NCBI GenBank assembly: GCA_021740045.1
Contig: JAIPAP010000002.1
Coordinates: 13,391-77,390 of the forward strand
Length of the DNA stretch: 64,000 bases
DNA from: Bacteroidales bacterium
Lineage (GTDB): Bacteria; Bacteroidota; Bacteroidia; Bacteroidales; JAIPAP01
Reading direction: 5' to 3'
Positions 1 to 64,000 of the stretch are shown one piece after another. The position numbers and the translations under genes are program-made. The stretch's first letter is position 1. Each line of letters opens with the position of its first letter. Under the pieces are notes generated by a model, which saw nothing but the letters and a program-made list of their open reading frames with translations, ran no database searches and had not been told where the DNA came from.

Positions 1-1448
1 CATTCATGCTGAAAAGATAACCTTCCACCGTTTCCCAGTCACCTATGTTATTAATCCACATGGGGCCTATCTTCCGGAGCTCACTAGCATTGCTGTTTCT
101 GACAAAATTCAGGCGATCATCCAGGATTTCTTCCAGTACCACCAGCATATCCGGGTTTTCGGGAATAATGCGTGTAGATACAAACTGAAAACCTGAAATC
201 AAGCTAATACTCTGAGTGGTATTTATAACATAGCCGTCATTAAGCATGACAGGCAAGGTTTCCAGATCGGTATTCTGAATAATGGTTCCGGGCTCGAAAG
301 CAACATCGGCCTGACCGGTGGTATAATCGAAAATGAGGGTTACAAGTTCACCATCTTCAATGGTTAAACCTTCATTATCGGTTTTTACCAGGTAAACACT
401 TCCCTGTCCGGTATTAACCGACCATCCGCTAAACTGATCAGCATTAAAACCTGCATAACTCAACTTTTCAGTATCGAATGCAATGTTCAGGTTGATGCTT
501 GCCACATCATCATCTGCCAGGTTTGCAGCTATGATGGGTACATTAACGGTAGTACTGTCCATGGAACTAACCTGATCGATGGTCAACTCACGGTTCCCCC
601 CGGGTGTTTCCAGATCGATACTGCCATCGATAAATTCGGTGGCTAAAACCTCGGTTTGGTTGCTCACCAGGCTTCCGGCTTGAAATTCAAGTGGAGCCAG
701 TCCGCCTCCGTTGTATACAAAATCGAGGTTAAGCAAGGTTACCGCTGAAGTGAAATCCTCCGGGCCACCGGTCCATTCCATTTCAATTAAACCATTACCA
801 CCATTTGCAACAAAACCATAGGTATTTTCCGAAATGCCCTGGAAGGTCAATTTATCGGTATCATACGCTATTTTTAAGGAAATTGCACTAACCTCATCAA
901 AGTCCGGGCCCTCGATATCCACCGGCACACTGACTTCACTGCCAACCGGGGCAACTTCGGTGTTAATGCTAACCATTCCGGCAGTGCCGGTTAAGTTGGG
1001 TTCAACCATACCATTTGTATAAGTGGCATCGATGTTAACAAACTCAATAGTGGTTATTTCACACTCCTCGGTCACAAACTCCAGTTCGGCAGGAAAACCC
1101 CCGGCATATTCAAAGTCCAGGGTTGCGAGTAATCCATCGATGTTAACGCCATTCATATTGGTGGCCACAATTATCAACTGATCATTATAGAAATTTGCCG
1201 TAATGGGGGCAAAATCAGGATTCTCAAAACTTAAACCCTGGAATGACAACAGATCGGTTGGGTATTCCACCGTATATGTGATCGCGCCAACATCACCATT
1301 GGCTCCTGTGAAGCCAAGCATATTCAGATCAATTTCTACTCCTCCCGGATCAGCCTCGGTAACAGAGCCTAGCTGAACCTCCTGCCCTTTCATAACAGGT
1401 ATGAAGAGAAGAAACATGATCAACAGTTGTGATATTTTTCTAATCATA
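1..1448 (-). CDS. secreted protein with three tandem cohesin-like modules (partial; 3-prime end lies outside the window)
   Basis: Absent from the ORF track because no stop codon falls in the window. Manual translation from the ATG at 1448-1446 gives a signal peptide MIRKISQLLIMFLLFIPVMKG, and the frame stays open to position 1. It contains three ~125-aa repeats with the cohesin-like pattern (V.VPV...V.A..L.I.YD...L.F.G). The last ~70 aa in the window match the C-terminal repeats of the 38206-40746 protein. Confidence 0.7.
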
Positions 1449-1504
1449 GTATTCATTCTTTATTAGTTATCGATTCGATTGACCATTTATCAAACAGTAT
1501 TGTT

Positions 1505-2554
1505 TCATTCAATTATTAAAGTTTCTGTTGCTTTGATTTGCTTACCGGCAAATAGCTGCAAAATGTAAATGCCCGGTTCCAGCGAATGGACCTCAAGCTG
1601 CTGGGGCTTCTTGGTGATCAAGCAATCCATATTAGCTAACAGCCTTGTTCTGCCCATAGCATCACATATCTGAATTGTTGCATCATTTATCTGATCATTA
1701 AAGGCTATCCAAATCTTTTGTTCAGCAGGATTGGGATACACGCTTATAACATTATTCTTACTACCGGCAGTTGATTCCTGCAATCCGGCAGGATCAACAA
1801 GCAAGGAAGCTTCAGCGGTAATTCCCGAACATGATGCACTGGACAATTTGCAGCGATACTTCGCCTCATTCACCTCCAATATGGAAGTATGGACGGACAG
1901 TTGATGCGTATTGGCCCCATCATATGCGGGATCATCCTGTATGTTTACCCAATTATCCGCCATGAGCATTTGCCACTGAAATGTAGCATTTGCAAAATCA
2001 AAGACTTCAAAATAAGCCACTTCTTCTTCCGGAACTTCCAGGTGATTTGGCTGAGGAATAACCACCGCAGGCACAGTAATACTGCCACCGGTAAAAACCG
2101 CATCATCAACCACACTTAGATCAGCATTTACAATCTCACAATTGCTGCCCATATCCAATACCCCCGTTGTATCTTTCAGCATGAAATGAATGTTGAATAA
2201 TTTTTCATCATTCAAATCCACGGATGAATTCCCCACCCAGTTAATATTCAATGCCGGAGGGTTTTCATAACTGAAATTGCTTACAAGGTTCCCCGATGCC
2301 AGGGATTCATTCACATGATCAAGGCCGGTGTAAGCCAGGTTAGAGGTATCAACCTCGATAAAAAGGGTAAAGGACATGATGTCGTCAAAGTGATGAACCT
2401 TTACAGCTACAGCCACTTCATTGCCCACACATCCGATATGATGATCGATCATCACTTCGGGTTCATTTCCGGCCCGCAGGGAGAATCCCGTTAAAAGCGC
2501 ACCCAGGAGGATGAACAAACTGTATAAAGTGTTATGTGTGGTTTTTGCTGTCAT
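1505..2554 (-). CDS. T9SS cargo protein: cohesin-like module, Ig-like module and C-terminal sorting domain
   Basis: N-terminal signal peptide. Cohesin-like segment (VAVAVKVHHFDDIMSFTLFIEVDTSNLAYTG). Ig-like segment (FQWQ...YRCKL). C-terminus VYPNPAEQKIWIAF...GIYILQL...LIIE is typical of a type A T9SS CTD. Confidence 0.75.
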   Translation of the reverse strand: MTAKTTHNTLYSLFILLGALLTGFSLRAGNEPEVMIDHHIGCVGNEVAVAVKVHHFDDIMSFTLFIEVDTSNLAYTGLDHVNESLASGNLVSNFSYENPPALNINWVGNSSVDLNDEKLFNIHFMLKDTTGVLDMGSNCEIVNADLSVVDDAVFTGGSITVPAVVIPQPNHLEVPEEEVAYFEVFDFANATFQWQMLMADNWVNIQDDPAYDGANTHQLSVHTSILEVNEAKYRCKLSSASCSGITAEASLLVDPAGLQESTAGSKNNVISVYPNPAEQKIWIAFNDQINDATIQICDAMGRTRLLANMDCLITKKPQQLEVHSLEPGIYILQLFAGKQIKATETLIIE

Positions 2555-2604
2555 TTCTATTCAATCAAAATATGAACTGAAAAACGAAATCTGTTTGATT
2601 TTTG

Positions 2605-2640
2605 AAAACTGTTTGGAGCTTTCAAGCTCCAAACAGTTTT
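2605..2640 (-). terminator. hairpin directly after the stop of the 1176-aa gene
   Basis: Near-perfect inverted repeat aaaactgtttggagc / gctccaaacagtttt, 7 nt beyond the stop codon at 2647. Confidence 0.5.
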
Positions 2641-2646
2641 ATGGTC

Positions 2647-5600
2647 TTATTTACTGATTACCATTCGTTTGGTAACAGAATAGTTGGTGTTAGCACCTTC
2701 AAGGATTAATCGATAGTGGTATACACCGGGCTTCATGTTCTCATTGGTCATTTCAAACTCGTGCAAGCCGGAGTTTTGCGTTTCATTCAATAACGTAGTT
2801 ACCTTCTTACCTACCATGTTATAAACCTCGATAAGTACTTTACCGTTTTCAGGAAGGTTATAACTAATGGTAGTTTGATGGGTAAACGGATTGGGGTAGT
2901 TATCAGCTGATAATTCAGCGCCAATCTCGTTATTCAGACCGATGGTCTTGTACTGAACGTTATCGAGTACTTCAGCAGTAGTATTGGCCAGTTCGGCACC
3001 GGCGAGGCTGATGATCTCGGTATTGTTCTTTACGTTGCCAAGAACGCGAGCTTTAAGCACAACAACAGGTTCACCGGCATTGATATAAGCGCCGCGGGTA
3101 TCGAACCAATCGATGTTCACCTTACCATTTTCCTGATCGATGCGGGCAAAGTCATCACCGTAGTTTACTTCGATAACTTCAATCAGTTCATTGTTATATT
3201 CGATGTCCATTGAAATGGCACCAAGCTGTGCAGCCTGACCAAGGGTTACAGGAATTTCAATAACTTCACCTGCATTTACACCTTTATAGCTGTCAACATC
3301 AAGCTGAATGTCCGATTCGGACTTGAATCCGCCGTATTCGGGATCATAGGAAGCATTGATGTCACCTACAGCGCTGTAGTAAATATTCAGATACTGATTA
3401 CCAATCGCTTCGAAGTTGGTCAGATCGGAATAATAGTTATGCTCAAGTGCATTGGTAGTATAAAGGTAGCTACCGTTACGCTTGTCAAATTCGATATCGG
3501 TCAATTCAACGCCAAATACTGAAGCAGCGTTAAAGTCGGTTTCGGCAACCATTATACCGGCTACTTCAAAGTTCGGCTTGTTATTGAAGAAGGTAGCCAT
3601 GTTTCCAACAGCGCGCTGGCTGGTCATTAATGCATCAAGACCTGTTAAGGAAGAGCTGGCATTAACATCACCAAGACCATTGGCAAAGAAACCATATGGA
3701 GGAGTCATACCGGGATCGCCAATCCAGGTCATGTTATAAGGCGGAGCTGAAATATCAATGTTGGCTGCCATAAATTGAATGGCAAGTGCGTCGGTAGCAT
3801 TCACGCCACCCCAGCTATTCCAGTTCCAGGTATAACCCAGCAGCGGATCGATATTGGACTCTTCAAGGAATCCACCGTCCCATACAACAACGCGATACTG
3901 CTCCGAAGGATTCAGGTTATGGCTAAATTCAAAGTATGATTTGTATTCGGTCATTTCCTCATCCCAGTAAATCTCAACCTTATCAGTTTCGATCACGTCG
4001 GCATCGGTATAAGGATTGTCATTAGCCACATCAAAGTTACTGTTCACCAGCGACACCCAGAAATAGTCGGGTACAGTGTTACCGCTAACGTTAGCCGGGT
4101 ATGGTGAAGGAACCGGGCTTTCGGTATCGTTATAATACTTTAACTGACCGTGCAGCAGGTTGGGCATGAGCAGCACATCCTGATCAAAGTCCTTGGTATC
4201 ACAAGTATTTGATACGGTTACCTCAACGGTTCCGGCAGGACCGGCACCCCAGTCAACCACAACTTCTTCCTGGTTGTTCGCGCCGTCGATAGTACCACCG
4301 GTAACGGTCCATAAATAGCTATAGCCGGCAGTTACGGGATCAACTGAATAAACATGTCCGGTTGAATAAGCATTTGCTGTATCGTTTCCGGTAACAGTTG
4401 TTGAAGGGTCGACCATTGGGAACAGGTCAAAGTTGAAATCGGTATCGGTTGAGCAGGTTCCGTTATCTTCGTTCACCGAAAGAGTTCCGGTCATGATTTC
4501 GTAATTAACCATATCGATATCCCATTCAATTTCCACTACGGCAGTTCCTTGTCCGCTAATGATGGCTCCGTTATCAACAGTCCATAAAACTGAATTACCA
4601 CCAATTGGATTAGCCAATTCATAGGTTACTGTTGAACCCTGGCATGCTTCCACCGGATTACCAACCAGTGATTGTGGTGCCGGAGTTTCCTTAAATTGAA
4701 TTTCAACATCATCGGAAACAGGAGGGCAGTTACCGTTTGGTACGGTATACGTAAAAGTATAAACACCATAGGTATCAACTGTTACTTCTGCATTCGGGTC
4801 AAATTGATCGGGGCTCCAGTTGGTTACTGAACCGGGGCCTGTGTAGCTCCATTCACCAGTGCTTGAAGCAGTGGCATCCAGGGTATACACAAAACCACAA
4901 ACATCAGCATCATTTCCTGCATCAACAGTTTCATCTGGAACCACGGTAATGGTAACTTCATCGGAGTTTGTACATCCGTAAGTATCGGTTACTGTTAAGG
5001 TGTAGGTATATTCACCAACACCGGCAGCGCCTGCATCGAATGTCGGCTGGGCCAGGTTGGGATCATTCAGGTAGGTGGCCGGTGACCAGCTATAATCGAT
5101 ACCTGTTCCGGTTCCACCACCGTTGATTTGCGGGGTTTCGCACAAGCCGGCTTCAAAATCGACACCAGCATTAGCTGTGGGCGCCTCGTCAACTTCAATG
5201 GTAATAACATTGGAATAAACGTCGGCACATGTGTTGCTTGCCATTCTTCTGAATTCATGAACACCGGTAGGAAGTGTTGAACCGGAAGCATCATAGCCTA
5301 ACGAAGTAGCTCCGGCAATATCATTCCAACCGCCACCATCAAACTGGGTTTGCCACTGGTAAGTAAAACCTGTTCCGTCGCCACCCGAAGGTGTAACTGT
5401 ATTGGTAATAACCGGACCATTCTCACAAACACCTATGGTTGATGGTGAGTTAGTTGTAACGGTACCGCCGTCAACCTGTTCAAATTTATGAACGGTAACA
5501 ACACCTTCCATTTGTTCGGAACAGCTGTTCTCATTTACTGCAATCACATAGTAAGCTGTTGCAGAAGCTTGCGAATTGTTGTGATTTTCAACGGTAACAC

Positions 5601-6177
5601 CGGTAAACATAAGACTGCTGCCGGTTCCGGCTTCGGTATCCACAACAACATCGTCGGCCAGGCGGCGTAATTCATAATCGGTATTAACCTGTGAATTCGA
5701 CATCGAAATATCAACGCCGGCAGATTCATGGCAATAATAAGCGTTTTCGGCATCATCACCGGGGAAGTTAAAGTTAGTGTACTCAAAAACAAATATACCA
5801 GGTACCTCTTCAACTTCAACAAAGTATTTATCACCAATGGTTGTACCGTAATCATTTGTTGCAGTAGCACGAACCCAACCTTGGGAGCCTTGCGCGAGGG
5901 TATGCCAATTAATAGAAGCATAAGCGTTACCGTCGCCATCGTAACCACTGTTTAGAATAGTTCCTTTGTTGCTCACCTGCCAGGTGTAGTTTGCACCGCT
6001 TTCGGTATTGGTAACCGTATAGGTGGAAACGTCATTTAAACATACTTCCTGTGAACCGCTATAAATAGGCGCGGGCGGAGGATTTTGTGCATTCACTGTA
6101 CTGGCTGACAGAAAAAATAATACCACCAATATTATTGGCGCCATCAGCCCTTTGTTAGTTCTGTAATGTTTGTCCAT
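2647..6177 (-). CDS. large T9SS cargo protein: PKD-like/Ig-like repeats, dockerin-like repeats, cohesin-like module and CTD
   Basis: Signal peptide. Several PKD-like repeats (G..VC.....Y.V.....Y.W.V..G). Dockerin-like segments GGVNATDALAIQ and GDVNASSSLTGLDALMTSQRAVG. Cohesin-like GEVIEIPVTLGQAAQLGAISMDIEYNNELIEV. C-terminal YPNPFTHQTTISYNL...GVYHYRL...MVISK. Confidence 0.85.
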   Translation of the reverse strand: MDKHYRTNKGLMAPIILVVLFFLSASTVNAQNPPPAPIYSGSQEVCLNDVSTYTVTNTESGANYTWQVSNKGTILNSGYDGDGNAYASINWHTLAQGSQGWVRATATNDYGTTIGDKYFVEVEEVPGIFVFEYTNFNFPGDDAENAYYCHESAGVDISMSNSQVNTDYELRRLADDVVVDTEAGTGSSLMFTGVTVENHNNSQASATAYYVIAVNENSCSEQMEGVVTVHKFEQVDGGTVTTNSPSTIGVCENGPVITNTVTPSGGDGTGFTYQWQTQFDGGGWNDIAGATSLGYDASGSTLPTGVHEFRRMASNTCADVYSNVITIEVDEAPTANAGVDFEAGLCETPQINGGGTGTGIDYSWSPATYLNDPNLAQPTFDAGAAGVGEYTYTLTVTDTYGCTNSDEVTITVVPDETVDAGNDADVCGFVYTLDATASSTGEWSYTGPGSVTNWSPDQFDPNAEVTVDTYGVYTFTYTVPNGNCPPVSDDVEIQFKETPAPQSLVGNPVEACQGSTVTYELANPIGGNSVLWTVDNGAIISGQGTAVVEIEWDIDMVNYEIMTGTLSVNEDNGTCSTDTDFNFDLFPMVDPSTTVTGNDTANAYSTGHVYSVDPVTAGYSYLWTVTGGTIDGANNQEEVVVDWGAGPAGTVEVTVSNTCDTKDFDQDVLLMPNLLHGQLKYYNDTESPVPSPYPANVSGNTVPDYFWVSLVNSNFDVANDNPYTDADVIETDKVEIYWDEEMTEYKSYFEFSHNLNPSEQYRVVVWDGGFLEESNIDPLLGYTWNWNSWGGVNATDALAIQFMAANIDISAPPYNMTWIGDPGMTPPYGFFANGLGDVNASSSLTGLDALMTSQRAVGNMATFFNNKPNFEVAGIMVAETDFNAASVFGVELTDIEFDKRNGSYLYTTNALEHNYYSDLTNFEAIGNQYLNIYYSAVGDINASYDPEYGGFKSESDIQLDVDSYKGVNAGEVIEIPVTLGQAAQLGAISMDIEYNNELIEVIEVNYGDDFARIDQENGKVNIDWFDTRGAYINAGEPVVVLKARVLGNVKNNTEIISLAGAELANTTAEVLDNVQYKTIGLNNEIGAELSADNYPNPFTHQTTISYNLPENGKVLIEVYNMVGKKVTTLLNETQNSGLHEFEMTNENMKPGVYHYRLILEGANTNYSVTKRMVISK

Positions 6178-6445
6178 AATGTAAAGATTTAAGTTTTAAT
6201 AATTATTAATTTTCAAGATTTATCCCAATGCTACTTGATTGATTTACTACTTTAGTTGCAGCAGGGGGAGGTTTTCGAAATTTTTTAATCGAGAAAATTC
6301 TACCGGGTAAGCTCTTTGCTAAATATAAGGCATAGCAATGGCTCAAGAATGGAAAGCACTCGGTAAAGAAAGAAATTTAATTAAGAAAAAATGTTAGGAC
6401 AAACATGAATAATGTAACCGGCAAGAAAACAGGTTTCCCACTCTC

Positions 6446-7126
6446 CTACTGCTCTTCTTCCATGTTAATCAAATTGTGGTTCATGGCGTATTTCATCAAC
6501 CCCACAATAGAGCGGGTGCTGGTTTTGGTGAAGATATTTTTGCGATGGGTTTCCACCGTACGCTCACTTATAAAGAGCATATCGGCAATTTGCTCATTGG
6601 TATATTCGCGGGCTATCAGGTTAAGAATTTCGGTTTCACGGGGTGTTAGTTTTACCACATTGGGTTCAATGGTGGTAATGGCATCCTGACTGTTATATAT
6701 ATTACCCATGATAATGGTTTGCACATCACGGCTGAGGTATTTTTCCTTGCGGGCTACTGCACTTATGGCGTCAACTAGTTCATTCATATTGGTGCTTTTG
6801 AGCACATATCCCGAGGCACCGGCTTCGATCATCTTCGATATCAGGGTACTGTCATCATGCATGGTGAGCGCCAATACATATATGTTTGGATAGGCATTCC
6901 TTATTTGATAAGTTAATTCTATGCCCGACATTTTTGGCATGTTGATGTCGGCCAGTACCACATCCACTGCATGTTCGGTTAAAAACTTCAAAGCCTCATT
7001 GCCCGAGGTAACTCCCCCAACAATTTCCACGCGTTCATCCTCGGCAAATAAGGATCGTAAACCATCAATGATCAGTTGGTGATCATCAACGATAAGAAGA
7101 TTTATCGGTAAATTGTGTTCACTCAT
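6446..7126 (-). CDS. NarL/LuxR-family response regulator
   Basis: Receiver domain (LIVDDHQLIIDGL, ADINMPKMSG) plus a LuxR-type HTH (LTPRETEILNLIAREYTNEQIADMLFISERTVETHRKNI). Confidence 0.9.
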   Translation of the reverse strand: MSEHNLPINLLIVDDHQLIIDGLRSLFAEDERVEIVGGVTSGNEALKFLTEHAVDVVLADINMPKMSGIELTYQIRNAYPNIYVLALTMHDDSTLISKMIEAGASGYVLKSTNMNELVDAISAVARKEKYLSRDVQTIIMGNIYNSQDAITTIEPNVVKLTPRETEILNLIAREYTNEQIADMLFISERTVETHRKNIFTKTSTRSIVGLMKYAMNHNLINMEEEQ

Positions 7127-7135
7127 AATCCAATA

Positions 7136-9148
7136 TTAAATAGGCACATTAACAGTTATAATCGTTCCCCGGTTCTCGGCCGAGTCAATATGTACATTTC
7201 CATTTAAATTTTCAACCCTCGAAAAAGTGTTTTGCAACCCCATGCCATCGGTTTCTTTAATATGACGGGTATTAAACCCTTTTCCATTATCCTCGACTAA
7301 AATAGTAATTTCTTTTTCGTTTTTAAACATCTGCAAGCTTATTTCGGTAGCTTCGGCATGGCTGATAATATTATTAAAAATCTCCTGAATAACCCGGTAA
7401 AGCGTGTTCTCAACATATCCCTCCAGCCGTCCGTTAAAGCCGATAGCCTCAAAATGGATCTTGAATTGATTGGATTGTTTAATTCGATCGACCAAATCGC
7501 TTACTGCAGCCACCAATCCCTTGTTTTGCAACATAATGGGGGCCATATTATGGGAGATGCTTCTCAATTCATTAAAGGCATTATCCACCAGGTTGATCAA
7601 ACTGCCCACCCGGTTGCGCTCACGATCATCATTGGGTTCAATTTTCTCATAAAAGCTGCTCATATTCAGCTTTATTAATGAGAGCATTTGTCCCATTCCA
7701 TCATGCAACTCCTCTCCTATTCGTTTGCGTTCATTAATTTCGGCCTCCATCACAGCGCGGGCCCTTTTTTCCTTTTGGTTGATAAGGGCAGCATCCAGCT
7801 TGATCTTTTGCCGGTGCCTGTACTTAAAATACCATAAATACAAGCTAAGCAATCCCAGGGTGAAAATGGCGATAATGGCTATGATCTGTGTCTTACGATT
7901 TTCAAGCTGGATATTCTGTTTATCGATTCGCAGCTGCTGGATTTCGCGCTGCCGGGTTAGCTGGGTAATTTCCTTGGCTTTCTTTTCCGTTTCATAGGCC
8001 AGTTCCAGCTCATAGATCTGGTTAATGCGCTTATCGTTGATCACACTGTCTTTCACGGAAATATAGCGTTTATAAAAATCCAGTGCCTTCTTGTAATTAC
8101 CCTTACGTTCCCAAATCTTCGAGAAATTTTGATAGGCATAATATAAGGTAGGCTTACTGTTGATCCGCTCAGCCATATCTTTTGCCAGGCGATTGTAATA
8201 AAGGGCTTTCCGCAGGTTTCCTTCATCAAGGTACTTTCCTACCTTTATCAAATATGCCGAGGTAACTTCCCTGTTATTGTCAATAATGGTATTAAGGTTA
8301 ATGGTTTTGTTGATATACTCAAGCCCTTTTTCAGTTTCCCCTTTTTCAAGGTAAAGTACACCCATTTCATTATAAGAAATACCAAGCCCATAATAATCCT
8401 TAACCTGTTCCTTAATGCGAATTGACTGTTCAATATATTCAAAAGCTTTATCATTTTCTTCCATTTTATGATAAACCGAGCCGAGGTTTGTTAGGAGGGC
8501 GCCCATTCGCAATGTATCTCCAAATCGCTTATAACTTTTATAGGCCTTTTTAAAATAGTTAACGGCTTTAGGAAAATTCTTCAGCGAAGCATAAAACATC
8601 CCAATGTTATTCTGGGCACTGGTGATTCCTGTTGAATCGCGTGTATATTGAAAAAACTCCAAAGCCGAGAAGCTATAATCGAGGGCCTCCTTGTAGTTTC
8701 CTGTGCGCGAATGGGTCAGGCCAATATTATTTAATATACGGGCCATTAATAAGGTATCGCTCACCCTCCGGCACATTCTTATGGCTTTATGGTAATGGTA
8801 CAACGCACTATCATATCTGCTGTTAACATCATAAACAATTCCCGTGCGATTATGCCCATCTACCAAGCCTTTAATATAATTAAGGTGTTCCGCCAATTTA
8901 ATGGCTTTCTTGCCATATTGTAATGCAGTATCGGATTGGCTATAGGTATAATGCCAGCAAAGTTCATTTAAAACATCAACCAATGCTGTATCTTCGGCCA
9001 CTTGCAAAGCCCTGTGCAAACTATCGGGTTCCTGCCTGGAGAAAGCACTGTTATTGGTTAAAAACACAAAGCATATAATAATAACATTAAGTTTCATAAA
9101 CATCAATGGATAATACCAGATTTTGCGGTGTAAAAGTATAGATTTCAT
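7136..9148 (-). CDS. TPR-repeat sensor histidine kinase (HisKA_3 type)
   Basis: The N-terminal half has TPR-like repeats. One TM helix (IIAIIAIFTLGLLSLYLWYF), then a coiled coil. H-box EELHDGMGQMLS and an ATPase region with VEDNGKGF and GMGLQN. The gene lies 9 nt upstream of the response regulator. The true start may be the internal Met near 9103. Confidence 0.85.
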   Translation of the reverse strand: MKSILLHRKIWYYPLMFMKLNVIIICFVFLTNNSAFSRQEPDSLHRALQVAEDTALVDVLNELCWHYTYSQSDTALQYGKKAIKLAEHLNYIKGLVDGHNRTGIVYDVNSRYDSALYHYHKAIRMCRRVSDTLLMARILNNIGLTHSRTGNYKEALDYSFSALEFFQYTRDSTGITSAQNNIGMFYASLKNFPKAVNYFKKAYKSYKRFGDTLRMGALLTNLGSVYHKMEENDKAFEYIEQSIRIKEQVKDYYGLGISYNEMGVLYLEKGETEKGLEYINKTINLNTIIDNNREVTSAYLIKVGKYLDEGNLRKALYYNRLAKDMAERINSKPTLYYAYQNFSKIWERKGNYKKALDFYKRYISVKDSVINDKRINQIYELELAYETEKKAKEITQLTRQREIQQLRIDKQNIQLENRKTQIIAIIAIFTLGLLSLYLWYFKYRHRQKIKLDAALINQKEKRARAVMEAEINERKRIGEELHDGMGQMLSLIKLNMSSFYEKIEPNDDRERNRVGSLINLVDNAFNELRSISHNMAPIMLQNKGLVAAVSDLVDRIKQSNQFKIHFEAIGFNGRLEGYVENTLYRVIQEIFNNIISHAEATEISLQMFKNEKEITILVEDNGKGFNTRHIKETDGMGLQNTFSRVENLNGNVHIDSAENRGTIITVNVPI

Positions 9149-9329
9149 ATAGCTTGCAGCAAGCTGGAAGGCAGGATTTTAATAAAAATACGTGTTGGCA
9201 CGGAGGAAGTCCCGGGAAAAATACCAGAAATCCCCTATTGCTTCATAATCAATCTGTAACATATTTTTGTCGCTGCACTTTTCCGGATGATCCGGAGGTA
9301 AAAATATCATTAACCAAATCATTAAAATT

Positions 9330-10802
9330 ATGAAGACAAACATTACGAGACTCACAACTTTCATTTTAGGTATTCTGTTTATAGGAATTGCATCAAATAC
9401 CCTGGCGCAGAAGGATTGGCATTTCGAACAAGTAACCGATGATAACATCAGGGATAAGGTATCGGGGCAGGCTTTTAAAGTAGACGCCGATAACAATCTT
9501 CACTTGGTTTTCGAAAAGTTCGGCGAATCATCACACGATATCTATTACACAAAAAGGCCTTGTGGCGAATACTGGACACAGCCCGTTAAAGTTAATGAAG
9601 AAAACACCAATGCATTTAAGCCGGCGCTGGCAGTAGACAGCCAGAACGTACCCTACGTATTTTATGAAATTGAACATCCTGACAGTATCGACCTTCATCT
9701 GGCTCATATGGAAGATAACAATTGGAATTATGAAGTAATAGTGGATCAACCTAAGTTTAATTTAATGCCCTCGATCGACATTGACGATCAGGGTAAAATC
9801 CACCTGGCCTGGATCGGCCCCGATTCTAAAGACTCCATGCGGGTTTGGTACGCCCATAATGATATGGGAATATGGATGATTCAGAAGCTTGGATTTACTA
9901 TCCCCAACAAGATTGGTGATCCGAAAAGCGGCCCCGAATGTAATGGCGCTAACCCCTGCATTCGCGCTAACAGCGAACAAATTGCCCATATTGTATATCG
10001 CGGTGGCGCCCCTGGATTTATGTACATCCATCACGCCTATAATACCATGCCTTTTGGTATGATGTGGGAAGAAGAGATCGTGGAAACCGAAAATCTTAAT
10101 GATTTTTATGGCATGATCGAGATCGATGATGAGGATAACATCCACTTCGCTGCCAGTGGCAACGACGGTGATGGATTCCCTGATTGGGTTTATTATCGCC
10201 AATTCAGCGATGGTAACTGGAGTGAACCCGAGAAGGTAAATAATATTGTGAACGGCCCGCTCACCTCCATGACCCTCGACAAAGAAGGAAATGCACATAT
10301 TACTTATGATGAGCTCGGTGGCTATATACTCATGGGCAATATCGGTTATGCCAACAATATAGGCGGTACATTCTCCGACACCCTTCTGCTGATCGATAGT
10401 CTCTCAATGAGTGGTGTGGTCCAGGTTGATGGTAATATGAATGTTCATGTTGCGCATCATTGGGGAGAAACCAATGATGAAAACGAAATCAGAGTAATAT
10501 CGGATGGCTACTGTGGTGGAACCACCGGCATTGAAGAGCAGGCTATTAAAGAGCAAGGTTTTGCCATTTATCCCAACCCTGCCGATGAATTTGCTACCCT
10601 GCGCTTTAACAGCGAAGCCAGTAATAAAATTGCCGTGCGGGTTTATAACCTTACCGGAAAGCTTGTAAAAGAGCTCAGCTCACAAAAACTGATGCAAAAA
10701 AATACGGTTACCATAGATATAAGCTCATTAACCAAGGGCATTTATATGGTGCAGTTGACTAATGGTGATCAGTCATACACAAATAAGTTATTGGTTAAGT
10801 AG
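9330..10802 (+). CDS. T9SS cargo protein with a beta-propeller-like sevenfold repeat
   Basis: Signal peptide. A short strand motif recurs about seven times (HLVFE, YVFYE, IHLAWIG, AHIVYRG, IHFAASG, AHITYDE, VHVAHHW). C-terminus is IYPNPADEFATLRF...GIYMVQL...LLVK. Confidence 0.8.
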   Translation: MKTNITRLTTFILGILFIGIASNTLAQKDWHFEQVTDDNIRDKVSGQAFKVDADNNLHLVFEKFGESSHDIYYTKRPCGEYWTQPVKVNEENTNAFKPALAVDSQNVPYVFYEIEHPDSIDLHLAHMEDNNWNYEVIVDQPKFNLMPSIDIDDQGKIHLAWIGPDSKDSMRVWYAHNDMGIWMIQKLGFTIPNKIGDPKSGPECNGANPCIRANSEQIAHIVYRGGAPGFMYIHHAYNTMPFGMMWEEEIVETENLNDFYGMIEIDDEDNIHFAASGNDGDGFPDWVYYRQFSDGNWSEPEKVNNIVNGPLTSMTLDKEGNAHITYDELGGYILMGNIGYANNIGGTFSDTLLLIDSLSMSGVVQVDGNMNVHVAHHWGETNDENEIRVISDGYCGGTTGIEEQAIKEQGFAIYPNPADEFATLRFNSEASNKIAVRVYNLTGKLVKELSSQKLMQKNTVTIDISSLTKGIYMVQLTNGDQSYTNKLLVK

Positions 10803-10832
10803 TAATTGGAGTTTACCTTTTTTAAGCAGAAC

Positions 10833-10864
10833 GACCGGGGGTTTTGGAACTCCCGGTCTTTTTT
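10833..10864 (+). terminator. rho-independent terminator
   Basis: Stem gaccggg / cccggtc followed by a T6 run, 30 nt after the stop at 10802. Confidence 0.6.
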
Positions 10865-10877
10865 AAAAGCAAAATCT

Positions 10878-12548
10878 ATGAAAAAGATCAGTCTTTTATT
10901 CATAATTTTTATTTCGGGACTTTTATCACTAGGCCAATCCCAACGTATGGTGATACTCGAGCATTTTACCGGAGCTTCCTGCACATTTTGCGCTGTTTAC
11001 AATCCCATGGTAGAAGAACTGCTCAATAATCACCCCGACAAAATCACTTCTATTAAATACCAGTTCTTTCTCCCCGACCCCATGTATCATCACTGTAATG
11101 AAGATATTGATGCCAGGTTGGAATACTATAATAATCAGGCTGTCCCGCACAGTATATTGGATGGTAACTTTTTCGACGATCATCCGGCCAACCTTTCCGG
11201 TGAGATTATCCTGGAGCGCTACAATGAGCCTTCGCCTTTTAACATACAGCCTCATCATGAATTATCACCCGATAATGATTCGGTTTATATCGATATGCTA
11301 ATTGAGGCCACAGCCCCCGTTAATGGTAATTTATCGGCATATATTGCCGTTGTGGAAGAGCATATCCATTTTGAAGAGCCGCCCGGACAAAACGGTGAAA
11401 CGGATTTTTATAATGTATTGAAGAAGATGTTACCGACCTCCCAGGGCAAGACGCTGCAGCAAGATTTCCAGGAAGGAGACTATGTGCTATTACAAACCCA
11501 ATGGAAAACCGAGAACTTTTATAATATCGAAAAATTGGAGGTTATTGGTTTTGTGCAGGATATGGGAACCCGGGAAATCCATCAAACGGTTGTTAGCAGC
11601 GATCAGCCCATTACACCCCTTTTTAAAAACGACGTGGAATTGATACAAACTGACCATGTTCCGGCGATCTATTGTGATCATTTGCAACCCCGGATTGTTA
11701 TCAGGAACAATGGCTCACAAACATTGAATAAGCTACAAATCAGTGCATCGATCAACAGGGAAGAGGTGTTTTCAAAAAACTGGACCGGAAATCTCAAATC
11801 ATTAGAAACAACAAGCATTCAACTCGATCCCCTGGAATTTATCCCACAGGAGCAAAACGAACTGTTAATCAGCCTCGCATCTCCTAATAATAGTAACGAT
11901 GGGTATTCAGCCAACAATGAACAGCTATTCGCCATAAAGAACGCTCCCAGGGCTTCTCAATCCATCGTACTCATGATCAAAACCGATAACAATCCCGGCG
12001 AAACTTCATGGAAGCTTATCAACAGCATGGAAGAAATCATTGAGTCCGGGGGGCCATATGATCAAGCAGGCACTTTATACTCACATAGATTAAGTTTTAA
12101 TGATGAGGGTTGTTATACCATTGTCATCTCCGATTCGGCCGGCAACGGATTTAACAGCGAAAACGGCAACGGATTTTTTCTTATCGTAGACGATTCAGGT
12201 AATCCCATGCATGAAGGAACTTTTATCAGCAACTCCATAGGTTTGCCCGTACACATGACCAGTGCCGCTACCATTAAGGAGTCGCAATCAAACACCTTAG
12301 TGCAGGTGTATCCGAATCCCGTAAGAGAGAATGTAACACTGAACATAAATGGTAACATGACCGGCCCGGTTATGATTACCTTATATAATATGTATGGAAA
12401 AAAAGTTCGACAATATGAAAAGAAAAACCTCTATAATGGGATGATAAACCTTAAACTGGACCACTTACAAGCCGGTTATTATATCCTTCAAATTACTGAT
12501 GAAAAAGGGAACACCTATACCACCGAAATGATCAAAGCAAAACCCTGA
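10878..12548 (+). CDS. T9SS cargo protein with an Omp28-related/thioredoxin-fold N-terminal region
   Basis: The track ORF begins at 10806, but that start overlaps the upstream terminator. MKKISLLFIIFISGLLSLGQ at 10878 is a proper signal peptide. The segment MVILEHFTGASCTFCAVYNP resembles the Omp28-related family. C-terminus is VYPNPVRENVTLNI...GYYILQI. Confidence 0.7.
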   Translation: MKKISLLFIIFISGLLSLGQSQRMVILEHFTGASCTFCAVYNPMVEELLNNHPDKITSIKYQFFLPDPMYHHCNEDIDARLEYYNNQAVPHSILDGNFFDDHPANLSGEIILERYNEPSPFNIQPHHELSPDNDSVYIDMLIEATAPVNGNLSAYIAVVEEHIHFEEPPGQNGETDFYNVLKKMLPTSQGKTLQQDFQEGDYVLLQTQWKTENFYNIEKLEVIGFVQDMGTREIHQTVVSSDQPITPLFKNDVELIQTDHVPAIYCDHLQPRIVIRNNGSQTLNKLQISASINREEVFSKNWTGNLKSLETTSIQLDPLEFIPQEQNELLISLASPNNSNDGYSANNEQLFAIKNAPRASQSIVLMIKTDNNPGETSWKLINSMEEIIESGGPYDQAGTLYSHRLSFNDEGCYTIVISDSAGNGFNSENGNGFFLIVDDSGNPMHEGTFISNSIGLPVHMTSAATIKESQSNTLVQVYPNPVRENVTLNINGNMTGPVMITLYNMYGKKVRQYEKKNLYNGMINLKLDHLQAGYYILQITDEKGNTYTTEMIKAKP

Positions 12549-13265
12549 TCAGCCCTTATCGCTGATCTTGACCAGGGCTTCACGGTCATGAATGGTGAAA
12601 TGATTATTGGACAGTTCAATAATGCGGGCATCTTTAAATTCCTTTAGAATACGTATGGCGCTTTCCTTACTCATGGAAGTTAAATCAGCAATGTCTTGCC
12701 TGCTTAATGGTGTTTCAAAACTGGTAGCGTTATGAATTTCATCGGCAAGGTATAATAATGCATCGGCAATACGCCCCGACATGTGCTTTTGGGTAAGGTT
12801 GATGAATTTTTTAAAGTTTTGTATTCCCTGTATATTATTCTTTTTAAGGATGTTAAGGGCCAGGTTCTGGTTCATTTTCATGATCTTCTCCAGGGAATTC
12901 ACATCTATAAAGCACGTTTGCACATCAGTTAAGGCCGCTACTGAAAAATGATGAATAAAATCAACATACATTCCCGGCCCACCAATAATGGCGTTTTCCC
13001 TGGCCACTTTAATAAGAAGGTTTTTTTTGTTAAGCCCCTCGATATATATTTTTACCATACCCTGCAGAATGCAGGCAATGTGGGTAAGCGCTGTACCTTG
13101 CTTAAACATAATTTCACCGGCGTTAAATTCAACTTCATGCCGGTTCTCATTCAGTATTTCAAGTTGTTCGGGTGATAATCCCCTAAAGATACTTTGAGTT
13201 AAACAGCATGTAGTACATGCCATCTTTCTTGAATATTTCGCCATTGAATCTCTCTTTTCCGCCAC
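12549..13265 (-). CDS. Crp/Fnr-family transcriptional regulator with an N-terminal Cys cluster
   Basis: cNMP-binding-like beta-roll and a C-terminal HTH (RQDIADLTSMSKESAIRILKEF). Cysteines sit at C17, C20, C21 and C118 (numbered from the track start), reminiscent of FNR iron-sulfur ligands. Confidence 0.85.
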   Translation of the reverse strand: MAEKRDSMAKYSRKMACTTCCLTQSIFRGLSPEQLEILNENRHEVEFNAGEIMFKQGTALTHIACILQGMVKIYIEGLNKKNLLIKVARENAIIGGPGMYVDFIHHFSVAALTDVQTCFIDVNSLEKIMKMNQNLALNILKKNNIQGIQNFKKFINLTQKHMSGRIADALLYLADEIHNATSFETPLSRQDIADLTSMSKESAIRILKEFKDARIIELSNNHFTIHDREALVKISDKG

Positions 13266-13334
13266 AAATATAGTAAATTAAATATGTTGATAAATAATTT
13301 TATACCTAAATGCACCCTAAAGGTAAATAAAATA

Positions 13335-13348
13335 TTGATATTAATCAA
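13335..13348. promoter_or_regulatory. perfect FNR/CRP-type box TTGAT-N4-ATCAA
   Basis: The sequence ttgatattaatcaa lies in the 216-bp divergent intergenic region between the Crp/Fnr gene and the first cytochrome gene. A second palindrome, ttgat-N7-atcaa, is at 13356-13372. Confidence 0.55.
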
Positions 13349-13481
13349 CATATACTTGATGCCGGTCATCAAAAAATTGGGTTTACTTCTTTTTAAGCAA
13401 AGAGGTATATCAGGCTTAAAAACATTCATCGATTTATATTAATATGTAATATTGTGAATGATTTCACGAAGAAATTTATGA

Positions 13482-14543
13482 ATGATGACCAAAAAACTTA
13501 CAATCATGAAACGATTTAATTTACTAGCACTTATGATGGCCATATTCATTGGCTCGGCAATTATTTTTGCAGGATGTACAAAGGAAGGACCGCAAGGCCC
13601 TCCAGGTAAGGACGGCGAAGACGGTGTTGACGGCGAAGACGGCACTGCCGGCTGTATTGAATGCCATGATGATTCACAAACGATCTTTGCAGCTGAAAAT
13701 CAATGGGCAGCATCGGTACATGCCACCGGAGGCAATTTTGAGCGTAACGGTACAGATTGTGCGCCATGTCACACCAGCCAGGGATTTCTGGAAGTTATCG
13801 AAACCGGAGCTATGGAAACAGAAGCCCCCATTAGCAATCCAAATCCCCAAAACTGTTATACCTGTCATAATATCCATGACACATACACACCCGAAGATTG
13901 GAGCTTTACAACTTCTGCTCCGGTTGAATTCTGGATTAACGGTGATGGGTATGATATGGGCAAATCGAACGTGTGTGCAGGATGCCACCAGCCCAGAGTT
14001 CCTGATCCACTACCAACACCCGGGCAGGGCGGTAATGTAACCATCAATTCACCCTATTGGGGTCCGCACCATGGCCCGCAAGCAGCTATGCTGGTGGGAA
14101 CCGGTGGTTACGAAGTAGGAAGTGGCTACGACAACTCGGCCCATACCAATGCCCTTGAGAATGGATGTGTAACATGCCACATGGCGGAGCCCTATGGTAC
14201 TCAGGCAGGCGGTCATACCATGGGAATGACTTATGCGTATCATGGCCATGGCGTGGTGAATAAGGCTGGCTGCACAGCTTGCCACACCGATCCGGATGCC
14301 TTGGACGCTAAGATTGAAAGCACTAAAGAGGACATTGACGAAAAACTGGCCGAACTACGCAGTAAGCTTCTCGAACGTGGAGTATTGGATAGCAGCGACC
14401 ACGTAGTGCCCGGTGAAATGAGCATGGATGAAGCAGGCGGTGTGTTCAACTACCTTTATGTTATGGAAGATCGCAGCGGTGGTAGCCATAATTTCAACTA
14501 TGCCTTTTCCCTACTGAATAACAGTCTTGAATCATTGAATTAA
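13482..14543 (+). CDS. hexahaem c-type cytochrome lipoprotein with a collagen-like Gly-X-Y tract
   Basis: Lipobox IIFAGC. GPQGPPGKDGEDGVDGEDGTAG follows it immediately. Six CXXCH motifs (CIECH, CAPCH, CYTCH, CAGCH, CVTCH, CTACH). The alternative start MKRFNLL at 13506 gives a cleaner signal peptide. Confidence 0.85.
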   Translation: MMTKKLTIMKRFNLLALMMAIFIGSAIIFAGCTKEGPQGPPGKDGEDGVDGEDGTAGCIECHDDSQTIFAAENQWAASVHATGGNFERNGTDCAPCHTSQGFLEVIETGAMETEAPISNPNPQNCYTCHNIHDTYTPEDWSFTTSAPVEFWINGDGYDMGKSNVCAGCHQPRVPDPLPTPGQGGNVTINSPYWGPHHGPQAAMLVGTGGYEVGSGYDNSAHTNALENGCVTCHMAEPYGTQAGGHTMGMTYAYHGHGVVNKAGCTACHTDPDALDAKIESTKEDIDEKLAELRSKLLERGVLDSSDHVVPGEMSMDEAGGVFNYLYVMEDRSGGSHNFNYAFSLLNNSLESLN

Positions 14544-14563
14544 TAATGAATGGAATCAAAGTG

Positions 14564-14595
14564 CGAAAAAAGGTTTCTGTAGAGGCCTTTTTTCG
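14564..14595 (+). terminator. hairpin terminator after the hexahaem gene
   Basis: 10-bp stem cgaaaaaagg / ccttttttcg with the T-run embedded in the 3-prime arm, 21 nt after the stop. Confidence 0.5.
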
Positions 14596-14697
14596 TGCTT
14601 CATGTACTAAGTCAATATATGATGAAACAATTTGTATGTAATTATCCTTTATATTAATGTACAATGTTTCTTCACTTAATTAAAAAACGACGAGCGA

Positions 14698-15090
14698 ATG
14701 AAAGGTTGGAAAATATTCAGAATAGGAATCATATTCATGATAGTGGCAGCTTTTACATCATGCGAATATGAATTTATCGAGCCGCCTCAACCCGATTTTA
14801 ACGGCGAGGATAGTGTTTTAAGCTTTTCCGATAAAATTCTCCCCATTTTTACGGATGGTGATAACTGTACATCATGCCACAACAGCGGCGGGACCCCACC
14901 CGATCTTACAGCGGGCAATGCCTATAACAGCATTATGAATAATAATCTGGTTGACACGGCTGCACCCGAGCAAAGTGTACTTTATGATTATGTAAGACCG
15001 GATACCGATAGCCACGACTGGAAAGCGTATACCTCAACCGAAGCTCAGCTGGTTCTTGAATGGATCAAACAAGGAGCTAAGAATAATTAA
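14698..15090 (+). CDS. small monohaem c-type cytochrome lipoprotein
   Basis: Signal peptide ending in the lipobox AFTSC, followed by an acidic stretch EYEFIEPPQPDFNGED. There is a single CTSCH motif. Confidence 0.7.
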   Translation: MKGWKIFRIGIIFMIVAAFTSCEYEFIEPPQPDFNGEDSVLSFSDKILPIFTDGDNCTSCHNSGGTPPDLTAGNAYNSIMNNNLVDTAAPEQSVLYDYVRPDTDSHDWKAYTSTEAQLVLEWIKQGAKNN

Positions 15091-15986
15091 TGTCGGAACG
15101 AAAAAATATGAGGATGATGAAGAATAAAATAGTATGGCTTGTGTTGATCGGTTTGATCATTACAACAACTGCTTTTGCACAAGATGAACAAAAACGCCAG
15201 GATCCACCGGTAAGAGCACCCTTCGAAAGCGGTGTGCTTATCGACAATCAAACGGTTCAGATACCTTATAAAAACACCCTTGAATTTGTTATCGAACACC
15301 GTTTTGGAACTATTGATAACGGCTTAACCGATATGTACGGTCTTTATGCACCGTCGAATATCAGGTTGGGGCTGAATTACAGCATTACCGACGATATTAT
15401 GGTAGGGGCTGGAATTACCAAAGATCGTAAACTTACCGACCTGCGCGGTAAATATAGTATTATAAAGCAAACCCGGAATAACAGCATTCCGGTGTCGGTT
15501 TCCTTTTACGGAAACATGGCAATTGATGGAAGGGAAGATGCTTACTTTGGCGAACAATATGAGTTTACCAACCGCTTCTCCTATTTTTCCCAATTGATCT
15601 TTTCCCATAAATTCGATTACCGTTTCTCATTCCAGGTGGCCCCGAGCTTTTCGCATATTAATGCAGTGGACTCGGCTTACGAGCATGATAAACTTGCCGT
15701 CTCGCTGAGTGGCCGGGCACGTTTTAGCCCTCAGTCATCTATTATCGTAAACTACGATATTCCATTGCACATTGAAAGCATGCAGGAACACGCTACCTTA
15801 AATATAAAGCCGAAACCAAACCTCGGTGTAGGATGGGAGGTATCCACCAGCACCCACGTTTTCCAGATCTTTGTGGGAACGGCCGATGCTATGATGCCCC
15901 AGTACAATATTATGTTTAACCGTAATGACTGGACTGATGGAGAGATCATGCTCGGATTTAACATTACGCGATTATGGAGTTTCTAG
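15090..15986 (+). CDS. predicted outer-membrane beta-barrel protein
   Basis: TAATG stop/start overlap with the upstream gene. Signal peptide (VWLVLIGLIITTTAFAQ). Alternating amphipathic strands throughout. C-terminal GFNITRLWSF ends in Phe, a beta-signal-like terminus. The start may be an internal Met (MRMMKNK). Confidence 0.6.
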   Translation: MSERKNMRMMKNKIVWLVLIGLIITTTAFAQDEQKRQDPPVRAPFESGVLIDNQTVQIPYKNTLEFVIEHRFGTIDNGLTDMYGLYAPSNIRLGLNYSITDDIMVGAGITKDRKLTDLRGKYSIIKQTRNNSIPVSVSFYGNMAIDGREDAYFGEQYEFTNRFSYFSQLIFSHKFDYRFSFQVAPSFSHINAVDSAYEHDKLAVSLSGRARFSPQSSIIVNYDIPLHIESMQEHATLNIKPKPNLGVGWEVSTSTHVFQIFVGTADAMMPQYNIMFNRNDWTDGEIMLGFNITRLWSF

Positions 15987-16023
15987 CAAATAATTTTGTT
16001 AAAAATATAAAAGAGGAGAGATT

Positions 16024-16440
16024 ATGAAGAAGAATATGTTATCGGTACTGCTTGTGAGTTTTGCCGCCATTATGCTTATGGCGTTTACAGCACCGCAGGA
16101 TAAGAAAAAAGGCGAGCCTTGGGATATCCCTGAAAAATATCAGAAAATGGAAAATCCCCATAAAGGTGATAAAGGCATGGTTCGTATAGGAAAAATGCTT
16201 TATTCCAAGCATTGCAAATCATGCCACGGTAACCGTGGACAAGGTGACGGACCGCGAGCCAGGCAACTGGAAACCTTCCCCGGGGACTTCACTTCCGAGG
16301 AATTCCAGGAACGCAAAGCCGGTGTATTGTACTATCAGTCATTCATCGGACGTGATGAGATGCCCAACTTCGAAAAGGAAATCCCTGTTGAAGAAGATCG
16401 CTGGGCTATTATTAACTACTTAAGAACATTCGGAGAATAA
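16024..16440 (+). CDS. periplasmic monohaem class I cytochrome c (paralog 1)
   Basis: Signal peptide, CKSCHG haem motif, distal Met candidate in GRDEMPNF, and an RBS-like aggagag upstream. Confidence 0.85.
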   Translation: MKKNMLSVLLVSFAAIMLMAFTAPQDKKKGEPWDIPEKYQKMENPHKGDKGMVRIGKMLYSKHCKSCHGNRGQGDGPRARQLETFPGDFTSEEFQERKAGVLYYQSFIGRDEMPNFEKEIPVEEDRWAIINYLRTFGE

Positions 16441-16458
16441 ACCTATAATGAATGTTAA

Positions 16459-16524
16459 AACCCTGTTCGCACCCGGTTTGGAGTAAGTGATTATTCCTCT
16501 GTAAGGCATGGTGCGCACAGGGTT
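16459..16524 (+). terminator. long-loop hairpin downstream of the cytochrome c gene
   Basis: 15-bp arms aaccctgttcgcacc / ggtgcgcacagggtt (1 mismatch) with a ~36-nt loop, followed by gtttatt. Confidence 0.35.
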
Positions 16525-16557
16525 GTTTATTAAGATGATAACTTTAAATTAACTACC

Positions 16558-17520
16558 ATGAGCGGGCGAAATCTGATAATTTTTCTTTCGATCTCAATAA
16601 CATTACTACTAGGTACTTCCGCAGCTCCGGCCCAGGAACAAGATACAACCGGCTTACCCGAAAACGTGAAAGCTAATGAAGAATGCCTGAGCTGCCATGG
16701 CAATGAATATTATTCATACTTTAACCGGTGGCTCGACAGGAATGTACGCGACCGGATGAATCCTTATTATATCATCGATTCATCCAAATTCTATCATTCC
16801 AACCATAGCACCTTTAAATGTATCGATTGCCATTCTTATGAATATGATACTTTCCCCCACCCGGGCGGATTAAGGTTGGAACCCCAGTACACATGCATGG
16901 ACTGCCATGCATGGGGGGAGGAATGGGAAAAATTCAATTTCGAGACCATCCAGAAAGAATTCCAGGAAAGCGTCCATTACCAGGAACACAATCAATCATT
17001 CGATTGCTGGATGTGTCATGAGCCACACTCCTATAAATTAACGGCTCGTAAATCCGACACCATTAAAAATATTGTGGCTTACAACAATTCGATCTGTTTA
17101 AGCTGTCATTCCAATACAGATAAATACCAACTAATTGCCGAAAAAGAAAATCCCAACCTTATTGAAAGCCACGATTGGTTACCCAATCAGCGATTGCATT
17201 TTAATAATGTTCGTTGCCTCGAGTGTCATGCTAAAAAAGTAGACACCCTGATGGTGGCTCATAATATACGGCCCAAAGAAGAAGCTGTGCGGAAATGCGC
17301 AGAATGTCATTCGAGGAATTCCATGCTTATGGCTAGTTTATACAAATATAAATCAAAACAGGCCCGGCAAGAATATGGTTTTCTGAATGCGATTATGATG
17401 AGTGAATCATTTGTTATAGGAGCCAACAGAAACCAAATCCTCAATACAATCAGTCTGGTCATTTTCGGACTTGTAATACTCGGGATTGTAATTCATACTA
17501 TCTTGCGAATTATAAACTAA
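16558..17520 (+). CDS. heptahaem c-type cytochrome with a C-terminal membrane anchor
   Basis: Signal peptide. Seven CXXCH motifs (CLSCH, CIDCH, CMDCH, CWMCH, CLSCH, CLECH, CAECH). C-terminal hydrophobic helix ISLVIFGLVILGIVIHTIL. Confidence 0.85.
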   Translation: MSGRNLIIFLSISITLLLGTSAAPAQEQDTTGLPENVKANEECLSCHGNEYYSYFNRWLDRNVRDRMNPYYIIDSSKFYHSNHSTFKCIDCHSYEYDTFPHPGGLRLEPQYTCMDCHAWGEEWEKFNFETIQKEFQESVHYQEHNQSFDCWMCHEPHSYKLTARKSDTIKNIVAYNNSICLSCHSNTDKYQLIAEKENPNLIESHDWLPNQRLHFNNVRCLECHAKKVDTLMVAHNIRPKEEAVRKCAECHSRNSMLMASLYKYKSKQARQEYGFLNAIMMSESFVIGANRNQILNTISLVIFGLVILGIVIHTILRIIN

Positions 17521-17539
17521 ACTGAAGATAAAAGAAGAA

Positions 17540-18175
17540 ATGGGAAAAAAGATCTATCATTATCCGTTTTGGATTCGCCTTTGGCACTGGGTTAATGCAG
17601 TATTATGTATCCTTCTGATCTTCTCCGGCTTGAGTATGCAATATTCTGATCCGCAAAACTACTTTATTTCTTTCGATGTGGCGGTATCAATGCATAATGT
17701 TTCGGGAATATTATTAACTCTCGGATACATAGGCTTTTTGATCGGTAATATCAGAACATCCAATGGCAGTTATTACAAAATTAACTGGTCTACCATCGGG
17801 CGCGATCTGATAAAACAGCTTAGGTACTACATGTTTGGGATGTTTAGAAAGGAAAAGACACCTTTCCCGATCAATGATAAGCGAAAATTGAATCCTTTGC
17901 AAAAAGTAACCTATGATGGTGTTATGTACCTTCTGCTTCCCTTATTGATTATAACCGGCTGGGCATTGCTCTTTCCGGAGATAATACTTGACCGTTTGTT
18001 TGGGGTAAGCGGGTTGCAATTAAACGACCTGGTGCATATCATTACCGGGTTCTTGGTTTCCATCTTTTTGGTTGTCCATATCTACTTCAGCACAATTGGA
18101 GCAACGCCTTCAGCACATTTTGAGGCAATGATCAATGGATATCATAAGATGCATGATGAACCGGAAAGCCACTAA
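17540..18175 (+). CDS. membrane b-type cytochrome (Ni/Fe-hydrogenase/FdnI/PhsC-like cytochrome b family)
   Basis: Four to five TM helices with conserved His residues. The N-terminal motif FWIRLWHWVNAVLCILLIFSGL is typical of this family. The gene starts 19 nt after the heptahaem gene. Confidence 0.7.
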   Translation: MGKKIYHYPFWIRLWHWVNAVLCILLIFSGLSMQYSDPQNYFISFDVAVSMHNVSGILLTLGYIGFLIGNIRTSNGSYYKINWSTIGRDLIKQLRYYMFGMFRKEKTPFPINDKRKLNPLQKVTYDGVMYLLLPLLIITGWALLFPEIILDRLFGVSGLQLNDLVHIITGFLVSIFLVVHIYFSTIGATPSAHFEAMINGYHKMHDEPESH

Positions 18176-18276
18176 CTAGTTACAGCAACAGAAGGACAGC
18201 TATCAGTAAGAGACTCAAGAATCACACTATATTAAGCGGAAGGAATGAATAGCTCATAAACTAAAACCGAAAAACC

Positions 18277-19779
18277 ATGAAATTACCCAAGGCCTTTTAC
18301 AACTGGACTTCCCTGTCGGGAGCAACTTTAGCAATGATAAGCTTTTTTATCATTGTCTTCTTGATTTTGATATCGATGATTTATTCCGGCGGTAGTTCTT
18401 ATCTTGGGTTGTTCACTTACATTATTTTACCGGTATTTCTTGTTATTGGGTTAATTCTTATTCCCATCGGGATGATAAGGAAGACCAAAAAAGATAAGAA
18501 AACCGCTCCTGCACCTGAACAAAAAAAGTGGCCGATTCTCAACCTGAACGATACCCGTTACAGGAATGCTCTGATAGTTTTCTCCTTCGGAACGCTCATT
18601 TTCCTGATGGTATCGGCCATTGGGAGTTACGAGGCTTATCATTATACCGAATCGGTTGAATTTTGCGGCAAAGTGTGCCACGAAGTGATGAAGCCCGAAT
18701 ATATAGCTTATCAGAATTCACCACATGCCAGGGTAGCATGCGTAGATTGCCATGTTGGGCCGGGAGCCGGATGGTATGTAAAATCCAAATTATCGGGTTT
18801 ATACCAGGTATATGCGGTTACAACCGGTAATTACCCCAAGCCCATACCCACGCCGGTTGAAAATTTACGCCCGGCCAGAGAAACCTGTGAAGAATGCCAT
18901 TGGCCTCAAAAATTTTATTCCCGTAAGCTAAAATTCCGCAAACACTATTTGGCTGACACTAAAAATACCGAGTGGGATATTACTATGGAAATGAAAATAG
19001 GTTCCAATTATGAGGCATTAGGACTTAAGGAGGGAATTCACTGGCACATCAACCCGGATGTTAAAATCGAATACATTGCCGCTGATGACAAACGGGAAGT
19101 AATACCATGGGTACGCTATACCGATACTAAAACAGGCGAATCGGTTATTTATCAAAGCCCCGATACCACCATTAACGCCAAGCAGGTAGAGCCATCAAAA
19201 ATCCGCACCATGGATTGTATTGATTGCCATAACCGGCCATCGCATAATTATCATCCTCCGCAGGAATATTTCGATAATGCCATTACCGCCGGAAAAGTGC
19301 CCAAAGAATTACCCGATATTAAAGTAGCTGCTATGGGCGTTTTAAGCGAAGATTACCCAACCACCGATAGCGCCATGGAATTTATCGAAAGCGAAATTAA
19401 TACCTATTACGAGTTATTGTACCCTGAAGTATACGACACTGCCAAAGCCCTGATCGATCAGGCCATAGAAGCAACAAAGGAAGAATTCAAAAAGAACGTA
19501 TTCCCGGGCATGAAGGTTAAATGGAATAAATACCCCAATCACATCGGGCATCTTAACTCCGAAGGATGTGTTCGTTGCCATGACGATAAGCATGTTTCCA
19601 TGAATGGCCGTACCATTTCACGTGATTGTAATTCATGCCATGACATTGTTGCCCAGGGAACACCCGGTAAAATGGAACAAGCGTCGGCCTTGGAAACCCT
19701 CGAATTCAAACACCCCATTGATATAGGTGAGGCCTGGAGAGAAACTCACTGTGCTGATTGTCATAAAGACTTGTATTAA
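18277..19779 (+). CDS. membrane-anchored multihaem cytochrome with a NapC/NirT-like region (ImcH-like architecture)
   Basis: Two to three N-terminal TM helices. The NapC/NirT-like signature is CGKVCHEVMKPEYIAYQNSPHARVACVDCH. There are six CXXCH motifs (CVDCH, CEECH, CIDCH, CVRCH, CNSCH, CADCH) plus one CX3CH (CGKVCH). Confidence 0.8.
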   Translation: MKLPKAFYNWTSLSGATLAMISFFIIVFLILISMIYSGGSSYLGLFTYIILPVFLVIGLILIPIGMIRKTKKDKKTAPAPEQKKWPILNLNDTRYRNALIVFSFGTLIFLMVSAIGSYEAYHYTESVEFCGKVCHEVMKPEYIAYQNSPHARVACVDCHVGPGAGWYVKSKLSGLYQVYAVTTGNYPKPIPTPVENLRPARETCEECHWPQKFYSRKLKFRKHYLADTKNTEWDITMEMKIGSNYEALGLKEGIHWHINPDVKIEYIAADDKREVIPWVRYTDTKTGESVIYQSPDTTINAKQVEPSKIRTMDCIDCHNRPSHNYHPPQEYFDNAITAGKVPKELPDIKVAAMGVLSEDYPTTDSAMEFIESEINTYYELLYPEVYDTAKALIDQAIEATKEEFKKNVFPGMKVKWNKYPNHIGHLNSEGCVRCHDDKHVSMNGRTISRDCNSCHDIVAQGTPGKMEQASALETLEFKHPIDIGEAWRETHCADCHKDLY

Positions 19780-19949
19780 ATCCTATTAACATATTTTCCA
19801 TGTATACATGCGGCTTGACTGATAAGCAAAGGCTAATCTATTTTTAAATTCATAGTGCATATTGCTGAGATAAATGTGGTATTATTTTGATTTTTAAACA
19901 CCTTGTTTTACTTTAGTGAATAATTAGAACCCTAAAAAAAGGAGCAACT

Positions 19950-20366
19950 ATGAAAAGAATTTTAGCATTATTAATGGTTTTCAGCATGGCCATTATATTT
20001 TTAATGGCATTTACATTTCCACAAGATCAAAAAGAAGGCAAACCCTGGGATATTCCTGAAAAATACAAAAAGATGGAAAATCCGCATAAGGGTGACAAAC
20101 GATCGGTACGAATCGGCAAGATGCTTTATTCCAAGCATTGTAAATCGTGCCATGGCAACAAAGGAGCCGGTGACGGCCCGCGTGCCAAGCAACTGGAAAC
20201 ACAACCCAACGACTTTGGCACTAAAGAATTCCAGGAGCAAAAAGCCGGTGTGTTGTATTATAAATCATTTATCGGCCGTGGGGAAATGCCCAATTTCGAA
20301 AAGGAAATTCCCGTTGAGGAAGACCGTTGGGCTATTATCAATTACATGAGAACATTTGGTAAATAA
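19950..20366 (+). CDS. periplasmic monohaem class I cytochrome c (paralog 2)
   Basis: Same length (138 aa) as the 16024-16440 product. Roughly four-fifths of mature-region residues are identical by eye. CKSCHG motif, with aaggag upstream. Confidence 0.85.
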   Translation: MKRILALLMVFSMAIIFLMAFTFPQDQKEGKPWDIPEKYKKMENPHKGDKRSVRIGKMLYSKHCKSCHGNKGAGDGPRAKQLETQPNDFGTKEFQEQKAGVLYYKSFIGRGEMPNFEKEIPVEEDRWAIINYMRTFGK

Positions 20367-20376
20367 AGTCCTCACC

Positions 20377-20438
20377 CCCCTTTCGTTGCCAGAATACTTT
20401 TAAAAGACCTTCTTTTAACAGATCGGTTGCGAAAGGGG
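20377..20438 (+). terminator. long-loop hairpin downstream of cytochrome c paralog 2
   Basis: Arms cccctttcg / cgaaagggg with a ~45-nt loop, followed by ttgtttattt. It sits in the same place as the hairpin after paralog 1. Confidence 0.3.
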
Positions 20439-20892
20439 TTGTTTATTTCAACCACCTCATTACTCCAGCCTTCACTTATAGATGAAAACAAATTTTGACT
20501 TTGCGAAAGAGTTAGGAGCGAATATTCTGGGAAGTTGCCGCGTATTTGATTAGGAATGAGTATGAAAAGCCCGTCCATATGAATACGGCAAAAACGCTGG
20601 CTGGCGTGCGTTTGGAGCGAATTACATAAATCGTGAGTAATTGTCCTAACCTATCGGTTTGCAGCGGCTTAACGCGTGCCCGGCAAATTTCCTCGTTTGT
20701 AACGAGATTTTATTACACACCGCTAAAACCGGCATGATTTGCACATTGCAGGCAGCATTTAGCTTTATCTCATCACAGACGAGTGATATAGAAAGGCACA
20801 CGATGCTATCGCGCGCCAGCAGCCGGGTTGCAAAATTAAAAATGGCAAGGATTTGTATAGACAAAAGTTGAAAAGATCAAAGCTGATTTCGC

Positions 20893-21108
20893 AACCACTC
20901 ATTCCACCAATTAACCACTCAACCACTCAACCACTCAACCATTCAACCACTCAACCACTCAACCAATCAACCAATTAACCACTCAACCAATCAACCACTC
21001 AACCATTCAACCAATCAACCATTCAACCAATCAACCATTCAACCATTCAACCAATCAACCAATTAACCAATCAACCAATCAACCACTCAACCATTCCACC
21101 AATCAACC
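20893..21108 (+). repeat. 8-bp tandem repeat array, about 27 units of A(A/C/T)TCAACC
   Basis: Direct reading shows a strictly 8-nt register from 20901 to 21108. The plus strand has no G at all from 20892 to 21131. Confidence 0.95.
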
Positions 21109-21307
21109 ATACAATACATCACCTCTTTTCAGCATTATTAAAAACCAATACCAAAAATACCTTGCTTTTTTCCACATTTGTTTTTACTTTTAACCATTGA
21201 AATGCCTGATGGTTGTATTTGGTTGTTTGTGTTGCTATAGAATTCTTGTTTTCAGGCCTTTCCCGGTGTGGAAAAACAGCAAACAAAATAATTAAACTCG
21301 TAAAATC

Positions 21308-22765
21308 ATGAAAACCAAGTCCCTTTTTTCGCTACTGATCGGCCTGAGTATAATTCACCTTGCATTTACCCAAGAGCTTCACCAATGGCATGAACCTGTT
21401 ATGCTTACTGATTCTTTATCGGATAACCATGATCCCTGCATCAGCACCTTTAACTCCATTACCCCTGCTCAAAGCATAATGGCGTGGGAGAAAGTGATCA
21501 ATGAAAACACAACAGCCATTTGCATACGTGAACTCACAGAAATGCCCCCAACCGATACGGTTCTCTATGAAGATAATGTCCATTACCTGAACCCGGAGAT
21601 CATGAAACCTTATCATGGATTTCCCAAATCGGAGGTGATGTATTTATTGATTTATAACCGGGTTGAAGGAGAAGATCACAGCCTTGCATACTTTGAAGCT
21701 TATGATGACGGCACCTATTCGGAACCCACCGAAATTGCTTCTGCAATTGGCGATTCATTGGCATTTTCAGCGGCAAATGAAATTGGAATAGCTTACAGCA
21801 AGCAAGAGGAAATACGCTATGCTCCTTTGCTGGAAGAAAAATCGAAAGACCTGTATTTTGGCGAAGTCCAGGTAGTGGATACCGGGAATTGCTTCTCTCC
21901 ATTCCTTTCAATGGATTATAAGTTATGCTGGCTTAAAGCTGTGGATGATAGTATGGCTATTATGCATTCAGCATACAGTTTTTATCAGGATGAATGGTCG
22001 GAGCCCGAAGAAGTGTATAGAGGCCAAGAAATAACTGGGTTTGGCGGAAATAAGAAAGGAGCTTTTACAAGCCTTATTCATTGGTATGAACCGGCCGAGC
22101 CATACAGCAAGGTCTTTTATTATGGACTATTGAGCGGTGAACTTCACGAAATGGAAATACCGGAAAACACCGCTAAAAGTTACCCAACTGTAATCACCTA
22201 TCCAATGATCACCACCGGTTTTACTATTGTTGATGCCCTTATTGGCTTTGTCGTCGATTCGGGGGATAATCCTGAAATCTTTGCCAATAATCAAATGTAT
22301 GGCAGTTATCCCGAAATAAACATCTCCAATTATGCCGGGATGGATACCAAACCGGAAATGTTCCTGGGCGAAATAGGTCCATACTGGATGGAAATTCTTT
22401 GCACCTGGGAATCCTACCGGAACGGGCATTGGGTGATTATGAAGAATTACTTATATGCTGCATTAGGCAGCGTGGAGGAAACCGAAAGTACTGCCGGGGA
22501 TTTCAAATTGCACCCCAACCCAATGGATCATTCTGCTACTGTTAGTTATGAGCTGAACAATCCCGGCCCTGTTCGTATAAGCATTTACGATCAACGCGGA
22601 AAAATAATCAAAACACTGATTAATGAGGAAAAGGATAGCGGCCATCATCAAATCACATGGGACAGGACAAGTGCTGATGGAACTGATGTGCCGCCGGGTA
22701 TTTATTTGATTAGATTTAATACCGGGAGCCAATCTGCCTCCAAAAAACTAATAGTCATCCATTAA
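21308..22765 (+). CDS. T9SS cargo protein, tandem paralog 1 of 5
   Basis: Signal peptide MKTKSLFSLLIGLSIIHLAFTQ. Conserved family motifs (W.EPV.LTD..SDN..P, NISNY.G.DTKPE, WES.RNGHW). C-terminal HPNPMDHSATVSY...GIYLIRF. Confidence 0.85.
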   Translation: MKTKSLFSLLIGLSIIHLAFTQELHQWHEPVMLTDSLSDNHDPCISTFNSITPAQSIMAWEKVINENTTAICIRELTEMPPTDTVLYEDNVHYLNPEIMKPYHGFPKSEVMYLLIYNRVEGEDHSLAYFEAYDDGTYSEPTEIASAIGDSLAFSAANEIGIAYSKQEEIRYAPLLEEKSKDLYFGEVQVVDTGNCFSPFLSMDYKLCWLKAVDDSMAIMHSAYSFYQDEWSEPEEVYRGQEITGFGGNKKGAFTSLIHWYEPAEPYSKVFYYGLLSGELHEMEIPENTAKSYPTVITYPMITTGFTIVDALIGFVVDSGDNPEIFANNQMYGSYPEINISNYAGMDTKPEMFLGEIGPYWMEILCTWESYRNGHWVIMKNYLYAALGSVEETESTAGDFKLHPNPMDHSATVSYELNNPGPVRISIYDQRGKIIKTLINEEKDSGHHQITWDRTSADGTDVPPGIYLIRFNTGSQSASKKLIVIH

Positions 22766-22821
22766 AGGGAACATAGCCATTATGAAATTCACCAAATTGC
22801 GATAACCAAAATACATCAACC

Positions 22822-24276
22822 ATGAAAACTAAAAACATTTTTATGCTACTGATCAGCCTTAGTTTAATTCACCTTGCATTCGCGCAGGAATTTTACGAAT
22901 GGCAGGAACCGGTCATGCTTACCGATGCATCATCGGATAACTTCAACCCTTATATCAGCCATTTATACGCATCAAATGATCAAAAAACGATCATGGCATG
23001 GGAAAAGATCATCAATGAAAACACTACCGCCGTTTGCATGCGGGAATTGATGGAAATGACACCGGTAGACACTTTTTTGTATGAAGAAAATGTGCATTAC
23101 CTGAATCCTGAGATCATGAAACCATCATGGTTTTTTGATGGGTCGGAAATTCTCTATTTGCTTTTTTATAATAAGGTTGAAAGCAATACGCATAGTCTTA
23201 ACTATATAACTTTTTATGAAGACGGCACCTATTCTCCCCCTACCCCAATGGCCTCCAGTACAGAGGATTCACTGCATTTTTCGGTAGCCGATGGATTAGG
23301 CGTTTCATGGAATGAGGGAGGAGGCATTTATTTCTCCCGGGTTTTTAATAATGGGCCAAAAGGCATTCAATTGGGAAGCATCGATCAGCTCGACTCGGTG
23401 AATTGCAGCAACCCTGTCCTTACAAACCTTTTCCACTGTGCCTGGCTAAAACCCAACGGGAACAATCTTAGCATCTACTCTGCCGAGTATAACCCCTGGG
23501 ATCAATTGTGGAACGACCCGGTGGAAGTCCATACAGCTTCGGAAATAAAAGGATTTGGTGGAAGCACAAAAGCCTTTATGTATGATGCGTTGTTTTGGTT
23601 TGATCATAATGAGCCTTACAACAGGGCTTTTTATTATGATCTGCAATATGATGAGGTCATTGAAGTAGATAAGCCCTATAATACCGATAAAAGCTACCCT
23701 ACAGCCCTTGATCATCCCATTATGGTTACTGCTTTTGATATTCCCCAAACCCTTGTCTCATTTGTAGCTGACTCAGGGAATAATCCTGAGATTTATGCCA
23801 ATACCTATAATGGAGCGAATGAATATGTGAATATTTCGAATGATCCGGGCCTGGATACCAAACCAGAATTATACATCGGTGAAACGGGAGGTTATTGGAT
23901 GAAAATCCACTGCGTATGGGAATCGAAAAATAACGGGCATAGTGTATTGATGGGGAATTATATGAAGGTGATGATGGGAAGTACTAATGAAAACCAATCC
24001 CAACATAATGACATGAGCATCCACCCCAACCCCATGAGCAATTTAACAACCATTGAATACGCACTAAAGGAAAAAGGTGAGGTTTCCATTCAAATCTATG
24101 ATCAGCACGGAAAGCTAATCGACCATCTTGTCAATGAAGAAAAGGCGGCCGGAAGCCATCAAGTAAGATGGAATGGAACATCGATCAATGGAACACCGGT
24201 ACCGGCGGGGGTGTATTTGGTAAAGATAGAAACAAAAGGAATTACCGAAACTGAAAAATTAATCATCAACAAATAA
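22822..24276 (+). CDS. T9SS cargo protein, tandem paralog 2 of 5
   Basis: Closest to paralog 1 along the body of the protein. CTD is HPNPMSNLTTIEYALKEKGEVSIQIYDQHGKLIDHL. Confidence 0.85.
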   Translation: MKTKNIFMLLISLSLIHLAFAQEFYEWQEPVMLTDASSDNFNPYISHLYASNDQKTIMAWEKIINENTTAVCMRELMEMTPVDTFLYEENVHYLNPEIMKPSWFFDGSEILYLLFYNKVESNTHSLNYITFYEDGTYSPPTPMASSTEDSLHFSVADGLGVSWNEGGGIYFSRVFNNGPKGIQLGSIDQLDSVNCSNPVLTNLFHCAWLKPNGNNLSIYSAEYNPWDQLWNDPVEVHTASEIKGFGGSTKAFMYDALFWFDHNEPYNRAFYYDLQYDEVIEVDKPYNTDKSYPTALDHPIMVTAFDIPQTLVSFVADSGNNPEIYANTYNGANEYVNISNDPGLDTKPELYIGETGGYWMKIHCVWESKNNGHSVLMGNYMKVMMGSTNENQSQHNDMSIHPNPMSNLTTIEYALKEKGEVSIQIYDQHGKLIDHLVNEEKAAGSHQVRWNGTSINGTPVPAGVYLVKIETKGITETEKLIINK

Positions 24277-24300
24277 TGATCAATCCAAAAAAACTGCCCT

Positions 24301-25746
24301 ATGAAACCAAAAACCACATTTTTACTCGCAATAACCGTACTGCTGTCAAATCTTTTGGCAGCTCAGGAATTGTACGAATGGCATGGCGCTGAACTGATCA
24401 CCGACACAGTCTCGGATAATCATCATCCTTTTGTGATCCACTGGGATAACACCTATGTGTATTGGGAAAAATCGGCCGGTGATGCCACCATGATCTGCCG
24501 CAAGGACATTACCACTGAAAAAACTTCAATCGATACGATTTTATACCAGGATGGTGTCCATTTTAAAAATCCACGCGCTATGAAGCTCTCGCTCTTTCAG
24601 CGGCAAATTTACGATACCGAGTACATGTTGCTTTATGAGCGTTGGACAGATGAGGAAGGGAGTGTTTATTACCTGAAATATCAAAACGGGGGCATATTCT
24701 CCGATCCTATCCTCATCTCCGATTCATTATCGGTTGCAAACAGCGTTTTCTCAAGGTCACAACACGGGGCTGTTTGGCTTTTAGATAATAAAATCCTGTA
24801 CTCTAATCTTACGGTTGATGCCGGTTTTGAATCACCGGTTGTGATCGATTCGGGCAATTACCGGAAACCTGTCCTTACCATTGAAAACGGATGCGCATGG
24901 TTAACGGAGAGTGAAGCGCAAACACAGCTTCTATATGCTGAGCAGGATAAATCAAACGGTTGGATGGATCCCCAGGTGGTATATGAAAGCGACACCCTGT
25001 TTGACCTTACCACGGAATTGAATACAGCTATGAACGGGAGCTATTCACTTGTTTCATTCGGGACCGTTGAAAATCAAATGCATACGGTAAAAAATTACGA
25101 TATCGATGATAACACGATAAGGGATGTAGATTATCCTGAAAATGCCGAAAAGGAGCTTCCCACCGTAATTTCAAAATACATTCCGGTAAAAAGACTTGAT
25201 GCTTTTTTTTATACAGCCCTTGTTAGTGATACTGATTCCGGTAGGGAGATTTTCGCATCCGGGGATGGCTTTCAATCAATTAATGCAAATATCTCCAATT
25301 ATCCGGGAACCGATACCAACCCCAAGCTTTTCTACGGAGGTAGCGGTTGGGTCGATTCTCCATATGTTGAATTGATTTGCATATGGGAATCAAACCGAAA
25401 TGAACACTGGGCTTTGGCGATGAATAAAATCTGGATAGATGCAAGCAGTAGTCTTCTGGAAGAACCTTCAGATAATGCAAGCCTTTCCATAAAACCCAAC
25501 CCCATGAGCAATTCAACAACCATTGAATACGCACTAAAGGAAAAAGGTGAGGTTTCCATTCAAATCTATGATCAGCACGGAAAGCTAATCGACCATCTTT
25601 TAAATGAAGAAAAGGCTGCCGGAAGCCATCAAGTAAGATGGAATGGAACATCGATCAATGGAACACAGGTACCGGCGGGGGTGTATTTGGTAAAGATAAA
25701 AGCTCTAGGAATTACTAGAACTAAGAAATTAATCATCAACAAATAA
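24301..25746 (+). CDS. T9SS cargo protein, tandem paralog 3 of 5
   Basis: Second subfamily (shared with paralogs 4 and 5), yet its CTD is nearly identical to that of paralog 2. Confidence 0.85.
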   Translation: MKPKTTFLLAITVLLSNLLAAQELYEWHGAELITDTVSDNHHPFVIHWDNTYVYWEKSAGDATMICRKDITTEKTSIDTILYQDGVHFKNPRAMKLSLFQRQIYDTEYMLLYERWTDEEGSVYYLKYQNGGIFSDPILISDSLSVANSVFSRSQHGAVWLLDNKILYSNLTVDAGFESPVVIDSGNYRKPVLTIENGCAWLTESEAQTQLLYAEQDKSNGWMDPQVVYESDTLFDLTTELNTAMNGSYSLVSFGTVENQMHTVKNYDIDDNTIRDVDYPENAEKELPTVISKYIPVKRLDAFFYTALVSDTDSGREIFASGDGFQSINANISNYPGTDTNPKLFYGGSGWVDSPYVELICIWESNRNEHWALAMNKIWIDASSSLLEEPSDNASLSIKPNPMSNSTTIEYALKEKGEVSIQIYDQHGKLIDHLLNEEKAAGSHQVRWNGTSINGTQVPAGVYLVKIKALGITRTKKLIINK

Positions 25747-25769
25747 TTACTGATCCAAAAAACAAAGTC

Positions 25770-27200
25770 ATGAAACCAATACAAGTCTTAATTCTAGCGT
25801 GCATCTTGCTAATGAATCAATCCATTCACTCCCAGGAACTCAATGAGTGGCAAGGTGTAGAGTTAATCACAGACACCATCTCCGACAATCATAATCCTTT
25901 TATAATCAACTGGGACGGATTATTTATCTATTGGGAACGGTCAGCGCCGGAAGCCACCCTGATATGCTGCAAGAGCCTCTATAACCTCCAGGCTGAAGTC
26001 GACACCGTCTTATTTGAGCCGGGTGTGCATTTCAGAAATCCCCGGGGCTTAAAACTATCCCCTTATCAACAACTGACTTATGATGCCGAGTTCCTGCTGG
26101 TTTATGAAAGATGGGAAAATGATGAAGGCCATGTGGCTTACCTGAAATTTTATGGTGATGGCACATACTCCGATCCCATCCTTATTTCAGAAGAAATCGT
26201 TCCCATGAACAGCGTATTTTCCCGCGATGGTATCGGTATAGTTTGGATGGATGATGGAAGAATCATGTTTTCCAATCTAACAAATAATGCAGGTTTTGAG
26301 CAGCCCGTTGTGGTTGATTCGGGGAATTACAGAATGCCTGTGATTACTCCAACGTTTTATTTTGCCTGCCTTGCTGAAATCGGGGATCAAACCAATCTTA
26401 TGACCTTTTCAAATGGCCCCGAGCCACAAATTGAATATGAAGCTGATACACTTTTTGATTTAACGACAGAATTGAACCTGGGAATGAATGGAAACATGTC
26501 CCATATCTCTTTTGGTAGCATTGAAAATCAGCTGTATAAAGCTCAAATATACAGATTGGAGACATCAACCTTAACTGAAATTATCTATCCTGAGGGTGTG
26601 GAAAAGTTTTTTCCTTCTGTGATGTCGCTGGAAGTTCCTGTAAAAAAAACATATTTACCATGCATGGCAACTTTTGTAAGTGATACTGGAGACGGTAAAG
26701 AAATCTTCGCGGATGGCTTTTTTACTTCTCCGTCTACTCAGAATATTTCCAACTACCAGGGCACAGACACAAAACCCAAGCTATTTTATGGAGCCACTGG
26801 ATTTAAAGAGGGTATACGTGTTGAGATGATTTGTGTTTGGGAATCAAATCGCAACAATCACTGTGCACTTGCCATGAATAAAATTTGGATGGATATCCCG
26901 GGTAATACAGATGAAGGGGATCATGTTCAAAAAGCTTTTTCCATCAAACCCAACCCCATGAGCAATTCAACAACCATCGAATACACACTAAAGGAAAAAG
27001 GTGAGGTTTCCATTCAAATCTATGATCAGCACGGAAAGCTAATCGACCATCTTTTAAATGAAGAAAAGGCTGCCGGAACCCATCAAGTGCAATGGAATGG
27101 AACAACATTCAATGGAAAGCCGGTACCGGCGGGGGTGTATTTGGTTAAGATGGAAACAGCGGGACTGAGTCAGACAGGAAAATTGATCATTAATAAGTGA
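25770..27200 (+). CDS. T9SS cargo protein, tandem paralog 4 of 5
   Basis: Same family. CTD is KPNPMSNSTTIEYTLKEKGEVSIQIYDQHGKLIDHL. Confidence 0.85.
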   Translation: MKPIQVLILACILLMNQSIHSQELNEWQGVELITDTISDNHNPFIINWDGLFIYWERSAPEATLICCKSLYNLQAEVDTVLFEPGVHFRNPRGLKLSPYQQLTYDAEFLLVYERWENDEGHVAYLKFYGDGTYSDPILISEEIVPMNSVFSRDGIGIVWMDDGRIMFSNLTNNAGFEQPVVVDSGNYRMPVITPTFYFACLAEIGDQTNLMTFSNGPEPQIEYEADTLFDLTTELNLGMNGNMSHISFGSIENQLYKAQIYRLETSTLTEIIYPEGVEKFFPSVMSLEVPVKKTYLPCMATFVSDTGDGKEIFADGFFTSPSTQNISNYQGTDTKPKLFYGATGFKEGIRVEMICVWESNRNNHCALAMNKIWMDIPGNTDEGDHVQKAFSIKPNPMSNSTTIEYTLKEKGEVSIQIYDQHGKLIDHLLNEEKAAGTHQVQWNGTTFNGKPVPAGVYLVKMETAGLSQTGKLIINK

Positions 27201-27229
27201 TCTTCAAACCAGTATAAAAAAAATACATC

Positions 27230-28672
27230 ATGAGAACAACACACAAATTACTTCTTCTTTTAAGCATTTGGTTAGTTGCCAATGCCGGTTTTGCCCAGCC
27301 CTATGGACAGTGGCTGGATGCCAAACTGATCACCGATACGGTTTCGGATAACCACTATCCTTTCCTGGTGCATACCAATTTTACGTATGTGTATTGGGAA
27401 AAAACAGCCCCCGATGGCACAATGATCTGCTACAGGAATATTTCGGAAGAGAATTCCGAAACGGACACCATTCTTTATGAAGCCGGTGTGGATTTCCGCA
27501 ACCCGCGGGCAATGGACGTATCGCCTTATGCCGGTTACGATGCCGAGTACTTTTTGCTTTACGAACGCTGGGAAGACGATGAAGGCAGTATTCATTACAT
27601 GGAATGCGATAGTGACGGCCCCACTTCCGCTCCCATCCTGATCTCCGGCGATATCACTGTTTTGCACAGCATGTTTTCGCAGGATCGTGAAGGATTGGTA
27701 TGGATGAATGGGGAGGAGATTTTATATGCGCGGCTTACATCCGCTTCAGGATTTGATGAACCTGTGCTTATTGTTACAGGCAATTTCCTTTCGCCGGTCT
27801 TATCAATAGATGGGAATAAATGTGCATGGCTTTCATATAATGGTTCCCAAATGCAATTGATGTATTCCTTTGCAAAAGGCCGACATATGAAAAATCAAGC
27901 AATAGTAGCCTATGAGGCTGATACACTGTTCAATCTCACCACAGAACAAAATAATGGGGGCTTTAACTATGGGTGTATGGTATCATTCGGAACCAAGGAA
28001 AATCAAAATTATACTATAAAAAATCTTAGGCTTGACCATCCCGATCCATACAACATCATCTACCCGGAAGGCTATGATAAAATGCAGTCATCCATTTTAA
28101 CGCTTGATCAAATAGTCAAGCCTTTTAGGCCGGATTATCCCGGATGTTTAACCACATTAGTTTGTGATACCGGATCGGGTAAGGAAATATTTGCCAATTC
28201 ACCGGAATCGGTCCATACCACCATTAATATTTCAAATTATCCGGGAGATGATATAAAGCCAAGGCTTTTCTACGGTGCTGTTGAAAATGTAAAAGATCAA
28301 TCGGTTGAACAATTATGCTTATGGGAAACTTACCGGAACGGACATTGGGCATTAGCAATGAATAAAATAGTTTTCTTAATTACCGGTGAATCAGAAATAA
28401 AAGCGCCATCCCAAAACAAACTCACCATCACGCCTAATCCCATTGCCCAACATGCCACCATAAACTATTCCCTGGAGCATGCCGGTATAGTGAGCATTGA
28501 TATGTATAACCCGGACGGTATGCATATGATAAACCTGCTTAATGAAACCCAACAGCCTGGGGATCATGCACTAAACTGGAATAAGCAGGAATATCAACTC
28601 CCAGCCGGGGTTTATATCATTACCTTGAAAACAGCACAGGAAAAAATTTCACAAAAAGTAGTTATTCGCTAG
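27230..28672 (+). CDS. T9SS cargo protein, tandem paralog 5 of 5
   Basis: Same family, but with a divergent CTD (TPNPIAQHATINYSL...GVYIITL). Confidence 0.85.
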   Translation: MRTTHKLLLLLSIWLVANAGFAQPYGQWLDAKLITDTVSDNHYPFLVHTNFTYVYWEKTAPDGTMICYRNISEENSETDTILYEAGVDFRNPRAMDVSPYAGYDAEYFLLYERWEDDEGSIHYMECDSDGPTSAPILISGDITVLHSMFSQDREGLVWMNGEEILYARLTSASGFDEPVLIVTGNFLSPVLSIDGNKCAWLSYNGSQMQLMYSFAKGRHMKNQAIVAYEADTLFNLTTEQNNGGFNYGCMVSFGTKENQNYTIKNLRLDHPDPYNIIYPEGYDKMQSSILTLDQIVKPFRPDYPGCLTTLVCDTGSGKEIFANSPESVHTTINISNYPGDDIKPRLFYGAVENVKDQSVEQLCLWETYRNGHWALAMNKIVFLITGESEIKAPSQNKLTITPNPIAQHATINYSLEHAGIVSIDMYNPDGMHMINLLNETQQPGDHALNWNKQEYQLPAGVYIITLKTAQEKISQKVVIR

Positions 28673-28680
28673 AATTTAAA

Positions 28681-28706
28681 AAGCCGGGCTATGTGCCCGG
28701 CTTTAT
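28681..28706 (+). terminator. rho-independent terminator ending the paralog array
   Basis: Stem aagccgggc / gcccggctt with a 5-nt loop, 9 nt after the stop at 28672. Confidence 0.7.
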
Positions 28707-29030
28707 CTCGCTTTACCGTTTTTAACCAAAATCCTAAATTAATTAGCGAGAGATCTCCAAAATCGGTTGTCTAACAATGAAAATAAATGTTGTGCAAAAA
28801 CTATTCTCATAACTTCAAAATACCATGTAATATTTTACCCTCAATGTTAACAAATTGTTATAATTGATTAACCAATAAAACACTAATAGACTTATTATCA
28901 ATTTTTTAAACCCAGTTGTTCGAATTCGTATTTACAAGTACGAATAAATAAATTGTCATGTCGAATTCTTTTTATCCTGCATTTCATATCCTGTTTTGGG
29001 AAGATTTATCCCATTTTAGGTGAAATGCAA

Positions 29031-29717
29031 TTATATAAGACTAAGGGTTTTATAATAAGTATCGAGATAATCCTGAAGTTTCTTACGGCGGTATTGCATA
29101 ATAAAACGTGGATGTGCAAGAGGTATGATCTCCTTAAACAAGCCTTCACGTTTATTGAGCTTCTGCAGGTAGTTATAATTTTCTCCTTCTCCCAGGCAGA
29201 TCACCGTATCGGTTTTGATACCGAATGAAAGATGTTGCCGCAGACTCCATAGGATAAAAGGCTCCACAGCATGTTTTACAACCTTATCATCATAATAGTT
29301 AAGGTTTTTGCCGTTTTTCACAAATCCCAGGGGTGATACGGCACTGATCAGGTATCGTGCATAAAACCCGGCCGGTCCGCCAAAGCGGTCAATCATTTGA
29401 TAAATGAAATCCGAGGATAGCTCAGGCCTTTTCACAAAACCATTGGAAATACCACATTTTTCCTGCAAGCGGACAGGGTCGGTGAATGGGATGCCGGTAA
29501 CTCCCGCCCCAAAACGCCCTGGGTTAATGCCCAGCAATAAGATACGCTTTTTGTTGTCATCGTAATATTTTTTATAAAACTCACGGCACACGGCCTTAAC
29601 ACCATCATTATTGAATGGGTTCATTACCGATATTCTTTCCGGGAGTTCGACATCCAATTGCAATTGCTCATTAAAAGCGATGATACGGTCGGCCAGGGTT
29701 GTTTTGGTCATAAGCAC
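29031..29717 (-). CDS. uracil-DNA glycosylase superfamily protein (SMUG-like)
   Basis: The motif LLLGINPGRFGAGVTGIPFTDP resembles UDG-superfamily motif 1 and its neighbouring loop. The family assignment is from memory only. Confidence 0.5.
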   Translation of the reverse strand: MLMTKTTLADRIIAFNEQLQLDVELPERISVMNPFNNDGVKAVCREFYKKYYDDNKKRILLLGINPGRFGAGVTGIPFTDPVRLQEKCGISNGFVKRPELSSDFIYQMIDRFGGPAGFYARYLISAVSPLGFVKNGKNLNYYDDKVVKHAVEPFILWSLRQHLSFGIKTDTVICLGEGENYNYLQKLNKREGLFKEIIPLAHPRFIMQYRRKKLQDYLDTYYKTLSLI

Positions 29718-29721
29718 AAAT

Positions 29722-29967
29722 TTATAAAAACCTTCTAATCAACCAAAGCACAAACGAAATAAATGCGCTCAGCAATATCATGCTGGTAATGGGGAAATAA
29801 AACTGGAAATTCTCACGCTTAATGCGGATATCGCCGGGTAGGTTGCCAAACCAGCCGAAAATATTGCCAAACAGCCATATCAACCCACCAATAACAACGA
29901 GTATCAGCCCAATGATCAATATGAGTTTTCCTATGTTATGCATCGTTAAAAAATCGTGCTGATTCAA
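29722..29967 (-). CDS. DUF2905-like small membrane protein
   Basis: Two TM helices flank LPGDIRIKRENFQFYFPITSMILLS, which is characteristic of that family. Confidence 0.6.
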   Translation of the reverse strand: MNQHDFLTMHNIGKLILIIGLILVVIGGLIWLFGNIFGWFGNLPGDIRIKRENFQFYFPITSMILLSAFISFVLWLIRRFL

Positions 29968-30010
29968 TCCTCATAACATATAAATCAAAAAATTGTTATA
30001 TATTCGATAA

Positions 30011-31144
30011 ATGAAGCTTTTGCAGCGTTCAACCATGACAAGATACAAACGCTTAACCATAGTCACAATTGTATTTTCGTTGATAACCATCACCGGGAAC
30101 GGTCAGAACTATGGAAAAACGCTTCTTGACGACTGGCAGCACCCCAATGATGAGGTGCGTTTGCTCAATGGCGCCCGCATTGCTTTTTATAATGTAGAAA
30201 ACCTGTTCTATCCCTATGATGATAGTTTAAAGCTGGATGAGGAATTTACCCCATCGGGATTTCGGCACTGGACCTGGGAAAAGATGGAAACCAAGATCGA
30301 TCACATTTATAAAACCTTTAATGCAATGGGTGGCTGGGAGCTTCCGGCCATCATCGGGTTGTGTGAAGTGGAGAACCGGAAAGTATTAAACCGGCTGATT
30401 TATGAAACGCCACTCTCCCGTTTCAACTACCGGATTGTTCATGAAGAATCACCCGATTTCCGGGGGATCGATGTCGCCCTCCTTTATAATCCCATGAAAT
30501 TCGAATCAAGCTTTCACCGGGCCATTGAAGTGCGGTTTCCGTTCGATACGGTCTCAAGAACACGGGATATTCTTTATGTAAAAGGTCCTTTGCTGAATAA
30601 AGACACCCTGCACATTTTTGTGAACCATTGGCCATCGCGGTACGGAGGTTATGCAGCCACCAAACCCAAACGCAATGAAACCGCCCGCATCCTTCGTCAA
30701 AATGTCGATTCATTGTTTTTGGCTATTAAAGCTCCTCATATTATCATTATGGGCGACTTTAACGATGACCCGGATGATGAGAGCTTATCGCAAATATTGA
30801 ATGCACAACCGGTATCAAGGGTTATTAAAAGGGGAACACTTTACAATCTTATGCAAAATGCCTACCATTCACAATATGGCGGTAGCTTAAAACACCGGGC
30901 GCAATGGAACCTGTTCGATCAAATAATTATATCAAGCAGCTTACTCGATTCCACCGGTGTTTTATCCGTTGAAAACAATAAGGCATATATCTTTGACGCC
31001 CCTTATTTGCTGGAACCGGATGAAAAATTTATGGGGCGGAAACCTTTTAGAACCTATTCGGGCCCGCGCTATTTGGGCGGTTTCAGCGACCATTTACCGG
31101 TTTTTATTGATGTAATGTTGAATGAAAAAGACGCGCGTGAATAA
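30011..31144 (+). CDS. endonuclease/exonuclease/phosphatase (EEP) family protein
   Basis: Signal/anchor segment. EEP motifs GLCEVEN, VNHWPS, GDFND and SDHLPV. Confidence 0.8.
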   Translation: MKLLQRSTMTRYKRLTIVTIVFSLITITGNGQNYGKTLLDDWQHPNDEVRLLNGARIAFYNVENLFYPYDDSLKLDEEFTPSGFRHWTWEKMETKIDHIYKTFNAMGGWELPAIIGLCEVENRKVLNRLIYETPLSRFNYRIVHEESPDFRGIDVALLYNPMKFESSFHRAIEVRFPFDTVSRTRDILYVKGPLLNKDTLHIFVNHWPSRYGGYAATKPKRNETARILRQNVDSLFLAIKAPHIIIMGDFNDDPDDESLSQILNAQPVSRVIKRGTLYNLMQNAYHSQYGGSLKHRAQWNLFDQIIISSSLLDSTGVLSVENNKAYIFDAPYLLEPDEKFMGRKPFRTYSGPRYLGGFSDHLPVFIDVMLNEKDARE

Positions 31145-31979
31145 AACGGAAAATAAACAATCTTTTAAGCTACTGATCAATGCCACCCTTGTGTATATAC
31201 TGGCTTACCTGTTGATCTATGTTATGCACCAGGTCGCCACGGTTTTTGTGGCCTGGGATTTCTGGATCGACTCCAAGGTGTTGTATTATACGATCAGCTT
31301 CCTCTCACCCCGTTCATCTCCATTATGGTCATTCGATGCCACCGTATCAGTATTTTTGGCCGGACCCATTATTTCACTTTTACTAGGCATGATCTTTTTA
31401 ACAACGGTTAACTGGCTAACAAAATATAAACCTCATTTGCTCAACCTGTTTTTCATCTGGTGTTTTCTGCATGGTTTCAACTTCTTTTTCGGTGGGTTTA
31501 TCGATGGCATCCTAACCAATACCGGTTCATCCTATGTCGCAAAGATCATGGAGCTAAGTGAGGTGATCATTATCGACCTGATCATTATTGCAGTTTACTT
31601 GATGTTCCTGATCGGCGGTTATTCTTCAAAAATTTTCATTCTTTATTCACGGGGATTGAAAGCAACAACAGCACAGGAGCATTTCCGGTTGTTTACTATT
31701 CATTTTGTTCTGCCCTGGCTGATAGGGAGCACAGTATTGATCCTGTACAAAGCACCTCAATTCCCATTAAACGAATTGCTCATTCACCTTACCATGATTA
31801 TCTTTTTGGGGCCTGCCTTGTATTATCACCAACAGCTCAAAAAATCGAATGTACCTGTGCAGCCTATAAGACAACATCACAGGATACGCTGGGAACTAAT
31901 TGCTTTGGTCATAGCAACGCTTGCCGTTATTCGCTTTGGGTTGGATGAGGCTTTGGTGATCAATAATCCGGTAATTTAG
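31122..31979 (+). CDS. multi-pass membrane protein, unknown function
   Basis: Roughly seven hydrophobic helices and no recognisable motif. It overlaps both neighbours by about 20 nt. Confidence 0.5.
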   Translation: MKKTRVNKTENKQSFKLLINATLVYILAYLLIYVMHQVATVFVAWDFWIDSKVLYYTISFLSPRSSPLWSFDATVSVFLAGPIISLLLGMIFLTTVNWLTKYKPHLLNLFFIWCFLHGFNFFFGGFIDGILTNTGSSYVAKIMELSEVIIIDLIIIAVYLMFLIGGYSSKIFILYSRGLKATTAQEHFRLFTIHFVLPWLIGSTVLILYKAPQFPLNELLIHLTMIIFLGPALYYHQQLKKSNVPVQPIRQHHRIRWELIALVIATLAVIRFGLDEALVINNPVI

Positions 31980-34080
31980 GCGAGAGATCAACAATATAGG
32001 CGCCATCCCTGCTTACGGCATGAAAGGCAATATTCAAATTCCTGCATTCCTCTATCCAATCCTCAAGATCCCACCATTTAACCGAAGAATCAAAAATCAG
32101 GAAATCGAACTTAAAAAGCTTTAAAAGCTCTTTCATCGCTAAGATGTTATCTTGATTAATCACCAGGTAATCCGTTTCAAAAACCCGGTTGGTTGCCATA
32201 TTCCGGGGTAAATTTCGTAAAAGGGTAATCCGTTTTTGACCAAGCCCGATCACATCAAAATATTGGCAGCAGGCTATAGAAGGATGCTCATTTGTGTTCC
32301 GGTAAGTAATTGTTTTAATGCCATTCATAAGGCGGTGATCATCCACATAAAAGCCGGCAAGTTGCCTGTTGGCTTTTACCGCACTATCGACAAAAGCTAT
32401 AGCTTTATCCTTATGAATAAGATCATAGCCCGAATGCCCCGGTATATCATAAACAATAAACTTTTGCTGCCTGGCAGTGTGATAATCCCTAAACACTCCA
32501 AAGCCCGCAAAAAGTATTAGCAGGCACAATGACAATTGTAGTTTTTTCGCACGCGGGGTCAATAAAAACAAACCCATGGTAAGGAATAACCCGTATATTA
32601 TAAAAGCCTCGGTCCAGGAGATGACCAATCCATCAAATGTTGATGCAGGCAATCCTTCGATAAACGAAACCGATTCATTCATAAACCTTACCAAGTAAGC
32701 AAGGATTGCTGCAAAAAATGAAGAAACAAGCGGAATAAATGACAAAACAAGCACTAATAAGCCGGCATAGATGATAAAACCCGCCAGGGGTATAACAATA
32801 AGATTTGTTAACAGGAAAAATGCCGGAAACTGGTGAAAATAATGAACGGCAATAGGGAATGTTGCCAATTGGGCTGCTATGGAAACGGTAATAATAGCCC
32901 AGGCTTTATCCAGTAGCCACCAATCAGGCACCCATAATTTATACAAATATGGTTGCATTGCAACAATACCAAGTACTGCTACATACGACAACTGAAAGCC
33001 CACCTGGGTGATCATATAAGGGTTAATGAGTAATAGCAGGAAAGCCGAAGCAGCCAGGGTATTGTAGATATTGGTATGCCGTTTCATGGAAGTACCGATG
33101 GTGACGAAACTGAACATAGTAGAAGCCCGCAACACCGAAGGTGAAAAACCGGTTATCATGGCATAACACCATATGATGAGTAAGATGAGAACCACTCTCA
33201 ACACCCTTATCCACTTTTTCCGCTTCATAAATCCCAGCATGCCACTGATGATCAGGTATATAATCCCTACATGTAAGCCTGAAACGCATAAGACATGCAT
33301 GGCCCCGGCTCCGGCGAATTTTTGCCTGAGGTCATCATCCAGCGTATCGCGGTATCCCAGTATTAAGGCCGATACTACGGCGTACTCATCTCCGGCAATA
33401 TCATGGGCTTTGAATATATTCAAAAATCGGCTGCGAAGATCGTAGGCGGTGCGATATAGTGGATTGCCCCTGCCCTTTTCAAAAAATTTCCATTCATGGG
33501 AAGGCTTGTAGGTGCTATGGTATACACCTTGGTTGGCAAGATATTTTCGATAATCGAACTGATGCGGGTTTGTAGGTGGTTCAACAGCATCAAGCCCACC
33601 TTTTATCAAAATGCGATCACCATATGATAACTGATTGGCCGCTGAATCATTCTGAAGATAAAGAATGGCACATCCTGAGGATTGATGGTTCCTTGCAGAA
33701 TCTATTACTTGCTCAATATCAACAACCACCTTCACTGAGTTGGGCTTATCAACAGGTTGTTCCGTTATTCTCCCGAGCAGTACCGAATTCTGATGATCTA
33801 AATGACTAAAATGGTCTTCCTGAAAAATGGGTGTATTTTGAACAGCTAGTTCGTAACCGGTTCCCATCAATAATAAATTGATTAATAAGCCGTATATCCA
33901 ACGGGTACGGTAAGTTATCCATTTACGGTGGAATGAAACCATTAAAATAAGAATGCTAATCGCTACTGCAAAAACAAACAGAGGTATATGCAAGGGAATG
34001 TGCAGATATAAAGCTATCATTATACCTGCAATGAAAGGCAACAACAGACGCACCATAGGATAGCGACTCCAGATTTGCAT
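31960..34080 (-). CDS. comEC: ComEC/Rec2-family DNA internalisation channel protein
   Basis: N-terminal TM/OB-like region, then the polytopic competence domain with GAGAMHVLCVSGLHVGII. Confidence 0.8.
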   Translation of the reverse strand: MQIWSRYPMVRLLLPFIAGIMIALYLHIPLHIPLFVFAVAISILILMVSFHRKWITYRTRWIYGLLINLLLMGTGYELAVQNTPIFQEDHFSHLDHQNSVLLGRITEQPVDKPNSVKVVVDIEQVIDSARNHQSSGCAILYLQNDSAANQLSYGDRILIKGGLDAVEPPTNPHQFDYRKYLANQGVYHSTYKPSHEWKFFEKGRGNPLYRTAYDLRSRFLNIFKAHDIAGDEYAVVSALILGYRDTLDDDLRQKFAGAGAMHVLCVSGLHVGIIYLIISGMLGFMKRKKWIRVLRVVLILLIIWCYAMITGFSPSVLRASTMFSFVTIGTSMKRHTNIYNTLAASAFLLLLINPYMITQVGFQLSYVAVLGIVAMQPYLYKLWVPDWWLLDKAWAIITVSIAAQLATFPIAVHYFHQFPAFFLLTNLIVIPLAGFIIYAGLLVLVLSFIPLVSSFFAAILAYLVRFMNESVSFIEGLPASTFDGLVISWTEAFIIYGLFLTMGLFLLTPRAKKLQLSLCLLILFAGFGVFRDYHTARQQKFIVYDIPGHSGYDLIHKDKAIAFVDSAVKANRQLAGFYVDDHRLMNGIKTITYRNTNEHPSIACCQYFDVIGLGQKRITLLRNLPRNMATNRVFETDYLVINQDNILAMKELLKLFKFDFLIFDSSVKWWDLEDWIEECRNLNIAFHAVSRDGAYIVDLSPKLPDY

Positions 34081-34209
34081 GGCCGGGAATTTTACGGTAT
34101 AAATATAAACAAAAAGTCGTGATTTTTCAATAGCATCTGAGCATTAAATACCAGCATAGCTATCTATGGAGATGAATGCTTAAATTATGAAATGCATGAA
34201 AACAAAAGA

Positions 34210-34779
34210 TTAATAAACTTTGGGTTTAAAGTCCTTTTTATTAATGATGGATGAGCTATTGCCTGTAGCTTTGATCACAAACAGGCCTTTACCCTCTGCC
34301 ATCTTCGAGCAACCTGAATCTTCCGTTAAAAAGGCAACGGCTCCGTAAACAATATTTTCGCTATACCGCGGAATCCAGTTCTTCAGTTTGTCAAGTTTCT
34401 TCAAGAAATTTTTTATATCGCTTGGCCGCAATGTGGTTTTAACCTCAACCACAACAATTTCCTTGCTGTTTTCGGCAATTATATCAAATTCATAACTTTC
34501 GCCTTGATAATTTCCTTTAACGCGCTGGTTGGTTCGTTCAACGGGTATACCCCATTCATTCAACAAGTGCACCAAATCACCCTCAACCAGCGATTCAACC
34601 AGTTTACCCCATTGCGAAGTAAATAGTGCCGAGAGTTCCTTAATCTTCTTATCGGTTTCTCTCATTTGCTGACTTGTTTCCTTGAACATCTTCCAGACAT
34701 CATCGAAACTCAGTGGCTTTTCGTAGAAAACATCGGGTTCTTCAGCTTTATTTCTGTCCTTCTTTGCACTCATTCTCAA
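34210..34779 (-). CDS. PD-(D/E)XK nuclease-fold-like protein, unknown function
   Basis: N-terminal helical region. The C-terminal half has FDIIAEN...VVVEVKTTL, a D...E.K arrangement. Confidence 0.45.
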   Translation of the reverse strand: MRMSAKKDRNKAEEPDVFYEKPLSFDDVWKMFKETSQQMRETDKKIKELSALFTSQWGKLVESLVEGDLVHLLNEWGIPVERTNQRVKGNYQGESYEFDIIAENSKEIVVVEVKTTLRPSDIKNFLKKLDKLKNWIPRYSENIVYGAVAFLTEDSGCSKMAEGKGLFVIKATGNSSSIINKKDFKPKVY

Positions 34780-34839
34780 TGGCTTTTAACAAAGATATAA
34801 CAAAAAACAATTAAATGATATTGCTTTCGCCTTGCTGTT

Positions 34840-36375
34840 TTAAAAACCAAACTCCTCCGTCCTTATTTTCTGGATCAGCGATTTAGCCTTTTCAATAGCG
34901 CCCATTGCCTGTCCATTACAATATGCCGTAAGAAAATCTATGGCCTTAACCTTATCATCCTGCCAGAGTTGCAGGGCAGTTTGCTCAATAGCCTGTTGGT
35001 TGGTATATTGCTTCTTTTCAAAAACTTCCCAAACCGGTCTTACCTGCTTGATGTGTTTCCTATAATTCAGATCGGTCAGGTTTTCCAAGGTGTTAAAAAC
35101 CCAGAAAGTTTTATCATGATTGTATTGCCACACCTTTTCTGGGGGATCGAAATGCCACTTAAGGTTAACCGGTTCCTTTGGATAATCATAATGATAAGCA
35201 TCAGAAATTTCATTTACGCCTAAATACCAGGGAGTAAGCACCGAAGAGCAGGAGGCTGCCGTTGTTCGCCAATAAACACACCCAATTTCCTTGGGCAAGC
35301 CGGAGCGTAATTGGAAAACGGCCGCTTCCTGGTTAGCCTGGTGACAAATCATACCATCTCCCGACCCCATCAAGTCATGAGGAGAGCCTTTTTTATAATG
35401 ATCGCTCTGATCAAAGCGGGTACCTTCCAGGTGATCGCTCATAATATCACGCATATCGTCTATGGTAAGCTTTTTATGAGGCTTAACCGCAAAAGGTAAA
35501 CGGTCGTTAATGGGTAGGGGAATATCTTTCCCGGTCACCAGGCACTGCCCGCGCCATTGCCTTGGATCGCAATGGTATTTTTTTATGAACCTGGAATTCC
35601 TTCGCTTGTCATAAGCTTTTGAAAAATTAAATGGCTCTCCAGTACCTGGTTCATACCAGCCTTTTTCAATGGCATGATCGATAAGAGCGGGTGATCCCAA
35701 AAAATTATTGGTATCTTCCAGGTTAACCTCATTGATCAGGTTCACATTGGCAAGGACCACCACCTTATTATCCGGTACCCGTTGTGCCACCCACTGGTTT
35801 CCCCTGACTACCGAAACCAGCCAGGCTTCATTGGGATCAGCAATTGAAAAAGTTACGCCCGAACCATCATAACCAAAATTCTCCATGAGCTCACCAATTA
35901 GCTTCACGCCTTCTTTTGCTGTCCTGGCACGTTGTGCAACCAAAATACGCATCATAAAGCCAATGCCTCCGTGCTTGATCGCACCGCTTTTTACCAGCTC
36001 TTCATAGGATCCTTCACGCGTATGGGTGCCGTCGCTAACTATGGCAACTCCATGTTCATTCAGGCAGGCATCGCTTCCTTTACTCCCAAAATTCTCCGAC
36101 CACATAAAGCGATACGTTTCCTCAACCTGGGGCATGGTTCCGCCATGATACAACTTTACCACCTCGCCTTCTTCAAATTGCATCCGTGGAACAATATTGA
36201 AATTCAGGAACCGCTGTCCGTGGTTTAGCTCACTATGAGCAAGCATTACCGAGCCATCGGCTGTGGCATCCTTGCCGGCAATAATAGCATAGCAAGCATA
36301 TGCCTCCGGTTTGATGATCAATAGCTGTAAAAGAATAGCAAATAGTACAGTGAGCGAAAAATGAGTTGATCTCAT
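34840..36375 (-). CDS. C69-family dipeptidase
   Basis: The signal peptide ends directly before the nucleophile-type Cys in ACYAIIAGKDATADGSVMLAHSE. Length is about 510 aa. Confidence 0.7.
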   Translation of the reverse strand: MRSTHFSLTVLFAILLQLLIIKPEAYACYAIIAGKDATADGSVMLAHSELNHGQRFLNFNIVPRMQFEEGEVVKLYHGGTMPQVEETYRFMWSENFGSKGSDACLNEHGVAIVSDGTHTREGSYEELVKSGAIKHGGIGFMMRILVAQRARTAKEGVKLIGELMENFGYDGSGVTFSIADPNEAWLVSVVRGNQWVAQRVPDNKVVVLANVNLINEVNLEDTNNFLGSPALIDHAIEKGWYEPGTGEPFNFSKAYDKRRNSRFIKKYHCDPRQWRGQCLVTGKDIPLPINDRLPFAVKPHKKLTIDDMRDIMSDHLEGTRFDQSDHYKKGSPHDLMGSGDGMICHQANQEAAVFQLRSGLPKEIGCVYWRTTAASCSSVLTPWYLGVNEISDAYHYDYPKEPVNLKWHFDPPEKVWQYNHDKTFWVFNTLENLTDLNYRKHIKQVRPVWEVFEKKQYTNQQAIEQTALQLWQDDKVKAIDFLTAYCNGQAMGAIEKAKSLIQKIRTEEFGF

Positions 36376-36388
36376 AATAAGTTTCGTT

Positions 36389-37195
36389 TTATGGTTGAAA
36401 TTTGGTTTTGATCTTACGCATCAGGTCTGAATCAACACCCTGGGCTGTGTTGCCCGATGATTTACAGGTAAAATAAATGGAAGCGGCTTTGGCCAAAATG
36501 TCTAACCGGTCGAAGGCTTCCTGGACATCATTTCCAATAGCAAATCCACCATGCTTCTCCCAGATCACAGCTTTATGTGATTTGAACTTTTCAACGGTTG
36601 CATGGGCAATCTCCTCTGTTCCCGGCATGATGGAGGGAACCAAGCCAGCCCCATGAGGGAGCATCATCGGAATTTCTGGGTGCATGGACCATAGCAGGTT
36701 GTTCAGGTTTTCCTCCCCGGTGTATTCTTCAATGTGGGTTAGTGCGATCAATTCTGTTACATGGGCATGAACAATGGCCCTTTCAGGCATGCCATGCTTC
36801 ACCATCATTTGATGAACCGCTAGGTGAGTGGGCAATTCGGAGGTGGGTTTAAAATCCACTTCCTGATCTACCGAAACAGGAAATATTTTGTACCGGCCGG
36901 CCTTTTCATTTAGCTGTATGATCAGCATCCCGTTTTGCGACGATTGTGCAATCTGACGCATGCGTTTTCCGGCGCCGGTCAACACAAAGATAGCATCCTC
37001 CAACCCCGGATAAGCTTTGGGAAGCTCATAACCGGCAACAGCCGATTCGGCCGAATGATAGGTCTGCGGCAATTCATCAATGCGAATGGACATGTTTCCG
37101 GCGTTCGCCTCGGCCCACCCCTTCTCCCATAAAAAACGGGCAATCTCAGGGATAGAACTGGATAATTGTGCTATAATATCGCTTCCTGCTGACAT
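36389..37195 (-). CDS. rhaD: rhamnulose-1-phosphate aldolase (class II aldolase family)
   Basis: The segments WEKGWAEANAGNMSIR, PTSELPTHLAVH, AIVHAHVTELIALT and PGTEEIA line up with E. coli RhaD as recalled. Confidence 0.7.
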   Translation of the reverse strand: MSAGSDIIAQLSSSIPEIARFLWEKGWAEANAGNMSIRIDELPQTYHSAESAVAGYELPKAYPGLEDAIFVLTGAGKRMRQIAQSSQNGMLIIQLNEKAGRYKIFPVSVDQEVDFKPTSELPTHLAVHQMMVKHGMPERAIVHAHVTELIALTHIEEYTGEENLNNLLWSMHPEIPMMLPHGAGLVPSIMPGTEEIAHATVEKFKSHKAVIWEKHGGFAIGNDVQEAFDRLDILAKAASIYFTCKSSGNTAQGVDSDLMRKIKTKFQP

Positions 37196-37251
37196 TCTTG
37201 GGTTTTATTTTTTCGAAAATAAGAAAAACCTCTTATATCGATATTACAGGA

Positions 37252-37485
37252 TTATTGCGCCAAATTCTTAACTACTTCGTTTTTAATTGATTCAGCAGCA
37301 AATTTCAAGCATGCATATATATCCTCGTCATTTATCCTTGGGTATGCTTCCTTTATTTCTTCGATGACATCACCTTCACCAAGTTTTTCAAGAATTAAAT
37401 CAACCGGTATTCTTGTATTCTTGATTACCGGTTTCCCAAACATTATATTGGGATTTGATTCTATATGTAATTTCCAATTTACCAT
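37252..37485 (-). CDS. DUF433 domain protein (antitoxin-like, orphan)
   Basis: GKPVIKNTRIPVDLILEKLGEGDVIEEIKEAYPRINDEDIYACLKFA is the typical DUF433 core. Confidence 0.7.
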   Translation of the reverse strand: MVNWKLHIESNPNIMFGKPVIKNTRIPVDLILEKLGEGDVIEEIKEAYPRINDEDIYACLKFAAESIKNEVVKNLAQ

Positions 37486-37603
37486 ATTGTTATCAAAATT
37501 AATACATTTTTATCAAACACTTACCTTGGCAACTTAGTATGTAGTAGTTTTTTACACTCAATCCACAATCCAAATCAACTAGGGGTATTCACCCCTAATA
37601 TTC

Positions 37604-38032
37604 TCACGGTATCGCCACATTCGGACTCTGACCCAAAATATCTCTGTCTTTTATCTTTTCTTCATAAACAAAATAATAAAACAGCTTATGATCAATTTCC
37701 ACCGGGTAATCTACATCACGCCTATAATTGATAGGTTCATTGGTCCAGGCTAGGCCTCCGGAATTCCAGACATCTACATACCTGCTATTCCAGCTTTCAT
37801 AATAGGACTCCGAAAAATAATCCATCGGCTGGCTATGCGTAGTATACCAGGTTTCAAACCGGGCATCGAAGACAATTAGTTTGTATTCGGTGGAGTCATT
37901 TCCATTGTTCTTTTCATTCTTGATGGCAACGTCTTTCTGGGTGCCACAGGCTGCTACAATAGCCATAATGATCACCGCGATTAATGGTTGAACAAACCGT
38001 ATCATAATATATCCTTTTTGAATATACATCAA
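37604..38032 (-). CDS. small lipoprotein, unknown function
   Basis: Lipobox IVAACG. The likely true start is MIRFVQ at 38005. Confidence 0.5.
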   Translation of the reverse strand: MMYIQKGYIMIRFVQPLIAVIIMAIVAACGTQKDVAIKNEKNNGNDSTEYKLIVFDARFETWYTTHSQPMDYFSESYYESWNSRYVDVWNSGGLAWTNEPINYRRDVDYPVEIDHKLFYYFVYEEKIKDRDILGQSPNVAIP

Positions 38033-38092
38033 AAACTATGCAGGAGGTTATCCACTCCTATCATTAATGAACTCAACTTACAATAGATAAGC

Positions 38093-38196
38093 AATCAACA
38101 AATCAACAAATCAACAAATCAACAAATTAACGAATTAACCAATTAACCAATTGACCAATTGACCAATCCACAATCCCACCATCCAATCAATTCCAC
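38093..38196 (+). repeat. 8-bp tandem repeat array, about 13 units of AAT(C/T)(A/G)AC(A/C)
   Basis: aatcaaca x4, aattaacg, aattaacc x2, aattgacc x2, then degenerate units. It lies immediately 3-prime of the nuclease stop codon and is related to the 20893-21108 unit. Confidence 0.9.
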
Positions 38197-38205
38197 CAAT
38201 TTATC

Positions 38206-40746
38206 TTACGGATAAACCACCACATCCTCGCCCTCCATCTTCAGCATATAGCCTTCACCGGCTTGCATATTACCGATATTATTCACCCAATTGGGGCCGA
38301 TCTTGCGCAGCATATCCCCTTCGGTATTACGCATAAACCCCATATGGCCCAGGATGCTTTGCATAGCTGTTAAAGCATCCATAGGCTGGTTGGGAAGAAA
38401 ACTAATAAATTGAAAACCGGCCTGAACGGGGATAGGGGTATCGGAAGCGATCAGATCACCTTCGATAACCAATTCATTGCCCGCGTTCATCTTTGCCAAA
38501 TAACCTTCAATGGTATTCCAGTCACCGATGTTATTGATCCAATTGGGACCGATTTTGTGCAACATATCCCCGTTTGAATTCCTGACAAACTGTAATCCGT
38601 TATCAAGCAAAGGCGCCATCACAGCCAACATATCGGGATCATTAGCTATCATATGGGATGAGATGATTTGATACCCCGATCCGAGTTGAAGGCTTTGTTG
38701 CTGCGGAGGCGCTTCACCTCCAAACCCCGGGCTGGCCCATATGCTATCGCCTTCGGCATTTACTGCTATAAAATGTTCCGACGCTTTCCAGTTGGCCGGA
38801 TCATCATTCTCATTCTCCGGATCAATAATTTCTAAAGACGGGCCGTAACTATCAGGTTGGGAGGGCCAGGAACCGCCATCATCATAATCGACCAAATCGA
38901 CCAAATTACCGGCCTGATCCTTTAATTCAACAGCTTCCCCACTATTGCTTAAGGCGCCACTGTTCCATTCCATGGCCTCTATACCAAATGTATTTTGAAA
39001 GGCATCGCCATTTTTAGCAATCAATACAATTGAACCTGGTTCTAAAATAACACCGGGAAAAGTATATGAAATGCCCTCCGAAAAATAATATCCGGTCATA
39101 TCAATGCTTGTTGACCCCGGGTTATAGATTTCAATAAATTCCAGGGAATCCTGACCCGATTCCGGTGGATTATACATAATCTCTGTGATCACCGGATCAT
39201 AAGCACCCGGCATTTCCTGTATGCTAAAAGAAGCATCACTTTCATCACTAATACCTTCTCCAGCCAATTCTATCACATATTGATCATCCTCTGGTAAACT
39301 GCCGGATACCGTCCATTGCCATGATCCTTCCTCCACGGGAACCGATTCAGCCAACACCCATTCATCAGGTCCGTTTTTCAGCAGAATATCAAGCTGACCA
39401 CTTAAGTTGGCATAGGTCCATTCAATAGCATAAGTATTAGTGAAATATAGTGTCACACCGCCGTTGGGCGAAGTCACAGCCAGCAATGGAGCATTTGGGA
39501 AATTGGCTTGGCCGGGTGTTCCCCCATTTTGCTCGCTGCCCGCCCAGTTTTCACCTTGGCTGTTATCCAGCTCAGGCTCCAACAACGAAAGTGATGACCC
39601 GCTGCCATCCGGTGCTGTGGGCCAGGGAGCATTATCCTGGTAAGGAACATGATCGATTAGTTGTCCCGTAGGGCTGTATAAATTCACCTCATCCTCATCG
39701 TTATTCAGGGCAAAATGGCCGGTGCCATCATAATCGGGATCAAACGGGAAATTGCCATTGGTAAAAATAGAAACAGTAAAGTAGCCATTTCCTGCTATCT
39801 GTGCCCCTTGTGGTAATACCACCGGATCATGCGAAAGATCATCGTCCAGGATGGTCCAGTTGCTCAAATCCACCGCCTGCTCCGAAGGATTATAGAGTTC
39901 AATCCATTCCTCGTCATATTCCTCCGAGTTATACATAATCTCATTCACAATGAGTGTATCGGTGGTGTTTTCTCCCCAAATCAGGCTAACGTATTCCGGG
40001 TGGTCGATGAAGGGATTGCGGTTTTCCTGATAGTCGTAAATAACTTCATTGCGGTTCAGCTCAAAATCATTGGGCGGGTCTTGCTGATGCCACTCCAGAA
40101 GCGTAGATAACTTGCCATGTTCCGGGTCAGGAGCTGTATTCACTTCATCCACAGCTTCCAGGTCGATCTCCATGGGATAATCTTCATAACGTATCACCAT
40201 GTAGAAGATCATGCGGGCCACGTCGCCTTTTACTTCATCGCGCGGCTCCCAGCTGTTCTCATCGGAATAGCAGCCGGTAGGAATAGTGCCGTATTTCAGG
40301 TATTCCTCTCCCCCATTATCAAAATCTTTGTTGCTCCGTGCCGAGTTTACCGAAATATCACAAGGTCGAAGATGATGCGCATCGGTGCCGGGACCTTCAT
40401 CGTCGGGATCCAGACCACCGTGTGACTGTGCCCACACATGCTCGCGCGACCAGCCGTTGCCGTTGTTGTATTCCTGCTCGGCATCCACGCTCCATCCGGT
40501 GTAAAATAAGATCACATTATCGGGATTGGAAGGGTCTTCATCACTATCTTTTAAAATGTCCCACAAATCAGTCCCCGAAGAAGTGTACTGATATTCGATA
40601 TGATCGTCGATAATGGCATTGAGAGCCGTTTTCAGCTCCTCACCGCTCAGTCCTTGTGCATCGTCATAATAACCGGGCGGAATTTGTCCGAATGCGGAAA
40701 TAACAAGAAAAACAAATAATCCTGCAAGTGCCCCTGCTCTTTTCAT
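38206..40746 (-). CDS. secreted endonuclease I family nuclease with two lamin-tail domains and two uncharacterised C-terminal repeats
   Basis: Signal peptide. Endonuclease I motifs (REHVWAQSHGG, DAHHLRPCDISVNSARSNKDF, PRDEVKGDVARMIFYM). LTD motifs (VNEIMYNSEEYDEEWIELYNPS and ITEIMYNPPESGQDSLEFIEIYNPGS). Two ~75-aa repeats contain F(V/M)RN..GDML.KIGPNW.NNIG. Confidence 0.85.
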   Translation of the reverse strand: MKRAGALAGLFVFLVISAFGQIPPGYYDDAQGLSGEELKTALNAIIDDHIEYQYTSSGTDLWDILKDSDEDPSNPDNVILFYTGWSVDAEQEYNNGNGWSREHVWAQSHGGLDPDDEGPGTDAHHLRPCDISVNSARSNKDFDNGGEEYLKYGTIPTGCYSDENSWEPRDEVKGDVARMIFYMVIRYEDYPMEIDLEAVDEVNTAPDPEHGKLSTLLEWHQQDPPNDFELNRNEVIYDYQENRNPFIDHPEYVSLIWGENTTDTLIVNEIMYNSEEYDEEWIELYNPSEQAVDLSNWTILDDDLSHDPVVLPQGAQIAGNGYFTVSIFTNGNFPFDPDYDGTGHFALNNDEDEVNLYSPTGQLIDHVPYQDNAPWPTAPDGSGSSLSLLEPELDNSQGENWAGSEQNGGTPGQANFPNAPLLAVTSPNGGVTLYFTNTYAIEWTYANLSGQLDILLKNGPDEWVLAESVPVEEGSWQWTVSGSLPEDDQYVIELAGEGISDESDASFSIQEMPGAYDPVITEIMYNPPESGQDSLEFIEIYNPGSTSIDMTGYYFSEGISYTFPGVILEPGSIVLIAKNGDAFQNTFGIEAMEWNSGALSNSGEAVELKDQAGNLVDLVDYDDGGSWPSQPDSYGPSLEIIDPENENDDPANWKASEHFIAVNAEGDSIWASPGFGGEAPPQQQSLQLGSGYQIISSHMIANDPDMLAVMAPLLDNGLQFVRNSNGDMLHKIGPNWINNIGDWNTIEGYLAKMNAGNELVIEGDLIASDTPIPVQAGFQFISFLPNQPMDALTAMQSILGHMGFMRNTEGDMLRKIGPNWVNNIGNMQAGEGYMLKMEGEDVVVYP

Positions 40747-41103
40747 AGTGCTATATTTTAGTTTGCCCCTGTCCGTTTCTTTTCTCTTTTAGTTGGTCAT
40801 CCTTCCTTTATTGATGACCTAGCTCCCCCCTATTTATACCCTGTATACTTCACTGACTTACTCGATTAACATCAATGGCCCTCAAATCGTTTAGTCATTT
40901 TCATTTCATTAAAGTTGATTGCAAAAATAGGGGTTAATTTTATAATCATGAAGAATACAGAAATTAATGGTAATGGATTATATGAAGCCGCGTAGCGGCG
41001 ACGGAAAATCCATTAATCATTGTAAGCAAGATGCTTCAGTAGCACGCACCCGGAGGCGCACGCAAACTAACTGCATCCAAACGTAAATTCCAGAAAGAAA
41101 TCC

Positions 41104-41208
41104 CACGGCACGCGCCCGGAGGCGCGCGCCAACGATCTTTCTGCCAGTCGTGCCAGCCACGTATCCAAACACAAAAAAAGGGACAACCGCACCGGCCATC
41201 CCTTCTAT
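41104..41208 (+). repeat. GC-rich ~105-bp element, copy A
   Basis: It shares cacggcacgcgccYggaggcgcgcgccaac and cacaaaaaaagggacaaccgcaccggccatcccttcta with copy B. A degenerate extra hairpin copy is at 41041-41066. Confidence 0.8.
41173..41202 (-). terminator. terminator-like hairpin plus T7 inside copy A
   Basis: The minus strand reads gggatggccggtgcggttgtccc followed by ttttttt. No minus-strand gene currently feeds into it. Confidence 0.4.
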
Positions 41209-41244
41209 CTTCTATCTTCTACTTTCTACCTTCTACCTTCTACT
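41203..41244 (+). repeat. 7-bp tandem repeat, 6 units of TTCTAYN
   Basis: ttctatc ttctatc ttctact ttctacc ttctacc ttctact, directly after copy A. Confidence 0.9.
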
Positions 41245-41324
41245 TTATAACAAGATATAAATACCCAAAAATATGCGATAGTAATTAACGTTATCATGAA
41301 GTATGCAATCAAAGACGATTATCA

Positions 41325-41528
41325 ATGAAAACAATTGTCATTAAGCCAAAAAACAAAGAAGAAGAAAAGCTACTAAAACAGCTTTTCGAAAAGATGAATA
41401 TTGAATCCCATACCATTGAAGAACCAGTTCCCAATTACGAAACTCAACAAGCTATGAAAGATGTGGAGTCGGGAAAAGGGAATTATGTAGAGAATTCAGA
41501 CCAGTTGTTCTCCGAGCTTGATATTTAG
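41325..41528 (+). CDS. putative antitoxin of the YafQ-family pair
   Basis: 67 aa, ending 15 nt before the toxin start. The N-terminus MKTIVIKPKNKEEEKLLKQLFEKMNI resembles small Bacteroidota antitoxins. Confidence 0.6.
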   Translation: MKTIVIKPKNKEEEKLLKQLFEKMNIESHTIEEPVPNYETQQAMKDVESGKGNYVENSDQLFSELDI

Positions 41529-41543
41529 GCAATTATTATAGCC

Positions 41544-41816
41544 ATGTTCAAGCTTGTATATACCAACCAATTTAAGAAAGATATCAAACGTCTTCAAAAA
41601 AGGAGATATAACATGGACCTTATTAAGAAGGCTGTTCAAAATCTTGAAAGCAATGGCGAATTATCTCATAAATACAGACCCCATAAATTATCAGGTGAAT
41701 ATTCAGGATACTGGGAAGCTCATTTGAAAAGTGACTGGCTTATTATTTGGAAATTTATTGATGTATCAAATGAAATTTGGCTAACTCGCACCGGAACTCA
41801 TTCAGATTTATTTTGA
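41544..41816 (+). CDS. type II toxin, YafQ/RelE family mRNA interferase
   Basis: FKKDIKRLQKRRYNMDLIKKAV...HKLSGEYSGYWEAHLKSDWLIIW...RTGTHSDLF matches the YafQ-family pattern. Confidence 0.85.
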   Translation: MFKLVYTNQFKKDIKRLQKRRYNMDLIKKAVQNLESNGELSHKYRPHKLSGEYSGYWEAHLKSDWLIIWKFIDVSNEIWLTRTGTHSDLF

Positions 41817-42020
41817 TAAGCACTAATTTGAATAATAAACCGTCTCTTGAGAGACTTATTCAGGTATAAAACCGGGTTTCACACCACGCCAAATCAAAGC
41901 CCTCCATTTTTCAACCCCTCACCCCAATCGCATAGTGATGAAAGTATGATAGCCATTTTATCAATAAAGACAAAAGAGTTATACAGGCAAGCGCCGAGAA
42001 GCGAACCATCAATTATTCTA

Positions 42021-42117
42021 CACGGCACGCGCCTGGAGGCGCGCGCCAACCACCTATCGTGCGGACCAAAAATGCATGCACAAAAAAAGGGACAACCGCA
42101 CCGGCCATCCCTTCTAC
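42021..42117 (+). repeat. GC-rich element, copy B
   Basis: Same two conserved blocks as copy A. It ends in a truncated heptamer, ttctac, at the IS boundary. Confidence 0.8.
42082..42111 (-). terminator. probable original eno terminator, now separated from eno by the IS element
   Basis: The same hairpin plus T7 as in copy A, read on the minus strand. Confidence 0.5.
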
Positions 42118-42179
42118 TGCACTCTCATGGAATAGGTTGACATAAAAAATGTTAATAACTTTGATAAAACGAAAAAGTT

Positions 42180-42536
42180 ATGACCATAGAAGAACGAAGG
42201 CGAAGACGTTTTACTGAAGCGTTTCGCAAAGACCAGGTATCAAAGATCGAATCCGGGGAATTGACCGTAGCCGAAGTCAGCCGATTGTATGAGATTAAGC
42301 CGGATAATGTAAGGCGATGGTTAAAGAAGTATGGGCAGAAAAAATTGCCGGAACCAATTATTATAAGTAGTACCAGTGAGTACAATCGGATCGATAATCT
42401 AAAGAAGGAGAATAGCCACTTAAAACAGGTCATTGGGGACCAACAGGTGGAAATGCTTTATTTAAGGGCGCTGGTTGAATTGGCCAGGGAACAACTGGGA
42501 GAAGATTATGAAAAAAAAGTAAAATCCCGCTACTGA
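42180..42536 (+). CDS. IS3-family transposase OrfA (HTH)
   Basis: Helix-turn-helix region, then a leucine-zipper-like tail (LKKENSHLKQVIGDQQVEMLYLRALVEL). Confidence 0.85.
   Translation: MTIEERRRRRFTEAFRKDQVSKIESGELTVAEVSRLYEIKPDNVRRWLKKYGQKKLPEPIIISSTSEYNRIDNLKKENSHLKQVIGDQQVEMLYLRALVELAREQLGEDYEKKVKSRY
42511..42518 (+). other. programmed -1 ribosomal frameshift slippery run (A8)
   Basis: The A8 run sits near the end of orfA. The orfB frame is -1 relative to orfA, and it opens directly after a TGA at 42509-42511, so an OrfAB fusion is possible. Confidence 0.7.
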
Positions 42537-43429
42537 TGAAACTTCATGATTCAAGAACCCATGATAAAGTCTCAATGGAGCGCTTATATGCCTATTGTGG
42601 GATTACCCGGCAAGGCTTTTACCAGGCAAAAGCCCGTTTAGCAAAAGAGCAGGAAATAATCGAGAAGCTACTTCGGCAAGTTACGGCCTATAGGAAGAAA
42701 AAAGATCGGCGGGCCGGATCGAGGGGTTTGTACTATAACCTGGATATAAAATCCCAATTTGATATAGGGATCACTAAATTTGAACAGATCATTGCTTTGG
42801 CAGGATATAGCTTGATGCCTCTTCGCAAACGGGTAATTACTACTAAGTCATGTTATTCAAGCCGGGCTTATCCAAATCTTACCAATGGGCTTATAATTAG
42901 GGATATTAATGAATTGGTAGCGGGTGATCTAACTTATTTGACTATTGGTAAGCTGCGTCGTTATTTATTCTGTTTAACCGATGTGTATAGTGGACGATTA
43001 GTTGGTCATTGCCTGGGGAAACAAATGCGAGCCGAGGAAGCTCATTGCGCATTAATAATGTGGATTGATTTAAGAGGTGAGCCAGCTATAATGGATCTTT
43101 GTATTCATCATACAGATGGTGGTAGACAATATTTTTCAGCCCTTTATCTCAATACGTTGAAATCACTAAATTTGAAGATCAGCGTAGCGGATAATTGTTT
43201 GGAAAACGGATTTGCAGAACAGCGAAATGGACTGATTAGAAACCATTTTCTAGCCACGCTTGATATTCGATCAGAATCACATTTTAATAAGTCATTCGAT
43301 AAAATGGTGTATTTTTACAATTATGAAAGAAAGCAGAAAAGGCTTGGCTGGAGATCACCGGTTGAATTTGAAAATCAGTTATCAACTATGAAAACCAAGC
43401 CGGAATGGAGGTTATATGATTTTGGTTAA
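42536..43429 (+). CDS. IS3-family transposase OrfB (DDE/rve integrase core)
   Basis: The segments VAGDLTYL, HHTDGGRQYFS and ENGFAEQRNGLIRNHF are consistent with a D,D(35)E catalytic core. Confidence 0.85.
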   Translation: MKLHDSRTHDKVSMERLYAYCGITRQGFYQAKARLAKEQEIIEKLLRQVTAYRKKKDRRAGSRGLYYNLDIKSQFDIGITKFEQIIALAGYSLMPLRKRVITTKSCYSSRAYPNLTNGLIIRDINELVAGDLTYLTIGKLRRYLFCLTDVYSGRLVGHCLGKQMRAEEAHCALIMWIDLRGEPAIMDLCIHHTDGGRQYFSALYLNTLKSLNLKISVADNCLENGFAEQRNGLIRNHFLATLDIRSESHFNKSFDKMVYFYNYERKQKRLGWRSPVEFENQLSTMKTKPEWRLYDFG

Positions 43430-43700
43430 TACCAACTTTGGGGTTTTATTAGGCATAGCGCCGCCAAAAAAGACACAAAAAATGAGAGGCACCCTAAAAG
43501 AACTTGGATACCCCTCAAAATGTGACTTTTCCGTTGGCCAAAACTATTCCTCAAAGGGTTGCTCCCCAGCAGAGCCCTTCTCCGCTTTGTTTTGGAATAC
43601 TAAGTTAAATCCCTGCCATAGTGTAAATCAAAAAAAGTTATTAACAATTTTTAGGGTTTAGGTAGGGAACCTATCAACCTATTTCATGGGGTTGCATGAA

Positions 43701-43742
43701 TTCTACCTTCTACTTTCTACCTTCTATTTTCTACCTTCTACC
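43701..43742 (+). repeat. 7-bp tandem repeat, 6 units of TTCTAYN, abutting the eno stop codon
   Basis: ttctacc ttctact ttctacc ttctatt ttctacc ttctacc. The eno stop codon is at 43743-43745. Confidence 0.9.
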
Positions 43743-45050
<1,308 letters not shown>

Positions 45051-45118
45051 TCAACTAAAAAAAGGACAAAGTAAAAGTACTTACTTCATCCTTTTTGTTT
45101 ATTAACCTATTGTTAAGT

Positions 45119-45835
45119 TTATTTCTTCTCTTCTTCGTTATCGTCTTTCTTTTCCTCCGAATCTTCCGGCTTTTCTCCGGCAGGCTCCTCACCTTCGGCT
45201 TTGGGTTCTTCTTCCTTAGCTTCTTCTGCCGGCTCTTCGGTAGTTTCCTCCGCTTGACGGGCTTCAGGTTCCTGCTGGGTTTCTTCAGTCACTTCCTGTG
45301 CTTCCTGGGTTTCTACTTCCTGCGTAGTATCCTGTGGTTCTTCGGTAGTTTCTTCAGCAGCTTGTGCCTGGGTAGTGGTTTGTGCCTGGGTTTCCTGGGT
45401 CTTCTTCTTACCACCGCCTCTTCTTCTCCTTCTGCGGCGTCCTTTTTGTTCGCCTTCCTGTTCGGCCAGCAGAGCTTCGTTATAATCGACCAGCTCCATC
45501 ATGGCCATCTCAGCATTATCACCCAAACGGTTACCGGTTTTCAGGATACGGGTATAACCCCCGGGGCGGGTTGTCACCTTTTTCGATACTTCCCTGAAAA
45601 GTTCCGATACGGCTTCCTTGTTTTGAAGATAACGGAAAACCATCCGGCGCGAATGTGTATTATCGTCTTTTGAGCGGGTGATCAAAGGTTCAACATAGCG
45701 TCTCAGGGCCTTGGCCTTAGCCACCGTAGTATTGATCCGCTTGTGAAGGATCAATGAAGCAGCCATATTGGCCATCATTGCCTTGCGATGCGAACTGGTT
45801 CTGCTCAGATGATTGATTTTCTTTCTATGTCTCAT
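45119..45835 (-). CDS. rplQ: 50S ribosomal protein L17 with a long acidic/low-complexity C-terminal tail
   Basis: The N-terminal ~120 aa are [25 protein letters not shown]..., typical L17. The tail is rich in E, T, Q and K. Confidence 0.9.
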
Positions 45836-45839
45836 TTCC

Positions 45840-46835
45840 CTATTCCTTATCTAATTTATATTTTGCCGTATTCATACCAAACTCAAGCCCTTTGCTTTTC
45901 ACCAGCTCTTCCAGCTCGGTAAGTGACTTCTTTCCGAAGTTACGGAACTTAAGCAGGTCATTCTTATTATACGAAACCAAATCGCCCAGGGTATCCACAT
46001 CGGCAGCCTTCAGGCAGTTGAGTGCGCGAACCGACAGGTCCATGTCGACCAGCTTGGTCTTAAGCAACTGACGGATATGCAAGGTTTTCTCATCAAATTC
46101 ATCGGTAACCGATTTTTCCTCAGTATCGAGGGTGATCTTTTCATCGGAGAACAACATAAAGTGATGGATGAGAATCTTGGCTGCCTCTTTGAGGGCATCC
46201 TTGGGGTGAATGGAACCATCGGTATCGATTTCGATGACCAATTTTTCATAGTCGGTCTTTTGTTCCACACGGTAATTCTCGATGTGATATTTCACATTTT
46301 TGATGGGTGTGTGGATAGAATCGATGGCGATAACGCCGATGTTCTCGTCCAATGGTTTGTTCTCTTCGGCCGGCACATATCCCCTGCCCTTTTCGATGGT
46401 AAGCTCCATGGTTAGCTTCACCGAAGGCTCCATATTGCAGATGAGCTGCTCAGGATTGAGGACCTGGAATACATTTAAAAATTTATTTATATCGCCGGCC
46501 CGGAATTCTTCCTGATCGCCAATAACCACCTTTACCTTCTCGCGGTCTTCGCCATCGGTTTGTTGCTTTTTGAACCTAACCTGCTTCATGTTCAGCACAA
46601 CTTCGGTTACATCTTGCACAACGCCTTCTATGGATTGAAATTCCTGGTCAACACCCTCTATGCGCATGGATGTAACGGCATAACCTTCGAGTGAAGACAG
46701 CAGGATCCGGCGGAGTGCATTTCCGATAGTAATCCCAAAACCTGGCTCCAGGGGACGATATTCAAAGGAACCTTTGAAATCATCCGATTCGATCATTATA
46801 ACTTTTTCCGGCCTCTGAAATGCTAATATTGCCAT
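45840..46835 (-). CDS. rpoA: DNA-directed RNA polymerase subunit alpha
   Basis: [19 protein letters not shown] motif, 331 aa, in the alpha operon position. Confidence 0.95.
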
Positions 46836-46863
46836 AAATAAAACCTCCTAATTTGATAAATCA

Positions 46864-47469
46864 TTACTTGGAGTATAACTCGACGATCAACTGCTCATTG
46901 ATATTCTCCGGAATTTCGTCTCTTTCGGGGTAGCTCACGAATTTTCCGGCCATCTGGCTTTGATCCCATTCGAACCATGAATACTGGTTGGAACGTGAAG
47001 CCAATGAATTACTGATAGCTTCCAGTGACTTCGAACGTTCACGAACGCCAACGATATCACCAGGTTTTACACTATACGATGGTATATTGACAATGGTACC
47101 GTTCACAGTAATATGACGGTGCGAAACGAGCTGACGTGCTGCGGCACGTGTGGGAGCTATACCCATACGAAATACAACATTATCCAAGCGCGCCTCACAT
47201 AACTGCAGCAATACCTCACCGGTAACGCCTTTCTTACGGTTGGCGCGGGCAAATACGTTACGGAACTGTCGTTCCAGAATACCGTATGTATATTTGGCCT
47301 TTTGTTTTTCCATTAACTGCATGCCGTATTCCGACTGCTTCTTCCGGCGCCTGGAGTTTCCATGCTGGCCCGGAGGATAATTCTTGCTTTCAAATGATTT
47401 ATCAGGCCCGAAAATAGGTTCTCTGAATTTCCTGGCGATTTTCGTTCTTGGACCTCTGTATCTTGCCAT
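46864..47469 (-). CDS. rpsD: 30S ribosomal protein S4
   Basis: [16 protein letters not shown]-terminus. Confidence 0.95.
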
Positions 47470-47524
47470 ACTGTTAATATATGTTTTTAATTAACTTGAT
47501 ATCTATATTTTGCAGTGTATCGAA

Positions 47525-47914
47525 TTACACCCTTCTGCGTTTTGGCGGACGACAACCATTGTGTGGCAATGGGGTTACATCCTGTATCTCGGTAACTTCA
47601 ATTCCTGAAGTGTGAATGGTTCTGATGGCCGACTCTCTGCCCGAGCCGGGGCCTTTAACAAAAACCTTCACCTTGCGCAAACCAAGGTCATAGGCCGTTT
47701 TCGATGCATCGGCCGCTGACGTTTGCGCTGCATAAGGGGTATTCTTTTTAGATCCTTTAAATCCCATTTTACCGGCAGAACCCCATGAAATGGTTTGCCC
47801 TGAATTATTGGTGAGGGTTACAATTACATTGTTGAACGTAGCCACAATGTATGCGCGCCCTACCGGATCAACTTTAACTTTTCTCTTTCTCGATGTCTTT
47901 GTGCTCTTTGCCAT
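47525..47914 (-). CDS. rpsK: 30S ribosomal protein S11
   Basis: Conserved [17 protein letters not shown] and the C-terminal [13 protein letters not shown]. Confidence 0.95.
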
Positions 47915-47953
47915 ATCGATTCAATTACACTATTATCAAAAACTGGGAAATTA

Positions 47954-48331
47954 CTATTTAACTGCTTTCTTCTTATTCGCAACCGTTTTCTTCCTACCTT
48001 TACGGGTACGGGCATTATTCTTGGTCGTTTGCCCTCTTAACGGAAGTCCCTGGCGGTGACGAATACCACGGTACGAACCGATATCCATCAAGCGTTTGAT
48101 GTTCATCGATATCTCGGAACGCAAGGAACCTTCAACCTTGAATTGTTCATTAATGACGTCGCGAATATTCTTCAGTTCATCATCGTTCCAGTCTTCCACT
48201 TTTTTATCCCATGCTACTTTGGCTTTGGTCAATATTTTTTGAGCTGTACTCCGACCAATACCGAAAATGTAGGTTAATGCAATTTCGCCATGCTTATTTC
48301 TTGGTATATCAACACCTGCTATTCTAGCCAT
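47954..48331 (-). CDS. rpsM: 30S ribosomal protein S13
   Basis: [11 protein letters not shown]-terminus. Confidence 0.95.
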
Positions 48332-48369
48332 ATGATATTTTATTGTGTTTGTTAATTAATATTCAATCC

Positions 48370-48486
48370 TTACCCCTGACGCTGTTTGTTCTTGGGGTTT
48401 TTCTTATTGATAACGTAAAGCCTACCTTTCCTTCTAACGATTTTATCGTCGGCCGAACGCTTCTTAACGGATGCTCTGACTTTCAT
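48370..48486 (-). CDS. rpmJ: 50S ribosomal protein L36
   Basis: Not in the ORF track (38 aa). Manual translation gives [38 protein letters not shown], between infA and rpsM. Confidence 0.9.
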
Positions 48487-48536
48487 TGTGCTTTATTTAT
48501 TTACAGTTAATGAATATCTTTAGTTCAATGCTATAA

Positions 48537-48755
48537 TTATTTGTAACGGTAAACAATACGTCCTTTTGTCAGGTCGTAAGGCGACATTTCGAGTTTTACT
48601 TTATCGCCCGGTAAAATTTTAATGTAATGCATGCGCATTTTACCGGAAATATGAGCGGTTACTATATGCCCGTTTTCCAGCTCCACACGAAACATGGCAT
48701 TACCCAATGACTCCTTTACGATTCCATCTTGTTCTATTGATGATTGTTTAGCCAT
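48537..48755 (-). CDS. infA: translation initiation factor IF-1
   Basis: 72 aa, with the S1-like fold sequence [13 protein letters not shown]...[11 protein letters not shown]. Confidence 0.95.
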
Positions 48756-48771
48756 ACAATATATCAGTTAA

Positions 48772-49548
48772 TTACTTCTTTTTCAGAACTTCCTCTATAT
48801 AATCAAATGTTGATAAAATATCCGCTCTGTTTTTTCTAACGGCCACCGCGTGTTCATAGTGTGCTGAGGGTGAACGATCTGATGTCCGGATGGTCCATCC
48901 GTCTTTTTCCTGGATCACATTCCGTTTGCCAAGGTTAATCATGGGCTCTATACAAATGACCATACCCTCCTTAAGTTTAGTGCCATTGCCCTTGCGACCG
49001 TAATTGGGTACCTCGGGTTTTTCATGGAGACTTTTCCCCAGTCCGTGTCCTACCAGGTCGCGAACTACTGAGTAGCCGTATTGCCTTACATATGAATGTA
49101 CTGCATCGCCAATATCACCGGTCCATTTTCCGTCCACCGCAAATTCTATTCCTTTATAGAGCGATTCCTTGGTCCTTTCCATCAGCAGCCGTTTTTCCTC
49201 GCTGACATCTCCTATTGCAAAGGTATAGGCCGAATCACCGTAAAATTCATTCAGGATCACACCGCAATCAATTGACACTATGTCGCCTTCCGTCAACGGC
49301 CGGTTATTGGGAATGCCATGAACCACGGTTTCGTTTACCGAGATGCAGAGCGAACCGGGGAATCCCCCGTAACCCTTAAAGCCTGGCACGGCGCCGTGAT
49401 CGCGGATAAATTCCTCGCCCACTTTGTCGAGCTCAAGGGTTGTAACACCGGGCCGGATGCGTTTGGCTACTTCTGCCAGCGTTTTACCAACAAGTAAAGA
49501 ACTTTTTCTTAATAATTCAATTTCCTCTTCGGTCTTGAGATATATCAT
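48772..49548 (-). CDS. map: type I methionine aminopeptidase
   Basis: Metal-ligand context DIVSIDCG, VGHGLG and the EP..N motifs. Confidence 0.95.
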   Translation of the reverse strand: MIYLKTEEEIELLRKSSLLVGKTLAEVAKRIRPGVTTLELDKVGEEFIRDHGAVPGFKGYGGFPGSLCISVNETVVHGIPNNRPLTEGDIVSIDCGVILNEFYGDSAYTFAIGDVSEEKRLLMERTKESLYKGIEFAVDGKWTGDIGDAVHSYVRQYGYSVVRDLVGHGLGKSLHEKPEVPNYGRKGNGTKLKEGMVICIEPMINLGKRNVIQEKDGWTIRTSDRSPSAHYEHAVAVRKNRADILSTFDYIEEVLKKK

Positions 49549-49571
49549 GTATCCAATTCCGTTCTTTTATT

Positions 49572-50933
49572 TTAGCCGCCCATGCTAAATGATGAGCGTC
49601 CTTTAATTCGTCCTGATTTGGTCAATCCGTCATAGTGACGCATTAGCAGATGGCTTTCGATTTGATGAAGGGTGTCGAGCACTACTCCAACCAGGATAAG
49701 TAGTGAGGTTCCACCATAGAACTGTGCAAACTGTGTACTAACTCCCACAAGGCTGACCAATGCGGGCATAATGGCCACAAATGCCAGGAAGAGTGAACCT
49801 GGGAATGTAATTCGTGACATCACCCGGTCGAGGAACTCGGCAGTTTTACGTCCCGGTTTCACCCCGGGGATAAATCCTCCGTTTTTCTTCATATCCTCTG
49901 CCATCTGGTTTGGATTTACCGTAATAGCCGTATAGAAATAGGTGAACAATACGATTAATACAAAGAATGTGAAATTATACCAAAAGCCGTTAATGTTTGT
50001 AAAAGTTCCGGCAATACCCGAAAGCGCTTCCGATTCGGCAAATCCGGCCAGCGTAAGGGGCAGGAACATAATGGCCTGGGCAAAGATGATGGGCATAACA
50101 CCTGCAGCGTTAACCTTTAGCGGGATATACTGCCTAACGCCACCGTATTGCTTGTTTCCGACAATACGTTTGGCATACTGCACGGGTATTCGCCGGGTTC
50201 CCTGCACCAGGAGTATGGTAAGCAAAATAACAAACACCAGCGCGGCAATTTCGATGATGAACATAACCAATCCGCCGCCCTGCTGCTCCATACGGGATAC
50301 AAATTCACCGAACAATGCAAACGGTAATCTGGCAATAATACCGATCATAATGATGAGTGAAATACCGTTTCCGATACCGTTATCGGTAATCCGTTCACCC
50401 AGCCACATGACAAACATGGTTCCGGTTACCAGTATTACAATACTGGAGATCCAGAAAAAGGTTGTTGGTGAGGTAATGCTCGGATCAAAGGGTGAAATGG
50501 CTTGGGGTGGCAACTGGTTTATGATATTAGCGATATAAGCAGGCGCCTGGAAACCGGTAATGATCACGGTTAAATAACGGGTAATCTGGTTAATCTTTCT
50601 TCGGCCACTTTCACCTTCGCGTTGCAGTTTTTGAAAATATGGAATGGCCATACCCAAAAGCTGTATCACAATGGATGCCGAAATATAAGGCATAATACCC
50701 AAAGCAAAAATTGAAGCCCTGGAAAAGGCACCACCCGAAAACATGTTAAGCAGGCCTAAAAGACCACCGCTGGCTTGATTCTGGAGTGCCGCAAGCTGAT
50801 CAGGATCAATACCGGGCAACACAACGTAAGCACCCAAGCGATAGATCAGGATGATACCCAGGGTATAAAGGATCCTGTTTCGAAGGTCCTCAATCTTGTA
50901 GATGTTCCGTATGGTTTGGATTAACTTTTTCAT
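49572..50933 (-). CDS. secY: preprotein translocase subunit SecY
   Basis: 10-TM protein with FALGIMPYISASIVIQLL. Confidence 0.95.
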   Translation of the reverse strand: MKKLIQTIRNIYKIEDLRNRILYTLGIILIYRLGAYVVLPGIDPDQLAALQNQASGGLLGLLNMFSGGAFSRASIFALGIMPYISASIVIQLLGMAIPYFQKLQREGESGRRKINQITRYLTVIITGFQAPAYIANIINQLPPQAISPFDPSITSPTTFFWISSIVILVTGTMFVMWLGERITDNGIGNGISLIIMIGIIARLPFALFGEFVSRMEQQGGGLVMFIIEIAALVFVILLTILLVQGTRRIPVQYAKRIVGNKQYGGVRQYIPLKVNAAGVMPIIFAQAIMFLPLTLAGFAESEALSGIAGTFTNINGFWYNFTFFVLIVLFTYFYTAITVNPNQMAEDMKKNGGFIPGVKPGRKTAEFLDRVMSRITFPGSLFLAFVAIMPALVSLVGVSTQFAQFYGGTSLLILVGVVLDTLHQIESHLLMRHYDGLTKSGRIKGRSSFSMGG

Positions 50934-51385
50934 TAAGAATTGATTTTAGTTGCTACACCACCTTTATCTTCGATTTCTTTTTTCGCAGAAGCCGAAAAAG
51001 CATGTGCGCTGATATTCAATGCAGATTTTAATTCACCGCGGCCCAGTATCTTGATCAGGTCATTTTTACTCACCAATCCGTTCTCATGAAGCACTTGTGG
51101 CGAAAATTCGGTGATATTTTTATTTTCCGATATTTTTTGCAGCATGTCGAGATTGACACCGACATATTCCTTACGGTTGATATTTTTAAAACCGTACTTG
51201 GGAACACGCCGGTACAACGGCATCTGTCCGCCTTCAAATCCGGCTCTTCGTTTATACCCTGATCTTGACTTTGCGCCTTTGTGACCACGTGTAGCTGTGT
51301 CACCGCTGCCGGCGCCTTCGCCACGAGCTATGCGCTTTCTCCTTTTTACGGAACCATCTGCCGGTTTAAGATTACTCAAGTCCAT
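50933..51385 (-). CDS. rplO: 50S ribosomal protein L15
   Basis: [11 protein letters not shown] motif, in the spc operon position. Confidence 0.95.
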
Positions 51386-51447
51386 ATATTCAATTTTCTT
51401 TTTGTCTGTTAATTATGCTTAATCCTCAATCATGGTTCGGAATCGGG

Positions 51448-51627
51448 TTAAATTTCTTCAACCTTAACCAGGTGACTGACCTTATTGATCATCCCTTCGA
51501 TCTGAGGGGTAAGATTCAGCTCTTTGGATGAATGCATTTTTTTCAGCCCCAATGCATCGAGGGTTGCCTTTTGACGCTTCGGCCTTTTAATGCGACTCCG
51601 TACCTGGGTTATCCTTACTTTTTTCAT
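51448..51627 (-). CDS. rpmD: 50S ribosomal protein L30
   Basis: Not in the ORF track (59 aa). Manual translation gives MKKVRITQVRSRIKRPKRQKATLDALGLKKMHSSKELNLTPQIEGMINKVSHLVKVEEI. Confidence 0.9.
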   Translation of the reverse strand: MKKVRITQVRSRIKRPKRQKATLDALGLKKMHSSKELNLTPQIEGMINKVSHLVKVEEI

Positions 51628-51660
51628 CTGTTTTAATCTTTAAATATTATTATCGGCTAA

Positions 51661-52179
51661 TTAACCATTAAAGACCTTTTCCAGGTCAACACCGCGAAGT
51701 TGACTTACGGTATATGCATCGCGCATTTTTACCAGCGCATCGATGGTAGCTTTAACCGCACTGTGTGGGTTGGATGAACCTTTTGACTTGGCCAGCACGT
51801 CCTTTACACCAACGCTCTCCAGTACGGCACGCATGGCGCCTCCGGCAATAACACCGGTACCGGGTGCTGCGGGTTTAATGAAAACGCGCGCGCCGCTGTA
51901 TTTACCTTCTTGCTCGTGCGGCAAGGTTCCCTTAAGAATAGGTACTTTTATCAGGTTCTTTTTGGCATCGTCAATACCCTTGGCAATAGCCGAGGTTACT
52001 TCTTTTGCCTTACCCAGTCCATATCCAACAACACCGTTTTCATTGCCTACAACCACGATAGCCGAGAAACTAAAGGTTCTACCACCCTTGGTAACCTTGG
52101 TAACACGCTTAATGGCAACCAACCGGTCTTTGAATTCTATTTCGCTCGATTTAACTTTCTTTACGTTCAAATTCGCCAT
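51661..52179 (-). CDS. rpsE: 30S ribosomal protein S5
   Basis: [20 protein letters not shown] motif. Confidence 0.95.
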
Positions 52180-52185
52180 AATCTC

Positions 52186-52548
52186 TTAAAATTTAAGGCC
52201 TCCTTCTCTAGCCGCTTCTGCTAATGATTTTACTCTTCCGTGATACAGGTAGCCATTTCGATCGAACACCACATGGTTAATACCAGCCTGCGATGCTTTT
52301 TCAGCTACTTTCTGGCCAACCAGTTTGGCAACATTCGTTTTATTACCTTCGCTGGATGCGATTTCATTTTCACGCGATGAAGCTGCAACCAGGGTATGGC
52401 CTTCCATATCGTTAATGATCTGAGCATAGATCTGCTTATTGCTCTTGAACACGCTCAGGCGCGGGCGTTCGGCAGTGCCGTACACATTCTTCCTTACGCG
52501 CTGTTTTATTCGTTTTCTTCTGAAAACCTTTCTGCTCTTAATTGCCAT
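52186..52548 (-). CDS. rplR: 50S ribosomal protein L18
   Basis: [14 protein letters not shown] and [15 protein letters not shown]. Confidence 0.95.
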
Positions 52549-52598
52549 CCTTCATTTGGATTTATGACCTGATGCCTCAGGCGTTAATTAAACCAATA

Positions 52599-53156
52599 TT
52601 ATTTTTCACTTGCAGCTTTACCGGCTTTACGACGAATAATCTCACCCTTGTAAAGAACACCTTTACCTTTGTATGGCTCCGGTGGCCTTAATTCGCGGAT
52701 CTTCGCCGCAACTTGTCCAACAAGCTGCTTATCGATTGATTTTAAGATGATCCTTGGTGGCTTACCACGCTCGGTAACAGCTTCGGCCTTGATCTCCTCG
52801 GGCATTTCGAGGTAAATGTTGTGCGAATACCCCAGGGCCAACTCCAGTAACTGTCCGTTTACCGTGGCTTTAAAACCTACTCCGTGAAGTTCCTGAACAA
52901 TTTCATAACCTTTTGAAACTCCGGTTATCATATTGTTGATCAGTGAACGATAGAGCCCATGCAGAGCCCGGTTTTTCTTCTCATCCGAAGGGCGTGTTAC
53001 CACCACCTGGCCTTCACTAACTTCAATCTTAAAACCCTCTTCAACCTGTTGCTGAAGCTCGCCCAGATTACCCTTAACCGTAACCAGGTTCTGGTCCGAT
53101 ACATCAACCTCAACGCCTTCGGGTATAGCAACCGGATAACTTCCTATTCGTGACAT
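52599..53156 (-). CDS. rplF: 50S ribosomal protein L6
   Basis: MSRIGSYPVAIPEGVEV N-terminus. Confidence 0.95.
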   Translation of the reverse strand: MSRIGSYPVAIPEGVEVDVSDQNLVTVKGNLGELQQQVEEGFKIEVSEGQVVVTRPSDEKKNRALHGLYRSLINNMITGVSKGYEIVQELHGVGFKATVNGQLLELALGYSHNIYLEMPEEIKAEAVTERGKPPRIILKSIDKQLVGQVAAKIRELRPPEPYKGKGVLYKGEIIRRKAGKAASEK

Positions 53157-53171
53157 ATCTATCTTCTCCTA

Positions 53172-53570
53172 TTAGCTTATGTAACACAATACTTCACCAC
53201 CTACATGCTCCTTGCGGGCTTCCTTGTCGGTCATCACACCGTGCGAGGTCGACAGTATGGCTATTCCCAAGCCATTTAGTACCCGCGGAAGGCTATCGGC
53301 ATCCCTGTACCTGCGCAAGCCCGGGCGCGAAACCCTTTTGAGCTCACGTATGGCCGGTACGCGTGTTGCCGGGTGATATTTCAATGCAATCTTGATGATG
53401 CCTTGTTTATTGTCGTCTTCAAATTTATAACTCAGAATATATCCCTTATCGAAAAGGATTTTGGTTATTTCCTTCTTCAGGTTAGAAGCAGGAATTTCAA
53501 CCACCCTATGCTTTCCCATCAGGGCGTTCCTGACTCTGGTTAAATAATCTGCAATTGGATCCGTAACCAT
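53172..53570 (-). CDS. rpsH: 30S ribosomal protein S8
   Basis: [14 protein letters not shown]-terminus. Confidence 0.95.
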
Positions 53571-53608
53571 CTTATCCTTATGTATTTATTATTAATTATC
53601 CTTTTCTT

Positions 53609-53878
53609 TTACCAGCTTGCTTTCTTAATACCCGGGATTTTACCGGACAATGCCATTTCACGGAAATTGATGCGTGAGATACCGAACTGACGCATGTATC
53701 CTTTCGGCCTACCGGTTAACTGACACCGGTTATGAAGACGAACAGGCGACGCATTTTTAGGGAGCTTTTGCAAGGCTGCATAATCGCCATTAGCTTTAAG
53801 CTCTTCACGCTTCTTGGCATACTTTTCAGCCAACTTGCGTCTTTTCCGTTCTCTTGCTTTCATTGATTCCTTAGCCAT
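53609..53878 (-). CDS. rpsN: 30S ribosomal protein S14
   Basis: [14 protein letters not shown]-terminus, C-terminal KKASW. Confidence 0.95.
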
Positions 53879-53881
53879 AAA

Positions 53882-54436
53882 CTATGATTTGTTTTTAAAT
53901 GGTATACCAAATTGTTTCAGTAAGAAATAAGCTTCTTTGTCGGTTTTGGCCGTGGTAACAAAGGTAATATCCATGCCGTTAATGCGGTTCACCTTGTCCA
54001 TTACGATCTCGGGAAAGATGATCTGTTCGGAAACTCCCATTGTGAAGTTACCACGCCCGTCGAAGCCCTTGTCGCTGATTCCCCTGAAATCCCTGATACG
54101 TGGAATTGAAACTGAGATCAGGCGGTCGAGGAATTCATACATATTGTTACGGCGCAAAGTAACACGCGCACCGATGGGCATTCCACGACGAAGCTTAAAG
54201 TTTGAAATATCTTTTTTCGATTTTGTCGGCACGGCCTTCTGACCGGCAATCGCTGTCATCTCTTCCAGGGCATTATTGAGGATCTTCTTGTCGGTAATAG
54301 CGGCACCCACACCCTGGTTAAGGCTGATCTTGGTTAGCTTGGGCACTTCCATAATGGTTTTGTATCCAAACTCCTTGATCAGTGCAGGGATGACTTCCTC
54401 GTGATACTGCTTTTTTAATCTCGGTGTATACTCCAT
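53882..54436 (-). CDS. rplE: 50S ribosomal protein L5
   Basis: Operon position and the conserved [18 protein letters not shown]. Confidence 0.95.
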
Positions 54437-54759
54437 TACTTAATTACCTCCCCTGTCTTTTTTGAATAACGAACCATCATATCGGTCTTCTCGTCCCGTT
54501 TACGGCCAATGCGTGTTGCATTGCCACTGCTGTCGACAACCTTCAGGTTCGAAATATGAATAGGTGCTTCCTGCTTTACTATCCCACCTTGGGTGTTTTG
54601 GGCATTCGGTTTGGTGTGCTTCGAGCGCATGTTCACACCTTCGACAATTGCGGTAGACTTATCTTTATCCACAACCAGTACTCTTCCCTGGTTGCCCTTT
54701 TCGTTACCGGTAATCACCATTACGTTATCACCCTTTTTAATATGTAATTTCTTGCGCAT
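54436..54759 (-). CDS. rplX: 50S ribosomal protein L24
   Basis: KOW motif [16 protein letters not shown]. Confidence 0.95.
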
Positions 54760-54773
54760 AACTGGTTTTCGTT

Positions 54774-55142
54774 TTAGAGCACCTCAGGTGCCAGTGAAAT
54801 AATTTTCATATACCGCTTATCGCGCAGCTCGCGTGCTACCGGACCGAAGATGCGGGTACCCGACAGCTCGTCCTGTTGGTTAAGCAGAACACATGCGTTG
54901 TCGTCAAAGCGAATGTATGATCCGTCGGCACGGCGAACTTCTTTATTGGTTCTAACGATAACTGCTTTTGATATTGTTCCCTTCTTAACGTTGCCCGAAG
55001 GAACCGCATTTTTCACCGTTACGATGATCTTATCGCCGATGGTGGCATATTTCTTTCGGGTACCACCCAGCACCCGCACACATAGTACTTCGCGGGCTCC
55101 ACTATTATCGGCGACTGCAAGTCTTGATTCCTGTTGTATCAT
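54774..55142 (-). CDS. rplN: 50S ribosomal protein L14
   Basis: [20 protein letters not shown]-terminus. Confidence 0.95.
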
Positions 55143-55144
55143 GA

Positions 55145-55399
55145 TTACTTAGCTCTTTCTAATATTTCCGTTAATCTCCAGCGCTTATTCTTGCTCAAAG
55201 GCCTGGTTTCCATAATGCGGACCTTGTCACCCAGGTTGCAATCGTTATTTTCATCATGGGCTGTGAACTTGGCCGTTGATTTGATATACTTCAAATATTT
55301 CGGGTGCATTTTGCGGCCACTTACATTAACAATAATGGTTTTTTCCATTTTATCGCTAACAACCCATCCTGTACGTTCTTTTCTCAGATTTCTTTCCAT
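55145..55399 (-). CDS. rpsQ: 30S ribosomal protein S17
   Basis: Operon position and [27 protein letters not shown]. Confidence 0.95.
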
Positions 55400-55409
55400 C
55401 TCTCAGAAA

Positions 55410-55646
55410 TTACTTATTATTAATTTGTTCGCCGGCTTCCTGACGGCTATTATCGTTCTCAAGCTCTCTTCTGCGCATCTCGGTTAAAACTCGAGCTATT
55501 GTCCGTTTATAATCCTTAAGTTGATGCGGATTTTCCAGAGGTGAAACAGCATGGTTTAACCGCATGCGGGTCATCCGTTTTCTTTCCTCGTCCAAACGGT
55601 CTTTCAAATCTTCATTAGAGAGTTCTCTGATAACTTTCTGTTCCAT
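55410..55646 (-). CDS. rpmC: 50S ribosomal protein L29
   Basis: Operon position. L29-like helical hairpin with a short C-terminal extension. Confidence 0.9.
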   Translation of the reverse strand: MEQKVIRELSNEDLKDRLDEERKRMTRMRLNHAVSPLENPHQLKDYKRTIARVLTEMRRRELENDNSRQEAGEQINNK

Positions 55647-55663
55647 TTTTCCCTATATATTGA

Positions 55664-56083
55664 TTATTCTTGATAGTCCCTGCTAATAATAAACTTCGTT
55701 CTTACCGGCAGCTTTTGGGCAGCCAAACGAAGCGCTTCCTGGGCCACTGCCCGTGGAACACCTTCGGCTTCGAATATGATACGACCTGGAGTTACCGGTG
55801 CCACATACAATTCGGGGGCACCTTTACCTTTACCCATTCGAACCTCAGCGGGTTTCTTGGTAATGGGCTTATCGGGGAATATGCGTATCCAGATTTTACC
55901 TTCACGTTTCATATAACGGGTAACAGCCTGACGTGCTGCCTCGATCTGACGACCGGTTATCCATTTTTCATCCAGGGCCTTTATACCGAAAGAGCCGAAT
56001 GCCAACTGGTTACCGCGCTGGGCGTTGCCCTTCATGCGGCCCTTTTGTCTTTTCCTGTATTTTGTCTTCTTTGGCTGTAACAT
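55664..56083 (-). CDS. rplP: 50S ribosomal protein L16
   Basis: [20 protein letters not shown]-terminus. Confidence 0.95.
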
Positions 56084-56118
56084 TATACTATATGTTAAAT
56101 ATTATCAATCAAACTCTG

Positions 56119-56835
56119 TTATTTTCTTCTTCCGCGACCACCGCCGCCGCCAGGACGTTTTCCGCCTTTCTGTTTAACGTTAAGACCGGCAAGTGGTGTA
56201 AGCTCGCGTTTGGCATAAATTTCACCTTTACAAATCCAAACCTTCACACCTATACGTCCATAAGTGGTGTGGGCTTCGGTAATGGCATAATCAATATCAG
56301 CTCTCAGGGTATGCAGCGGAATACGACCTTCTTTGTATTGCTCGGTACGGGCCATTTCGGCACCTCCCAACCGGCCTGAGATCAACACCTTGATGCCTTC
56401 GGAGCCCATGCGCATGGTAGAGGCGATAGCGGTTTTGATAGCCCTGCGGTATGAGATACGACCTTCGATTTGCTTGGCAATGGTGTTACTTACTATCGTA
56501 GCATCCAGCTCGGGCCGTTTGATCTCAGAAATGTTAATTTGAATTTCTTTCTTCGTAAGTTTCTTAAGCTCTTCCTTTAGTTTATCAACTTCCTGACCGC
56601 CTTTTCCGATAATGATACCGGGGCGGGCAGTAGTGATGGTAACCGTAACAAGCTTGAGCGTACGCTCAATGATAATTTTCGAGATGCCTGCTTTCGACAA
56701 ACGGGCATTGAGGTATTTACGGATCTTATCGTCTTCAATAAGCTTTTCTTCAAAGCTCTTTCCGCCATACCAGTTGGATTCCCATCCCCTGATAATTCCT
56801 AATCTATTTCCTATTGGATTTGTCTTTTGTCCCAT
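56119..56835 (-). CDS. rpsC: 30S ribosomal protein S3
   Basis: [15 protein letters not shown]-terminus, Gly/Arg-rich tail. Confidence 0.95.
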
Positions 56836-56880
56836 TCACAAAAGTATTTGTTTATGCAATGATCGCTGATTATTGATTAC

Positions 56881-57333
56881 TTATTTCTTGTTTTCTTCTG
56901 TTTGTTCAACTGCTTCATTCACCACGTCTTCCATTTCCTGCATGCGGTTGGCCACATACATGTTAACATGGCAAGAACGTTTTCTAATGCGGTGTGCTCT
57001 TCCCTGGGGTGCAGGGCGAATCCGTTTGAGGGTTCGTGCGCTGTCGACTGTAAGTGTTTGAATATACAGTGTACTTTCTTCCAGGCGAACACCTTCGTTT
57101 TTCCCCTGCCAGTTGGCAATAGCGGAGAGCACCACTTTGTAAAGATATTTCGGCGCTTCACCGGGCGATGTTTTCAATAGATGCAATGCCCTCTCAACGC
57201 TTTCACCCCTGATCAAATCGGCTGCCAGCCGCATTTTTCTTGCCGGGATAGGGCAGTTGCTCAAACGGGCAAAATATTGATTTTTCTTTGCCTCTTTACG
57301 TTCTTCGGCTCTTATATGTTTTCTTGCTCCCAT
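56881..57333 (-). CDS. rplV: 50S ribosomal protein L22
   Basis: Operon position and ARKMRLAADLIRG. Confidence 0.9.
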   Translation of the reverse strand: MGARKHIRAEERKEAKKNQYFARLSNCPIPARKMRLAADLIRGESVERALHLLKTSPGEAPKYLYKVVLSAIANWQGKNEGVRLEESTLYIQTLTVDSARTLKRIRPAPQGRAHRIRKRSCHVNMYVANRMQEMEDVVNEAVEQTEENKK

Positions 57334-57346
57334 TATTACCTATGCT

Positions 57347-57625
57347 TTATTTTTTGCCTTTATCTCTACTTCCCGCATGTCCTCTAAAGATCCGGGTTGG
57401 GGCGAATTCACCCAACTTATGACCTACCATGTTTTCAGTAACATAAACAGGAATAAACTTGTTTCCGTTGTGTACTGCAACGGTTTGTCCTACGAAATCG
57501 GGTGAAATCATCGAGGACCGCGACCAGGTTTTCACAACCGTTTTTTTCTTCGATTCCGCAAGCTCGAGTACTTTTTTCTCAAGCTTATAGTGTATGAATG
57601 GTCCCTTTTTTAATGATCGGCTCAT
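57347..57625 (-). CDS. rpsS: 30S ribosomal protein S19
   Basis: [16 protein letters not shown]-terminus. Confidence 0.95.
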
Positions 57626-57641
57626 TTGTCAGGATATTTTA

Positions 57642-58472
<831 letters not shown>

Positions 58473-58494
58473 TATCTTCTGATCTTATCTTATC

Positions 58495-58785
58495 CTAAAT
58501 ATTGCTATAAAAATCAATTTCGTCTCCTTCTGCAACCTGAACAATTGCTTTTTTGTAGTTATTGGTCTTTCCGGTTATAAGCCCCGTTTTTGTAAACCGG
58601 GATTTCATCTTACCGGAAATGTTCATGGTATTCACCGAAACTACATCTACATTATAGAGCTCTTTCACCGCTTCTCTTATCTGAAGCTTGTTGGCTCTTC
58701 TGGGGACAATGAAACCGTAGCGATTCAGTTTCTCGCCGATTTCTGTCATCTTCTCCGTTATTACCGGCTTTAATAGGATATCCAT
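58495..58785 (-). CDS. rplW: 50S ribosomal protein L23
   Basis: Operon position and the L23-like sequence. Confidence 0.9.
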   Translation of the reverse strand: MDILLKPVITEKMTEIGEKLNRYGFIVPRRANKLQIREAVKELYNVDVVSVNTMNISGKMKSRFTKTGLITGKTNNYKKAIVQVAEGDEIDFYSNI

Positions 58786-58810
58786 CTTACTATTTATTTA
58801 GATGTTTTTA

Positions 58811-59443
58811 CTAATTCTTGCCCAGTATGCTTTCGATCTCTTCAAGGGAACCTTCCAGTAATACCAGCTTCTGAGCATGCAATATGTCATATGTATTCAG
58901 GTTAGAAGCTTTTACTGTCCTCACGTCCTGAAGATTACGCGAGGAAAGATACAGGTTACTATCACCCTCTTTATACACCAGCAAGGTGCGTTGATTATTG
59001 ATCTTCAGCTTATTCAAAACCTCCACCATATTCTTGGTCTTGGGGGTATCGAACTTAAAATCTTCGATTACCATGATGCCTTCATCTTTAACTTTATAAG
59101 CCAAGGCCGATTTACGTGCCAGTTGTTTAAGCTTTTTGTTGAGCTTAAAGCGATAATCCCTGGGCCGGGGTCCAAAAGTGCGACCACCGCCACGGAACAA
59201 GGGCGACTTAATGTCACCTGAACGGGCCGTACCTGTTCCCTTCTGGCGTTTGATCTTTTTGGTACTGCCTGTAATTGCGTTTCGTTCCTTGGCACTATGG
59301 GTACCTTGACGATGATTGGCCATGTATTGTTTAGTATCGAGATAGATCGCATGATCGTTAGGCTCGATACCGAAAATGGCATCATTCAGGTTTACTTTCC
59401 TGTCTGTCTTTTGACCGTTAATATTATATACTTCTAACTCCAT
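58811..59443 (-). CDS. rplD: 50S ribosomal protein L4
   Basis: Operon position and [27 protein letters not shown]. Confidence 0.95.
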
Positions 59444-60066
59444 CTTTCTACAATTACGTATGAGCCTTTTGGTCCTGGTACTGAACCTTTAACTACCAAT
59501 AAATTCTTTTCAGGATCGATTTTCACTATTTGCAAATTGATCATTTTCACCCTGCTGCCACCGGTTCTTCCGGCCATGCGCATGCCTTTGAACACGCGTG
59601 AGGGATCGGATGATCCGCCGATAGAACCCGGCGCCCGCTGACGGTCATGCTGACCGTGGGTTTGATCATTTACACCATGGAAATTATAGCGTTTTACAAC
59701 CCCCTGAAATCCTTTACCCTTGCTGGTACCAACGCAATCGATGTATTCGCCTTCAACAAACTCGGTTACATCAACCACATCACCAAACTGCTTGGTATGT
59801 CCTTCCTCAAAACGAGTGAACTCAGCAAGTACTTTTTTCGGTTTTACACCTGCTTTATCAAAGTGACCCTTCACCGCTTTTGTAAGCTTCTTTTCTTTGG
59901 TTTGGTCTTCGTAAGCAAGCTGAATGGCTTCGTAACCATCGTGCTCCTTCGATTTCACCTGGGTCACATAACAGGGACCAGCCGATATAACCGTGCATGG
60001 AACTATGTTGCCAGAGGCATCATAAATACTGGTCATCCCTATTTTCTTTCCTATTATTCCTGACAT
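59434..60066 (-). CDS. rplC: 50S ribosomal protein L3
   Basis: [17 protein letters not shown]-terminus. Confidence 0.95.
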
Positions 60067-60102
60067 TTTCTCCTTTGTTTAAAGTCTTTTATTCTATTAA
60101 CC

Positions 60103-60408
60103 TCAGACTTTGATTTCTACCTCTACACCACTGGGTAATTCCAGTTTCATAAGTGCATCGATGGTTTTTGAAGTCGAACTGTATATGTCAAGCAAGCGCT
60201 TATAAGAGCTAAGCTCAAATTGTTCCCTTGCTTTTTTGTTCACAAATGTGGACCGCAATACCGTATAGATCTTTTTCTTGGTCGGAAGCGGAATAGGGCC
60301 GCTTACTACTGCTCCGGTTGTCTTTACGGTTTTTACGATCTTCTCGGCCGACTTGTCAACCAAATTGTGATCGTAAGACTTCAACTTTATTCTGATCCTC
60401 TGATTCAC
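60103..60408 (-). CDS. rpsJ: 30S ribosomal protein S10
   Basis: [14 protein letters not shown] motif. Confidence 0.95.
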
Positions 60409-60437
60409 CGTAGTTAAATTTTAATTTTCGACTTCAC

Positions 60438-62552
60438 TTAAACTTCTCTGGGTTCACTTATGTAACCCTTTATTTTATACACCACTTCGTTTTGCACCTC
60501 GGGTGGAGTTTGGGCATAATGCGAAAACTCCAGATTGGATGTAGCTCTTCCGGATGTAATGGACCGCAAATGGGTAACATAACCGAACATTTCGGCCAGC
60601 GGTACTTTGCCTTTTACCACTTGGGCTCCTATCCGCGAACTTACATCGTCGAGCATGCCACGTCGCTTATTCAGATCGGCGGTAACATCGCCCACATATT
60701 CCTCGGGCGTTACCACTTCTAACCGCATAATGGGCTCGAGCAGCACCGGCAGGGCCTGGTTACATGCTTTCCGGAAAGCTTGACGCGCTGCAATTTCAAA
60801 TGCCATTGCATCGGAATCAACCGAATGGGTGGAACCATCCAATACCGTTGCTTTCAAATTAAACAGGGGATATCCTACAATGATACCATTCATCATTGAT
60901 TCCCTGATGCCTTTTTCAATGGCCGGAATATATTCTTTAGGGATATTTCCTCCCTGTACATGATTTTCAAATTTCAACCCGATGCTGTTATCGTCTACCG
61001 GGCTAAATTCAATATCCACATCGGCAAACTTACCCTTGCCACCGGTTTGTTTTTTGTAAACCTCGCGATGACGAACCGTTTTGCGAATAGCTTCTTTATA
61101 GGCCACCTGCGGTGTACCTTTGGTCAATTCAATATTAAATTCCCTCTTCAGCCGGTCGATAATCACATCAAGATGTAACTCGCCCATACCACTAATAATG
61201 GTTTGGCCGGTTTCATCATCCACCCTGATGGTGAAGGTTGGATCTTCCTCGGCAAGCTTGTTAAGGCCTTGTTCCATTTTATCCACATCATCCTGGGTTT
61301 TGGGTTCCACGGCAACCCGGACTACGGGCTCGGGGAAAGCAATGGTCTCCAGCACAATAGGATGTTTATCATCGCAAAGGGTATCGCCTGTCCGTATTTT
61401 CTTAATACCGATAGCAACGCCAATATCTCCCGCTTCTATTTGTTCTACGGGCGATTGCTTATTGGCATGCATCTGCACAATGCGTGAGATGCGTTCTTTC
61501 TTACCGGTGTTAGCATTGTAAATCGTCGATCCTGCTTTGAGAGTTCCTGAGTAAACGCGGAAGAATGCGATGCGCCCAACAAAGGGATCGGTTGCTATTT
61601 TGAAGGCCAATGCAGAAAAAGGTTCGTTTTCATCGGCATGGCGTGCTTCTTGTTTTTCTGTATAAGGATTAATACCGGAAATGGATTCTACATCATAAGG
61701 GGCGGGGAGATAATTGATAACGGCATCGAGAAGGCTTTGAACACCAATGTTGCGCAAGGCTGCGCCACATAACACCGGTGTAATTCGCCGCTGGAGGGTA
61801 GCCTTTCGCAATTCCAAATGAATGTCTTCTTCTTTAATGGAGGCCGGATTTTCGAGGAACTTGGCAAATAATTCTTCATTCTCTTCGGCGGCGCCCTCAA
61901 TCAATTCATTGCGGTATTTCTGAACCATCTCCATCATATCTTCAGGGATATCACCTTCGTATATATCCTTACCCAAGGTTTCGGGATCCCAGTGATATGC
62001 CTTGTTTTTGATCAGGTCGATCACTCCGGCAAAATTATCTTCGGCGCCAATGGGGATTTGTATGGGCACCGGGCGGGTTCCGAGTTTTTCCCTGATCTCA
62101 TTCACCACGTGGAAAAAGTCGGCACCGGTACGATCCATCTTATTGATAAAACTGATACGGGGCACTTTGTAGCGATCGGCCTGCCGCCATACGGTTTCCG
62201 ATTGCGGTTCAACGCCGCCCACACCACAAAATACAGCTATGGCGCCATCGAGTATGCGCAATGAGCGCTCAACCTCAACGGTGAAATCCACATGACCGGG
62301 TGTGTCGATGATGTTGATCTTGTAACGGCTGTTATCGTAGTTCCAGTAAACGGTAGTAGCTGCAGAGGTGATCGTGATTCCGCGTTCCTGTTCCTGCACC
62401 ATCCAATCCATCGTAGCGGAACCCTCGTGCACCTCGCCTATCTTGTAGTTTTTGCCGGTATAATACAATATGCGCTCGGTCGTGGTAGTCTTACCAGCGT
62501 CGATGTGCGCGGCAATGCCGATATTTCTTGTATGTTGTAGTTTATCCGACAT
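60438..62552 (-). CDS. fusA: elongation factor G
   Basis: G1 motif [20 protein letters not shown], 704 aa. Confidence 0.95.
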
Positions 62553-62596
62553 CGTTTGTATTATACCTTATCTATTATCGTTCGTTTTGGTTTTAT

Positions 62597-63064
62597 TTAA
62601 AATCTAAAGTGTGAGAAGGCTTTGTTGGCATCGGCCATACGGTGCATATCTTCTTTACGCTTATATGAACCGCCTTCTTCCTTGTAGGCTGCCACAATTT
62701 CGCCGGCCAGTTTTTCTTCCATGGTTTTTTCATGGCGCTTGCGGGCAAAATTGATCATGTTTTTCATACCAAGTGATTGCTTGCGCTCAGGGCGAATTTC
62801 CGCGGGGATCTGGAATGTTGCCCCTCCTACTCTCCGGCTTCTTACCTCAACCGCAGGCGTTACATTCGACAATGCTTTCTTCCAAACTTCCAGTCCATCT
62901 TCCTGTGTGCGTTCCGCAACAATATCAATTGCCTGGTAAAATTTCTGGTACGATTTATTCTTCTTACCATCCAACATTAAGTTATTGACGAACTTGGTTA
63001 CCAGCACGTCGTTGAACTTCGGGTCGGGAAGAATAATTCGCTTTTTTGGTCTGCCTTTCCTCAT
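62597..63064 (-). CDS. rpsG: 30S ribosomal protein S7
   Basis: Operon position and the C-terminal [10 protein letters not shown]. Confidence 0.95.
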
Positions 63065-63098
63065 TGCTGCTTATATTAAAATCTATTCAATTGCTTAA

Positions 63099-63473
63099 TT
63101 ATTTCTTCGGTCGCTTGGTTCCGTACTTCGAACGGCGCTGGGTACGGCCATCAACACCAGATGTATCCAAGGCGCCGCGTACAATATGATAACGTACACC
63201 GGGAAGGTCCTTCACCCTGCCTCCACGTATCAATACAATGGAGTGCTCCTGGAGATTGTGGCCTTCGCCGGGAATGTAGGCATTGACCTCTTTACCATTG
63301 GTCAATCGCACCCTTGCAACCTTACGCATGGCGGAGTTAGGCTTTTTGGGCGTTGTTGTGTATACCCTTACACAAACTCCGCGTCGCTGCGGGCATGAAT
63401 CCAGTGCCGGCGACTTCTTCTTTTCAACTAGTTGTTGTCTTCCTTTTCTTACCAACTGCTGTATTGTGGGCAT
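63099..63473 (-). CDS. rpsL: 30S ribosomal protein S12
   Basis: [13 protein letters not shown]-terminus and [16 protein letters not shown]. Confidence 0.95.
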
Positions 63474-63525
63474 CGCAATTAATTTAGTTAATCATCCTTT
63501 CAATTACCCCCAATTTTGGGGACTG

Positions 63526-63533
63526 CAAAAGTA
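63526..63533 (-). promoter_or_regulatory. candidate Bacteroidota -7 promoter element (TAnnTTTG) for the str operon
   Basis: The minus strand reads tacttttg 53 nt upstream of the rpsL ATG. A gttg lies ~19 nt further upstream as a weak -33 candidate. Confidence 0.4.
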
Positions 63534-64000
63534 TTACAATATTTTGAATCATCAACCCTGGTTTTCAAAAAAATAACAGGATTGTTTATCATGCTTGATT
63601 CAAAGCCATATGTCTTTTGCTTTGACACTTTTTGTGGTGGGTACACTTGGGAGGCCTAACAGACATCTTGCAACCCTCTTGCGAAGTTTTTTTTGGTTGC
63701 AAGCAGAAACCTATATGGTCTTATTTTGTCAGGTTTCCCAGCTTTCCCAGCCTTGTTGGGGCTTTTCATTCACCCCGTAAAATTGAGGTGCAAATGTAAG
63801 CATTCATTTTGAATAAACAATAGCGTATTAAAATTAATTTAAGAAAATTTGATGATGATTAGCTTTTAAGTCATTCCATCATTAGCTAACGTATGGTGTA
63901 GGTATGATTTGTGTTGGGCCAAATAAAAGAAGCCTGCTAACAGGAATTTCATATACATATACATACTTCTATTGATTTGTGTTTCGTTTTATAATACCTT

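Follow-up and report, generated by a model that had tools for sequence, protein, structure and literature searches.

The question raised by this locus is whether a block of cytochrome genes in a Bacteroidales bacterium encodes two different quinol-oxidising entry modules side by side, and to which known kinds these belong. The window analysed, i.e. the whole stretch of DNA, is 64 kb long. The block of three genes proposed by the earlier note was recovered with its coordinates: three plus-strand ORFs were confirmed at 16558-17520, 17540-18175 and 18277-19779, and their haem motifs and predicted helices were verified. By their conservation, they are real genes and not chance ORFs. The 500-aa product of 18277-19779 has more than 8000 database relatives (E<=1e-5) and the relatives of the cytochrome b encoded at 17540-18175 comprise 676 representative clusters (E<=1e-3). 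The features of the locus are as follows.

12549..13265, minus strand: Crp/Fnr-family transcription regulator, head of the cluster
13482..14543, plus strand: hexahaem cytochrome, a lipoprotein of 353 aa in which a collagen-like G-X-Y linker comes after lipobox Cys32
14698..15090, plus strand: small lipoprotein-like monohaem protein, 130 aa, Cys22 after a hydrophobic signal segment, one CXXCH
15090..15986, plus strand: DUF5777 outer-membrane beta-barrel, 12 strands predicted (Pfam E 1.3e-79)
16024..16440, plus strand: monohaem class-I cytochrome c, 138 aa, signal peptide, candidate periplasmic carrier
16231..18243, no strand assigned: variable bc cassette (3' half of the first cytochrome c gene, cbcA and cbcB)
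16446..16535, plus strand: terminator-like hairpin, long and followed by a U-rich run (-35.2 kcal/mol, z -3.8)
16558..17520, plus strand: CbcA-like heptahaem c-type cytochrome, 320 aa, signal peptide, seven CXXCH, C-terminal membrane helix
17540..18175, plus strand: CbcB-like four-helix dihaem cytochrome b, 211 aa, PF01292 (from profile matches and conserved His)
18277..19779, plus strand: predicted ImcH-family inner-membrane heptahaem quinol oxidase, 500 aa, three N-terminal helices, CX3CH and six CXXCH
18664..18681, plus strand: CGKVCH (residues 130-135), CX3CH haem-1 site at the predicted menaquinol pocket
19950..20366, plus strand: second monohaem class-I cytochrome c (138 aa), which closes the putative cbcA-cbcB-imcH-cytc unit
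20377..20446, plus strand: terminator-like hairpin 3' of the second monohaem cytochrome gene, also with a U-rich run (-27.7 kcal/mol, z -3.8)

Terminator-like boundaries were observed in this analysis, as were gene structure, motifs, family-level homology, ligand conservation and synteny. Strong terminator-like hairpins were confined to the 5' side of cbcA and the 3' side of the second cytochrome c gene, and none of 200 shuffles folded as well as the first of them. The spacer between cbcA and cbcB is only 19 nt long, and no structure comparable to these hairpins was found in the cbcB-imcH and imcH-cytc spacers. The genes cbcA, cbcB, imcH and cytc probably form one transcription unit. The hairpin at 16446..16535 also lies at the boundary between the upstream genes and cbcA. 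The association of imcH with a CbcBA-type pair in one operon-like unit is the sole new point of this locus, since both families and the CX3CH haem site had already been described; no published account of imcH/cbcAB adjacency in these terms was found.

The ImcH-family protein and its first haem site

Members of family ImcH (Levar 2014; Zhong & Shi 2018, PMC6295460; preprint 10.1101/2023.05.03.539133) were defined by three transmembrane helices, one CX3CH, six CX2CH and a length of 495-519 aa (Zhong & Shi 2018), and the 500-aa protein matches this published architecture in helices, motifs and size. Its N-terminal hydrophobic helices lie at residues ~10-35, 42-68 and 96-118, its CXXCH sites at 155, 204, 314, 431, 451 and 492, and all 14 of its 14 Cys belong to CX3CH or CXXCH motifs. 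Six further conserved His fit bis-His ligation of haems 2-7. The protein matched Pfam NapC/NirT (E 6.7e-15) and its sole PDB relative was NrfH, aligned from haem 1 onward; an AF2 model (pLDDT 51) was unusable.

Likeness to Geobacter GSU3259, as well as to GSU0593/0594 for the neighbouring pair, was judged via published motif coordinates, named residues and intermediaries. Haem spacing was collinear with the published motif coordinates of GSU3259 (156/205/311/428/448/486), and motif positions were identical to those of a Draconibacterium sediminis protein listed as an ImcH homologue (53% identity). Identity to a Caldithrix abyssi protein reached 57%; in the literature, non-Geobacter ImcH homologues share 31-49% identity with GSU3259. 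The residues of the Geobacter haem-1 pocket, E127, H137, K173, Q179 and Y188, correspond to E125, H135, K171, Q177 and Y186 with the same spacings (10, 36, 42 and 51), and E125, H135, K171 and Q177 were invariant among 202 sequences. Architecture, haem spacing and pocket residues bear out the earlier reading of this product as ImcH-like, an assignment supported by every ImcH-family feature that was testable in its sequence.

The site CGKVCH aligns with the haem-1 CXXCHxM of NrfH and is part of a wider motif, C-G-x-x-C-H-x-V-M, in which C130, G131, C134, H135 and M138 were invariant in 202 of 202 homologues. The three intervening residues had been put forward as a peculiarity of this protein. 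They are not an oddity, since Zhong & Shi (2018, PMC6295460) described an atypical CX3CH beside the membrane domain as characteristic of every ImcH homologue, and all 202 relatives kept it.

The cytochrome bc pair

The CbcA-like protein combines an N-terminal signal-like segment with a single C-terminal hydrophobic helix (292-320) and contains exactly seven CXXCH, which use 14 of its 14 Cys. These seven motifs and seven distal His are invariant, in keeping with bis-His ligation, as is His313 within the anchor helix. The CbcB-like protein, 100% identical to an NCBI 'MAG: Bacteroidales bacterium' protein, matched Pfam Ni_hydr_CYTB PF01292 (E 2.8e-27), NCBIfam PRK15006 (thiosulfate-reductase cytochrome b, E 1.4e-52) and, at ~1e-15, both FdnI TIGR01583 and the Ni/Fe-hydrogenase b-type cytochrome subunit TIGR02125; its conserved His16, His52, His166 and His180 reproduce the FdnI/HydC ligand pattern. 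Relatives carry the name 'thiosulfate reductase cytochrome b', and many of its representative relatives are fused to a seven-haem domain. Among 58 fused representatives, 51 matched both window proteins end to end as CbcA::CbcB fusions, the full-length CbcA-like protein corresponding to the N-terminal part of these natural c::b proteins, which provides Rosetta-stone evidence for a CbcA-CbcB complex.

The predicted architecture of the pair matches that of Geobacter CbcBA as published. CbcB homologues were described as 'thiosulfate reductase'-like by Joshi et al. (bioRxiv 10.1101/2021.04.15.440034), who reported cbcBA clusters in Prolixibacter, Marinilabiliales, Labilibaculum and Caldithrix; the taxa of the syntenic loci found here coincide with the first three. 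Their paper thus already places cbcBA homologues in Bacteroidetes.

The earlier note had presented the pair as a split CbcL. Its general design, a multihaem c-type cytochrome plus a PF01292 cytochrome-b quinol oxidoreductase, stands and is indeed common to the pair and to CbcL, but the architecture is that of CbcBA. A remote profile match between CbcB and the CbcL b domain keeps the four His positions (hhalign probability 72%, E 3e-5), and a genuinely split CbcL-type pair is present in a close relative. However, profile identity to the CbcL-type b domain was 17%, and BLASTP of the 211-aa CbcB against the b domain of a Bacteroidota CbcL-type protein gave no significant match. Proteins of the CbcL family are fused, with six helices and a b domain of ~335 aa, whereas the pair displays four helices plus one and seven haems; GSU0274 itself has nine haems, with transmembrane helices at 285-611. 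None of the best 150 cytochrome-b representatives showed the CbcL layout (nine haems, 619 aa, six helices), while fused representatives matched both window proteins, over a CbcB-type domain of ~200 aa. In relatives, the CbcAB pair and a CbcL-type gene lie side by side, indicating distinct paralogous lineages, and the published CbcBA description fits the pair point by point. It is thus very improbable that the pair is a gene-split orthologue of GSU0274 dedicated to acceptors of intermediate or low potential.

The profile matches bear on another reading, in which the cytochrome b would be a PhsC (thiosulfate/polysulfide) and the NapC/NirT-like protein an NrfH or TorC (nitrite/TMAO), both serving as membrane anchors of a conventional periplasmic reductase unrelated to extracellular acceptors. 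The best NCBIfam matches were those to thiosulfate reductase cytochrome b (E 1.4e-52) and to NrfH (E 1.2e-16), the latter being also the only PDB relative of the 500-aa protein. Nevertheless, both scores fell under the curated equivalog cut-offs (178.8 vs 204 and 61 vs 134.2, respectively), the b subunit was always paired with or fused to a heptahaem cytochrome, and three helices with seven haems contrast with the one helix and four haems of NrfH. No gene for PhsA/PhsB, NrfA, TorA or any other catalytic reductase subunit was found in the cluster or among the annotated ORFs of the window. Hardly any weight can be given to this possibility.

Gene context and proposed electron path

The cluster is conserved in Bacteroidales and Prolixibacteraceae with its Crp/Fnr gene, lipoprotein cytochromes, DUF5777 and two monohaem cytochromes. 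The whole cluster adjoins the Crp/Fnr-type regulator gene, which keeps its head position in most syntenic loci. Of 80 species loci, 30 had cbcAB at most 10 kb from imcH, and 32 of 62 informative loci had imcH without nearby cbcAB, so that the pairing is not obligatory; among the 31 loci having DUF5777, 29 also had cbcAB. The adjacency of both module types, which had been considered notable, is so only in part: real and probably operonic here, it is also a common conserved arrangement in these two taxa.

A close relative (L081) with an ImcH 95% identical to that of the window carries a different bc cassette. The flanks share 90-95% DNA identity with the relative, whereas segment 16231..18243 does not; identity levels are 97% for DUF5777 and 94% for the 130-aa monohaem protein, as against 45% for CbcA and 57% for CbcB. 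In L081 an additional split CbcL-like pair separates cbcA from cbcB, and the same monohaem cytochrome gene lies 3' of imcH. In relatives, CbcL-type genes (19-23 haems, six helices) adjoin imcH as an additional gene; no CbcL-type gene was found within the 64-kb window.

The monohaem cytochromes at 16024-16440 and 19950-20366 are paralogues (79% identity), with cytochrome c552 and the ACIII monohaem subunit as PDB relatives. The lipoprotein-like monohaem gene (14698..15090) was syntenic in ~30 loci. The hexahaem cytochrome (13482..14543) showed weak similarity to MtrC/MtrF domain II/IV and 30% identity (E 3e-40) to a lipoprotein cytochrome of a cluster from an anode-enriched Bacteroidota MAG, in which homologues of ImcH-like, CbcL-like and lipoprotein cytochromes are grouped. 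The DUF5777 protein, whose true start is probably Met10 (~15117), gave an AF2 model with 12 strands (pLDDT 81) and, in Foldseek, best TM values of ~0.5 to the 12-strand barrels 4rl8, FapF and OMPLA. Full-length comparison of the CbcA-like protein with its CbcA-like counterpart in an anode-enriched Zoogloea gave 34% identity (E 1e-65); in that organism, homologues of the pair adjoin MtrB/PioB and a DmsE-like decahaem cytochrome.

The locus is likely to feed extracellular electron transfer through two distinct menaquinol:cytochrome-c oxidoreductases of the inner membrane, both of known kinds. Complex formation, partners, physiological acceptor and the direction in which electrons flow are inferred from the above data. 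The three helices of the ImcH-like protein would hold a quinol pocket resembling that of NrfH at haem 1 (CX3CH), whose ligands, after the published Geobacter model, may be the CX3CH His and Gln177. The conserved Glu125 and Lys171 would release protons to the periplasmic side and electrons would run along seven haems into the periplasm, in an electroneutral step. In the CbcBA-type module, the dihaem cytochrome b would oxidise quinol and deliver the electrons, across the membrane or along it, to the heptahaem subunit, presumably docked via its own C-terminal helix carrying His313. Both modules would feed the two periplasmic monohaem cytochromes and, onward, the outer-membrane set encoded upstream (12-strand DUF5777 barrel, monohaem lipoprotein and hexahaem lipoprotein). 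This outer-membrane step would be without precedent because a DUF5777 barrel of 12 strands, unlike MtrB, has no room for a multihaem cytochrome inside it. The most likely use would be anaerobic respiration with acceptors that are extracellular or of low solubility, for example Fe(III), Mn(IV), humics or electrodes, and the two entry modules may, by analogy with Geobacter, cover different acceptor potentials or energy yields.

Class-I monohaem cytochromes are usually fairly positive in potential, PpcA of Geobacter being trihaem, and they serve the pathways of Fe(II) oxidisers (MtoD, Cyc1). Carriers of this class are also compatible with electron uptake or a link to an oxidase. Electrons might flow the opposite way, from Fe(II), Fe(0) or a partner cell via the outer-membrane proteins and monohaem cytochromes, the bc module acting as a quinone reductase or feeding an oxidase or nitrate reductase. 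This would agree with carriers resembling c552 and the ACIII subunit, with the MtrB/PioB-type conduit next to the Zoogloea homologues, used by reducers and oxidisers alike, and with relatives of CbcL/MtoC and CymA, implicated in both directions (PMC6295460). However, ImcH homologues are so far found only in reducers and regarded solely as quinol oxidases (PMC6295460), organisms with related clusters were enriched on anodes, which are electron acceptors, and the Marinilabiliales relative Labilibaculum manganireducens is described as reducing Mn(IV). Uptake was consequently judged rather unlikely, and two quinol oxidases feeding extracellular acceptors remain the preferred reading.

Comparison with known systems

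A quinol-dehydrogenase module links the 500-aa protein with family NapC/NirT (NrfH/NapC/CymA): both have a membrane helix and, at the quinol site, a haem 1 that is unusual, and a conserved Lys corresponds to Lys82 of NrfH. The 500-aa protein differs by its three helices and seven haems (one and four in NrfH), by CX3CH in place of the CXXCHxM spacing, and by the lack of a dedicated reductase partner gene. ImcH of Geobacter sulfurreducens (GSU3259, 507 aa) is of similar size. In both proteins CX3CH comes directly after the last of three N-terminal helices, the spacing of the six subsequent CXXCH is nearly the same, haems 1-4 resemble those of NrfH and six distal His are available for haems 2-7, the present protein having 3-4 extra residues between haems 3/4 and haems 6/7. 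Geobacter ImcH belongs to Desulfuromonadia and its partner is PpcA, whereas here the host is a Bacteroidales and the likely periplasmic partner a class-I monohaem cytochrome. Likewise, imcH and cbcBA occupy separate loci in Geobacter (GSU3259 vs GSU0593-0594), while here imcH is apparently co-transcribed with the CbcBA-type pair and a monohaem cytochrome c gene.

With CbcBA (GSU0593-0594) the pair shares gene order (cbcA then cbcB), a heptahaem periplasmic c-type subunit with one His-bearing C-terminal anchor helix, and a b subunit encoded on its own, with four helices and two haems and of the 'thiosulfate reductase cytochrome b' type. Here CbcB itself contains the full set of four His ligands for the b haems (16, 52, 166 and 180), compared with three noted for Geobacter CbcB. 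Unlike its counterpart, the pair lies between monohaem cytochrome c genes and adjoins imcH, and the cluster is headed by a Crp/Fnr gene, without the sigma-54/BccR regulator of Geobacter cbcBA. The CbcL/MtoC/MtrH family follows the same design for extracellular electron transfer, a quinol/quinone oxidoreductase with a multihaem c-type domain and a PF01292 dihaem b, but CbcL (GSU0274) is a single fused protein whose b domain has six helices, with nine haems (family range 3-23), as opposed to two genes here.

A parallel at cluster level is the 'EET gene cluster' of the anode-enriched Bacteroidetes_1 MAG (Ouboter et al. 2021, PMC8258643), whose genes were all left 'hypothetical' by the authors. 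That cluster has a larger barrel that is not DUF5777, with no BLASTP match to the window DUF5777 protein at the cut-off used, and its CbcL-type gene is fused where the window has a CbcAB pair. It nevertheless contains an ImcH-like protein (43% identity), a multihaem lipoprotein cytochrome whose linker is collagen-like (30% identity to the product of 13482-14543), and a beta-barrel and a bc-type quinol oxidase gene adjoining imcH, as here.

Layout of the cytochrome block

The genes for the 320-aa CbcA-like protein (cbcA), the 211-aa cytochrome b CbcB_211 (cbcB) and the 500-aa ImcH-like protein (imcH) were part of a larger co-directional block covering 13482-20366. This block and the adjoining regulator gene comprised the following features, with the source of each call in brackets:

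12549-13265, minus strand: Crp/Fnr regulator gene (Pfam and NCBIfam)
13482-14543, plus strand: hexahaem lipoprotein with a collagen-like linker (motifs, Pfam, hydropathy)
14698-15090, plus strand: 130-aa monohaem lipoprotein, c130 (motifs, hydropathy)
15090-15986, plus strand: DUF5777 barrel (Pfam)
16024-16440, plus strand: first monohaem cytochrome c (motifs, Pfam)
16558-17520, plus strand: cbcA, 320 aa (ORF list)
17540-18175, plus strand: cbcB, 211 aa, 19-nt spacer after cbcA (ORF list)
18277-19779, plus strand: imcH, 500 aa, 101-nt spacer after cbcB (ORF list)
19950-20366, plus strand: second monohaem cytochrome c, cytc, 79% identical to the gene at 16024-16440

The motif description of the earlier note was exact, motif counting giving seven CXXCH for CbcA, none for CbcB and CGKVCH plus six CXXCH for the ImcH-like protein. 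All cysteines of both c-type cytochromes (320 and 500 aa) are used in haem motifs. Folding placed a hairpin with a U-rich run after each monohaem cytochrome c gene (z about -3.8), and no comparable hairpin was found in the cbcB-imcH spacer or in the region after imcH. Since strong hairpins bound the segment and none lies at these two internal positions, a single transcription unit cbcA-cbcB-imcH-cytc is suggested. A sigma-70 promoter scan was uninformative, with 30 matches and thus no excess over shuffled sequence (26 +/- 5), and Bacteroidota promoters are of a different kind. The DUF5777 ORF as called starts at 15090, touching the stop codon of the gene before it; Met10, at ~15117, is its likely true start, judging by homologues and by a database protein of 289 aa with 100% identity. 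Residues ~32-57 of the hexahaem lipoprotein (13575-13650) form a collagen-like G-X-Y run, GPQGPPGKDGEDGVDGEDG, directly after the lipobox cysteine. The homologues from Draconibacterium and the anode MAG share this run, which may be a tether keeping the hexahaem cytochrome off the membrane.

Directly downstream of the cytochrome cluster, five tandem paralogous genes (21308-28672, ~480 aa each) encode Por_Secre_tail type IX secretion C-terminal sorting domains; no homologues of these paralogues were seen beside the cluster in 80 related loci. Four more type IX secretion cargo genes are located upstream (1505-2554, 2647-6177, 9330-10802 and 10806-12548), one of them encoding a 1176-aa PKD/cohesin protein, so that genes for secreted surface proteins are abundant on both sides of the cluster. 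An rve-type integrase (transposase-like) gene was found between housekeeping genes at 42536-43429. A ribosomal-protein/SecY/RpoA/EF-G region occupies the right third of the window, which makes the locus chromosomal.

Family assignment of the 500-aa protein and of the gene pair

Membership of the ImcH and CbcBA families was assessed from published motif coordinates, named residues, literature-listed intermediaries and architecture rather than by direct alignment with Geobacter proteins. The defining trait of family ImcH is an atypical CX3CH after the membrane domain, accompanied by six (5-9) typical CX2CH motifs with a family spacing in proteins of about 495-519 aa (Zhong & Shi 2018, PMC6295460). 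The 500-aa protein displayed three N-terminal hydropathy segments (~10-35, 42-68 and 96-118), CGKVCH at residues 130-135, immediately behind the membrane domain, and CXXCH at 155, 204, 314, 431, 451 and 492. For GSU3259 (507 aa), helices at 13-35, 45-67 and 100-122 and motifs at 132, 156, 205, 311, 428, 448 and 486 have been reported (Table S3, PMC6295460), so that haem spacing differs by a few residues only, between haems 3 and 4 and between haems 6 and 7. Two proteins listed in the same table were compared with the window protein: ImcH of Draconibacterium sediminis (53% identical, with exactly the same motif positions) and the homologue of Caldithrix abyssi (57%). The CX3CH coordinate in Table S3 appears to be that of the first cysteine plus one, as checked on the D. 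sediminis sequence.

In purified Geobacter ImcH, haem 1 is ligated by H137 and Q179, with E127, K173 and Y188 as conserved pocket residues (preprint 10.1101/2023.05.03.539133). Corresponding residues of the window protein are E125, H135, K171, Q177 and Y186, all four spacings being equal; the numbering of Table S3 and that of H137 in the preprint are mismatched by one residue, which leaves relative spacings unaffected. In an alignment of 202 ImcH sequences, C130, G131, C134, H135, M138, E125, K171 and Q177 were invariant, and the Y186 position was Tyr or Phe in 186. Six additional histidines (150, 255, 257, 323, 425 and 479) were at least 97% conserved, as expected if they provided bis-His ligation of haems 2-7. 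The earlier note had pointed to the three intervening residues of the CX3CH site; being perfectly conserved (202/202), the site is not novel but a published family hallmark, and the same invariance rules out a sequencing or annotation quirk.

At E<=1e-5, more than 8000 database proteins matched the 500-aa protein. The best 120 were 58-95% identical and, where named, came from Bacteroidales, Bacteroidota or Melioribacteraceae. Contigs labelled 'Heimdallarchaeota archaeon' (L069) and 'Syntrophomonadaceae' (L028) carried ImcH genes 55-56% identical to that of the window. They are probably mis-binned and not genuine archaeal or Firmicutes carriers, because most of the Bacteroidota loci returned have similar identities.

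Annotation resources pointed to the NapC/NirT family (PF03264, E 6.7e-15) and, within NCBIfam, to NrfH (TIGR03153, E 1.2e-16). NrfH was also the sole relative of solved structure (2j7a_C, E 2e-5, PDB sequence search), and the NrfH haem-1 CXXCHxM aligns with CGKVCHEVM. An NrfH role was nevertheless rejected: the NCBIfam score was 61 bits versus a cut-off of 134.2, and NrfH is a tetrahaem protein with one helix and an nrfA partner, whereas the window protein has seven haems, three helices and no accompanying nrfA. An AlphaFold2 model from a 14-sequence alignment had a mean pLDDT of 50.7, too low for use. As judged from its sequence, the 500-aa protein is a member of family ImcH.

Geobacter CbcA has been described as a periplasmic seven-haem c-type cytochrome whose C-terminal anchor helix seemingly supplies a b-haem histidine, and CbcB as a separate four-helix dihaem cytochrome b, usually annotated as 'thiosulfate reductase'-like and devoid of sequence homology with CbcL (four versus six helices); homologous cbcBA clusters were listed for Caldithrix and for the Bacteroidetes Prolixibacter, Marinilabiliales and Labilibaculum (Joshi et al., 10.1101/2021.04.15.440034). 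The predicted products of the pair fit every point of this description. By hydropathy, CbcA starts with a signal-like segment and carries a single helix at its C-terminus. Conservation was analysed on 31 CbcA-like and 32 CbcB-like sequences from related loci: the seven CXXCH, seven distal histidines and anchor-helix His313 of CbcA were all invariant (31/31), and His16, His52, His166 and His180 of CbcB were conserved (32 sequences), which is the FdnI/HydC ligand pattern. CbcB_211 is a Ni_hydr_CYTB protein (PF01292, E 2.8e-27) with three hydropathy segments above threshold, the stretch around His52 (~45-70) being below it and taken as the fourth helix. The gene order cbcA to cbcB was kept in ~30 loci.

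Relatives of CbcB bear the name 'thiosulfate reductase', and its best NCBIfam match was a thiosulfate-reductase cytochrome b (E 1.4e-52). A role as PhsC anchor was discarded, as the score of 178.8 bits falls below the cut-off of 204 and the cluster contains no molybdopterin or FeS subunit gene. One difference from Geobacter cbcBA concerns regulation: the BccR-like sigma-54 regulator is missing nearby, the window cluster having a Crp/Fnr-type regulator. The BccR-like regulator is a marker for spotting cbcBA homologues in Deltaproteobacteria (Joshi et al., 10.1101/2021.04.15.440034), that is, a contextual marker which does not define the protein family.

The pair had initially been read as a split CbcL, a reading that its two genes, seven haems and four-helix cytochrome b do not support. 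Members of the CbcL/MtoC/MtrH family are single fused polypeptides, with an N-terminal c domain and a C-terminal b domain of six helices and ~335 aa (GSU0274: 619 aa, nine haems, six helices, TM helices at 285-611; PMC6295460), whereas in the window there are two genes, the 211-aa product contributing four helices and its partner one anchor helix. Comparison of CbcB_211 with the b domain of CbcL-type proteins, for which those of Bacteroidota and not GSU0274 were used, was not significant by BLASTP (E 0.009, 18.6% over 86 aa) and remote by hhalign (probability 72%, 17% identity, histidine positions aligned); by these comparisons the two belong to a common superfamily and to different subfamilies. 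When the cytochrome b was searched exhaustively, 676 representative clusters matched. Among the best 150, 58 proteins of at least 480 aa contained at least five CXXCH, mostly seven, and 51 of these 58 matched both CbcA and CbcB end to end. Such natural c::b fusions of the pair are ~505-555 aa long, with seven haems and a b domain of roughly 200 aa, and the five fused forms inspected have a His-bearing linker helix equivalent to the His313 helix. The split-CbcL reading was rejected; these fused relatives are of the seven-haem four-helix type and not CbcL.

In a representative search and two cluster look-ups, the cytochrome b matched proteins of Bryobacterales and Zoogloea as well as unnamed ones, with no Geobacter among the matches listed; none appeared among the matches of a GC-rich-biased profile search either, and an exact-match look-up of the gene returned no record. 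In PDB sequence searches, CbcB had no match, and CbcA and the hexahaem lipoprotein had weak generic multihaem matches.

Related loci and apparent exchange of the bc module

Synteny was analysed over 80 species-level loci anchored on ImcH, the 80 best from the genome scan, nearly all of which were labelled Bacteroidota, Ignavibacteria/Melioribacter or Calditrichota.

Table. Position of cbcAB relative to imcH in the 80 loci
cbcAB directly upstream of imcH, as in the window: 7/80
cbcAB, then a CbcL-type gene, then imcH: 17/80 (Prolixibacteraceae: Draconibacterium, Mangrovibacterium, Maribellus)
cbcAB elsewhere within 10 kb of imcH: 6/80
No cbcAB, flank of at least 3 kb: 32/80 (mostly Melioribacter, Ignavibacteria, Calditrichota and other Bacteroidota)
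Flank too short to judge: 18/80

DUF5777 co-occurred with cbcAB in 29 of the 31 DUF5777-bearing loci. Its AlphaFold2 model is a 12-strand barrel (pLDDT 81) resembling the small outer-membrane channels COG4313, FapF, OMPLA and OmpG (TM about 0.5). The best 120 of 2253 homologues were all stand-alone proteins of ~290 aa, with no DUF5777-cytochrome (Cyc2-like) fusion among them, and a literature search found no papers on DUF5777.

No CbcL-type gene was present anywhere in the 64-kb window. The D. sediminis locus L033 (5197-11503) and 16 other Prolixibacteraceae-type loci have CbcAB, a fused 19-haem CbcL-type protein and ImcH in a row, followed by a tetrahaem c554-like gene and a ResB/CcsA cytochrome-maturation fusion. 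In L033 the protein between cbcB and imcH is 943 aa long, with 19 CXXCH motifs and, at its C-terminus, a PF01292 domain of several helices, and its haem spacing is collinear with that of the 19-haem Bacteroidetes and Caldithrix proteins in the CbcL/MtoC/MtrH list of Zhong & Shi; D. sediminis itself is missing from their CbcL table.

The closest relative on record (Logan contigs L081-L084) has an ImcH 95% identical to that of the window. Its L081 contig shows 90-95% DNA identity to the window in the flanks, with protein identities of 94% for c130, 97% for DUF5777 and 93% for the downstream cytochrome c. DNA identity stops at ~16231, within the gene for the first monohaem cytochrome c, and returns at ~18243, 34 nt upstream of imcH; the segments compared were 16231-18243 of the window and 2283-7472 of L081. 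Inside this segment, identity to the window proteins fell to 45% for CbcA and 57% for CbcB, and a 23-haem cytochrome of 759 aa and a cytochrome b of 283 aa were encoded between cbcA and cbcB (L081 3617-6744, also in L082 and L083). The stop and start of these two genes overlap, and their products, compared with the fused 943-aa Draconibacterium protein, showed 43% identity to its c part and 58% to its b part, the predicted proteins thus forming a genuinely split CbcL-type pair. The split arrangement put forward by the earlier note is therefore absent from the window and realised in this sister lineage. Because the flanks are 90-95% identical while CbcA and CbcB diverge to 45% and 57% and an extra CbcL-type pair is present, the bc entry module appears to behave as an exchangeable cassette, and the paralogous monohaem cytochrome c genes may mediate its exchange.

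Proposed pathway and comparison with known systems

No catalytic reductase gene was found in the cluster or among the annotated ORFs of the window, which argues against PhsC- or NrfH-type anchoring. The reading we favour is that two modules, CbcBA-type and ImcH-like, oxidise menaquinol in parallel; the direction of flow, the acceptor and the role of the small barrel are inferred. Both quinol oxidase modules would feed the periplasmic monohaem cytochromes and then an unusual outer-membrane set. Electron uptake, in which flow through the cluster is reversed, is a less probable alternative sustained by the class-I monohaem carriers.

Extracellular electron transfer by menaquinol oxidation finds circumstantial support in anode-enriched homologues. 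Zoogloea and a Bacteroidota MAG were enriched 720-fold and 39-fold on an anode, respectively, and their genes of interest here were left as hypothetical (Ouboter et al. 2021, PMC8258643). The CbcB-like and CbcA-like products of this Zoogloea were 39% (E 5e-53) and 34% (E 1e-65) identical to those of the window, and the genes adjoin MtrB/PioB and a DmsE-like decahaem. The Bacteroidota MAG has neighbouring CbcL-type and ImcH-like genes, the latter 43% identical (E 5e-162), and a homologue of the lipoprotein cytochrome encoded at 13482-14543 (30%, E 3e-40).

More tentatively, and with the balance somewhat against it, the quinol oxidases could be the inner-membrane end of an undescribed Bacteroidota-specific trans-envelope conduit. 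Its outer-membrane part, unlike known porin-cytochromes, would consist of the 12-strand DUF5777 barrel, the monohaem lipoprotein and the collagen-tethered surface hexahaem lipoprotein, with CbcAB, CbcL-type and ImcH modules swapped as cassettes by recombination at the flanking cytochrome c paralogues. If so, the pathway would have its redox window adjusted by module swapping.

The literature already covers the two families, their occurrence in Bacteroidota and the CX3CH site, and the finding alone is an annotation refinement, not a discovery. Three points were not found stated there: the co-operonic imcH/cbcAB arrangement, the conserved cluster with DUF5777 that surrounds it, and the replacement of the bc module in the manner of a cassette. 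Together, imcH, cbcAB and DUF5777 offer a practical metagenome marker set for predicting mineral respiration. With all three types in a row, cultivable Prolixibacteraceae (Draconibacterium, Mangrovibacterium, Maribellus) provide a compact, genetically approachable locus, in which one can ask whether potential-dependent switching is protein-intrinsic or regulatory, and whether minerals are respired by the Bacteroidota that abound in sediments. The menaquinone pool of Geobacter has three known exits, ImcH, CbcL and CbcBA, each needed over its own acceptor-potential window, and imcH and cbcBA are at separate loci; the window holds the ImcH and CbcBA types in one probable operon, in a phylum other than that of Geobacter.

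Follow-up and report, generated by a model that had tools for sequence, protein, structure and literature searches.

A 27-unit octamer array in a Bacteroidales genome and its place among strand-asymmetric short tandem repeats of bacteria

The 64,000-nucleotide stretch of a Bacteroidales contig analysed here (the window) displays a TCAACC-core octamer family that is common in the Bacteroidota and beyond. The tract that is the subject of this report is an array of 27 octamers ahead of five tandem genes for type 9 secretion system (T9SS) cargo. We consider it reasonably probable that this tract belongs to a widespread class of short-unit tandem repeats with strand asymmetry, of which it would be a very long, partly degenerated example, made by slippage and passively tolerated. 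The unit would be the octamer (NNTCAACC)n on one strand and (GGTTGANN)n on the other. The features of the window are collected in Table 1.

Table 1. Repeat arrays, unit composition and neighbouring features in the window
Feature	Position	Strand	Details
G-free tract	20892..21131	+	27-unit array plus 23 nt of 3' flank
Octamer array, unit ACTCAACC			8/27 units
Octamer array, unit AATCAACC			8/27 units
Octamer array, unit ATTCAACC			5/27 units
Octamer array, unit AATTAACC			3/27 units
Octamer array, unit ATTCCACC			2/27 units
Octamer array, first unit AACCACTC			1/27 units, degenerate
Strong hairpin, then T-rich run	20373..20448	+	z -4.05; directly after cytochrome c gene (stop 20366)
Two or three degenerate inverted units ATGGTTGTATTTGGTTGTTTG	21209..21234	+	about 100 nt past the array; complementary to units of the array
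Five tandem paralogs, 476-485 aa, T9SS C-terminal sorting domain	21308..28672	+	ORFs, Pfam
Second TCAAC-family array	38088..38209	-	AATCAACA x4, AATTAACC, AATTGACC, then degenerate units
Heptamer array CTTCTAY	41196..41253	+	about 8 units; Tandem Repeats Finder
Heptamer array TTCTACC (+) / GGTAGAA (-)	43699..43748	-	Tandem Repeats Finder

The 27 octamers share the pattern A[ACT]TCAACC and keep a single register from 20893 to 21108 on the + strand (216 bp, cut in 8-nt steps from 20893). Tandem Repeats Finder describes the array at 20906-21109 with a period of 8, 25.5 copies, 88% matches and 0% indels. The strict 8-nt register of about 27 units reported in the initial annotation is thus borne out. 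Position 2 of the unit is free (A in 12 units, C in 8, T in 7, G in none), and all other positions carry the consensus base in 24 to 27 of the 27 units. The annotation was right to place the variation mainly at base 2 and occasionally at base 4, which is changed in three units; it overlooked base 5, which varies in two. The repeat is interrupted, with a longest perfect run of three units. No exact repeat inside the array exceeds 31 nt, and normal assembly (k of 33 or more) can therefore resolve it. An independent Logan contig matches its last 53 nt and the following 3 kb exactly.

The absence of G from the + strand was confirmed over the whole 240 nt (A98, C97, T45). The next G-free run of the window in order of length measures 58 nt, and the chance of a 240-nt run is about 3e-19 at 20% G. 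A pattern of two units, with 2 mismatches at most, is found 29 times in the window, where shuffled sequence gives an expectation of 0.51. The earlier judgement that the tract is far too regular for ordinary intergenic DNA is supported. As RNA the 240-nt tract has an MFE of 0 kcal/mol and no predicted structure. It contains 40% C, 0% G and 57 YC dinucleotides, and the largest C-minus-G excess among 78-nt windows of the 64 kb falls within it. The array lies outside ORFs, between one ending at 20366 and one starting at 21308, and stop codons interrupt every frame, TAA the three + frames and TGA the - frames. Rfam gave no match at the gathering score across the whole window and none at an E of 1 or less in 20300-21400. 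The octamers are contiguous and free of spacers, and do not have the 23-50 nt repeats and unique spacers of a CRISPR.

The gap between the flanking operons is 940 nt, and both operons have the C-rich, G-free strand as sense. The array begins 526 nt after the upstream stop codon, and 199 nt separate its end from the ATG at 21308, in agreement with the roughly 200 bp first noted. The hairpin behind the cytochrome c gene is probably, as its predicted fold suggests, the intrinsic terminator of the upstream operon, which would place the array about 445 nt beyond it. A 10-nt complement to the 5' edge of the array at 20425-20434 was considered as a partner arm and rejected, since it belongs to this terminator hairpin. 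The five paralogs are spaced by 23-56 nt and probably form one operon, whose promoter is necessarily upstream of 21308. Their family is nearly an orphan in the orthologue search. The neighbours are cytochrome c and T9SS cargo genes, and no DNA-binding protein gene is found among them. None of the small ORFs in the 940-nt gap has a Pfam match and none runs through the array.

Promoter-like sites of the Bacteroidetes type are found upstream of the array (TTTG-N18-TAGCTTTA, 20738-20767) and, equally good, downstream of it (TTG-N20-TACTTTTA, 21162-21192). Scans with the sigma-70 and Bacteroidetes -33/-7 models returned candidates that were weak and equally good on both sides. The spacer at 21132-21310 folds with a 16-bp long-range stem, at a z-score of only -0.68. 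The inverted units past the array may be a chance occurrence, because this C-first chirality is rarely seen in other genomes. An invertible promoter was considered, as two contigs end at 20682, and was rejected: there are no flanking inverted repeats and the spacer is single-copy in the window. We infer that the array has no specific connection to the five paralogs, since the same octamer array adjoins unrelated genes in more than 100 genomes.

The window holds three other short-unit arrays. The second octamer array has its G-rich strand in the sense direction; it starts at the stop codon of an endonuclease I/LTD gene (38206-38208) and ends 56 nt ahead of a DUF6146 gene. One heptamer array has its start right at the TAG stop codon of the enolase gene (43743..45038, - strand) and obeys the polarity rule described below. 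The other lies in one copy of a repeated element, where about 8 units stand in place of the one CTTCTAC unit of the other copy (42057-42116). A comparison of the two copies indicates an expansion from that single unit.

The family was scanned in GTDB species representatives with three TCAACCAN units, and taxa were assigned by record titles. Such arrays occur in at least 119 loci. Among the matches listed, 68 are from Bacteroidota/FCB, 15 from Chloroflexota, 9 from Planctomycetota and 8 from Desulfobacterota/Myxococcota, with the rest scattered and including one archaeon; several of the listed genomes have 2-4 octamer loci each. The cross-phylum recurrence of TCAACC is not an unbiased result, because the core was imposed by the search pattern. 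Cultured hosts include Mucilaginibacter galii CCM 8711, Segetibacter sp. 3557_3 and Perlabentimonas gracilis. In viral contigs, where control octamers of the same composition were used, TCAACCAN gave 34 stretches, TACCACAN 3 and TCCAACAN 78, many of the last from one metagenome and perhaps from one related phage group. A route to orthologous loci through the NrfA-like neighbour led to metagenome relatives of 42-60% identity, none with a TCAACC array. In the literature we found no published octamer TCAACC family with cross-phylum spread.

Genomes that carry octamer arrays are also rich in other arrays of 7-8 nt. In the array-bearing loci (847 kb) Tandem Repeats Finder listed 114 rows of period 7, whose units are diverse; in unselected loci from relatives (645 kb) it listed 7 such rows, and 6 with a period of 8. 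The octamer arrays adjoin genes of every functional class (ABC ATPases, RbfA, RibH, thiolase, PNP, PAPS reductase, CDF transporter, enolase) with no enrichment of surface proteins. The further arrays that the initial annotation proposed to look for were found, in the window and among the GTDB representatives, in a gene context that is blind to function. Unit number in the family peaks at 4 (typically 4-5), although detection favours arrays longer than 3 units. The 27-unit array is 5-6 times the typical length and lies away from a gene boundary.

The placement of the arrays follows a polarity: those with the G-rich strand in sense start at the upstream stop codon, and those with the C-rich strand in sense end just before the downstream start codon. 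Among the matches listed, a stop codon lies within 25 nt of 33 of 47 G-sense arrays and 6 of 48 C-sense arrays (p 7e-9), and a start codon within 25 nt of 17 of 49 C-sense and 2 of 48 G-sense arrays (p 2e-4). Within ORFs the listed matches comprise 33 C-rich-sense and 2 G-rich-sense arrays (p 4e-8), and some are in frame inside proteins. C-sense arrays in other genomes abut start codons and replace any Shine-Dalgarno region. A random distribution relative to genes, which the initial annotation named among its refuting observations, is not what we find; the arrays are placed with strong polarity relative to start and stop codons. The 27-unit array fits the rule in its orientation, with C-rich sense toward the downstream gene, but not in its distances of 199 and 526 nt. 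Other long arrays (at least 88 nt) upstream of a gene on the same strand lie 39-1955 nt from its start.

About 20% of the arrays among the matches listed are inverted pairs that fold into long hairpins, and these repeat-built hairpins often cover the entire intercistronic gap; junctions of the infB-rbfA type are among the examples. Two further ideas were rejected. G-sense arrays do not merely fill the space between a stop codon and an intrinsic terminator, as terminators lie just beyond in 2 of 27 cases, against 2.7 in shuffles. A role as antisense insulators is not reflected in an enrichment of convergent genes (13 convergent pairs, 22 co-directional ones). The polarity rule and the hairpin-forming inverted pairs show that selection acts on where at least some family members lie.

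Related repeats have been described in other bacteria. Rehm et al. 2015 reported G-rich heptamers dispersed in intergenic DNA in 2-26 units, GGGAATC in Xanthomonas and GGGGA(C/T)T in Nostoc (PMC4692102). With the G-rich strand in sense they lie within 50 bp after a stop codon or overlap it, and with the C-rich strand in sense within 50 bp before a start. G-rich sense is rare in ORFs, inverted tandem pairs occur, the neighbours have no functional theme, and length differs among close relatives (PMC4692102). The octamer family shares this orientation rule. It differs in the 8-nt unit, in its GG doublets only (with weak G-quadruplex potential) and in its hosts, which among the matches listed are mainly Bacteroidota, Chloroflexota and Planctomycetota. 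Unlike those heptamers, the 27-unit array is lone, interrupted and not at a gene boundary.

Cyanobacterial STRR heptamers are short-unit tandem repeats comparable to long simple sequence repeats. MacGregor 2015 described TAACTGA heptamers from Beggiatoaceae, Cyanobacteria and some Bacteroidetes, mostly in one orientation just before starts, with a few reversed right after stops (PMC4679880). Long arrays of up to 43 copies are found among other heptamers in intergenic regions of Bacteroidetes. They are missing from close relatives, assemblies break inside them, and their neighbours have no functional pattern (PMC4679880). The polarity of the octamer arrays is similar, but TAACTGA has no G/C skew and carries stop codons in its forward orientation, and the forward (C-rich) orientation of the octamer has none.

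According to the summary of Mrazek 2007 in PMC4679880, over-long arrays of 5-11-nt units occur sporadically in different phyla and are ascribed to polymerase slippage, those with a unit length not divisible by 3 lie mainly outside coding sequence, and heptamers are the dominant class. The window array has these characters: its unit falls in the 5-11-nt range and recurs beyond chance, it is non-coding, and related arrays are nearby. In a Geobacter genome annotation a GTTGA-core octamer was noted as inverted tandem pairs in intergenic DNA. These have only 2+2 units and were read as putative regulator sites; they compare with the inverted pairs of the octamer family, one of whose matches (L066) is from Geobacter.

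Close relatives differ in unit number within this family, and so do paralogous copies. The array ahead of dapL has 4 units in one genome (L110) and 2 in a 97%-identical relative, and the same site in an 87%-identical relative has no units in eight contigs. Paralogous elements in another genome (L119) have 4 or 7 units. In the window, k=31 Logan contigs end within both octamer arrays, at 21056 and 38102. A de Bruijn simulation of the window sequence alone predicted no break at either position, and the far ends of these contigs agreed exactly with the simulation. The breaks are equally explicable by the same 30-mers in arrays elsewhere in the genome. The samples contain two or more strains, as two SNPs reveal.

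If the tract is a passively tolerated slippage product, as we prefer to read it, it would have arisen and would change length by replication slippage of an 8-nt seed, as other loci suggest. It would persist here since its orientation is harmless for the downstream operon. Because the sense strand is free of G, its RNA would be unstructured, without an ATG, GTG or TTG start and without a Shine-Dalgarno-like GG, and TAA is the one stop codon it could contain. The tract could be explained without a dedicated sequence-specific factor. The physical effect could be that of a 216-bp spacer from the cytochrome c terminator region to the T9SS-cargo operon promoter or, were the promoter upstream of the array, of a 240-nt unstructured C/A-rich leader stretch. 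Several observations speak against a purely passive model. Seven of the eight unit positions are near-invariant, and position 2 takes A, C or T to saturation but G in no unit; this has the look of a core and a G-free state that are constrained rather than drifting freely. Passive tolerance accounts only partly for the selection on position, and leaves unexplained why G-sense arrays start exactly at stop codons. The length of 27 units and the non-boundary site mean that this array may behave unlike short ones.

A rut site is a C-rich, G-poor and unstructured RNA of at least 70-80 nt, and the tract has this length and composition (240 nt, C 40%, G 0%, MFE 0 kcal/mol). The array might then be an RNA cis element within a transcribed leader or read-through, serving for Rho entry or as a landing pad for the ribosome or S1, and we regard this as unlikely although it deserves consideration. 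In the Rho-entry variant, expression could depend on translation or antitermination, or the operon could be insulated. G is missing even at the free position of the unit, as selection on a single strand would give; C-sense arrays elsewhere abut start codons; and a promoter-like site lies upstream of the array, although the site downstream is equally good. The Xanthomonas repeats are mostly transcribed, and transcript starts and stops inside them are more frequent than in controls (PMC4692102). Against this, where arrays of other Bacteroidota are at least 90 nt from the ATG, the strict -7 box TAnnTTTG gives 10 hits downstream of the array and 2 upstream. The box is thus mostly between array and gene, which puts such arrays outside the mRNA. 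The upstream operon also has a strong hairpin as its probable intrinsic terminator already.

More broadly, the (NNTCAACC)n/(GGTTGANN)n arrays might constitute a cross-phylum cis-acting RNA system and not junk, a proposal that we find distinctly doubtful. Where two arms pair, an intercistronic hairpin would bring together at its base the stop codon of one gene and the start codon of the next, and so couple their translation or control processing or stability. A C-rich arm on its own would provide a leader free of structure or a place for Rho to enter. The array of 27 units would be an overgrown version that sets the expression of the T9SS-cargo operon, with unit number as a tunable, heritable dial.

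The initial annotation also suggested a slipped-strand contingency locus. Slippage stands as the most plausible origin of the array and of its length changes; the contingency role, in which gain or loss of 8-bp units shifts distance and helical phase between an upstream site and the promoter and so switches a surface-protein operon in subpopulations, is very unlikely. Contingency loci of Neisseria and Haemophilus and the AGAT repeat in the 5' UTR of Moraxella uspA2 do resemble the window array as slippage-prone repeats before surface genes. Here the five paralogs that follow encode T9SS cargo, secreted or at the surface, unit number changes fast among family members, at least two strains are present, and contigs end inside both octamer arrays where simulation predicts no break, although these breaks may stem from the same 30-mers in other genomic arrays. 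However, contingency loci have perfect 1-5-nt repeats placed within ORFs or at decisive points of the promoters or UTRs of surface genes, and the window array is an interrupted octamer, outside ORFs and not between promoter hexamers, with no upstream activator site evident. The window locus itself precedes T9SS cargo, but the octamer family has no preference for surface genes; its neighbours across genomes are housekeeping genes, and Rehm et al. reached the same conclusion for the heptamers (PMC4692102).

An array of binding sites, on which a sequence-specific or nucleoid-associated protein would recognise TCAACCA/TGGTTGA, had been proposed as well, found no support, and is to us very improbable. 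The 7-nt core is kept with one position free and recurs in many genomes, and the Geobacter annotators proposed TWGTTGAY and GTTGCTYN octamers as putative regulator sites. Contiguous 8-bp sites, however, turn by about 274 degrees from one unit to the next and so put neighbouring sites on different sides of the helix. Iterons and operators are spaced differently, and would also be expected near a gene for a DNA-binding protein. A duplex binder indifferent to the free position would not bar G from one strand; the missing G points to a constraint on single-stranded nucleic acid (RNA). Orientation tracks start and stop codons and not promoters, and arrays also occur in frame within proteins. A single shared factor is unlikely from Bacteroidota to Planctomycetota and in one archaeon.

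GG doublets with 6-nt loops form weak two-tetrad structures. Two-tetrad G-quadruplexes on the C-free strand (GGTTGATT)n, with an i-motif opposite, that affect local transcription or replication are highly improbable: the complementary strand has a GG doublet every 8 nt (27 tracts), the GGGAATC/GGGGAYT class forms quadruplexes in vitro with a preference for 4 units (PMC4692102) and the octamer family also peaks at 4 units (with a detection bias toward more than 3), but there are GG doublets only, with 6-nt loops between them, and 27 units far exceed the need of a single quadruplex.

Tandem repeats of 7-8 nt are abundant in some bacterial phyla. That octamers and unrelated G-rich heptamers obey a common rule points to a cause in translation or transcription and not in one binding protein. 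For annotation, such arrays should not be taken as regulators specific to the genes that they adjoin.

The array at 20893-21108 belongs to a class of short-unit repeats that are dispersed and labile, occur irrespective of gene function and are filtered by orientation. The sequence of the region is as the initial annotation described it. Both the strict 8-nt period (27 units in a single register, in 8-nt steps from 20893) and the G-free + strand at 20892-21131 (240 nt; A98, C97, T45) are borne out. Tandem Repeats Finder gives a period of 8, 25.5 copies, 88% matches and no indels at 20906-21109. The units are ACTCAACC (eight copies), AATCAACC (eight), ATTCAACC (five), AATTAACC (three), ATTCCACC (two) and a single degenerate first unit. 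Base 2 is A in 12, C in eight, T in seven and G in none, and every other position carries the consensus base in 24 to 27 of the 27 units. The second-longest stretch of the window without G measures 58 nt, the chance expectation of a 240-nt run is approximately 3e-19, and the two-unit pattern matches 29 times in the window against 0.51 expected. The C-over-G excess of the tract is the highest among all 78-nt windows of the 64 kb, and its MFE as RNA is 0 kcal/mol. The array can be assembled because exact repeats within it reach at most 31 nt. A Logan contig (an independent assembly) from SRR12088347 contains its last 53 nt and the next 3 kb with zero mismatches.

The window lies on an 80-kb contig from a Bacteroidales MAG. 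The array is located in a 940-nt intergenic gap between a cytochrome gene cluster and a tandem set of five paralogs, which carry T9SS C-terminal sorting domains and are only 23 to 56 nt apart. No ORF of this gap has a Pfam match or crosses the array, and TAA stops are present in all three + frames. Rfam gave no match in the gap and no flanking inverted repeats were found around the array. Promoter-like sites of equal, modest quality lie on either side of it, so the array may or may not be transcribed with the downstream operon. A 16-bp long-range complementarity is also present downstream of the array, ahead of the paralog 1 ATG; it pairs in the MFE and centroid folds of a region whose z-score is not significant. 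The T9SS paralogs are a nearly orphan family. In a large protein database, a search with one of them matched only the query, paralog 2 at 48% identity and a JGI protein at 23%, and gave a weak match to the C-terminal domain.

Features of the window and hairpin-forming inverted octamer pairs in stretches from GTDB species representatives (L numbers)
Feature	Sequence	Coordinates	Strand	Description
Cytochrome gene cluster	window	ends 20366	+	upstream of the array
Strong hairpin with T-rich tail	window	20373-20448		directly after last cytochrome c gene; z -4.05; probably the cytochrome operon's intrinsic terminator
Promoter-like site	window	20738-20767		TTTG-N18-TAGCTTTA; upstream of the array
Promoter-like site	window	21162-21192		TTG-N20-TACTTTTA; downstream of the array
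Long-range complementarity	window	21162-21178 with 21265-21282		TTGCTTTTTTCCACA / TGTGGAAAAACAGCAA
Degenerate GGTTGT units	window	21209-21234		two or three units, 100 nt downstream of the array
T9SS paralogs	window	21308-28672		five tandem genes downstream of the array
Second octamer array	window	38088-38209		AATCAACA x4, AATTAACC, AATTGACC, then degenerate units
GC-rich element, approximately 100 nt	window	41038-41253; 42021-42116		CACGGCACGCGCC.GGAGGCGCGCGCCAAC ... AAAAAAAGGGACAACCGCACCGGCCATCCCTTCTA; two copies and a third partial
Heptamer array	window	41196-41253		
Small ORF and toxin gene	window	41325-41816		YafQ/ParE-type toxin gene at 41544-41816; probably a type II toxin-antitoxin pair
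IS3-family insertion sequence	window	42143-43653		20-nt terminal inverted repeats, 95% complementary; ORFs HTH_Tnp_1 (42180-42536) and rve integrase-core (42536-43429)
Heptamer array	window	43699-43748	-	GGTAGAA; starts directly at TAG stop of enolase (43743..45038)
Inverted pair	L012	1012-1160		
Inverted pair	L023	4370-4482		
Inverted pair	L097	2064-2175		
Inverted pair	L104	985-1085		
Inverted pairs	L050, L025, L046, L070, L082, L103			

Three further arrays, one octamer and two heptamer, are present in the window. The initial annotation had proposed searching for others with their gene context, and the octamer array among the three is of the same family. It starts at the stop codon of a - strand endonuclease I/LTD gene and ends 56 nt short of a DUF6146 gene. 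One copy of the repeated GC-rich element ends in a single CTTCTAC unit, and in the other this has expanded to approximately eight. The IS3-family element is situated between this GC-rich element and the enolase-side heptamer array, and the putative toxin-antitoxin pair lies just downstream of the other heptamer array.

Scanning the species representatives of GTDB for three TCAACCAN units returned at least 119 stretches. Grouped by record title, the matches listed comprise 68 loci from Bacteroidota/FCB, 15 from Chloroflexota, nine from Planctomycetota, eight from Desulfobacterota/Myxococcota, seven from Proteobacteria, three from Verrucomicrobiota and nine from other lineages with one to a few each. 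Among these matches several genomes contribute two to four loci, array length has a mode of four units with a tail up to 36, and the window's array ranks third in length of 131. Tandem Repeats Finder reported 114 period-7 rows with diverse units in 847 kb of octamer-bearing loci, against seven period-7 and six period-8 rows in 645 kb of unselected loci of distant relatives. Some genomes therefore tend generally to build 7-8-nt arrays. An unselected metagenome locus (L201) has inverted octamer arrays at 136-209 and 12649-12741 (GTTGCTTG / ACCCAGCA and GGGTTGCT / AACCCAGC) that look like the 'class 1 sites' (GTTGCTYN) given for Geobacter metallireducens. Three units of a control octamer, TCCAACAN, occur in 78 viral contigs (L241-L318), many from metagenome 3300045988, and may be a conserved three-unit site of one phage lineage.

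The placement of the arrays follows a polarity rule. With the C-rich strand set as + and long ORFs called greedily, arrays inside ORFs are C-rich in the sense strand in 33 cases and G-rich in two (p 4e-8). Within 25 nt of a stop codon the G-rich sense predominates (33/47 versus 6/48 for C-rich; p 7e-9), and within 25 nt of an ATG start the C-rich sense does (17/49 versus 2/48; p 2e-4). The stop codon is often supplied by the G-rich-sense array itself, as the TGA of its first unit. Several apparent in-ORF arrays are ORF extensions through the stop-free array before the true start; examples are genes that we take from their translations to be IspF, RsmH and MeaB. Genuine coding arrays do exist. 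Those of L071, L096, L118, L049, L122 and L047 are translated in frame into N/Q/S/T/P-rich peptides such as TNQPINQSTNQP; some stand just after signal peptides and others form linkers between domains of giant multi-domain ORFs. Judged by translation, the latter look like PKS/NRPS, and in-frame inserts also occur in proteins that resemble Tgt, a Mur ligase and an AcrB-like pump. The same orientation asymmetry is seen for skewed arrays of other units within octamer-bearing loci, and the window's arrays at the endonuclease I/LTD and enolase stops obey the rule. The genes adjoining arrays elsewhere include ABC ATPases, RbfA, RibH, thiolase, PNP, PAPS reductase, a CDF transporter and lipoproteins, among others. 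The octamer arrays have no link to gene function.

Among 110 C-rich arrays with enough flank, 22 have at least two tandem G-sense units within 300 nt on the 5' side and one has them on the 3' side (p 6e-6). These inverted pairs are predicted to form long hairpins with z-scores of -4.9 to -13.8. In co-directional gene pairs the G arm starts at the upstream stop and the C arm reaches to within a few nt of the downstream ATG, so that the base of the stem touches both codons, as in L097 and at the L050 junction of rbfA with a 762-aa ORF that we take to be infB. Octamer hairpins of 17-45 bp (G arm 5', C arm 3') fill whole intercistronic gaps, with a chirality of 22 to 1. No G arm lies 5' of the window's 27-unit array; the degenerate GGTTGT units downstream of it are of the rare chirality, and it is treated here as a lone C-sense array.

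Arrays of the family differ between close relatives. Paralogous elements in L119 carry four or seven units. Upstream of dapL, L110 has four units, a relative with 97%-identical DapL has two units and a different spacer, and an 87%-identical relative has a 32-nt gap with no array in eight contigs. For the window itself, indirect evidence comes from a k=31 de Bruijn simulation of its sequence, which predicted unitigs at 21016-24074 and 27049-41199; the real Logan contigs span 21056-24074 and 38102-41199. The far ends match the simulation exactly and the array-side ends differ, among them a break at 38102, inside the second octamer array, where none is predicted from the window sequence alone. 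This implies an extra branch inside both octamer arrays. Polymorphism of length or sequence could account for the branch, and so, equally well, could recurrence of the same 30-mers in other arrays of the genome. Two independent Logan contigs, one from SRR12088346 and one from SRR12088347, terminate at 20682, a position in unique sequence 210 nt upstream of the array, and carry T at 17890 and 20368 where the window has G. The two SNPs indicate that at least two strains co-exist in the samples, and the shared end points to an unresolved variant just after 20682.

The literature consulted contains no account of the TCAACC octamers as a family. G-rich heptamer repeats of 2-26 units have been described in Xanthomonas and Nostoc (Rehm et al. 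2015, PMC4692102). Like the octamers, they obey the placement rule, include inverted pairs, show no functional theme and vary in length from one close relative to another; they are mostly transcribed, and no function was established. TAACTGA heptamers lie mostly just upstream of starts and occasionally, reversed, after stops; they reach 43 copies in Bacteroidetes and are absent from close relatives (MacGregor 2015, PMC4679880). In the summary given in that paper, Mrazek 2007 put long 5-11-nt repeats down to polymerase slippage.

We suggest that the array arose by slippage and that it persists because its sense strand is harmless to the downstream operon. Being free of G, that strand gives an RNA that lacks structure, has neither ATG, GTG nor TTG and contains no GG of the Shine-Dalgarno type. 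Of the earlier interpretation the slippage origin fits. The array has no specific tie to the paralogs. A role of the tract at the RNA level is the main rival and seems unlikely; it is kept because, in composition, the tract matches an ideal Rho entry site. Selection on a single strand is also hinted at by the near-invariance of the 7-nt core next to a position that is A, C or T and never G. In other Bacteroidota, a -7 box usually separates the gene from an array that is at least 90 nt from the ATG (10 hits there versus 2 upstream of the array), which argues against such distant arrays being part of the mRNA. The readings of the array as a contingency locus, a set of binding sites or a G-quadruplex each conflict with one or more defining features or have no support at all, and no evidence was found for the binding array or phase switch raised by the initial annotation.

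The array, presumably a product of slippage, is a further case of a known, functionally unexplained repeat class. Through the octamer family, with its polarity rule and hairpin pairs, this puzzling phenomenon reaches new phyla and becomes open to testing.
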